IMG/VR virus record: IMGVR_UViG_3300028534_000011
Span: 1-15,682 of that record
DNA from: a virus
Direction: 5' to 3' (one strand)
Length of the DNA stretch: 15,682 nucleotides
Shown: piece by piece, positions 1 through 15,682 of the stretch
Layout: the number at the start of each line of letters is the position of its first letter
Position numbering within the stretch: position 1 is the first letter of the stretch
Notes under the pieces: generated by a model
Database searches by the model: none
What the model saw: only the letters and a program-made list of their open reading frames with translations
Told to the model about the DNA's origin: nothing
Position numbers and translations under genes: made by a program

Positions 1-118
1 AAAATTTTATAAAATTTCTAAAATTTCATCAGAAATAAATTCTGGTACACTTTAATATTCTGATATATAAAATTATATCAAAAATATTAAAATATACCAG
101 GGACCTCCAGAGAGGTCC
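1..118 (-). repeat. Regulatory cassette copy A (partial, cut by the window start): distal half with the GC-rich stem-loop
   Basis: Aligns with the cassette copies at 3017-3213, 6206-6392 and 11170-11369. Shared blocks: aaatttctaaaatttcatcaga, atatcaaaaatattaaaata, ggacctccagagaggtcc. Positions 1-35 are identical to 15648-15682. Confidence 0.8.
101..118 (-). terminator. GC-rich stem-loop (GGACCTC-TCTG-GAGGTCC on the transcribed strand) directly after the stop of the 119..481 gene. Putative terminator or RNA processing/stability element.
   Basis: Perfect 7-bp stem with a 4-nt loop, and the only GC-rich island in AT-rich DNA. It recurs at 6376-6391 and 11353-11368. The downstream U-tract is offset (CUGGUAUAUUUUAAUAUUUUU), so it is not a textbook intrinsic terminator. 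Confidence 0.45.
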
Positions 119-481
119 TCATACTCCCATTTCAAGTTTTTTCCATTCAATAAATAATTTAATGTCCCATCTGAAGCTTTCTATATTTTTAAGATGTTTT
201 TCTAAATATTCTAAATCGTTTTCAACTTTTTTTATTTTATATTTTAAATCAATATATTCTTTATCTTTTTCTATAAAATCTTTTATTTCATTATTTTTTA
301 AAGATATAGGAAAATCATTTTTATAATATAAATATTTTTCCATCCAGAGATTGTCTAATTTTTTGTAAAAATCCACCAATTCATTTCTTTTTTGTTTAAT
401 TTGAAATAAAACTTTTTCATATTCATTTGCAATTATTTTTAATTTATCTTTAATATTTTTTTCATCAAAACTGAAATCCAT
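119..481 (-). CDS. Small coiled-coil protein, tentatively a UvsY-like recombination mediator
   Basis: 120-aa ORF with RBS GGAGATTAAAATG; its start lies 1 nt after the uvsW-like stop. The C-terminal half (LYYKND...DKEYIDL...NIESFRWDIKLFIEWKKLEMG) parallels T4 UvsY (LDYYSG...DKDVLKV...AIKSRGFAIKHIQDMRAFEAG) as I recall it. uvsW and uvsY also lie close together in T4. Confidence 0.45.
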   Translation of the reverse strand: MDFSFDEKNIKDKLKIIANEYEKVLFQIKQKRNELVDFYKKLDNLWMEKYLYYKNDFPISLKNNEIKDFIEKDKEYIDLKYKIKKVENDLEYLEKHLKNIESFRWDIKLFIEWKKLEMGV

Positions 482-482
482 T

Positions 483-2105
483 TTAATCTCCTATTTTAAT
501 GTTTTTTTCTATAATAGGATATGCGTTTTGCATATAAAGATTTATTCTTTCATCTGCATGTTTTAGCATATAATTTTTTCTTTTTCTGCATGTACTAAAA
601 TCATCAACGTAATCAAAAATTTTTGTAATATTTTTGTCTTTGTGCTGTCTCATTCCTCTTCCAATACTCTGATTTAATCTAATAAATGATTTTGTGCTTG
701 AAACTAAATGTATATTATGTATTTTTTTAATATTTACTCCTGTTGACAATGTTCCATATGTAGCAATCAATATTCCACCATCTTGTAATTCAAGCATTTT
801 TCTTATTTCTTCTCTTTTATTTCCTTTTACGTCTCCTCTAATAAAAAACAAATTTAATTCATCTAAAACAATAATATTGTCTTTTCTTTCACAAAGAATG
901 TCTTTTTCTGATTGTACAATATAAATTTTGTCTTCTTTTATTTGCTTTATTTGATTTTTATAAACAAATTTATCTATATTTTCAGACAAATTTAATTTCT
1001 TTTTTATTATTCTAAAAAGTAATTCTTCACCATGCGAAATTTTATTATATAAAATAAGATTATTTTCTTTCTTCTCTGAAAGTTTTAAAGCTACATTTGC
1101 AATAAATTCATTTCTAGATTCTAATTCTTCAATAAACTTTACTTCACTTTGAAAAGAATTCATTTTTTTCCAAAATGTGTTGCAAATTTCTTTGTTGTAT
1201 TGAATAAAAAACATTATTACTTTAATAGGCGTTGCATATCCTAAATCTATTAATTCTTGTGGCGTAATTATTTTTTTAGGTTTTCCAAGGGTTGACAGTA
1301 AAGTCATTTTGTCAATTGTATTTTGTGGGAGTGTTCCTGTAAATCCCAATTTGTATTTTGCATTAATAGATGCTTTTATTATTTTTTCAAGATTTTCTGA
1401 TTTTGCTGTATGTGATTCATCTATTATTATAAAATCTAATTCTGGAAATAAATATAATGATTTTCTAAGACTTTGCCAAGTTGAAATTGTAAGAGGCTTA
1501 TCAAAATGTTTTTCTTTTCCTGAATATATTTTATGGACATACTCGTCTAAATTATTCCACCCATATTCTTTAAAATCGCTAAACATTTGTTCAACTAAAT
1601 TTACAGTAGGAACAATAAGAGCCCCTTTAAATTTGAGTTTGTCTAATAAATAACGTACTATTACATAAATCATAAATGATTTGCCTGATGATGTTGCTGA
1701 AAGTAATATTCCTCTTTTATTGTTTAATGCATATAAAATAGCATCAATTTGATAATCTCTTGGCTTAAAAGGAATTTTTAATTCTTCAATAAATTTTAAA
1801 ATTTCTTCTTTTGTAATATTGAATTTAAATTCATTTTCTTCATATGTGACATTATATCCCCATGATTTTAATTTGTCAATAATAAAATATGAAAGTCCCT
1901 TTGGAATAATTAATCCTGTTGGTGTTTGTGAATAAAATTTTTTCTTTCCATCCCACATACCTGCTCTAAATGAAGGCATAAATTGATAACCATCAACATA
2001 AATTGATAATGAATTCATTATTTTTATTTTTAAATCAAACCCCTCTTCTGTATCAGGAATTTCAATTACAGTATATGATTCATTTATATCTTTTAATTTT
2101 ATCAT
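483..2105 (-). CDS. uvsW: UvsW-like SF2 DNA helicase (RecG-like branch-specific helicase of T4-type phages)
   Basis: 540 aa. Walker A LLSATSSGKS, DExH box IIDESHTAKS, TGT motif, and C-terminal QSIGRGMR motif VI. The N-terminal YVDGYQFMPSFRAGMWDGKKKF matches T4 UvsW EADGYRFNPRFRYGNWDGRIRL. Collinear similarity runs along the whole length (ISTWQS/VGTWQT, SHGEEL/SHGKAI, ATYGTLSTGVNIKKIH/ASYGVFSTGISVKNLH). Confidence 0.85.
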   Translation of the reverse strand: MIKLKDINESYTVIEIPDTEEGFDLKIKIMNSLSIYVDGYQFMPSFRAGMWDGKKKFYSQTPTGLIIPKGLSYFIIDKLKSWGYNVTYEENEFKFNITKEEILKFIEELKIPFKPRDYQIDAILYALNNKRGILLSATSSGKSFMIYVIVRYLLDKLKFKGALIVPTVNLVEQMFSDFKEYGWNNLDEYVHKIYSGKEKHFDKPLTISTWQSLRKSLYLFPELDFIIIDESHTAKSENLEKIIKASINAKYKLGFTGTLPQNTIDKMTLLSTLGKPKKIITPQELIDLGYATPIKVIMFFIQYNKEICNTFWKKMNSFQSEVKFIEELESRNEFIANVALKLSEKKENNLILYNKISHGEELLFRIIKKKLNLSENIDKFVYKNQIKQIKEDKIYIVQSEKDILCERKDNIIVLDELNLFFIRGDVKGNKREEIRKMLELQDGGILIATYGTLSTGVNIKKIHNIHLVSSTKSFIRLNQSIGRGMRQHKDKNITKIFDYVDDFSTCRKRKNYMLKHADERINLYMQNAYPIIEKNIKIGD

Positions 2106-2107
2106 TT

Positions 2108-2791
2108 TTATTCCTTAAATTGTTCTACTTTAATACCACATTTTTTCATTAATTCTAATCCTGATGTTTCTCTGTACTCTTCTATGTACACAACTCTTTT
2201 TATGCCTGATTGAATTATCATTTTAGAGCATTCTGAACAAGGACTTAATGTTACGTAAAGAGTTGTTCCTTTTAATGGAATTCCTTCTTTTGCTGCAAAA
2301 AGAATAGCATTCGCTTCAGCATGAATGACTTTTGAATGATCAGTAATTAATTCTTTTTTAGTTTCAAAATCTCCTATTAATCTATAATTACCAGAATTAT
2401 CATTAGCATGATTAATAAATCCTATTTGATCGTGACATTTACTGCAATAAATTTTATTGCTTTTCAAGTCTTCGATAATATCTGCTTTACAACATTTGCT
2501 TACCAATTTTTCTTTTTCTTTTTCACAATCTAATTCTTTAGGAATTTGAATTATTCCTGTTCCTTTACATTTATAACAAACATTATAGTTTATTATTCCA
2601 ATTCCTTTGCATTCATCACATATTTTTTCTTCATATTCTATATAACCAGAAGGAGTCCCATTATATCCAATTGAAATAATTCTTGAATCTTTAGCTATTA
2701 CTGCTCCGACTTTATTTCTAATACATTTGCTCTGCTGAGCCCAAAGCTCAGCAGTTTTTAACATTGTTTTGTCAATTTGATATTTAGTCAT
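2108..2791 (-). CDS. cd: dCMP deaminase (T4 Cd-like) with an enlarged Cys-rich insertion
   Basis: 227 aa. VGAVIAKDSRIISIGYNGTPSG, IHAEANAILFAA and YVTLSPCSECSKMIIQSGIKRVVY match the zinc-deaminase HAE/PCxxC motifs and closely match T4 Cd. An ~100-aa insert between GYNG and HAE carries CDECKGIG...CYKCKGTG plus further Cys pairs. Confidence 0.9.
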   Translation of the reverse strand: MTKYQIDKTMLKTAELWAQQSKCIRNKVGAVIAKDSRIISIGYNGTPSGYIEYEEKICDECKGIGIINYNVCYKCKGTGIIQIPKELDCEKEKEKLVSKCCKADIIEDLKSNKIYCSKCHDQIGFINHANDNSGNYRLIGDFETKKELITDHSKVIHAEANAILFAAKEGIPLKGTTLYVTLSPCSECSKMIIQSGIKRVVYIEEYRETSGLELMKKCGIKVEQFKE

Positions 2792-2794
2792 TTT

Positions 2795-3016
2795 TTATCC
2801 TTTATATCCAATTTCATCTATTTCATTTTCGATTTCTTTTAGAAGTTCATCATGATTCAAAAAGAATTCAATTGTATTTGAAAACATTTTATCAAATTTA
2901 TCAATAAGGTAATCTTCATCTTCTTCATAGAAATAAGCTCTTTCCCATAATTCTTTGAATTTTGAAAAATTGATTCTATTATAAATGTAAAGTAGAACTT
3001 TTCTTGTTTTACTCAT
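2795..3016 (-). CDS. Hypothetical protein, first gene of the transcription unit
   Basis: 73-aa ORF. RBS AAAGGAGTTAAAATG lies directly downstream of the cassette promoter. No recognisable motif. Confidence 0.6.
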   Translation of the reverse strand: MSKTRKVLLYIYNRINFSKFKELWERAYFYEEDEDYLIDKFDKMFSNTIEFFLNHDELLKEIENEIDEIGYKG

Positions 3017-3213
3017 TTTAACTCCTTTTTGTTTTATTTACAGTAAAATTATAACATTTTTTCAAATAAATGTAAACAAAAATTAAATAAAATTTGTAAA
3101 ATTTTGTAAAATTTATAAAAATTCATCAGAGATGAATCCAGAGATGATTTCTATAAAAGACATATAAAACTATATTAAAATAATTTTTATATACCAGAAA
3201 CCTTCAGAGAGGA
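3017..3213 (-). repeat. Regulatory cassette copy B (complete; distal stem-loop degenerate)
   Basis: Same block order as copies C and D. The terminal hairpin is eroded to ccttcagagagg (3-bp stem). The second hairpin ATTCATC-AGA-GATGAAT at 3121-3137 is intact. Confidence 0.8.
3048..3076 (-). promoter_or_regulatory. Sigma70-type promoter: -35 TTTACA (3071-3076), 17-nt spacer, extended -10 TGTTATAAT (-10 at 3048-3053)
   Basis: Read directly on the minus strand: TTTACATTTATTTGAAAAAATGTTATAAT. About 30 nt upstream of the RBS/ATG at 3016. A/T-phased TTTACAAAATT repeats lie upstream. Confidence 0.75.
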
Positions 3214-3456
3214 TCAATTGAAAGGAGGAAGTATTTGATAGGAGTTTATTTTAAGTGAAGTATTTTTAGAAGAACAATTTAATATTATTTTCATTATATT
3301 ATTTTTTAAAATTATTTTCAATGTATATGGCAGACCTAAATGACTTAATATTTTATTGAATAAATTAATTTTAATATTTATTTCAAAATTAAATTCTTTT
3401 GCAACGTTTTCAACATCATTAAAATTTTTGATATTTAAAATTTTGTCAAATAACAT
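3214..3456 (-). CDS. Hypothetical protein
   Basis: 80-aa ORF, RBS AAAGGAGTTAAAATG, last gene of its unit. No motif recognised. Confidence 0.55.
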   Translation of the reverse strand: MLFDKILNIKNFNDVENVAKEFNFEINIKINLFNKILSHLGLPYTLKIILKNNIMKIILNCSSKNTSLKINSYQILPPFN

Positions 3457-3474
3457 TTTAACTCCTTTAAATTT

Positions 3475-3705
3475 TTATAAATATTTTAAATAAAATTCAG
3501 GAATAGCATCTAATTCTTCAACAATTTTCAAAGGTATAAAATTTATGTTTGCCACTTTTTCAGGAGAATTATATTTTAATTCTGATTTTATTTTTTTAAT
3601 CCAATTAATAACAGATAGAGTGTAATCTCCTTCTTTGTTTTTTATTTTTGCTAATTTGCAATAAATTTTATTAAGTTTTTTAATCATTAATGGATTTACG
3701 TTCAT
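3475..3705 (-). CDS. Hypothetical protein
   Basis: 76-aa ORF. Its start overlaps the GGDEF gene end by 26 nt. Weak RBS AAAGGCAGAAAATG. Confidence 0.5.
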   Translation of the reverse strand: MNVNPLMIKKLNKIYCKLAKIKNKEGDYTLSVINWIKKIKSELKYNSPEKVANINFIPLKIVEELDAIPEFYLKYL

Positions 3706-4144
3706 TTTCTGCCTTTGATTGAATTATTTTTTTATCTAATTTATTGAAAATTTTTCTAAAATCCATTTTTAAAGGATTGTATATTTCGTAAACATAATTA
3801 CCATATTTTTCTTTAATTGAAAATGGCTTTTTTGAGAAAATCAAAAATTCATCTCCACCTATTCTAAAAATTTCTGATTTTATATACTTTAATTCTTTTT
3901 TTAAATATTCAGAAAATTCTAAGATATATTCATTACCTTTTTCCCATCCATATTTTCTATTAATTTTATGTAAATTATTTAAATCAACTAAACAAACAAC
4001 ATAATCAGAATTTTCACTAGAAATGTAATTCAAAAAATCTTTTAATTTATATCTATTTCCAAAACCAGTTAAATCATCATGTTTTAATTTATGAATTTCT
4101 TCTTTTAATTCTATAATTTCTTTTTTTAATTTTTCACAATCCAT
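3680..4144 (-). CDS. Minimal GGDEF-domain protein (putative diguanylate cyclase) with a short N-terminal coiled coil
   Basis: 154 aa. Motifs: DDLTGFGNRY (the DxLTGLxNR entry motif), VDLNNLHKINRKYGWEKGNEYIL (metal-binding D/N region) and RIGGDEFLIF (intact GGDEF, nt 3845-3859). No RxxD I-site five residues upstream of GGDEF. RBS AAGGATAATAAAATG. Confidence 0.8.
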   Translation of the reverse strand: MDCEKLKKEIIELKEEIHKLKHDDLTGFGNRYKLKDFLNYISSENSDYVVCLVDLNNLHKINRKYGWEKGNEYILEFSEYLKKELKYIKSEIFRIGGDEFLIFSKKPFSIKEKYGNYVYEIYNPLKMDFRKIFNKLDKKIIQSKAENERKSIND

Positions 4145-4314
4145 TTTATTATCCTTACAATAAAATCTGAAACATCTATCATTCCAATTAAAACAAAAAT
4201 AGTCAAAATATCATAAGTAATATTTTTATCAATTTTAGCGATATAAATTACCAAAAAATAAAGAAATAAAAAAATGATTAATTTGTATATGAAATTAATG
4301 ATTATTTCTTTCAT
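4126..4314 (-). CDS. Small membrane protein (two predicted TM helices)
   Basis: 62 aa, hydrophobic runs IIFLFLYFLVIYIA and ILTIFVLIGMI. Its 3' end overlaps the GGDEF start by 19 nt. Confidence 0.6.
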   Translation of the reverse strand: MKEIIINFIYKLIIFLFLYFLVIYIAKIDKNITYDILTIFVLIGMIDVSDFIVRIIKWIVKN

Positions 4315-4400
4315 TTTATGTTCCTTAAAAAGTAAAATATTAATAAAATTAATATTACAACTGAATATATAATAATAAAAATAATATCTAGTAGTTCCAT
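4311..4400 (-). CDS. Unannotated 29-aa hydrophobic peptide (MELLDIIFIIIYSVVILILLIFYFLRNIK)
   Basis: Not in the supplied ORF track, which lists nothing under 62 aa. The ATG lies 1 nt after the upstream stop, with AAAAGGTTTAAAATG as RBS. Its TGA overlaps the next ATG (ATGA). It would form a single TM helix. Confidence 0.4.
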   Translation of the reverse strand: MELLDIIFIIIYSVVILILLIFYFLRNIK

Positions 4401-4401
4401 T

Positions 4402-4602
4402 TTAAACCTTTTCTCTTAAGATATATAGATTAGATAAATAATCAAAAAAATTTAATCCTGTACATTTTGAAATTTCTTTTATAAAATTTGCAGTAGATTG
4501 ATTATATAAATAATCTTCAAATTGTTCCCAATTTTCAAAATGTACATTAGTACATTCTTTTATTTGTTTTAAAATTTTTTGTCTAAATTCATGTATTGTC
4601 AT
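4402..4602 (-). CDS. Hypothetical protein
   Basis: 66-aa ORF with a 4-nt ATGA overlap with the upstream ThyX-like gene. Confidence 0.6.
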   Translation of the reverse strand: MTIHEFRQKILKQIKECTNVHFENWEQFEDYLYNQSTANFIKEISKCTGLNFFDYLSNLYILREKV

Positions 4603-5537
4603 TGTTTTCCCTCAAATAATAATTGTTTTATTCCTTCAACTGTTTTTTTAGTTTGTTCTTGAGTCCAATCTTTATAATATTCTGGAAATGCACTTCTTTG
4701 TAAACATAAATGTTCCCAAGTTGTGGGATCATTAATCCAACCTGCCATAAACCAAGTTTTGTATTTTAGTCCATAATGAAATCTTTGGTAAATTTCTTTT
4801 GGATACCCTAACTCTTTTAATATTTCATAAACTTCATTTGTAGAGAAATTATAAAATAAGTCTTTCTTCAACTCCTCTATATTTTGACTGTCCTGATATT
4901 CTAAGAATAATTCATATATATCAAATTCTAAACTTCTTTTTCCTGACCACTCTTTTTCTAAAATTTCTTTCATTCTATCAAATATGTCAGTAGGCAGCCA
5001 ATAATCAGTTTCCTCAACCACCCTTTCTGATATTGCTATTTTAGATAATGCTTGATGAGTATATAATTGATCAAATACAAAATGTGGTGCTTTGATTTTA
5101 ACAACTTTAAAGTCTTTTACCTCTTCTTCTGTATTAAAAGGCACATACTCAAATAATCCTGAATTGTATACTGCTCTAAAGTTAGTGCAAATATTATAAT
5201 TTTCATCTATGTAAGAATATCTTAGCAAATTATTAATTATAATTCTGTTGATATTACTTGTTAACATAGATAATTTTACTGGACAAAACTCTAATGCTCT
5301 GCTTGCATTTCTATGATCTTCTTTTGCTTCATTGATAGTATTTGGAGCTGCTTCTCTTAACAAATGTTCATATCTTTTTCTTGGGTTTGCTGAACTGTCT
5401 TTACCTCTGCTTATTGCCGCTATACTAGTTATAAAATCAATTCTTTTTTCTTTACTTAAATTTGCTTTTGATGAATCAATTAATTCTACATAACCAAGAT
5501 TATCTGGTAAATCTATATGTTTTAATACCTTTAGCAT
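4599..5537 (-). CDS. Divergent ThyX-like (flavin-dependent thymidylate synthase fold) protein with a non-canonical signature
   Basis: 312 aa. GYVELID...IAAISRG, and KAPHFVFDQLYTHQALSKIAISERV, are collinear with Thermotoga ThyX GFVELVD...AARVS and [25 protein letters not shown]. The later LCLQRSA aligns with LNLRADSHA. The RHR signature reads THQ (nt 5052-5060). Confidence 0.55.
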   Translation of the reverse strand: MLKVLKHIDLPDNLGYVELIDSSKANLSKEKRIDFITSIAAISRGKDSSANPRKRYEHLLREAAPNTINEAKEDHRNASRALEFCPVKLSMLTSNINRIIINNLLRYSYIDENYNICTNFRAVYNSGLFEYVPFNTEEEVKDFKVVKIKAPHFVFDQLYTHQALSKIAISERVVEETDYWLPTDIFDRMKEILEKEWSGKRSLEFDIYELFLEYQDSQNIEELKKDLFYNFSTNEVYEILKELGYPKEIYQRFHYGLKYKTWFMAGWINDPTTWEHLCLQRSAFPEYYKDWTQEQTKKTVEGIKQLLFEGKQ

Positions 5538-5538
5538 T

Positions 5539-5718
5539 TTAAACTCCTTCTTTTATTTTATAAGTCCATCTATTGAATTTTTCAATTTTTCCTTCTTTAA
5601 TTAATTTTTTAAGTGCATCCCTGATAATTGTTTTTTTTATTCCTAATATTTTTTCAAGTAAAGATACTCTAAAATATTCTACTTCTTTTGCAATTTTCAT
5701 AATTTCTTCTTCAAACAT
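5539..5718 (-). CDS. Unannotated 59-aa winged-helix/HTH-like small DNA-binding protein
   Basis: Not in the supplied track. Sequence: MFEEEIMKIAKEVEYFRVSLLEKILGIKKTIIRDALKKLIKEGKIEKFNRWTYKIKEGV. Strong RBS GGAGGAGTTAAATG. ATGTTTGA overlap with the kinase stop, and its stop lies 1 nt before the next ATG. The helix-turn-helix plus beta-wing pattern resembles small wHTH regulators. Confidence 0.55.
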   Translation of the reverse strand: MFEEEIMKIAKEVEYFRVSLLEKILGIKKTIIRDALKKLIKEGKIEKFNRWTYKIKEGV

Positions 5719-6205
5719 TTAACTCCTCCATTACTTTATTTATTTTTTCTTTTAATTTATTTAAATTTTTTTCTGTGTTGTCTATAATTATTTCATTCTC
5801 AACATCAAATTTTTCTGGATATTCTTCTTTAATGTTTTTATCAATAACGTGAATAAAAATCACATCATCGATTTCTTTTATTTTTTTGTATTCAATTTCA
5901 AATCTACAATCAGATATAATATTTATTTTTGTGACATCTAATTGCTTTATGATTGATTTTACCCAAAAATCTGGATATACTTTTTTTATTTCTTCACCCA
6001 GCCATATAAGATATTTTCTGTATTTTTTCTTATTTTTTTCTAATTCTTTACATGATATTTCTTTTATATTACAAATAATTTTTTTAATCAAAGAAGCAAA
6101 TGAATATCTATTTGGTTTAATTCCTTTATTTTTAAAATATTCTTCTATTAAATCAGCAACTGTATCTTTTCCAACTCTTTTCTCTCCATAAATAAGAATT
6201 GTCAT
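5711..6205 (-). CDS. Deoxynucleoside monophosphate kinase (T4 gp1 family)
   Basis: 164 aa. MTILIYGEKRVGKDTVADLI matches T4 gp1 MKLIFLSGVKRSGKDTTADFI. Also DFWVK/MYWVK and SDCRFEIE/PDTRQDHE. First gene after a cassette promoter. Confidence 0.7.
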   Translation of the reverse strand: MTILIYGEKRVGKDTVADLIEEYFKNKGIKPNRYSFASLIKKIICNIKEISCKELEKNKKKYRKYLIWLGEEIKKVYPDFWVKSIIKQLDVTKINIISDCRFEIEYKKIKEIDDVIFIHVIDKNIKEEYPEKFDVENEIIIDNTEKNLNKLKEKINKVMEELNV

Positions 6206-6236
6206 TTAAAATCCTTTTTAATTTGTTTACAATAAA

Positions 6237-6265
6237 ATTATAATATATTTTAAAATAGATGTAAA
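6237..6265 (-). promoter_or_regulatory. Sigma70-type promoter: -35 TTTACA (6260-6265), 17-nt spacer, -10 TATAAT (6237-6242)
   Basis: Minus strand reads TTTACATCTATTTTAAAATATATTATAAT. It is positioned upstream of the RBS and the ATG at 6205. Confidence 0.75.
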
Positions 6266-6375
6266 TAAAAATTAAAAGAAATTTATAAAATTTCTAAAAT
6301 TTCATCAGAAATGAATCCAGAGGTAATTTGTAAAAAAGATATATTTTTATATCAAAAATATTAAAATACATCAGA

Positions 6376-6391
6376 GACCTCCAGAGAGGTC
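6376..6391 (-). terminator. GC-rich stem-loop (GACCTC-TCTG-GAGGTC) just after the MazG-like stop codon
   Basis: 6-bp stem and 4-nt loop. Same element as 101-118 and 11353-11368. Confidence 0.45.
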
Positions 6392-6392
6392 C

Positions 6393-6914
6393 TTATTTAT
6401 ATTTTTTAATAATTTCTTGATATATAGGATCTGATTCTTTTATAAAATTTCCTTCAGGTGTAAGAAATCCTTTTCTATCTTTTATTTCATTATATGCGCA
6501 TTCTAATGCATAATTTGGATCAATATATTCAAATCTAGAATATCCAGTCAGATATTCATAACTTTTTTCAATTAAATCTGCTGCAGACTTGTAATCATGC
6601 TTGATGATTTTATCTCCTATATTACAAATATGTTCTGCAACTTCATTAAGAGAATTAAATTCTTTAGAATAATTAAAATTTATTTCTAAATCGTCTTCTA
6701 ATCTTAACAACTCACTTAAATTAATAAGAACAACTTGAACATCACCTATTGCATCAATCAATTTTTCTTTGTCTAACAATCTTAGTGCTTCATAAATTTC
6801 TGAAAATTCACCCATTAATTTTGCAAATTGAACTAATGGTGAAGCATTTGGAATTATTCCTCTATCTTTACTCCATTGAATCACTTTATTTCTTAATTCT
6901 TCATTCATTTTCAT
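6393..6914 (-). CDS. MazG-like all-alpha NTP pyrophosphohydrolase (candidate dCTPase, functional analogue of T4 gp56)
   Basis: 173 aa. FAKLMGEFSEIYEAL...AIGDVQVVLINLSE is the typical ExxE / GD helix pair of MazG/DCTPP1-type enzymes. The dCTPase role is inferred from context only. Confidence 0.65.
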   Translation of the reverse strand: MKMNEELRNKVIQWSKDRGIIPNASPLVQFAKLMGEFSEIYEALRLLDKEKLIDAIGDVQVVLINLSELLRLEDDLEINFNYSKEFNSLNEVAEHICNIGDKIIKHDYKSAADLIEKSYEYLTGYSRFEYIDPNYALECAYNEIKDRKGFLTPEGNFIKESDPIYQEIIKKYK

Positions 6915-7492
6915 TTCATCTCCTTTAATGTTTGTTTAATTTTATTTAATTCTTCTTTTGTATTAAAATATAAAGTTGATTTATTTGCTTTATATGCAAA
7001 AAAACCATTCATAATAACTAAATCAAGAAAATCTTCTTGATTGTTATTTAATTTTCTAATTTTAAAAATTGAATTATCTTGCCATCCTGTTTTATGTTTA
7101 GTATAACCAAAAATTTTGTTGTTTTTATCCATTTCAAATGAAACATATGCATTTATTCTATATGTTACAGTCATATAATTTATTTTAACAAAATCTGCTT
7201 TTAAAAATTCATCAATATTTGAATCTGAAAAAAACACGTCAGACCAACATATATTTATTTCTCCCAACATTTTATGTAATTTATAAACATCTTTGCCACT
7301 TCCTTTTTGAAAATCTCCAATTAAAAATTCTGATTTTAAATGTTTTATATCTTCATATATTTTAGGTGTTGTAACTATAATTGGAGTTATTCCAAAATTT
7401 TTAAAGACATTTTTATTCCATTCAAATGTTTCCAAAATTTTTGGACTTCCAAATCTGCTTGATTTTCCTGCTGCCATTATAAATATTTCCAT
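6911..7492 (-). CDS. Small GT-A fold nucleotidyltransferase (sugar-phosphate / MobA-CofC-like NTP transferase)
   Basis: 193 aa. The N-terminal IMAAGKSSRFGSPKILE matches the (L/A)AGxGxR(x)nPK signature of GlmU/IspD/MobA-type nucleotidyltransferases. 4-nt overlap with the MazG-like gene. Confidence 0.65.
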   Translation of the reverse strand: MEIFIMAAGKSSRFGSPKILETFEWNKNVFKNFGITPIIVTTPKIYEDIKHLKSEFLIGDFQKGSGKDVYKLHKMLGEINICWSDVFFSDSNIDEFLKADFVKINYMTVTYRINAYVSFEMDKNNKIFGYTKHKTGWQDNSIFKIRKLNNNQEDFLDLVIMNGFFAYKANKSTLYFNTKEELNKIKQTLKEMK

Positions 7493-7501
7493 TTTAACTC
7501 C

Positions 7502-9172
7502 TTATAAAATTGAATTGTCAATGAATTTTAAAATTGTATAAGTATCATAAGGACTTTTTACTTCTAAACACGTCATATTTTCAAACATTTCTTTGTCATT
7601 TCCATCTTTTTCATCAGCGATATAGATTGTTTTATCTAAATTCAAATAAATTTTATTTTTTATTTGTTTAATATTTTCATATTTATTTGTCATTTTACTC
7701 ATTATGTCAATAGTAGATACTCCTGCTTTTCTTATGTATATTTCATTTTTTTCTATTTCATCTTTAAACAATTCAATTAGATAATTATATAATACTTCTC
7801 TGTAATCATCATCTAAAAATCTTAAAGAAATAACAGAATCTGCTCTGTTTTCATATTTTGAAAAATTAAATTTTACTCTTTTAAGAGCATTAAAAATTTT
7901 ATTTTGATCTTTAATAACATTTAATTTTAAAATTATATTTCTTTTATAATCATAAACAGTATTTGCATAATTACAAAAATAATAATTAAATTTTCCTTTA
8001 ATTTCATTTATATCTTTACCTGTTACTAAAATTGTTTCGATAGGCAATTTTTCTACCAATTCAATGACTTTAAGTGATATTTCAATATCATTGATGTTTC
8101 TTGACATTAAAGTATCATCATAATCAATCATTAATGTTTGCAATTTTTTAGGATTTAATCCTTTTTCTTTAAAATATTCTTCTAGTATTTTATATGCTAA
8201 AAGATTTCCATCGTGTTTGTTTTCATAATATTCACTTTTAAAATTACAAACAATTTCATTGTCAACATTTAAATGAATATCTGAAAATACTTTATCAAAT
8301 TTAACATATTTTGAAATGATTTCAAACTGCTCTTTTTTTGAATATCCTTTCATATCTTTATCTGTGGAAACATTCATAATTAAATAAACTTCTTTATTTT
8401 TAATAGATTCATTAAATCCTTTTGTCTTATATGTCGGTATGAGTGATGAAAATTGAGTTCCAGCACTTAAAACAATTAAATCAGAATCTTTTATTATTTT
8501 TTTAGCTCTTTCAGATAAAATTGGCTGTTTTTCATTTCCATACTTGTCAATAAAAAATATGTCTACAATTCTATTATTAGGATTATTCCACTCTACAATT
8601 TTTCCTTCATCATAAATAATATAATTATTTTCAGTTTTTGCACATAAAAACAGAGATGTATCATCTGTCACAATAATATTATTAGGTAAATTTAAATATT
8701 TAGCCATTATATCAGCTGCTTTTTGTAATGAATAATTATTTAAATATGCTAAACCTCCATATATAATATTTGCCAAAGAAAAATCATCATATCTTATTTT
8801 TCTTGCAAGAGGCTGTTCAAAATAAACATTTACTGCTTCTATCAATTCATTTGGAAAATCTTTTATTAATTCTTTAATTTCTTTTTCTGGATTTTTATAA
8901 AATGAATATCTTTTATTTAAAATATTAAAAATTTTTTCAGATTCTTCTGTTTTAATTTCATTTCTATAAAGTTGATAATCAAGAAATTGTTGTTTTCTAA
9001 CGTCTGATGGACCAAGAATATTGCCATCAAAAACTTTTCTTATAAGACCAGTTGATTTACCATTGTCATATGCATTTACGAGCGTATATAAATTTACAAA
9101 AGGAATATATTTTGATAATCCTTTTTTCAATTCTACTGAACCTGTTCCACCTGATACAATAAGTACTTTCAT
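7502..9172 (-). CDS. Fusion protein: N-terminal CofD/YvcK family (UPF0052, 2-phospho-L-lactate transferase-like) plus C-terminal HAD-IIB phosphatase-like domain
   Basis: 556 aa. The N-terminal domain (about aa 1-335) has VLIVSGGTGSVELKKGL, NAYDNGKSTGLIRK...GPSDVRK and DLIVLSAGTQFSSLIPT...VYLIMNVSTDKDMKGYS, collinear with CofD/YvcK motifs. The C-terminal domain has LMIDYDDTL (HAD motif I DxDxT), LVTGKD (motif II) and ADEKDGNDKEMF (motif IV). Confidence 0.7.
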   Translation of the reverse strand: MKVLIVSGGTGSVELKKGLSKYIPFVNLYTLVNAYDNGKSTGLIRKVFDGNILGPSDVRKQQFLDYQLYRNEIKTEESEKIFNILNKRYSFYKNPEKEIKELIKDFPNELIEAVNVYFEQPLARKIRYDDFSLANIIYGGLAYLNNYSLQKAADIMAKYLNLPNNIIVTDDTSLFLCAKTENNYIIYDEGKIVEWNNPNNRIVDIFFIDKYGNEKQPILSERAKKIIKDSDLIVLSAGTQFSSLIPTYKTKGFNESIKNKEVYLIMNVSTDKDMKGYSKKEQFEIISKYVKFDKVFSDIHLNVDNEIVCNFKSEYYENKHDGNLLAYKILEEYFKEKGLNPKKLQTLMIDYDDTLMSRNINDIEISLKVIELVEKLPIETILVTGKDINEIKGKFNYYFCNYANTVYDYKRNIILKLNVIKDQNKIFNALKRVKFNFSKYENRADSVISLRFLDDDYREVLYNYLIELFKDEIEKNEIYIRKAGVSTIDIMSKMTNKYENIKQIKNKIYLNLDKTIYIADEKDGNDKEMFENMTCLEVKSPYDTYTILKFIDNSIL

Positions 9173-9174
9173 TT

Positions 9175-10263
9175 TTACTCCTTCAATAATTCTGATAATT
9201 TTTGTGAATATTCAATTGGATCAATTTTACAATCTTCATATTGCAAATCACAGATTTTTTTGCATAGTTCTTCAGATTCTTTGATTTTCTTTAATTTTTC
9301 TTGTACTTCATATTTATTTTGGACATATAACAATTTTTTAAGCTTTTCATTATTGAATGCTCTTTTTTCTGGATCTAATTTAATATCAATAAATGAAATA
9401 TTATTAGCCAAAACACCTTCATATATTCTTTGATTTAATGTATTTCCATAATATTTTTTATCTCCAATGTTTACAGTTGCTTTAAATTCATTCATTTTAT
9501 TCAAAAATTTTGAATATTCAACTGGTTTTTCAAATTTTGGTGGATTTCCATGAATTTCTGGATTATATTTCTTAAATTTATTTAATGTTATAGGTCCAAA
9601 AACTTCAACATCTAAATCTAATCCAAAATAATATTCTAGAATTTGTTCTTCTCTTTTGCCTCCTCTTAATGTTCCTCCATATCCTAAATCTTTTATTTTT
9701 TTAGACCAATCCCATTTTAATCTTTCATTTAATAATGGAAACTTATAAAACTCAAAAAATTTATAATCTCTTGGTTTGATTTGCTTTTCAATTTGTTTTT
9801 TAAATGGATCTATATTATAAGGCTGATGAATATAAACAATATCATCACGTGTAATTAAAATGTCTTCTTTTTTCCATTTTTTTCCCCAAGGTTTCTTCTC
9901 TACAATTGACCAAATTTGTTTCAAATGAAGCTCAGGATCACAATACATATAATAAACAGGTCCTTTATAACTGTTTATTATTTTATAATTTATAAGTTGA
10001 GTATAATCTTCTTGACCTCCAAAAAAATTTACATTACCATTAATGATAACAAGTGCATCAAAATTATTTTGTAAATTAAAAAATTCATCAATTTGATGCC
10101 CAATTGCAAAATCAATAGGAGGATCATTATTTAATATTTTTGTAAAATAATGAACTTCATTTGTAAATGAAAGAGTTTTAATAATAGAAAGGGCTTCACC
10201 TGAACCTCCTGAAGTCCCTTTGTTTGCAATTCTTGCACCTAATTTGATAACTGCTATTTTCAT
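9175..10263 (-). CDS. DNA beta-glucosyltransferase-like glycosyltransferase (T4 BGT family)
   Basis: 362 aa. Matches to T4 BGT: MKIAVIKLGARI / MKIAIINMGNNV; FDALVIINGNVNFFGG / YDRLIVVNSSINFFGG; YYMYCDPEL / YYLFTDIRL (catalytic Asp); YGGTLRGGKREE / YGGSFRSGQRES (UDP-binding Arg pair); NIGDKKY...NQRIYEGV / IIGDKNY...TLRVWETM. Confidence 0.8.
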   Translation of the reverse strand: MKIAVIKLGARIANKGTSGGSGEALSIIKTLSFTNEVHYFTKILNNDPPIDFAIGHQIDEFFNLQNNFDALVIINGNVNFFGGQEDYTQLINYKIINSYKGPVYYMYCDPELHLKQIWSIVEKKPWGKKWKKEDILITRDDIVYIHQPYNIDPFKKQIEKQIKPRDYKFFEFYKFPLLNERLKWDWSKKIKDLGYGGTLRGGKREEQILEYYFGLDLDVEVFGPITLNKFKKYNPEIHGNPPKFEKPVEYSKFLNKMNEFKATVNIGDKKYYGNTLNQRIYEGVLANNISFIDIKLDPEKRAFNNEKLKKLLYVQNKYEVQEKLKKIKESEELCKKICDLQYEDCKIDPIEYSQKLSELLKE

Positions 10264-10655
10264 TTGTTTTCCTTTAATTCATTTAATTTTTTATCAAGCT
10301 CTAAATTTATAATTTTCAAAGATTTATTCAGAATTGGAGATATTTTTTTGTCAATTTTTAATTCTTTGCCTGCATTATATCCTAAGTAAGAATAAAATAA
10401 ATATTTCTTAGGAATTAAAACAGCAATTAAAATTCCAATAATGACTGTTACTATAATTCCTTTGATGTATCCCATAAGATTTGATTTTATTTTTTTAATT
10501 TTTTCTATTTCTTCTTTTTCTTTACAACAATAATCTAAAACCATTCCATCATACAAAAATAATAAAACTAACATAGAACATCCACCAAAAATTAATATAT
10601 ATTGTAATTTTTCTAATACATCATAAAAATAAAGAAGAAGAAAAATTTTTTCCAT
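10260..10655 (-). CDS. Membrane protein (hypothetical)
   Basis: 131 aa. Hydrophobic segments YILIFGGCSMLVLLFLY and IIVTVIIGILIAVLI. 4-nt overlap with the BGT-like gene. Confidence 0.6.
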   Translation of the reverse strand: MEKIFLLLYFYDVLEKLQYILIFGGCSMLVLLFLYDGMVLDYCCKEKEEIEKIKKIKSNLMGYIKGIIVTVIIGILIAVLIPKKYLFYSYLGYNAGKELKIDKKISPILNKSLKIINLELDKKLNELKENK

Positions 10656-10656
10656 T

Positions 10657-11169
10657 TTAAACTCCTAATTCTTTTTTATAAAATTCTTTAAATTCATTCC
10701 AATAAATAGAATTTTTAATTAATTCTATATATTTTTTATCCCAATTATTAATGTTTGGCAATCCTTGGTGTTTTAATGAATCATCTATATCCCAAACAAG
10801 CATAGGAAAATTATATTTTCCTTCAAAATAATAATGAAAATATTTTTCATTAAATTTATTTGGAAATGTTTCGCATGCTTCTCTCAATTCTTCTTTGTTC
10901 CTAAACAAAATTACTTTATCTGTAAATAAATTTGAAAGTTTATTATGGTTAATGTAATCTTCAATTAAATTTTTATAGCAATAAAACATATCACCAACAT
11001 ATGTATAATAAAATTCATTTTCTGGAATATATAAAATTAATTTTATAGTACCATCTTCAATTTTTTCTTCTATGATTGAATCTTTTGAAATTAAAGTGAT
11101 AATTTCATCTAAATCATCTATATTTTTTGTAATTTTAAATCTTTCAAATAATTCTTTTAATCTTTCCAT
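10657..11169 (-). CDS. Hypothetical protein, first gene of its unit
   Basis: 170-aa ORF. RBS AAAGGAGTTAAAATG downstream of a cassette promoter. Confidence 0.6.
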   Translation of the reverse strand: MERLKELFERFKITKNIDDLDEIITLISKDSIIEEKIEDGTIKLILYIPENEFYYTYVGDMFYCYKNLIEDYINHNKLSNLFTDKVILFRNKEELREACETFPNKFNEKYFHYYFEGKYNFPMLVWDIDDSLKHQGLPNINNWDKKYIELIKNSIYWNEFKEFYKKELGV

Positions 11170-11201
11170 TTTAACTCCTTTTAATTTATTTTAACATTAA
11201 A

Positions 11202-11230
11202 ATTATAACACTTTTTCAAATAAATGTAAA
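11202..11230 (-). promoter_or_regulatory. Sigma70-type promoter: -35 TTTACA (11225-11230), 17-nt spacer, extended -10 TGTTATAAT (-10 at 11202-11207)
   Basis: Minus strand reads TTTACATTTATTTGAAAAAGTGTTATAAT, upstream of the RBS and the ATG at 11169. Confidence 0.75.
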
Positions 11231-11347
11231 TAAAAATTAAAAGAAATTTGTAAAATTTTATTAAATTTCTAAAATTTCATCAGAGATGAATCAAGAAATG
11301 ATTTCTATAAAAGATATATAAAAATATATCAAAATAATTTTTATTCA

Positions 11348-12337
11348 TCAGAGACCTCCAGAGAGGTCCAAAATATATTTGTAATTTCCATAATCATAAG
11401 ATATATAATATTCATTTTTTAGCATTATTTCTTTTTCAGAAAGATTTTCATCATAAAATTTTAAAAATCCTTCTTCATAGTATTTTTTAAGTTTATGTTT
11501 TTGAAATTTTTGCCTTGGATAAATTATTCCATTTTTTATATAAAAATAATTCGGTTTTGTTTCTCCTATCAATTTAAATTTATTTTTGTTATACGTATTT
11601 TCTTTATAAGTCCATCTTTTGTTTCCATAGCTTACCAAATATTTATATTCTTTTAACTCAGGAATATTTTTCAAAGAATATTTTAAAAGTTTACTAAATG
11701 CTCCAATAATAATTGTATACTTTTTAGAAGCAAATCTATATAATTCAAATTCATCTTTTTTGAATCTTGATTTTCCAAAAGTCATTACCGAAACTAATTC
11801 ATTATTATAATATAATCCTATTTTATATTTTGAAGGAATATATCCTTGCAAATGATTTTCTTCTAGAAAATTTGCAGTCTCTTTTGATGAAATTTCTTTA
11901 ATTATACAGTTTCTTGCATATATTTTTTGAATAAAAGGTGCTCTCATTTTAACAGCAATTTTAGATTTCCAGATATCTTTTTTTAAAGAATCTGTCCATT
12001 CATATTCTTTAATTGTAAATAAATGAATTCCTTTTTCTAGACATAAATTATATTTATTAATATATAAATCTTGGTGCCAATAATCTCCATCAAATTCTAT
12101 AGCAAAATTGTATTCTGGGATATAAATATCCAATTCATATGGAGATATGATTTTTCTTGTATTTGTTTGAATTTCTTTAGAATAAAATGATTTTATAAAA
12201 GAAACAATTTCAATTTCATATTGAGATTTGACATTTTTAAAATATAAAGGAATATCTATTTCAAATATTTTAAAAATTTTATGAATAGTTCTATAATTTA
12301 AATTAAAATCTTCACATATTTTTTGTGCATCAATCAT
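11348..12337 (-). CDS. Homing-endonuclease-like protein, C-terminal part (Vsr/PD-(D/E)XK-like nuclease core plus Hef-like C-terminal domain). The open frame continues without a start codon up to 12637.
   Basis: ELDIYIPEYNFAIEFDGDYWH is the typical Vsr/DUF559-type nuclease motif. I checked triplet by triplet that the frame has no stop from 12637 to 11348 (430 codons). There is no in-frame ATG/GTG/TTG upstream of 12337 and no RBS before that ATG. Confidence 0.55.
   Translation of the reverse strand: MIDAQKICEDFNLNYRTIHKIFKIFEIDIPLYFKNVKSQYEIEIVSFIKSFYSKEIQTNTRKIISPYELDIYIPEYNFAIEFDGDYWHQDLYINKYNLCLEKGIHLFTIKEYEWTDSLKKDIWKSKIAVKMRAPFIQKIYARNCIIKEISSKETANFLEENHLQGYIPSKYKIGLYYNNELVSVMTFGKSRFKKDEFELYRFASKKYTIIIGAFSKLLKYSLKNIPELKEYKYLVSYGNKRWTYKENTYNKNKFKLIGETKPNYFYIKNGIIYPRQKFQKHKLKKYYEEGFLKFYDENLSEKEIMLKNEYYISYDYGNYKYILDLSGGL
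11353..11368 (-). terminator. GC-rich stem-loop (GACCTC-TCTG-GAGGTC), here encoding the last codons (LDLSGGL) of the endonuclease ORF
   Basis: Identical core to 6376-6391. The stop codon TGA at 11348-11350 lies in the conserved tcatcagag flank. Confidence 0.4.
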
Positions 12338-12439
12338 ATCTAATTTTTCATCATAATAATTAAAAATAGCATAATAAATATGATTGTATTTTTTCTTAAA
12401 TGTTTCTTTTTCTTTATTAATTCTAATTAAATATGAATT

Positions 12440-12861
12440 ATTTACACCATATTTTTCTTTTAAAGAATTAATAATTTTATTTCTGACTATAGGAGAAGAA
12501 ATAGCATATTCAGTTCCATATTTTTCTAAATTTGTTTTCTTAACTTTTTCTTTTAAACTATCTGATTGTAAAGGAATTATACTTCCATATTTTTCTAAAT
12601 TTGTTTTTTTAATTTTTTCTCTAACTTCTTTAAGAACTTAATGACTATTCAACTCCATATCTTTTTAAATTAGTCTGTTTTATTTTTTCTTTAATTTTTT
12701 CAGATTTTAAAGGATTATCAACTCCATATTTTTCTAAATTTGTTTTCTTGATTTTTTCTTTAATTTTTTCTGATTTCATAGGATTATCAACACCATACCT
12801 CTCTTTTACTGTTTCTTTTACTTTTGCATATTTACATTCTTTTTTTCCACAAGTTTTACTG
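12440..12861 (-). repeat. Six tandem 69-bp (23-aa) coding repeats, consensus KxTNLEKYGVxNPxxSxxIKEKI
   Basis: The YG codon core (ccata on +) recurs at 12447, 12516, 12585, 12655, 12724 and 12793. Spacing is 69 nt throughout, except 70 nt between 12585 and 12655, which is exactly where the ORF breaks. Confidence 0.85.
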
Positions 12862-13121
12862 TAATTTTTACCATTAAATTTTAATTTTTTTTCTTTACAT
12901 ATCGGACAAATAGGCATATATAAAATTTTTTTAAATATACAATAATTTAATTCAGATTTGTTTTTGCACCAATAAAAAGCTTCAAAGGCTTTATCTAATA
13001 AAGAAGGATTATGTTGAAAAATTGTTTTAATACTATTTCTTGTTTTATTTTCAAAATATTCTATCAATTCAAGTCTTACATTATATTTTTCAGGAGAATC
13101 CTGAAATTTATTCTTTTTCAT
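12645..13121 (-). CDS. Homing-endonuclease-like protein, N-terminal part (CxxC...C...C zinc-finger region plus the first KYGV repeats)
   Basis: 158 aa with CPICKEKKLKF...CGKKEC followed by ERYGVDNPMKSEKIKEKIKKTNLEKYGVDNPLKSEKIKEKIKQTNLKRYGVE. It stops at a TAG, while the repeat array continues downstream in another frame. Its start overlaps the end of the hydroxymethylase gene by 14 nt. Confidence 0.55.
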   Translation of the reverse strand: MKKNKFQDSPEKYNVRLELIEYFENKTRNSIKTIFQHNPSLLDKAFEAFYWCKNKSELNYCIFKKILYMPICPICKEKKLKFNGKNYSKTCGKKECKYAKVKETVKERYGVDNPMKSEKIKEKIKKTNLEKYGVDNPLKSEKIKEKIKQTNLKRYGVE

Positions 13122-13803
13122 TTATAAACCTTTCAATATATTTGAAATGCCTTTCATAAACATGAAAACTTGAAGCAGTCCAAATAATAGATCCTAATTC
13201 TAATTCTGGATATGTTTTTTTAAGTTCACTGTATAGTTTATTTTGAACATATTGGGCCCAATATACATCATTTTGAAATCCAAAAACTGCATCATTACTT
13301 CTCATAACATAATGACTAATTAATTTATTGTCTCTAATAAAACATTGATTATACATCGTACAAATAAAATCACTCATTCCATTTTTGTTATATTCATAAT
13401 GCATACTAGGTCTATTATAAATCATAATAGCTCTTCTAGAATAAGGATTTCTTTTTAATTCTCTTATACAATTTTTAAATTGATCATAATTTTCTTTACT
13501 GAAAATAATCCAACCATAATTTGAATTTATAAATCCATCTTTATCTGAAACTTGTTTCCAAATCTCAGGAACTTTGCCTGGAATATCATAGACATTAAGA
13601 CTTTGACTTTCATACCATTCAATTTCTCTTTTTGCATAATCTATGTTTGTTTCTCTTATAATATATGGTTCATCAACTAAAAATGTAACTCCTATCAATT
13701 CAATCAATTTTGCACCTGTTTTATCAATGACAAAATCTTTATTTTTATATTTTTGAATAATCATATTTCTAATGTCTTTAATTTTAAGCATTTTTTCAAA
13801 CAT
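13108..13803 (-). CDS. Deoxycytidylate 5-hydroxymethyltransferase (T4 gp42-like dCMP hydroxymethylase)
   Basis: 231 aa, collinear with T4 gp42 at the same residue numbering. Matches: KDFVIDKTGAKLIELIG / KDFVVDKTGVKTIEIIG; REIEWY (Glu60); INSNYGW; NPYSRRAIMIYNRPSM; GMSDFICT (Cys148); MRSNDAVFGFQND (Asp179, the cytosine-specifying residue where thymidylate synthases have Asn). Confidence 0.9.
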   Translation of the reverse strand: MFEKMLKIKDIRNMIIQKYKNKDFVIDKTGAKLIELIGVTFLVDEPYIIRETNIDYAKREIEWYESQSLNVYDIPGKVPEIWKQVSDKDGFINSNYGWIIFSKENYDQFKNCIRELKRNPYSRRAIMIYNRPSMHYEYNKNGMSDFICTMYNQCFIRDNKLISHYVMRSNDAVFGFQNDVYWAQYVQNKLYSELKKTYPELELGSIIWTASSFHVYERHFKYIERFINEKE

Positions 13804-13814
13804 TTTTTCTCCTT

Positions 13815-14342
13815 TTATTTTAATCTTAATTTTGTTAAAATTTCATTATGAACTTGCTCAGGATCTTTTTTATTTATATTAATTAAAACTTTATTTTTTA
13901 TAGTACTCAATTCATATACTTTCTTAAATAATTCAATTTCTTTTTTCTTCATTTCGATATTTGTTGAAAATGAATATCCATCTTCTCTTTTTATTAAATT
14001 TTCAGGTTTGTCTATTAATACAATTAGATATAAATCATTAATTTCATTTATTTTGTGATTTCTTTCTAAATCTATCACATAAAGACCTTCATATCCTCTA
14101 TAAAGTTTTCCATATACCAATTCACCTAAATGACTTCTATCTGCTATAATATTGTATTTTTTAAGTAATTCAAAAAATTCAGAATAAAGTTTTATATTAT
14201 AATCAATACAATCAATAATTGAATCATGTTTCACTGCACTATAATGAACTGTATGAAAAGTGATTTTATTAAATTTATCTTTTATTAATTTTATTTGAGT
14301 CGTTTTTCCAACGTTGTCTGGACCTTCAAAAATTATTTTCAT
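13815..14342 (-). CDS. P-loop nucleoside monophosphate kinase, thymidylate kinase-like
   Basis: 175 aa. IIFEGPDNVGKTT resembles the Tmk P-loop (EGxDGxGKTT). ADRSHLGELVYG resembles the Tmk DRxxxSxxAY motif. Substrate is unknown. Confidence 0.55.
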   Translation of the reverse strand: MKIIFEGPDNVGKTTQIKLIKDKFNKITFHTVHYSAVKHDSIIDCIDYNIKLYSEFFELLKKYNIIADRSHLGELVYGKLYRGYEGLYVIDLERNHKINEINDLYLIVLIDKPENLIKREDGYSFSTNIEMKKKEIELFKKVYELSTIKNKVLININKKDPEQVHNEILTKLRLK

Positions 14343-14674
14343 TTTAATTCCTTTATTTCAATTTCATCTATAAAATTATCTATAAAATTTAACAATATAT
14401 TATATATGCCATTTACTTTTTTCACAATATAAAAATCATCTGTATTTTTCAAAATTTCATATCTTATTTTTCTGATTTCATTGAATTTTAATTTTTCTTC
14501 TATTTTTTTCACAATATAATCTCTTATTTTATCTTTTGCTAATATATCTGTATCTATAAAAGATGGAATTTCATTTTTTGAAAATACTATATTTAATTCA
14601 TCACTTTTTAATTCTCCATAATATTTTTTAAAATTATCATCAATTTCTTTTTTTATTTCTAATTTGATTTTCAT
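14339..14674 (-). CDS. Hypothetical protein
   Basis: 111-aa ORF with 4-nt overlaps on both sides. Confidence 0.6.
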   Translation of the reverse strand: MKIKLEIKKEIDDNFKKYYGELKSDELNIVFSKNEIPSFIDTDILAKDKIRDYIVKKIEEKLKFNEIRKIRYEILKNTDDFYIVKKVNGIYNILLNFIDNFIDEIEIKELK

Positions 14675-15213
14675 TTTAACTCCTTTTTATAATCTTCAAA
14701 TATTTTGTCTGTTTTTCCTATTCTTAAATAATATGAAGGATGGTTTAATTGAATTATTTCTTTGTCAGAAAAATAATATTTAATAGTCTCATAATCTTTG
14801 TATTTTCCTAATAACACTATTTTATAATCTTTATTTGAAAGTAAAAATTCTAATTCTTTAATTATAAATGTTTCATAACTGTTGTAATCTTTATAATAAT
14901 TTGTAAAAAATGGAAATATATTTAATTTATATAATACTTCTATCAAAAGTTTAGACGTTGGACCATAAAGAAATACAGTTTCACAAGGATAGTATTTCAT
15001 TTTGCCTGGAGTGAAACCAACAAATATATAATCAGAATATAAATTTCCTCTTGGTGGAGTTTTCAAAATCTTGTATTTATTTATGAGAAGAGAAATATCA
15101 TATGGAGAAAATATACCTGGAAAGAGTATATTTTTTATAGAAGGATTTTTATTGATAATTTTAAGTCTATTCTCACAAACATATTTTTCTGTAAGAATAT
15201 CAAAATTTATCAT
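14671..15213 (-). CDS. Uracil-DNA glycosylase superfamily (family 4-like fold) protein with an altered motif A
   Basis: 180 aa. IFVGFTPG...YGPTSKLLIEVLYKLNI...FFTNYYK...IVLLGK...NHPSYYLR is collinear with family-4 UDG FVGEGPG...GKAGQLLNRILEAAGI...ITNIVKC...IVPLG...FHPAYLLR. The motif A Glu is Phe, and the four Fe-S cysteines are absent. Confidence 0.5.
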   Translation of the reverse strand: MINFDILTEKYVCENRLKIINKNPSIKNILFPGIFSPYDISLLINKYKILKTPPRGNLYSDYIFVGFTPGKMKYYPCETVFLYGPTSKLLIEVLYKLNIFPFFTNYYKDYNSYETFIIKELEFLLSNKDYKIVLLGKYKDYETIKYYFSDKEIIQLNHPSYYLRIGKTDKIFEDYKKELK

Positions 15214-15222
15214 TTTAACTCC

Positions 15223-15561
15223 TTATTGTATTTCAATCACAATTATTTTTTCTTTGTTTAATTCTTTCATTGCATTTTTGACTTCATCAATCAAATTTGA
15301 TAATATTTTTTTAAAATCATCTTCATTGTAGTCTACCACAGAATTTTTTTCATCATTTAATGCATAATTAGTATAATCTACGAGAAATATTTCAACATTT
15401 GTATCTTTTTTACTTAAATTATAAACATCTCCATCCCAATAAATACCATAACCTTTTTCATTACAATATTCATCAATAATATCAGTAAATGTTTCAATTC
15501 TTTTATCATTTACTTTTACAGTATCTACTTTGTCTGCAATTAATTTTACTTCTACTTTCAT
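15223..15561 (-). CDS. Hypothetical acidic protein, first gene of its unit
   Basis: 112-aa ORF. RBS AAAGGAGTTAAAATG downstream of a cassette promoter. Confidence 0.6.
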   Translation of the reverse strand: MKVEVKLIADKVDTVKVNDKRIETFTDIIDEYCNEKGYGIYWDGDVYNLSKKDTNVEIFLVDYTNYALNDEKNSVVDYNEDDFKKILSNLIDEVKNAMKELNKEKIIVIEIQ

Positions 15562-15682
15562 TTTAACTCCTTTGTTTTAATTTGTTTTAACAATAAAATT
15601 ATAACACATTTTCAAATAAATGTAAATAAAAATTAAAAGAAATTTATAAAATTTTATAAAATTTCTAAAATTTCATCAGAAA
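15562..15682 (-). repeat. Regulatory cassette copy E (partial, cut by the window end): promoter-proximal half
   Basis: Aligns with the promoter halves of copies B-D. The last 35 nt are identical to window positions 1-35. Confidence 0.8.
15598..15626 (-). promoter_or_regulatory. Sigma70-type promoter: -35 TTTACA (15621-15626), 17-nt spacer, extended -10 TGTTATAAT (-10 at 15598-15603)
   Basis: Minus strand reads TTTACATTTATTTGAAAATGTGTTATAAT, upstream of the RBS and the ATG at 15561. Confidence 0.75.

Follow-up and report, generated by a model that had tools for sequence, protein, structure and literature searches.

The question raised by this locus is whether a T4-like phage carries its own cyclic dinucleotide cyclase and, if so, whether that enzyme acts alone or with two small membrane proteins encoded immediately upstream. 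The window, by which we mean the whole 15,682-nucleotide stretch that was analyzed, comprises positions 1 to 15,682 of IMG/VR record IMGVR_UViG_3300028534_000011. Its assignment to a T4-like phage holds, with UvsW, UvsY, gp32 and a T4 beta-glucosyltransferase-like gene all found; on the 119-kb contig, UvsW, UvsY, gp32 and a 5′-3′ exonuclease are backed by PHROG matches and represent the recombination and replication genes of such phages. The best cultured relatives of UvsW belong to Campylobacter T4-like phages (36% identity), which is the sole clue to the host. The window has no tRNA genes, and a promoter and terminator scan was uninformative at 20% GC (43 promoter-like sites, 34 expected). 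The approximately 20 kb available contained neither a c-di-GMP effector nor a phosphodiesterase. The features of the gene itself are as follows.

3680..4144, minus strand: GGDEF gene, 154 aa, stalk plus short GGDEF domain, predicted minimal dinucleotide cyclase (ORF call, profiles, AF2)
4085..4138, minus strand: N-terminal helix, residues 3-20, predicted coiled-coil dimerization stalk (AF2, family heptads)
3932..3934, minus strand: codon of N71, which stands where the Asp that reads guanine is expected, PleD D344 / GacA S348 (family alignment, PMC6456294)
3845..3859, minus strand: active-site hairpin G96-G97-D98-E99-F100, preceded by R94 (family alignment)
4152..4156, minus strand: AAGGA Shine-Dalgarno (SD) motif of the GGDEF gene, within the 3′ end of a 62-aa ORF (motif, kept in a relative)

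The original prediction described the 154-aa protein as a short coiled coil joined to a GGDEF domain, and profile searches bear this out, with scores above the cutoffs for both Pfam GGDEF (PF00990; E=1.2e-13, 51.6 bits, cutoff 23.8) and TIGR00254 (41.3 bits, cutoff 37.4). GGDEF was the only match in a Pfam scan at E<=0.1, and the alignment spans only positions 2-90 of the 161-position model because the C-terminal half of the protein is shortened. PADLOC gave no match at the GGDEF gene or at the 62-aa ORF. Compared with an 86%-identical orthologue, the gene has a dN/dS of 0.17. Against INPHARED, megablast with the complete window gave no match, and tblastn with the GGDEF protein (E<=1e-3) returned only weak matches covering its N-terminal half.

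From the single sequence, a word-indexed search recovered only 4 proteins, and it was exhaustive HMMER and profile searching that brought out a family of about 50 clusters, with proteins of 150-235 aa that share the stalk and short GGDEF layout and occur at 86 IMG/VR viral loci. The claim that such an enzyme is unusual for a phage was therefore overstated, since GGDEF proteins are also annotated in several cultured phages. A search of 185,579 cellular genomes gave at least 507 matches, and the 80 best of them included no full-length family member; these were canonical GGDEF proteins, mostly aligned to residues 4-104. Because only those best 80 were examined, absence from cells is not proven, and by its sequence distribution the family is widespread and apparently restricted to viruses. 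Mean column identity in the family alignment is about 20%, and the catalytic residues are nonetheless invariant.

All of the predicted core motifs (DDLTGFGNRY, VDLNNLHKIN and RIGGDEF) were found in the 154-aa protein. The R-x-G-G-[D/E]-E-F hairpin of GGDEF diguanylate cyclases (DGCs) is present as R94-I-G96-G-D-E-F100, and D54, N62 and K144 align with the metal-binding Asp, the base-contacting Asn and the phosphate-binding Lys of solved DGCs, positions that we take to be D327, N335 and K442 of PleD. Residues T26, D54, N62, G70 and the GGDEF motif are present in 63/63 aligned family members, R94 and K144 each in 61/63 and D23 in 61-62/63. The second phosphate-binding Arg, equivalent to PleD R446, is not conserved in the family. 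The RxxD inhibitory site is missing, as had been noted, with Y87-I-K-S90 in its place, and across the family alignment R and D are not conserved at this position, five residues upstream of GGDEF, either. The substitutions of GW for GH and GN for GD were likewise confirmed.

Structure prediction from the single sequence was unusable (pLDDT 52), so the AF2 model built on the family alignment was used instead (pLDDT 95.7). Its best Foldseek matches in the PDB are all GGDEF diguanylate cyclases, several of them with stalks (3i5c, 6ttr, 4wxo and 5llx), and solved DGCs align over the full length of the family profile (E ~1e-28), including the C-terminal 'ADxxLYxAK' helix. In the model a helix over residues 3-20, with L6, I10, L13, I17 and L20 at the a and d heptad positions, leads straight into the DxLT motif; family-wide, L, I, V, M or F is enriched at −20, −17, −13, −10 and −6 from the invariant Asp. 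A full canonical domain has about 160 residues and includes alpha3, a helix that is shortened across the family. In the model, beta3 runs through a loop (residues 105-114) into beta4 and alpha3 is reduced to that 10-residue loop, where canonical DGC structures have 17-25 additional residues. The fold is still recognized as GGDEF. The distance from GGDEF to the conserved Lys is 43 residues, compared with a family median near 50 and, presumably, about 69 in PleD, whose alpha3 we take to bear the third I-site arginine, R390. The palm fold has two crossover helices, and loss of alpha3, which is one of them, could impair folding or catalysis, and the confidence of the AF2 model is no proof of activity.

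We conclude, with a probability of roughly 0.6 for the reading as a whole, that the 154-aa protein is a minimal, constitutively dimeric GGDEF-type dinucleotide cyclase that is not product-inhibited, that its gene is a stand-alone accessory gene for host takeover located in the early/nucleotide-metabolism region of a T4-like phage, and that the small membrane-protein ORFs next to it are unrelated accessory genes that lie upstream by chance in this phage. A three-heptad coiled coil, its register fixed relative to DxLT, would join two catalytic domains and hold them together, and we infer that the dimer would thus be constitutive, with no sensory input. Each half-site would consist of D54 for metal, N62 for the sugar edge of the base, R94, D98 and E99 for metal and as general base, and K144 for the phosphates. 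With RxxD gone and alpha3 cut down to a 10-residue loop, the surface for product inhibition would be lost, so the enzyme would raise cyclic dinucleotide levels after infection without feedback. The mini GGDEF protein of this phage is probably a stripped-down enzyme of the c-di-GMP type, always on and blind to feedback. The expected product of the family, which carries Asp at the base-reading position, would be c-di-GMP; with Asn there, an adenine-containing product may be made in this phage.

That Asn is the basis of an alternative that we consider unlikely, in which the N71 enzyme makes 3′,3′-cGAMP, c-di-AMP or another nucleotide that is not c-di-GMP, and the product jams, pre-empts or satisfies host immunity, for example by competing for CBASS effectors or by replenishing the decoy nucleotides watched by guard systems such as Panoptes. 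The original prediction left product specificity open, and rightly, because N71 occupies the base-reading position (PleD D344 / GacA S348), where the guanine-specific Asp that contacts the Watson-Crick face is replaced; c-di-GMP is therefore not an assured product, and GTP binding may be weakened. Ser at this position gives promiscuous cGAMP synthesis, and does so only with GGDEF rather than GGEEF (PMC6456294); GGDEF, not GGEEF, is what 63/63 family members have, the 154-aa protein among them. Asn also recurs in separate family members, in 3/63 aligned sequences and in 4/48 distinct short GGDEF proteins from viral loci. Against this, the canonical Asp is found in 60/63 aligned sequences and in approximately 92-95% of the family, so any family-wide function is more likely based on c-di-GMP, and experimental reports on an Asn variant were not found. 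As for immunity, some members have neighbors of an anti-defense type (Tad2-like at 2 loci, NAMPT at 1), and Panoptes shows how the product of a small palm-domain cyclase can gate an immune effector, with its authors anticipating phage counter-measures (PMC12657218). Such neighbors are sporadic, however, PADLOC gave no match, and Panoptes products are 2′,3′-linked and come from mCpol rather than from GGDEF enzymes. A broader conjecture, to which we give little credence, is that virus-restricted, sensor-less and feedback-blind mini-cyclases of large phages control the host cyclic dinucleotide pool, and that the change from Asp to Asn in a few phages retunes them to an adenine-containing product that counters nucleotide-based immunity, for instance by supplying or mimicking the decoy nucleotides of guard systems such as Panoptes or by jamming CBASS-type effectors.

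It is likewise improbable that the domain is non-catalytic, serving as a dimer that binds GTP, another NTP or a protein and that might, for instance, titrate the partner of a host DGC or an effector. The partial Pfam coverage (2-90/161), the missing alpha3, the replaced guanine-reading Asp and the lack of conservation at the PleD R446 equivalent all fit this idea, and degenerate GGDEF domains with roles other than cyclization are known, with YybT, LapD and FimX among the weaker structure and profile matches. In those domains, however, either the GG[DE]EF motif or the metal ligands are gone, and the 154-aa protein keeps both. Invariant catalytic residues in so divergent a family would be hard to explain without catalysis, and the 154-aa protein has no I-site with which to bind c-di-GMP.

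The preferred reading of a catalytically active, stand-alone protein also bears on the genes around it, which are listed below.

4126..4314, minus strand: 62-aa ORF with two predicted transmembrane (TM) segments, variable accessory gene (ORF, hydropathy, SD)
4311..4400, minus strand: 29-aa ORF with one TM segment, same variable cassette (ORF, hydropathy, SD)
4402..4602, minus strand: 66-aa soluble ORF, first of a three-ORF cassette of ~450 bp (ORF call)
4599..5537, minus strand: 312-aa gene (ORF, 72% identical in the L003 relative)
3475..3705, minus strand: 76-aa ORF sharing 26 nt with the 3′ end of the GGDEF gene (ORF, relatives)

The gene overlaps reported earlier are real: the 62-aa ORF overlaps the 5′ end of the GGDEF gene by 19 nt and is itself joined to the 29-aa ORF through ATGA. 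In Kyte-Doolittle plots with 19-residue windows the 62-aa ORF has two hydrophobic segments (maximum 2.5) and the 29-aa ORF has one (maximum 3.2). Both are preceded at 6-8 nt by an AAGG-type SD motif, as are 24/25 predicted gene starts in the window and only 10% of coding-strand ATGs, and on this basis they are probably real genes. The 62-aa ORF has no match in Pfam, PHROG or PADLOC.

Comparison with relatives separates these ORFs from the cyclase. In the closest relative (contigs L003, L004 and L005, GGDEF 86% identical), 83 nt of spacer lie between a homologue of the 312-aa gene and the GGDEF gene downstream of it; the three cassette ORFs of 66, 29 and 62 aa are missing, and the last 15 codons of the 62-aa ORF, which correspond to the GGDEF leader, are kept. 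The 66-aa and 29-aa ORFs were present only in L001 and L002, which are contigs of the same phage, and homologues of the 62-aa and 29-aa peptides are absent from all other family loci. No neighbor gene is conserved across the loci of the short-GGDEF family, and TM neighbors at 50 such loci are about as frequent as the 19% background. Translational coupling, as originally proposed, is thus possible but not required: translation of the 62-aa ORF runs through the GGDEF ribosome binding site, which makes some coupling of expression plausible in this phage, and the homology with the relative upstream of the GGDEF ATG, only about 25 nt, includes the gene's own SD motif (TAAGGAT). The proposal that the cyclase and the coupled 62-aa and 29-aa peptides form a membrane-linked signaling or effector unit, which the overlaps and SD motifs had made attractive, is very improbable and largely refuted by comparative genomics, given a cassette missing from the closest relative, where the GGDEF gene keeps its own SD, TM neighbors that are not enriched, peptides unmatched at other family loci, and their size, which leaves no room for SAVED, PilZ or a similar nucleotide-sensing domain.

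Two other neighbors were considered. The overlap of 26 nt between the 76-aa ORF and the GGDEF gene is not in the original description. This ORF is 87% identical in L004 and L005, where it has the same arrangement next to the GGDEF gene, and has a dN/dS of 0.15; as a true conserved partner it was rejected, since homologues of 74-76% identity in L091 and L092 follow a dCMP deaminase gene and have no GGDEF gene beside them. The 312-aa gene, which the 66-aa ORF overlaps through ATGA, encodes a protein with no match in Pfam, PHROG, NCBIfam or PDB, and those searches leave a ThyX-like identity unsupported.

If the GGDEF protein is the stand-alone cyclase that we favor, it might push the host toward a sessile state in which motility and surface appendages are reduced, a state that would favor superinfection exclusion or local spread. 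With UvsW as the only clue to the host, this physiological role is speculative. There is precedent for phages that raise c-di-GMP in YIP peptides, which activate YfiN (PMC8085984, PMC11461919). Known phage strategies include degrading or sequestering immune nucleotides and altering host c-di-GMP indirectly. As a test case the present family is compact, with about 125 catalytic residues, and it naturally lacks sensor domains and both elements of the product-inhibition site. It may be used to delimit the minimal catalytic GGDEF unit, to ask what a lytic phage gains by imposing a second-messenger state on its host, and to determine if Asn at the specificity position alters the product. Another possible use would be as a tool, in the form of a small cyclase that is constitutively active.

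Among known systems, the closest are the stalk GGDEF DGCs, which include WspR and its GCN4-zipper fusion (3i5c), DgcB (6ttr), SadC (4wxo), SiaD (7e6g), PadC (5llx) and DgcR (6zxb). Like the 154-aa protein, these have a parallel helix that leads directly into DxLT and a GGDEF palm domain, with identical catalytic residues (TMq 0.67-0.77, profile E ~1e-28). The phage protein differs from them in being encoded by a virus, in having no sensor or receiver domain and no RxxD, in the deletion of alpha3 and the next hairpin, which leaves 43 residues from GGDEF to Lys, and in the replacement of the guanine-reading Asp by Asn.

GGDEF-fold proteins are also encoded by Bordetella phages CN1/LK3, Bacillus phage G (gp350), Bacillus phage SP-15 and Pseudomonas Yuavirus. 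Cultured-phage proteins of this kind are among the Foldseek matches in BFVD, and some are equally small (CN1 152 aa, SP-15 183 aa), although in sequence they are too dissimilar to the 154-aa protein for tblastn against INPHARED at E<=1e-3. Several of these phages are temperate, where the logic of a moron applies, in contrast to the T4-like phage described here. For the cultured-phage proteins the literature offers annotation or a correlative phenotype only (PMC8471281), and in the literature searched we found no biochemical characterization of any phage-encoded GGDEF cyclase.

Hypr GGDEF enzymes (GacA and Bd0367), which make 3′,3′-cGAMP, share with the 154-aa protein a substituted Watson-Crick-face Asp and the GGDEF rather than GGEEF motif, and they show that a single base-reading position can reset product specificity (PMC6456294). 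The 154-aa protein nevertheless falls outside the Hypr class, which has Ser or Thr at GacA position 348, because it has Asn there; it also has no receiver domain.

The locus resembles Panoptes, in which mCpol/OptS, a palm-domain cyclase of very small size that stands alone, makes cyclic dinucleotides constitutively and is encoded in an operon with a membrane protein (PMC12657218). OptS, however, is a Cas10-like protein in which the GGDEF motif is nearly absent; it makes 2′,3′-linked products and is a bacterial defense gene paired with a 2TM-SAVED effector, whereas neither a sensor domain nor any other domain was matched in the TM neighbors at this locus (29 and 62 aa), which are not conserved. 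A Panoptes-like module of mCpol and TM effector was rejected on these grounds and because Pfam found GGDEF only, PADLOC found no match and no OptS structure was among the top 50 PDB matches of the AF2 model.

Similar in outcome are the YIP peptides, through which a phage raises host c-di-GMP during infection, an effect linked downstream to the shutdown of type IV pili (PMC8085984, PMC11461919). The YIP route is indirect, with a peptide activating the host DGC YfiN, whereas the phage described here would carry a cyclase of its own.

The GGDEF gene lies in a window of 20-25% GC in which every gene is on the minus strand. The original prediction had reported the 154-, 62- and 29-aa ORFs with an overlap and an ATGA junction, and ORF calling recovered all of these features, along with a 76-aa ORF that it had not mentioned.

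3475..3705, minus strand: 76-aa ORF, 26-nt overlap with the 3′ end of the 154-aa gene
3680..4144, minus strand: GGDEF gene, 154 aa
4126..4314, minus strand: 62-aa ORF, 19-nt overlap with the start of the 154-aa gene
4311..4400, minus strand: 29-aa ORF, ATGA junction with the 62-aa ORF
4402..4602, minus strand: 66-aa ORF, ATGA overlap with the stop of the 312-aa ORF
4599..5537, minus strand: 312-aa ORF, 72% conserved and directly upstream of GGDEF in the related phage

The 154-aa protein matches Pfam GGDEF (E=1.2e-13, 51.6 bits, cutoff 23.8) and scores above the cutoff of TIGR00254. The core GGDEF motifs that had been quoted are present, the RxxD inhibitory site is absent as proposed (the position reads Y87-I-K-S90), and the GH to GW and GD to GN substitutions were confirmed. 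Exhaustive searching of 1.84 billion representative proteins with HMMER returned 12,387 GGDEF matches, the best of which, besides the query, include 150-210-aa proteins aligned over their full length. A profile search found about 50 clusters of 150-235-aa proteins scoring 113-175 bits, whereas canonical multidomain GGDEFs scored at most 110 bits, and all members of this short-GGDEF family originate from metagenomes. A pattern scan of IMG/VR identified 86 viral loci with a short GGDEF, many on 50-235-kb contigs of 20-40% GC. Because of these viral loci, and because the best 80 matches in 185,579 cellular species genomes were all canonical GGDEFs (mostly aligned over residues 4-104 only), the family looks virus-restricted, judging by those 80 matches.

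In a 63-member family alignment with a mean column identity of about 20%, T26, D54, N62, G70 and G96-G-D-E-F100 are invariant, and D23, R94 and K144 occur in 61-62 of the 63 members. The GGDEF gene shows purifying selection, with a dN/dS of 0.17 against its 86%-identical orthologue. The neighbors of family members are chiefly replication and nucleotide-metabolism genes, with no recurring effector among them. A Tad2-like gene occurs near two family loci, HD_5 (HD-GYP-type) near one and NAMPT near one; at L008 (6001-7778), the family member is followed two genes downstream by a Tad2-like (Thoeris anti-defence) gene and a gene for a lone receiver domain. Annotations of cultured phages include GGDEF genes, which have been loosely tied to biofilm phenotypes (PMC8471281). 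Among the papers searched, an incomplete set, none characterised a phage GGDEF biochemically or described the short-GGDEF family, so an earlier description is possible.

AlphaFold2 gave a poor model of the 154-aa protein from the single sequence and a model with a pLDDT of 95.7 from the family alignment. The predicted fold has helices at residues 3-20, 31-40, 58-65, 67-84 and 129-153, strands at 48-55 and 115-122, the GGDEF hairpin at 90-94 and 99-104, and a 10-residue loop at 105-114. The top 50 Foldseek matches in the PDB were all GGDEF proteins (TMq up to 0.77), several of them with an N-terminal stalk (SadC, a LapD S-helix construct, PadC, SiaD, DgcB and a GCN4-WspR fusion); matches in BFVD were the annotated phage GGDEFs of Bacillus phages G and SP-15 and Bordetella phage CN1. 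The family profile aligned end to end with solved diguanylate cyclases (E ~1e-28), including the C-terminal "ADxxLYxAK" helix with its phosphate-binding Lys. Canonical enzymes are 17-25 residues longer between the GGDEF hairpin and the strand that follows, and in the model of the 154-aa protein this segment, helix alpha3 and the following hairpin, is shrunk to a loop. The spacing from GGDEF to the conserved Lys is 43 residues in the query, with a family median near 50, and about 69 residues in PleD by our count.

Across the family, L/I/V/M/F are enriched at positions -20, -17, -13, -10 and -6 from the invariant Asp of DxLT, and Y/L at -3, with frequencies of 64-86% at these stalk positions against about 10-30% elsewhere. 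The query has C3, L6, I10, L13, I17 and L20 in its stalk, and the register of this a/d heptad pattern relative to the catalytic domain is fixed throughout the family. Since stalk diguanylate cyclases dimerise through such a heptad arrangement, we infer that the 154-aa protein would be a constitutive dimer with no sensory input.

Such a protein would act as a constitutive cyclase, raising the level of a cyclic dinucleotide during infection. It would also escape product inhibition, because both RxxD and alpha3, the helix that supplies the third I-site arginine in PleD, are missing. For most family members, the base-reading Asp predicts c-di-GMP as the product. Asn takes this position in the query phage and its relative as well as in a few independent members, in total 3/63 in the family alignment and 4/48 distinct short GGDEFs from viral loci. 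The original prediction left product specificity open, and we do likewise, because the Asn carboxamide could pair with the N6/N1 edge of adenine and because Ser at this position provides a precedent. In a GGDEF context, that Ser leads to promiscuous cGAMP synthesis (PMC6456294). The phage versions suggest that the specificity pocket has been repeatedly tinkered with. At the base-reading position, Asn is likewise found in the members at L023 and L063, and the 222-aa members at L016 and L031 (IMG/VR) have one extra residue (G-G-D). As for the benefit to the phage, we speculate that motility and surface appendages would be shut down, leading either to superinfection exclusion or to retention within a mat or biofilm. 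As a precedent, YIP phage peptides raise c-di-GMP via YfiN, and c-di-GMP blocks type IV pili (PMC8085984, PMC11461919). The alternative benefit would be interference with nucleotide-based immunity.

The original prediction also treated the membrane peptides as partners of a translationally coupled cyclase. By hydropathy, the 62-aa ORF has two strong hydrophobic segments and the 29-aa ORF one, and both have an AAGG-type Shine-Dalgarno 6-8 nt 5′ of the ATG, a signal found ahead of 24/25 predicted starts in the window vs 10% of all coding-strand ATGs. The two ORFs are therefore probably real genes. With the 66-aa ORF they form a cassette of about 450 bp (4145-4600) between the 312-aa gene and GGDEF. 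In the closest related phage (L003/L004/L005), an 83-nt spacer separates the counterpart of the 312-aa gene (72% identical) from the GGDEF gene after it, whose protein is 86% identical; this spacer (L003 1624-1705) carries a tandem AAATTTTAAGAATAT repeat. By tblastn, the 66-, 29- and 62-aa ORFs were found in the query phage's own contigs only, except that the relative shares the final 15 codons of the 62-aa ORF, which are the conserved GGDEF leader with its TAAGGAT ribosome-binding site. Because the ORFs are missing in the relative and the GGDEF gene keeps its own ribosome-binding site, the cassette has thus been inserted or deleted between two conserved genes, with GGDEF able to initiate translation by itself. 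TM neighbors at 50 short-GGDEF loci are not commoner than background (241/1273 ORFs, 19%), and together with the missing cassette this argues against the partnership. The cassette instead cleanly illustrates how a plastic region of T4-like type gains or loses small genes.

The 76-aa ORF is 87% identical in the closest relative, in the same overlapping arrangement (dN/dS 0.15). Its homologues in two other related phages (74-76% identical; L091 5001-5231 and L092 293-523) come directly after dCMP deaminase and have no GGDEF gene close by, and gene order around this ORF is shuffled among relatives. Since the cassette is an indel and the 76-aa ORF occurs elsewhere without GGDEF, we conclude from gene order that GGDEF stands alone as an accessory gene in a plastic region.

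The window matches part of a 119-kb metagenomic contig at 99.97% identity. The contig carries UvsW, UvsY, gp32, 5′-3′ exonuclease and T4 beta-glucosyltransferase-like genes, as well as dCMP deaminase, dNMP kinase and a thymidylate-synthase-like gene. INPHARED gave no DNA-level match to the window, and the nearest cultured relatives of UvsW are Campylobacter T4-like phages (36% identity). Assignment to a T4-like phage is justified by these UvsW relatives and the UvsW/UvsY/gp32-type gene set. The 312-aa protein had no match in Pfam, PHROGs, NCBIfam, PADLOC or PDB sequences.

Nucleotide/DNA-modification-type genes are dense at 5711-10263 and 13108-14342 (minus strand), suggesting that the DNA of this phage contains a hypermodified base. 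The set comprises thymidylate-synthase-like (231 aa), thymidylate-kinase-like, T4 beta-glucosyltransferase-like (362 aa), 556-aa CofD-like and unassigned 193-aa proteins, MazG and dNMP kinase; the related contig L091 has HMUDK/HMUD2 (5-hmdU kinase-type) genes. In the 227-aa dCMP deaminase (2108-2791, minus strand), about 100 inserted residues with abundant CxxC pairs interrupt the Pfam domain and weakly match DnaJ CXXCXGXG and DUF7895; such a zinc-ribbon-like insert is unusual for a phage deaminase. A 590-aa protein with DUF7487 repeats and a homing-endonuclease/Mom-like region is intact in the ENA contig L001 (1025-2797), and in the window (11348-13121, minus strand) a single indel breaks it into ORFs of 158 and 329 aa that lie in different frames. 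Overall, the window and L001 differ by just 3 mismatches and 1 gap over 14,145 nt, and the split could reflect strain variation, a pseudogene or misassembly of a KSEKIKEKIKKTNLEKYG repeat.

Among known systems, an mCpol/Panoptes module was rejected, as the protein matches Pfam GGDEF only, with no PADLOC match, no SAVED partner and no conserved TM neighbors. A Hypr GGDEF was also rejected, since the diagnostic residue is Asn and Hypr enzymes have Ser or Thr. Of the original interpretation, a minimal phage cyclase that would be feedback-insensitive and of open specificity holds, but the coupled membrane-peptide module does not, and the value of the locus lies in the short-GGDEF family rather than in its gene overlaps. 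By profile, motifs and predicted fold, the 154-aa protein belongs to the GGDEF superfamily but differs from the canonical domain in lacking both alpha3 and the guanine-reading Asp.

Follow-up and report, generated by a model that had tools for sequence, protein, structure and literature searches.

Synteny joins a T4-like beta-glucosyltransferase homologue to a YvcK-mutase fusion protein and a small nucleotidyltransferase in phages predicted to carry 5-hydroxymethylcytosine

The locus described here raises the question of why a homologue of the T4 beta-glucosyltransferase (BGT) is encoded beside enzymes that look like the makers of its sugar donor. It lies in a stretch of viral DNA of 15,682 nucleotides (IMG/VR record IMGVR_UViG_3300028534_000011, here denoted the window). 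The original prediction described one promoter-to-stem-loop unit of four enzymes joined by 4-nt overlaps, and all four ORFs were found on the minus strand exactly where it had placed them: the BGT-like transferase (9175..10263), a CofD/YvcK-HAD fusion (7502..9172), a small nucleotidyltransferase (NTase, 6911..7492) and a MazG-like protein (6393..6914). The unit is real but has six ORFs, since orf170 (10657..11169, minus strand) and orf131 (10260..10655, minus strand) precede the named four. The 4-nt overlap holds for the NTase/MazG junction, whereas BGT and fusion are separated by a 2-nt gap and fusion and NTase by a 9-nt gap; the orf131 stop and the BGT start also overlap by 4 nt. The first gene, orf170, has no match in Pfam or PHROG and no homologue in the other surveyed loci, and orf131, a small hydrophobic protein (PHROG 3878), has homologues in the closest relatives only among these loci.

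A promoter-like site, TTTACA-17-(TG)TATAAT, heads the unit (11202..11230, minus strand; an 11/12 match with an extended -10 TG) within the sole intergenic gap upstream of it. At the other end, the stem-loop GGACCTC-TCTG-GAGGTCC (6369..6392, minus strand; RNA fold -14.4 kcal/mol, z -2.9) lies immediately 3' of the MazG stop codon. It recurs unchanged at 11346-11369 and with 3 mismatches at 95-118; by chance no further copy is expected. Two ~200-bp cassettes of a stem-loop and TTTACA-17-TATAAT, 88% identical, flank the unit (11375-11165 and 6400-6200), and the head promoter-like site is part of this repeat. A further promoter-like site at 6265-6237 stands ahead of the next unit, which opens with a gp1-like dNMP kinase (5711..6205, minus strand; PHROG 139, 4e-27; Pfam DNMK, 2e-9).

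The window also encodes a gp42 orthologue, a predicted dCMP hydroxymethylase (5hmdCMP synthase; 13108..13803, minus strand), which matches the T4 enzyme 1b49 at 5e-75; the gp42-like and the gp1-like gene named beforehand are both confirmed. Its motifs SDFICT and MRSNDAVFGFQND correspond to L143D, a retained D169 and N177D (E. coli ThyA numbering). This combination is the signature of 5hmdCMP synthases, D169N being that of 5hoC synthases (PMC13326640), and it was found in 20/20 distinct thymidylate synthase (TS) homologues neighbouring the module. Because the gp42 orthologue bears the former signature and not the latter, the phage DNA very likely contains 5hmC, as had been proposed. Next to it, a thymidylate-kinase-like P-loop kinase (13815..14342, minus strand; Pfam Thymidylate_kin, 1.4e-9; PHROG 761), syntenic with gp42 and BGT in 20/27 phage lineages, is a candidate 5hmdCMP kinase.

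The BGT homologue, a GT-B protein of 362 aa encoded on the minus strand, matches Pfam T4-Gluco-transf (PF09198, 1.5e-24), PHROG 7922 beta-glucosyltransferase (5e-55) and the T4 BGT structure 1bgt (1.3e-35). It is 44% identical to RsoM2USA ORF2 and ~28% identical to T4 BGT. Catalytic and UDP-binding residues were checked in 30 distinct module-linked homologues, which show little or no variation at the equivalents of T4 E22, D100, G188, R191, R195, Y261, R269 and E272; the catalytic E22 and D100 and the UDP-binding R191, R195, Y261, R269 and E272 are kept in 30/30 or 29/30. We predict that the protein is a UDP-hexose:5hmC-DNA beta-glycosyltransferase. The phage resembles T4 in its orthologous hydroxymethylase with the same specificity residues, its gp1-like kinase and its BGT homologue, in which every catalytic and UDP-binding residue checked is kept. 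T4, however, draws its UDP-glucose from the host, whereas in the present module the fusion and NTase genes are firmly syntenic with that of the transferase.

The fusion protein (556 aa, minus strand) had been described as a CofD/YvcK-family protein joined to a HAD-IIB phosphatase. The CofD superfamily and HAD-IIB assignments stand: the ORF matches Pfam CofD at 1e-20 across residues 3-314, and the HAD-IIB call comes from precomputed PF08282/PF03332 matches on homologues, Foldseek and a profile search. A phosphatase it appears not to be. The C-domain (residues 338-556, 7502..8161) matches phosphomannomutase (PMM) 7myv at 5e-15 and alpha-phosphoglucomutase (alpha-PGM) 4bnd at 9e-13, while no phosphatase does better than 1e-3, and PMM1/2 rank top in Foldseek. 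Its invariant residues comprise DxDxT (D350, D352, T354), K497 and D520-E521..G524-N525-D526; the PMM-type motif IV is retained, and the PMM2 cap arginines R123 and R141 correspond to conserved R443 and R458. By these matches the HAD domain is a sugar-phosphate mutase of the PMM/alpha-PGM type.

The N-domain (residues 1-337, 8162..9172), the largest and best-conserved part of the module, belongs by its profiles to the YvcK/GlmR branch and is not a true CofD: YvcK 2ppv matches at 2e-25, CofD 3c3d at an insignificant 0.64. Foldseek gives TMt 0.73-0.77 to YvcK structures and 0.69 to CofD 3c3d. The invariant residues include GGTGS, D36 and STG..R45, and D36 occupies the same position in the catalytic DD motif reported for YvcK/GlmR. 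These proteins bind UDP-GlcNAc and have a reported GlcNAc-1-P uridylyltransferase activity (PMC10128056, PMC13046274), the in vivo relevance of which is disputed for S. aureus GlmR (bioRxiv 10.64898/2026.06.23.733835). The GlmR/YvcK proteins of Firmicutes and Actinobacteria are the closest relatives of the N-domain in sequence and structure; both have a GGTG loop and, containing the reported catalytic aspartates, a D-(D/N)-G-x-S-T-G motif. The viral proteins differ in a ~50-residue helical insertion (residues ~62-127), the fused PMM-type domain, an obligatory NTase partner, an invariant D271-x-D273 in place of the YvcK 'GET' region, and loci that lack the yvcJ-glmR-whiA operon context.

The small enzyme (193 aa, minus strand) had been called a GT-A nucleotidyltransferase, and this was borne out. 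The protein alone gave no Pfam or PHROG match, but it carries the nucleotidyltransferase signature AAGKSSRFG..PK (G-x-G-x-R..K), and among 48 members of its family NTP_transf_3 is matched by 39 and IspD by 23. A profile search against PDB matched GlmU (8e-17) and ST0452 (8.5e-17) over the full length, as well as CobY (2e-13), and the AF2 model (pLDDT 96) matches ST0452, GlmU, KdsB, MurU and RmlA in Foldseek. CofC/FbiD was not among the best 60 sequence matches or the top 50 fold matches. Sequence and model together assign the enzyme to the MobA/GlmU-like class, as a GlmU/ST0452-like sugar-1-phosphate nucleotidyltransferase and not a CofC.

These assignments bear on the analogy with CofC/CofD of coenzyme F420 biosynthesis in the original prediction. 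A MobA-like NTase is indeed paired with a PF01933-superfamily protein, whose N-domain superposes on CofD. Otherwise the two systems differ: the N-domain lies in the YvcK branch, the NTase is GlmU/ST0452-like, no F420 genes are nearby, and F420 synthesis has no counterpart to the fused mutase. Because these three assignments weaken the analogy, the first of the two original readings, that the phage makes its own NDP-sugar, is favoured over the second, the addition of a phosphodiester-linked group. Under the second, the product of mutase and NTase would be an NDP-hexose or some other phospho-compound activated with NDP, and its beta-phosphate would be attacked by a hydroxyl of 5hmC or of glucosyl-5hmC (made by the BGT homologue with host UDP-glucose), the YvcK/CofD-like domain forming the phosphodiester and releasing NMP. 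We regard this as rather unlikely, at something like one chance in five. It gains from the Pfam CofD match and the CofD superposition, and from CofD phosphodiester formation with GMP release being the sole firmly established transferase chemistry in the PF01933 superfamily. In pathways of the CofC/CofD and CobY/CobS type the partner is a MobA-like NTase, and the NTase here matches CobY well. Moreover, the scheme gives all three activities distinct sequential roles, in keeping with two features described below, the triple fusion in collinear order and the unvarying adjacency of the genes. It loses from the YvcK-branch profile, from an NTase that resembles no polyol- or lactyl-phosphate enzyme as closely as it does GlmU/ST0452, and from bacterial NTase-GT4 and CofD-GT2 fusions, which tie the module product to Leloir glycosyltransferases. 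We also know of no phosphodiester-modified 5hmC.

That the transferase travels with donor-building enzymes was upheld by a survey of the co-occurrence of the fusion with gp42 and BGT homologues across divergent phages (~30-60% identity). Across loci from 27 phage lineages, that of the Ralstonia jumbo phage RsoM2USA included, one gene order returns on a single strand (gp42-like, Tmk-like, BGT-like, YvcK-mutase, NTase), and the BGT-fusion-NTase core is syntenic in 25/27 phage lineages (defined by 60% clustering, with BGT counted if within 10 kb). The BGT gene shares the strand of the fusion and in most cases immediately precedes it; in all but one lineage the two lie within ~1.5 kb. The NTase adjoins the fusion in 25 lineages, as well as in RsoM2USA across the record ends; it always adjoins, or is fused to, the YvcK-mutase protein. 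In giant viruses YvcK, HAD and NTase form a triple fusion in a single polypeptide, with glycosyltransferases directly beside it in 1/3 loci examined, and bacterial versions lie in surface-polysaccharide loci, adjoining GT2, GT4 and Wzx genes. Such occurrences without BGT or gp42, like the two phage lineages lacking BGT within 10 kb, would suit a general glycan or host-metabolism module (for virion or host surface polysaccharide, or turning carbon into UDP-sugars) merely parked by the DNA-modification genes, the BGT homologue using host UDP-glucose as in T4. We consider this improbable: 25 of 27 divergent lineages keep the same-strand synteny, with BGT inside the stretch that runs from the hmC-synthesis genes to the NTase, which would scarcely be expected of genes that are not functionally coupled, and in the window the three genes share a single transcription unit.

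MazG (minus strand; PHROG 1992, 1e-37) does not share this conservation, and its inclusion in the module was not sustained. Among the surveyed loci it occurs in the window and in the closest relative, there 2.9 kb upstream beside the TS homologue, and is absent from all others. A single donor-building pathway of all four enzymes could appeal to the transcription unit and the 4-nt overlap that MazG shares with the NTase; against it stand this distribution and tblastn matches that are generic phage house-cleaning NTP pyrophosphatases, and we hold it to be very improbable. Such enzymes serve nucleotide-pool control in hmC phages, for example dCTP removal by T4 gp56, although here no direct gp56 homology emerged. 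MazG is probably a nucleotide-pool enzyme that is co-transcribed here, outside the conserved module.

The best explanation, to which we give an even chance, is a self-contained cytosine-hypermodification cassette with which this T4-like phage produces UDP-hexose itself and uses it to beta-glycosylate 5hmC. What is observed is homology, the conservation of catalytic residues, synteny and the fusion of domains; from these we infer the substrates, step order and final DNA adduct of the cassette. The gp42 orthologue would form 5hmdCMP, which kinases would raise to the triphosphate for incorporation of 5hmC into DNA. The PMM/alpha-PGM-type domain would convert hexose-6-phosphate to hexose-1-phosphate, and the NTase would turn this into UDP-hexose, possibly glucose or an N-acetylhexosamine-type sugar. 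The BGT homologue would then transfer the sugar to the hydroxymethyl of 5hmC in beta linkage. The YvcK/GlmR-like domain may act in the same nucleotide-sugar pathway, as its UDP-sugar-binding relatives with reported uridylyltransferase activity suggest; MazG would stand apart, its co-transcription incidental. It counts against this model that the YvcK-like domain receives no necessary distinct step; were it itself a uridylyltransferase, the separate NTase would look redundant. That glycosyltransferases directly adjoin the triple fusion in just one of the three giant-virus loci also counts against it. Sugar and nucleotide specificity, too, exceed what fold and profile similarity can fix, and a selective reason for carrying donor genes is conjecture, since T4 needs none and hosts supply UDP-glucose.

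Phage-encoded nucleotide-sugar supply for DNA glycosylation has precedents. RB69, DLP3 and HY126, with arabinosyl-5-hydroxycytosine, encode UDP-arabinose synthesis and DNA arabinosyltransferases (PMC13326640). As in our model, the modified dCMP comes from a TS homologue and the NDP-sugar from a phage HAD protein and NTase, and DNA glycosyltransferases attach the sugar. The present cassette differs in a TS that keeps D169 (5hmC, not 5hoC), a PMM-type HAD instead of the heptose-bisphosphate-phosphatase type, a BGT-type transferase and a YvcK/CofD-family domain that those clusters lack, and it has no arabinose-5-P isomerase or kinase domain. The SP-15 cluster, assigned in silico, comprises a phosphomannomutase, a UTP-glucose-1-P uridylyltransferase (UGPase), glycosyltransferases and a CDP-glycerol glycerophosphotransferase (PMC5977210). 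There, mutase and uridylyltransferase are the proposed UDP-glucose source for DNA decoration, and a phosphotransferase is the suggested source of a phosphodiester-linked group. The phosphodiester-linked sugar acid on SP-15 DNA is also a precedent for the phosphotransfer reading. SP-15, however, modifies a uracil derivative and not 5hmC, with separate enzymes of host-like types and a phosphotransferase of the TagF, not the CofD/YvcK, type.

In line with the original remark that no described DNA modification pathway uses a CofD-family enzyme, our literature search found no published description of the YvcK-mutase/NTase/BGT module. To our knowledge the YvcK/CofD family has had no earlier link to DNA modification, and the locus presents a conserved, uncharacterised module that may provide one.

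ORF calling recovered the four genes of the original prediction at exactly the positions it had given. They encode a homologue of T4 beta-glucosyltransferase (BGT; 9175-10263, minus strand; Pfam T4-Gluco-transf 1.5e-24, PHROG 7922 5e-55, T4 BGT structures 1.3e-35), a fusion protein (7502-9172, minus strand; Pfam CofD 1e-20 over residues 3-314, followed by a C-terminal HAD-IIB domain), a nucleotidyltransferase (NTase; 6911-7492, minus strand) with the signature AAGKSSRFG..PK and without a library match as a single sequence, and a MazG-like protein (6393-6914, minus strand; PHROG 1992 1e-37). The window is very AT-rich (~22% G+C) and all its substantial ORFs lie on the minus strand. Genes of nucleotide metabolism include an orthologue of gp42, the T4 dCMP hydroxymethylase (13108-13803, minus strand; 5e-75), a thymidylate-kinase-like gene (13815-14342, minus strand), a gp1-like dNMP kinase (5711-6205, minus strand) and a dCMP deaminase (2108-2791, minus strand), and T4-type replication and recombination is represented by the genes UvsW and UvsY. 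A 119-kb metagenomic contig contains the window at 99.97% identity and also codes for ribonucleotide reductase and gp32. Whole-window megablast against 50,697 phage records found no match, indicating a phage without a close sequenced relative.

Further observations concern other ORFs of the window. The 102-position Pfam domain of the dCMP deaminase is spread over residues 7-203, its fold being split by ~100 inserted residues with many CxxC pairs, of zinc-ribbon or DnaJ-like character. A small phage protein of 154 aa (3680-4144, minus strand) matches the GGDEF diguanylate-cyclase family (Pfam 1.2e-13) and is shorter than the 161-position model. The ORF at 14671-15213 (minus strand) gives a weak match to the uracil-DNA-glycosylase superfamily (E 0.0067), and in the closest relative of the window (L004) a UDG-like ORF (9405-9944) separates the BGT gene from the fusion gene. 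orf312 (4599-5537, minus strand, 312 aa) occupies roughly the position of ThyX (Thy1) in L004. It was rejected as a divergent ThyX, having no similarity to the L004 Thy1/ThyX and no Pfam match, and no homologue was found in Pfam, PHROGs or any locus surveyed. Between gp42 and the glycosylation unit, at 11348-13121 (minus strand), the otherwise 99.97%-identical ENA contig (L065) has an intact 590-aa ORF with Pfam DUF7487 repeats, which in the window is broken into ORFs of 158 and 329 aa by a TGG-to-TGA change at 12646 and a 1-nt insertion at 12633. The C-terminal part of this ORF contains a PD-(D/E)XK-like motif (ELDIYIP..AIEFDGDYWH) and matches the Mom DNA-modification family below threshold (1.9e-5, 24.9 bits against a cutoff of 27.1).

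The four genes had been described as one promoter-to-stem-loop unit joined by 4-nt overlaps. The unit is real but comprises six ORFs, in the order orf170, orf131, BGT, fusion, NTase and MazG, as copies of a repeated cassette bound it at both ends. This ~200-bp stem-loop and promoter cassette occurs twice on the minus strand, at 11375-11165 (ahead of orf170) and at 6200-6400, the copies being 88% identical, and consists of the stem-loop GGACCTCTCTGGAGGTC, TCTGATG, an AT-rich spacer, TTTACA-17-TATAAT and an RBS. At the downstream end, the stem-loop GGACCTC-TCTG-GAGGTCC lies directly 3' of the MazG stop codon (RNA fold z = -2.9), and between it and the dNMP kinase gene comes an 11/12 TTTACA-17-TATAAT site. 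The stem-loop recurs a third time at 95-118, after uvsY; no copy is expected by chance. The repeated cassette looks like a standard terminator/early-promoter punctuation of this phage. Since promoter-like matches are no commoner across the region than in shuffles (51 vs 56.8), only the two 11/12 cassette sites were taken seriously. Regarding the overlaps, a 4-nt overlap was confirmed only at the NTase/MazG junction; BGT and fusion are separated by 2 nt and fusion and NTase by 9 nt. Upstream, the stop of the 131-aa orf131 overlaps the BGT start by 4 nt, and orf131 starts 1 nt after the 170-aa orf170.

The presence of a dCMP deaminase led us to consider 5hoC and 5hmU, besides 5hmC, as the modified base. 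The thymidylate synthase (TS) homologues of RB69-type phages make 5-hydroxy-dCMP and are diagnosed by D169N (E. coli ThyA numbering), and N177D together with L143D/E and a retained D169 denotes 5hmC (2026 study, PMC13326640). The gp42 orthologue of the window, with the motifs SDFICT ... MRSNDAVFGFQND, shows L143D, a retained D169 and N177D, the T4 5hmdCMP type. D is found at position 169 in 20/20 distinct TS homologues adjoining the module (BGT, fusion and NTase) in other phages, and ORF10 of Ralstonia jumbo phage RsoM2USA is among the homologues with the 5hmC-type signature. The match to T4 gp42 at 5e-75, the retained D169 and N177D rule out an RB69-type 5hoC or a 5hmU product. The prediction of 5hmC in the DNA thus stands, and 5hmC as the acceptor base is well supported, because the window protein and all 20 TS homologues carry the T4-type residues of a 5hmdCMP synthase.

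Assignment of the BGT homologue was upheld by Pfam, PHROG and structure matches as well as by its residues. It belongs to PF09198 (GT-B; 87 bits against a cutoff of 27) and matches 1bgt at 1.3e-35 over residues 1-343. In T4 BGT, D100 and E22 are catalytic and R191, R195, R269 and E272 bind UDP; equivalents of all six are kept in the window protein. Among 30 distinct module-linked BGT homologues, E22, D100, R191, R195, Y261, R269 and E272 are each kept in 29 or 30. Because these residues are retained, the enzyme is expected to use a UDP-sugar as donor and to work by an inverting mechanism. Positions 240 and 243 differ from T4 BGT (M to Y and V to M, respectively), so the sugar carried by the predicted enzyme could differ from that of T4.

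The N-terminal domain of the fusion had been assigned to a CofD/YvcK family. An alignment of 40 fusion sequences yielded an AlphaFold model with pLDDT 93.6, in which residues 1-337 best matched YvcK/UPF0052 structures (Foldseek TMt 0.73-0.77; M. mazei CofD, 0.69). The family profile of the domain matched YvcK structures in the PDB at 2e-25 (2ppv) to 4e-16, whereas its match to CofD 3c3d was 0.64 and confined to the GGTG loop; 2ppv, the S. epidermidis YvcK, was also matched by the single sequence (9e-13). GGTGS, D36 and S40-T41-G42 are invariant in the 40 sequences and N37 nearly so, corresponding to the YvcK/GlmR motifs (N-terminal GGTG and DDGGS(S/T)G). The second acidic position is N37, as in 2ppv, and D36/N37 align with the DD pair of GlmR, which is reported to be catalytic (PMC10128056, PMC13046274). 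Hence the YvcK half of the assignment holds and the CofD half does not: the PF01933 superfamily model matches at 1e-20, but the protein falls outside the CofD branch, and a Pfam scan of window proteins gave no match to any F420-pathway family. UDP-GlcNAc binding and GlcNAc-1-P uridylyltransferase activity have been reported for GlmR/YvcK (PMC10128056, PMC13046274), the latter being questioned in S. aureus (bioRxiv 10.64898/2026.06.23.733835). Unlike YvcK/GlmR, a stand-alone protein of ~320 aa in a yvcJ-glmR-whiA context, the viral protein is fused to HAD-IIB, has an insertion of ~50 residues and is encoded between the BGT and NTase genes. A fold search of the viral structures in BFVD returned HAD matches only and no YvcK-like reference.

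The C-terminal domain is indeed HAD-IIB, as predicted, but its assignment as a phosphatase gave way to a mutase type. Searched alone, its profile matched eukaryote-type phosphomannomutases (PMM) at 5e-15 and the atypical alpha-phosphoglucomutase 4bnd at 9e-13, compared with 9e-4 for the best HAD-IIB phosphatase, placing it closer to mutases than to HAD-IIB phosphatases. Foldseek ranked PMM1/2 first, with PMMs above trehalose-6-P phosphatases. HAD motifs I-IV are all present; D350-x-D352-x-T354, K497 and D520-E521..G524-N525-D526 are invariant in 40 homologues and align with PMM, for which GDxxxxGGNDxE served as the motif IV definition. The PMM2 cap arginines that hold the second phosphate, R123 and R141, have aligned counterparts in R443, which is invariant, and R458, which is nearly so. 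By profile, fold and residues, a sugar-phosphate phosphatase of the trehalose-6-P or mannosyl-phosphoglycerate type is less likely, and the domain is best read as a hexose-phosphate mutase.

For the 193-aa NTase, a word-indexed homologue search found only 4 matches and an exhaustive profile search was needed, which raised the number of relatives to ~100. The N-terminal G-x-G-x-R-x(n)-K signature (AAGKSSRFGSPK) contains G9, R13 and K18, invariant across 48 sequences, of which 39 match Pfam NTP_transf_3 and 23 match IspD. The family profile scored best with enzymes acting on sugar-1-phosphates, GlmU (8e-17) and the dual sugar-1-P nucleotidylyltransferase ST0452 (8.5e-17), both over the full length, ahead of CobY (2e-13), IPCT (2e-12), MobA, IspD and TarI. 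The AF2 model (pLDDT 96) matched ST0452 (Foldseek TMq 0.80) as well as GlmU, KdsB, MurU and RmlA. Signature and fold are thus those of a nucleotidyltransferase, as predicted, but the proposed likeness to CofC was not borne out, GlmU and ST0452 being closer. No CofC match was found in Pfam, CofC/FbiD was absent among the PDB sequence and fold matches listed, and CofC identity was ruled out by the Pfam, PDB profile and fold results. The analogy with the CofC/CofD pair of F420 biosynthesis is weakened, with an N-domain on the YvcK branch, a partner NTase that is not CofC, and no F420-family matches among the window proteins scanned.

The MazG-like identity of the remaining gene was confirmed by PHROG 1992 (1e-37) and four further MazG PHROGs, with no Pfam match at 0.01. 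Its tblastn matches are annotated MazG-like proteins; the 25 listed were generic MazG-like phage proteins only, and a relationship to T4 gp56 was rejected. Its membership of the module was not sustained, since, of the loci surveyed, just the window and its closest relative have MazG alongside the module, the latter at a distance of 2.9 kb.

Clustered at 90% identity, the fusion family falls into at least 177 groups, and contigs of 100-430 kb carry many of them. Of the 50,697 phage genomes on deposit, only those of RsoM2USA, a cultured phage, and one uncultured 462-kb phage encode a member. RsoM2USA has the gene order of the window, namely ORF2 (BGT-like, 44% identical), ORF1 (fusion, 32%) and ORF486 (MobA-like NTase), the last of which comes into line when the ends of the linear record are joined, and its 5hmC-type TS homologue ORF10 is 5.7 kb away. 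The RsoM2USA paper called ORF2 alone, a beta-glucosyltransferase, and left ORF1 and ORF486 without function. Iterated profiles were run on 58 IMG/VR loci and further retrieved loci, from which clustering at 60% produced 27 phage lineages. In 25/27 lineages BGT lies within 10 kb of the fusion on the same strand, immediately upstream and at ~1.5 kb or less with the exception of a single lineage. The NTase is directly downstream of the fusion in 25/27 lineages and in RsoM2USA, and a Tmk-like kinase (20/27) and a gp42-like gene (19/27) complete the typical order gp42 > Tmk > BGT > fusion > NTase. Co-occurrence of such fusions with gp42 and BGT, which the original prediction proposed to survey, was found, and conservation of the module extends over at least 27 phage lineages, many on contigs of at least 100 kb and several of jumbo-phage size. 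A role of the fusion/NTase pair in non-DNA glycans, with its place next to BGT being incidental, is hard to square with same-strand BGT-fusion synteny across 25 divergent lineages, and we consider it improbable.

Outside 5hmC phages, fifteen loci encode the three activities as a single polypeptide of 764-837 aa, YvcK-like(1-340)-HAD(344-545)-NTase(548-775). The triple-fusion contigs (IMG/VR loci L036-L042, L045-L047, L051-L053, L055-L057) are giant viruses with the NCLDV major capsid protein and D5 primase-helicase, and neither BGT nor gp42 was found within 10 kb of the fusions. At one giant-virus locus a Fringe-like GT31 and a DUF6492 protein are encoded directly upstream; Pfam scans of the neighbours were mostly uninformative, with glycosyltransferases at L046 only. 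A scan of GTDB species genomes detected full-length fusions in gut Firmicute MAGs in the order NTase > fusion, with no BGT or gp42 at these loci. Bacterial versions in polysaccharide-locus settings or with alternative fusions were collected (L078, L086, L088, L090, L092, L093). In a Dorea MAG (L078) the pair lies between genes for GT2, TupA-like ATP-grasp, GT2 and a Wzx flippase and an acyltransferase gene, and on the complete Neptuniibacter chromosome (L092) a shorter CofD-like gene and an NTase gene are interspersed among genes for GT2, GT4 and asparagine-synthase-like proteins. Christensenella has three separate genes for the three activities, Propionibacterium has CofD-like+HAD_2 followed by an NTase+GT4 fusion, and other MAGs have CofD-like+GT2 and CofD-like+NTase fusions. 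The bacterial pair appears to be an undescribed, widespread glycan-biosynthesis module. Adjacency and repeated, independent fusions thus link the YvcK/CofD-like, HAD, NTase and glycosyltransferase activities; glycan synthesis is probably their general setting, which phages would have coupled to a DNA glycosyltransferase. The NTase-GT4 fusion favours an NDP-sugar as the NTase product.

The homologies, conserved residues, synteny and fusions were observed; which substrates are used, in what order the steps run and what adduct the DNA carries are inferences. The PMM-type mutase domain would convert hexose-6-phosphate to the 1-phosphate, the GlmU/ST0452-like NTase would convert hexose-1-phosphate to UDP-hexose, and the BGT homologue would transfer the sugar to 5hmC in DNA. 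Such a phage-made UDP-hexose for 5hmC glycosylation, the first of two readings offered originally, is the best-supported one, and we hold it with middling confidence. Precedents are the UDP-arabinose genes of RB69/DLP3 for a phage-made nucleotide sugar (PMC13326640) and the predicted PMM and UGPase of SP-15 for donor supply (PMC5977210). The reading is weakest where it concerns the YvcK-like domain, which is conserved more strongly than any other part and could act as a second uridylyltransferase, as a UDP-sugar-binding element (as in the GlmR reports) or in another step. A distinct job for this domain is offered by a refined form of the second original reading, CofD-style chemistry in which a hydroxyl of glucosyl-5hmC or 5hmC attacks the beta-phosphate of an NDP-hexose, releasing NMP and leaving a phosphodiester-linked hexose-1-phosphate (or another phospho-group). 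The collinear triple fusion fits such chemistry, but three points speak against it: the domain is affiliated with YvcK and not CofD, the NTase is not of the CofC type, and fusions of NTase with GT4 and of CofD with GT2 occur. We regard it as doubtful. The remaining probability goes to chemistry that we did not foresee.

Under the favoured reading of a phage-made UDP-hexose, the system is of a known type, phage nucleotide-sugar supply for DNA glycosylation, and it would be categorically new only if phosphotransfer holds. In that case an NDP-hexose made in cis by the mutase and NTase would feed a teichoic-acid-like DNA hypermodification, which would be the first known case of this enzyme superfamily serving in DNA modification. 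In agreement with the original prediction, full-text literature searches found no account of a CofD/YvcK-family enzyme in phage DNA modification. Phosphotransfer chemistry would also account for the triple fusions of giant viruses and for the versions in bacterial polysaccharide loci, and would give the long-enigmatic YvcK branch a catalytic function.

Glycosylated 5hmC decides phage survival against restriction enzymes, CRISPR nucleases and type IV systems, and which enzymes cut or sequence phage DNA. Conservation in at least 27 lineages suggests that many uncultured phages are independent of host UDP-glucose, and the sugar or sugar-phosphate that they install may be one as yet unseen on DNA. 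The function of the YvcK/GlmR family, relevant to Gram-positive cell-wall homeostasis and virulence, is disputed, and the fusions of a YvcK/GlmR-like domain with a mutase and a GlmU-like NTase in phages and giant viruses, together with the bacterial glycan loci, provide a Rosetta-stone clue to it under either reading.

Follow-up and report, generated by a model that had tools for sequence, protein, structure and literature searches.

A conserved CofD/YvcK-HAD fusion protein of a T4-like phage and its proposed role in activated-sugar supply for DNA glycosylation

The window analysed here, a stretch of viral DNA of 15,682 nucleotides (IMG/VR record IMGVR_UViG_3300028534_000011, positions 1 to 15,682), encodes a genuine, conserved two-domain protein in which a CofD/YvcK-like domain is joined to a HAD domain of the phosphomannomutase (PMM) type; a functional link between its halves is evident. 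With some reserve, we suggest that this fusion is probably the bifunctional core of a portable activated-sugar cassette, whose product would be the donor that glycosylates 5-hydroxymethylcytosine (hmC) in the DNA of a T4-like phage. The cassette is a widespread, unstudied three-gene set whose most likely product is an activated sugar, to be attached to modified cytosines by a neighbouring enzyme. The features concerned are collected in Table 1.

Table 1. Location of the fusion, its domains and neighbouring genes in the window.
Feature	Position	Strand	Remarks
dNMP kinase	5711-6205	minus	T4-style nucleotide-pool gene; phrog_139, E = 4e-27
MazG-like pyrophosphatase	6393-6914	minus	T4-style nucleotide-pool gene; phrog_1992, E = 1e-37
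GlmU-like sugar-1-phosphate nucleotidyltransferase	6911..7492	minus	MobA-like NTP_transf_3 family, short 193-aa version in this clade; directly downstream of the fusion
CofD/YvcK-HAD fusion ORF, 556 aa	7502..9172	minus	CofD/YvcK-fold N domain and PMM-type HAD-IIB C domain; uninterrupted
C domain, aa ~345-556	7505..8140	minus	HAD-IIB, phosphomannomutase/alpha-phosphoglucomutase-like
N domain, aa 1 to ~335	8168..9172	minus	CofD/YvcK (UPF0052) fold; insertion of ~48 residues relative to YvcK
T4 beta-glucosyltransferase homologue (DNA glycosyltransferase)	9175..10263	minus	directly upstream; ends 3 nt from the fusion
dCMP hydroxymethylase, T4 gp42 homologue	13108..13803	minus	PDB 1b49, E = 5e-75
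Thymidylate-kinase-like nucleotide kinase	13815..14342	minus	phrog_761, E = 1.7e-15; travels with the hydroxymethylase

The preliminary description of this ORF was based on short motifs, all of which are present and collinear in the translation: SGGTG (aa 7-11), DNGKSTG (aa 36-42), GPSDVR (aa 54-59) and LSAGTQFSSLIP (aa 235-246) in the N half, and DYDDTL (aa 350-355), VTGKD (aa 383-387) and DGNDKEMF (aa 523-530) in the C half. It had also raised the concern that a frameshift might have joined two genes artificially, an explanation to which natural split versions (L055, with CofD alone followed by HAD-nucleotidyltransferase, and L094, with separate N and C genes) and a 1-nt indel elsewhere in the window, at position 12632 and outside the ORF, lend some colour. 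We rejected an assembly or frameshift artefact, whose probability is practically nil: the same 556-aa protein is found in two independent assemblies, a public contig differs from the window at five positions of which 0 lie within the ORF, the helix-to-strand junction between the halves is continuous in a confident AlphaFold2 model (pLDDT 93.6, pTM 0.91), and the fusion is conserved family-wide. The 590-aa gene call on the public contig is caused by a 1-nt difference; stop-codon recoding was rejected as its explanation.

In total, 929 matches to the fusion were found at E <= 0.001; among those at E <= 1e-30, nearly all of the 163 representatives of 50%-identity clusters cover both halves. Hundreds of full-length relatives do so at 27-58% identity, with more than 120 of full length among the matches listed. 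The fusion had been called unusual; it is so only in being uncharacterised, since it belongs to a large family in phages and bacteria. Carriers include jumbo phages of up to 430 kb, and the only cultured one that we found is Ralstonia phage RsoM2USA, for which the paper on this phage reports no DNA composition data. Literature searches returned no published account of a CofD/YvcK-HAD fusion, and nothing relevant that ties CofD-family proteins to phages or DNA modification. The whole window had no megablast match among phage genomes, PHROGs holds no family for the fusion or for its nucleotidyltransferase partner, and the BFVD viral structure library gave HAD matches only, with no CofD/YvcK-fold relative.

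The N half is matched by the Pfam CofD family (PF01933) over aa 3-314 at 74.5 bits (cut-off 30, E = 1e-20), as are 56 of 56 aligned fusion relatives. Compared with the PDB, a profile of N-domains (A1) matched the YvcK structure 2ppv at 2e-30, and also 2hzb, 2q7x and 2o2z, against just 0.003 for the CofD structure 3c3d; in Foldseek searches with the model the N half found UPF0052/YvcK folds (2ppv at 5e-15; 2o2z, 2hzb and 2q7x within 1e-15 to 1e-11; target TM-scores 0.65-0.74) and 3c3d at E = 1e-10. The curated models all place it below their cut-offs, with 63 bits against 196 for TIGR01826 (YvcK/GlmR), 15.7 against 257.45 for TIGR01819 (the F420 CofD equivalog) and 51.9 against 340 for TIGR04357 (a GAK-system CofD-like protein); in terms of E-values, as opposed to cut-offs, TIGR01826 matches 56/56 relatives at E <= 0.001 (best 3.6e-31). 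Judged by these scores, the N half is a distinct CofD/YvcK subfamily. Its family motifs are GGTG, DNGKSTG, GPSDVRK, SxGTQ(W/F)SSLIPT and N..D.D; the phage N-domains share 27 (near-)invariant residues, all of them conserved to this degree in 40 cellular homologues too, and the invariant residues peculiar to the fusion family include K60, R88, D130, E189, D271 and D273.

The C half carries HAD motifs I (D350-x-D352-x-T354), II (T384-G385), III (K497) and IV (D520-E521...N525-D526). Among 56 sequences D350, D352, T354 and K497 are invariant, S/T384-G385 is kept, and in motif IV D520 is found in 54, N525 in 55 and D526 in 55. The HAD-IIB model TIGR01484 gives the fusion alone 26.2 bits (E = 7e-6), below its cut-off of 41.8, and matches 19/56 relatives at E <= 0.001; we nonetheless assign the C half to subclass IIB because of the fold and family-profile evidence. 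A profile built from 25 C-domains (A4) matched PMM and alpha-phosphoglucomutase (alpha-PGM) structures at 1e-19 to 1e-12 (PfPMM 7myv 1e-19, alpha-PGM 4bnd 2e-15, PMM2 2e-14), against 5e-8 for trehalose-6-phosphate phosphatase and 6e-7 or worse for Cof-type phosphatases, and PMM folds rank first for the C half of the model in Foldseek (E ~1e-11). Single-sequence Pfam scans do not separate these families: they yield no PF03332 (PMM) match in the fusion protein itself and, among 56 members, PMM in 8 and Hydrolase_3 in 8. Three arginines, R358 (49/56), R443 (45/56) and R458 (51/56), align with arginines of PfPMM, and we take them to be the equivalents of R21, R123 and R141 in human PMM2; the loop that bears R134 (PMM2 numbering) appears in the alignment to be missing, if we assume this correspondence. 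The C half is far closer to phosphomannomutase and alpha-phosphoglucomutase than to phosphatases, and is predicted to be of the mutase type. The profile searches and folds thus bear out the joining of a CofD/YvcK-like domain to HAD-IIB, with CofD above its cut-off and the HAD half below it as a single sequence, yet matched to PMM by the 25-sequence profile; "phosphatase-like", as the C half had been called, is the weaker reading.

The upstream beta-glucosyltransferase (beta-GT) homologue matches PF09198 at E = 1.5e-24 and phrog_7922 at E = 5e-55 over its full length. The downstream nucleotidyltransferase is weak as a single sequence (PF12804, E = 0.019), while its family profile (A3) reaches the N-terminal domain of GlmU at 9e-19 and 29 of 35 family members match NTP_transf_3; CofC is absent among the best 60 PDB matches of this profile, all at E <= 0.006. 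Of 62 phage loci, 59 have a nucleotidyltransferase homologue, in nearly all of them on the same strand and either 0-14 nt downstream or overlapping (three loci are exceptional), and 49 have a beta-GT homologue, mostly directly upstream; a dCMP hydroxymethylase co-occurs in 33 and a thymidylate-kinase-like gene lies within 10 kb in 35. The gene order of the cassette is repeated on three further phage contigs. In the 13 loci where a beta-GT homologue is missing within 10 kb, the cassette adjoins an unrelated, TET-associated DNA glycosyltransferase (TAGT, PF20691) in five, and SDR and DpdA-like TGT neighbours with no recognised glycosyltransferase in four.

The contig that carries the fusion of the window also codes for dCMP deaminase, UvsW, UvsY and gp32. 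The gp42 homologue is predicted from its homology to make 5-hydroxymethyl-dCMP and so to be the source of the acceptor hydroxyl in DNA; Asp occupies position 169 (ThyA numbering) and, if T4 gp42 is taken as the guide, the site of ThyA N177 as well, the MAFFT alignment being shifted by one column at this point. A role as 5-hydroxy-dCMP synthase was rejected for this ThyA homologue because it has Asp and not Asn at the diagnostic position, D169N being the published criterion (PMC13326640). For the gene at 11348-12337, "Mom-like DNA modification" (PF25680, below cut-off) was rejected in favour of a far stronger homing-endonuclease match (phrog_3339, 7e-89). The fusion itself is predicted to be soluble and near-neutral, with net charges of +1 and -1 for its halves against +7 for the beta-GT, and it is therefore unlike a DNA-binding protein.

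Outside phages, sets of CofD-like, HAD and nucleotidyltransferase components adjoin a GT2 glycosyltransferase in 37 of 40 N-domain-only loci and 30 of 40 full-fusion loci of bacteria and archaea, compared with 0 of the 62 phage loci; the glycosyltransferase varies with the acceptor, while the other three components are constant. Cellular carriers are found in Prochlorococcus, SAR86, gut Clostridia, Bdellovibrionales and Woesearchaeota/archaea, and on gut Clostridia chromosomes a GT2 predicted to span the membrane is followed by the fusion, and the fusion by the nucleotidyltransferase. Domain combinations include CofD-HAD-nucleotidyltransferase (triple fusions of ~800 aa), CofD plus HAD-nucleotidyltransferase, GT2-CofD, CofD-GT2 and nucleotidyltransferase-CofD-GT2. 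The HAD slot is occupied by a PMM/alpha-PGM-like domain in phages and by a beta-PGM/sugar-phosphatase-like protein in cells, and the GlmU-like nucleotidyltransferase is found in both.

We favour the sugar-supply cassette because its synteny is conserved in phages, because the glycosyltransferase is exchanged with the acceptor while its companions stay, and because the component domains fuse in every combination; further grounds are that mutase-type lineages fill the HAD slot beside a GlmU-like enzyme in phages and cells alike, that the active-site residues of the N domain are equal whatever the acceptor, that the fusion is unlike a DNA-binding protein, and that published analogues exist in the heptosyl-5hmC cluster and the UDP-arabinofuranose pathway of RB69 and DLP3. 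The preliminary description had envisaged two consecutive steps on one intermediate, for example a transfer and then loss of a terminal phosphate, an idea that lives on among the rival readings below; the neighbouring genes point to nucleotide-sugar supply for DNA glycosylation, not to a free-standing two-step reaction. In the proposed pathway, the gp42-like hydroxymethylase would, by homology, supply hmC in DNA, and the PMM/alpha-PGM-type HAD domain would turn a common hexose-6-phosphate into the hexose-1-phosphate, as family resemblance and the conserved catalytic and putative phosphate-binding residues suggest. The adjacent GlmU-like enzyme would then join this to an NTP, probably UTP, to give an NDP-sugar, from which the T4 beta-glucosyltransferase-like enzyme, going by homology and synteny, would move the sugar onto hmC. 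On paper, mutase, nucleotidyltransferase and glycosyltransferase are enough for this, so that the constant CofD/YvcK-like domain requires an extra, putative step: it would bind the nucleotide or nucleotide-sugar and carry out another conserved small-molecule reaction that acts on the donor, for which the candidates are a change of the NDP-sugar into an unusual form (a furanose, for instance), uridylyl transfer in an accessory role, like that described in Listeria GlmR, or anomeric phosphorylation. The reaction of this domain may be new chemistry. The most attractive version, which we nevertheless hold to be improbable, is a new nucleotide-sugar enzyme that turns an NDP-hexose into an unusual donor, above all UDP-glucofuranose; the modified base in the phage DNA would in that case be glucofuranosyl-5-hydroxymethylcytosine, or one bearing a different non-standard hexose, and the same cassette would explain a bacterial glucofuranan.

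Some points speak against the cassette. PMM-fold enzymes can also work as bisphosphatases (PMM1), and the PMM-like C half could be one of these; 13 of the 62 loci are without a beta-GT homologue. By analogy, the established CofD reaction of the superfamily would also point to a scheme of the CofC/CofD type: NDP-X, which could be a UDP-sugar formed from the sugar-1-phosphate of the HAD mutase, comes from the nucleotidyltransferase, and the CofD-like domain moves phospho-X onto a hydroxyl with release of NMP, the hydroxyl being that of the sugar newly placed on hmC or of hmC itself. DNA, or in cells a polysaccharide, would end up decorated through a phosphodiester link. We regard this as unlikely, though it has several points on its side: the N domain does belong to the CofD superfamily, and to our knowledge phospho-alcohol transfer by CofD from NDP-X, with release of NMP, is the only firmly established catalysis there; no feature is better conserved in phages, bacteria and archaea than the presence of a nucleotidyltransferase beside the CofD-like protein, an arrangement that mirrors CofC plus CofD; glycosyltransferase-CofD fusions would suit two transferases working on one acceptor, and every component has a non-redundant task. 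Against it, the partner is GlmU-like with CofC outside the best PDB matches, the score with the F420 CofD equivalog is far below cut-off, the active-site set is the same for DNA and polysaccharide acceptors (the glycosyltransferase being what changes), and the fusion is near-neutral beside a basic beta-GT.

Closer to the idea of the preliminary description is a kinase-phosphatase pair that stands in for a mutase, in which a sugar phosphate receives a second phosphate at its anomeric hydroxyl from the CofD/YvcK-like domain, the PMM-like HAD domain strips the distal phosphate from the resulting bisphosphate, and the nucleotidyltransferase activates the sugar-1-phosphate. NDP-heptose synthesis and phage UDP-arabinofuranose synthesis follow the same logic, and published phage clusters place kinase, HAD phosphatase and nucleotidyltransferase before a beta-GT-like glycosyltransferase, with the CofD-like domain here in the kinase slot; the domain order of the triple fusions equals the pathway order, and the cap arginines would suit a bisphosphate substrate. 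We find it rather improbable all the same, since kinase activity is not known to us from the CofD/YvcK family, and since both HAD lineages found in the slot contain mutases, so that a true mutase fits at least as well. A non-catalytic role of the N domain is very doubtful: acting as a regulator or sensor in the manner of GlmR, it would take up a UDP-sugar and either tune the mutase attached to it or stimulate host GlmS. YvcK/GlmR proteins are the nearest structures, published work describes them as UDP-GlcNAc-binding regulators of GlmS, and a mutase, a GlmU-like enzyme and a YvcK-like protein together parallel GlmM, GlmU and GlmR. However, the ~27 polar and glycine residues that are strictly invariant across phages, bacteria and archaea resemble an active site, retention of the domain in Prochlorococcus, Bdellovibrionales and Woesearchaeota makes dependence on the GlmS of one host unlikely, and the YvcK score lies well under its cut-off.

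Sugar decoration of their DNA lets phages dodge restriction and CRISPR, and this chemistry has recently been shown to be far more diverse than the glucose of T4; a widespread cassette beside DNA glycosyltransferases is thus a tangible candidate, which may represent a new modification of DNA or a new sugar-nucleotide route. Since one module is common to phages and to the GT2 polysaccharide enzymes of cells, one experiment would inform both fields. The covalent tie of a YvcK-like domain to a phosphohexomutase, and sometimes to a GlmU-like enzyme, serves as "Rosetta stone" evidence where the role of YvcK/GlmR in UDP-sugar synthesis is disputed, and the UDP-glucofuranose reading, if true, would assign a definite catalytic task in nucleotide-sugar metabolism to this long-debated family.

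Among known systems, the phage clusters of metagenomic "contig 53", RB69, DLP3 and HY126 follow a like overall plan: they pair a HAD enzyme with a phosphotransfer domain or some other partner and with a nucleotidyltransferase, and have a DNA glycosyltransferase and a base-modifying enzyme of the ThyA family alongside. Contig 53 joins [HAD + APH-like kinase] with a cytidylyltransferase and a beta-GT-like glycosyltransferase, all three enzymes being needed for heptosyl-5hmC (bioRxiv 10.1101/2023.12.21.572611), and UDP-arabinofuranose genes are carried by RB69, DLP3 and HY126, the pathway being published for RB69 and DLP3 (PMC13326640). The present cassette differs in that the HAD partner has a CofD/YvcK fold where those clusters use a kinase, APH-type or other, the HAD belongs to the PMM type and not to the GmhB type, and a sugar isomerase is absent. 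In cells, the glucofuranan locus of Mycoplasma fermentans PG18 comprises a synthase-type GT2, an NDP nucleotidyltransferase and a CofD-family gene split into N- and C-terminal pieces, Clostridia being named as the origin of the region (PMC11658790); going by this description, the gene set matches the gut Clostridia cassette, the acceptor being a polysaccharide where that of the phage cassette would be DNA. A search with a Mollicutes-like nucleotidyltransferase gave no match identifiable as M. fermentans, and the glucofuranan link is a literature lead.

The N half resembles YvcK/GlmR (2ppv, 2hzb/2o2z, 2q7x, 2p0y) in fold and in the collinear motifs GGTG, D(D/N)GxS(S/T)G..R, PxD(I/V)R and GxG(S/T)xx(T/S)S..P, and both are associated with UDP-sugar metabolism. 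In Listeria GlmR, D40 is one of three residues whose combined mutation cuts uridylyltransferase activity ~100-fold (PMC10128056); by motif position, as opposed to alignment, Asp36 of the fusion would correspond to D40, and GlmR D41 and N198 would be replaced in the fusion family by Asn and by Thr/Ser, respectively. The insertion of ~48 residues, its own invariant residues and the attached HAD domain set the N half apart, as does a context of nucleotidyltransferase and glycosyltransferase where YvcK has one of the yvcJ-yvcK-whiA type. With CofD/FbiA and CofC/FbiD of coenzyme F420 synthesis the fusion shares the PF01933 superfamily, the 3c3d match and a MobA-like nucleotidyltransferase partner; it differs in that this partner is GlmU-like and not CofC-like, in the absence of F420-related genes nearby, and in its glycosyltransferase and hmC context. 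The C half matches eukaryotic-type PMM and Lactococcus alpha-PGM (7myv, 2amy, 4bnd) by profile over its full length at 1e-19 to 1e-14, sharing with them the nucleophile and the acid/base residue of DxDxT as well as GDxxxxGND in motif IV, although identity is just ~16-20%, it sits behind a CofD-like domain and it may be a bisphosphatase. The hmC glucosylation system of T4 (gp42, gp1, beta-gt) is paralleled in the window and its contig by homologues of gp42 and beta-gt, together with dNMP kinase, dCMP deaminase, UvsW, UvsY and gp32. T4 uses UDP-glucose of the host; this phage lineage has added the fusion and the nucleotidyltransferase between its DNA-modification genes.

The fusion is encoded by one uninterrupted reading frame in a very AT-rich window (19-26% G+C in 1-kb windows), whose minus strand carries essentially all of the long ORFs. 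All motifs quoted in the preliminary description are found in its translation in the order stated there, and the proposed architecture, a CofD/YvcK-like domain joined to a HAD-IIB domain, is confirmed by matches to Pfam CofD and NCBIfam HAD-IIB and by a confident AlphaFold2 model, which was built from an alignment of 56 full-length relatives (pLDDT 93.6, pTM 0.91) and is poorly defined solely at residues 299-308. We also checked for an artificial joining of two genes and found none: the identical protein is present on a 119-kb ENA contig and in an independent Logan assembly, and relatives span both halves. Relative to the public contig, the window has four substitutions and one additional base, all of them outside the fusion ORF. 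A word-indexed search yielded 177 relatives, of which over 120 are full-length (535-683 aa), while an exhaustive search of 50%-identity representatives gave 929 matches; 163 of these have E <= 1e-30, and nearly all of the 163 cover both halves. The fusion is not an artefact of assembly or frameshift.

The N half (aa 3-314) matches the CofD family PF01933 with 74.5 bits (E = 1e-20; the Pfam cut-off is 30 bits). When a family profile was compared with all PDB sequences, the best matches were of the YvcK/UPF0052 type (2ppv at 2e-30, then 2hzb, 2q7x, 2o2z and 2p0y), with the true CofD structure 3c3d reaching just 0.003; a Foldseek search with the model agrees. All YvcK motifs can be seen in the alignment, together with an insertion of ~48 residues. 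The fusion misses the curated NCBIfam cut-offs for YvcK (63 vs 196), the GAK system (52 vs 340) and F420 CofD (16 vs 257), and the N half therefore represents a separate branch of the CofD/YvcK superfamily. Residues conserved among the 56 aligned relatives include seven glycines (G8, G9, G11, G38, G42, G54, G238), the acidic residues D36, D57, E189, D231, D271 and D273, and T41, S56, K60, R88, S236, S243 and N267; the phage N-domains and 40 cellular homologues share 27 residues with no, or almost no, variation in either set.

As a single sequence, the C half (aa 347-533) stays below the NCBIfam threshold for HAD-IIB (26.2 bits vs a cut-off of 41.8), and the HAD catalytic residues D350, D352, T354, K497, D520, N525 and D526 are invariant or nearly so in the same 56 sequences. 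Compared with the PDB, the C-half profile gives full-length matches to HAD-type phosphomannomutases (PMM) and Lactococcus alpha-phosphoglucomutase (P. falciparum PMM 7myv, 1e-19; alpha-PGM 4bnd, 2e-15; PMM2, 2e-14), ahead of trehalose-6-phosphate phosphatase (5e-8) and Cof-type phosphatases (6e-7 or worse). It also shares with PMMs the motif-IV pattern GDxxxxGND and a TGxTTIDI..K segment, and its conserved arginines align with those of PfPMM, which we take to be R21, R123 and R141 in human PMM2 numbering. The earlier label of a HAD-IIB phosphatase-like domain is thus supported only in part: it holds for HAD-IIB, and PMM and alpha-PGM sequences match better than phosphatases. Single-sequence Pfam scans do not discriminate (PMM is matched by 8 of the 56 members, and Hydrolase_3 by 8). 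The PMM-like character is well supported by profile comparison, and a mutase activity is inferred from it.

Directly downstream of the fusion lies a MobA-like nucleotidyltransferase (NTase) whose family has its best match in the uridylyltransferase domain of GlmU (5vmk, 9e-19, most of the profile covered), the next-best matches being other sugar-1-phosphate nucleotidyltransferases and IspD. Iterated HMM searches find it in 59 of 62 phage loci, in nearly all 59 on the same strand and either 0-14 nt downstream of the fusion or overlapping it. All three domains can also be joined in proteins of ~800 aa, in the order CofD-HAD-NTase. At locus L055, CofD stands alone before a 444-aa ORF in which the NTase domain follows an uncharacterised N-terminal half, presumably the HAD domain; at locus L094, the N-domain and HAD are separate genes. 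In the phage clade of the window (which includes L005 and L007) the NTase has 188-195 aa, compared with 225-287 aa in all other loci; the clade version is shorter by about 45-50 residues and lacks a helical segment after the HDxSIF motif, so that on its own the sequence gives hardly any signal in Pfam.

The contig from which the window comes is T4-like and carries genes for UvsW, UvsY, gp32 and ribonucleotide reductase. The gene immediately upstream of the fusion codes for a homologue of T4 beta-glucosyltransferase (beta-GT; phrog_7922, 5e-55), and a MazG-like pyrophosphatase, a dNMP kinase and a dCMP deaminase are also encoded nearby. The window furthermore encodes a close homologue of T4 gp42 dCMP hydroxymethylase (1b49, 5e-75), adjoined by a thymidylate-kinase-like gene; the enzyme keeps the Asp whose replacement by Asn marks 5-hydroxy-dCMP synthases (PMC13326640). 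The same gene order was found in three further phage contigs looked up by protein identity. Across the 62 phage loci, which comprise 57 from IMG/VR, the window, two public assemblies and two phage genomes and include near-duplicates, iterated HMM searches detect a beta-GT homologue in 49, mostly directly upstream, the hydroxymethylase in 33 and the kinase in 35. A TET-associated DNA glycosyltransferase (TAGT) is a neighbour in 5 of the 13 loci without a beta-GT homologue. The other recurrent neighbours are nucleotide-metabolism genes, and no recurring epimerase or dehydratase was found across the phage loci. Four loci (L044, L051, L056, L059) have, directly upstream of the fusion, a TGT/DpdA-like protein (phrog_887, 4e-46), a short-chain dehydrogenase and an unassigned 298-aa protein but no known DNA glycosyltransferase, a possible sign that the cassette is there connected with 7-deazaguanine DNA modification or serves another acceptor. 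On the phage contig L147, beta-GT, fusion and NTase are followed by two GT2-like genes and a weak GT9-like gene, a set suggesting that in some phages an oligosaccharide is assembled on the modified base.

Three other genes of the window deserve mention. A homing-endonuclease-like gene with one continuous 590-aa ORF on the public contig is split here into ORFs of 158 and 329 aa by an extra A at 12632, with 'K..TNLEKYGV' repeats running across the frame change; a Mom-family reading was rejected as a weak match, since homing-endonuclease families fit better. The GGDEF-domain protein, which sits among the nucleotide-metabolism genes, might be a nucleotide cyclase, its match spanning just the first 90 of 161 profile positions. 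In the dCMP deaminase, the match to profile positions 4-101 extends across residues 7-203, and the insertion has weak DUF7895 and zinc-ribbon-like matches.

Coordinates of features in the window and in the loci compared with it
Sequence	Feature	Position	Strand	Details
Window	Fusion ORF	7502..9172	-	556 aa
Window	NTase	6911-7492		
Window	beta-GT homologue	9175-10263		
Window	Homing-endonuclease-like gene	11348-13121	-	phrog_3339, 7e-89
Window	GGDEF-domain protein	3680-4144	-	154 aa, PF00990, E = 1e-13
Window	dCMP deaminase	2108-2791	-	~100-residue insertion inside deaminase fold
L055	CofD and 444-aa ORF	3924-6288		
L094	N-domain and HAD genes	1804-3513		
L147	Region with GT2-like and GT9-like genes	10696-13317		
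L142	Four-gene operon	10001-13487		Prochlorococcus SAG chromosome
L143/L144	Four-gene operon	10001-14448		Inside Polysacc_synt, Wzy_C, EpsG-type polysaccharide-assembly cluster

A scan of one genome per prokaryotic species identified 441 relatives in cells, and 80 loci were kept for comparison. Forty of these, mostly from gut Firmicutes, carry the full-length fusion or both halves as adjacent genes. One such copy lies on a 426-kb contig with glycolysis genes on either side, and therefore on a bacterial chromosome; there, a GT2 for which several membrane-spanning segments are predicted is followed by the fusion and then the NTase. The other 40 loci have an N-domain homologue without the IIB HAD domain, in carriers including Prochlorococcus, SAR86, Chitinophagaceae, Bdellovibrionales, sphingomonads, Acidobacteria, Patescibacteria and Woesearchaeota, and in nearly all of them an NTase homologue lies within ~4 kb or is fused to the N domain. 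A recurring cellular operon consists of CofD-like, HAD_2, GT2 and GlmU-like NTase genes, for which, as far as we found, there is no published characterisation; its HAD partner most resembles a sugar phosphatase and beta-phosphoglucomutases. The L143/L144 copy has an inserted methyltransferase and an adjoining asparagine-synthase-like amidotransferase. Other cellular fusions are GT2-CofD, CofD-GT2 and NTase-CofD-GT2. GT2 homologues occur in 37 of the 40 N-domain-only loci, 30 of the 40 full-fusion loci and none of the 62 phage loci.

The cassette has three constant components, the CofD-like domain, a HAD enzyme from a mutase-containing lineage and the GlmU-like NTase, while the glycosyltransferase varies with the acceptor: beta-GT-like or TAGT for 5-hydroxymethylcytosine (hmC) DNA, GT2 for polysaccharide. 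The simplest account is that the trio makes an activated donor which the glycosyltransferase spends. This agrees with the conservation of N-domain residues regardless of acceptor, with the near-neutral net charge of the fusion compared to +7 for the DNA-binding beta-GT, and with two published precedents, a heptosyl-5hmC cluster and a UDP-arabinofuranose route. Based on the constant trio, the variable glycosyltransferase and these precedents, we therefore propose a three-step flow. The HAD domain would turn hexose-6-phosphate into hexose-1-phosphate, from which the neighbouring NTase would make NDP-hexose, and the beta-GT homologue would then move the sugar onto hmC.

The weak point is that the CofD/YvcK-like domain, although more constant than any other part, is not required for this flow. 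It might convert the NDP-sugar into another form, an option favoured by one literature lead: the synthase (BAH69904) for the beta-(1,6)-glucofuranan of Mycoplasma fermentans PG18 is encoded in a Clostridia-derived region that also holds an NDP nucleotidyltransferase and, in two halves, a CofD-family gene, and the authors suggest a role in UDP-glucofuranose synthesis (PMC11658790). By its published description, rather than by sequence, this gene set resembles that of gut Clostridia, and the natural split forms at L094 and L055 offer a possible reason for the reading of the M. fermentans copy as two pseudogenes. Alternatively, the domain could provide an accessory uridylyl transfer, by analogy with the claim for Listeria GlmR (PMC10128056), or phosphorylate the anomeric position, in which case the HAD domain would serve as a bisphosphatase; the two-step mechanism of the preliminary description, transfer followed by phosphate removal, comes near this last option and is supported only in part. 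A CofD-type transfer of a phospho-sugar to the glycosylated acceptor, giving a phosphodiester-linked modification, and a purely regulatory role are further options.

Our literature search returned no paper on the fusion, nor one that connects phage DNA modification with proteins of the CofD/YvcK type; Ralstonia phage RsoM2USA is the only cultured carrier that was found, and the paper on it leaves the gene unannotated. The two precedents are a metagenomic phage cluster in which a bifunctional HAD and APH-like kinase enzyme, a cytidylyltransferase and a beta-GT-like glycosyltransferase are all needed for heptosyl-5hmC (bioRxiv 10.1101/2023.12.21.572611), and the UDP-arabinofuranose route of RB69, DLP3 and HY126, with an isomerase, a kinase, a HAD phosphatase and a nucleotidyltransferase (PMC13326640). 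The cassette is thus of a known kind, that of phage DNA-glycosylation clusters which themselves carry genes for sugar activation, to which it adds a putative catalytic domain of the CofD/YvcK-like type and a very wide distribution.
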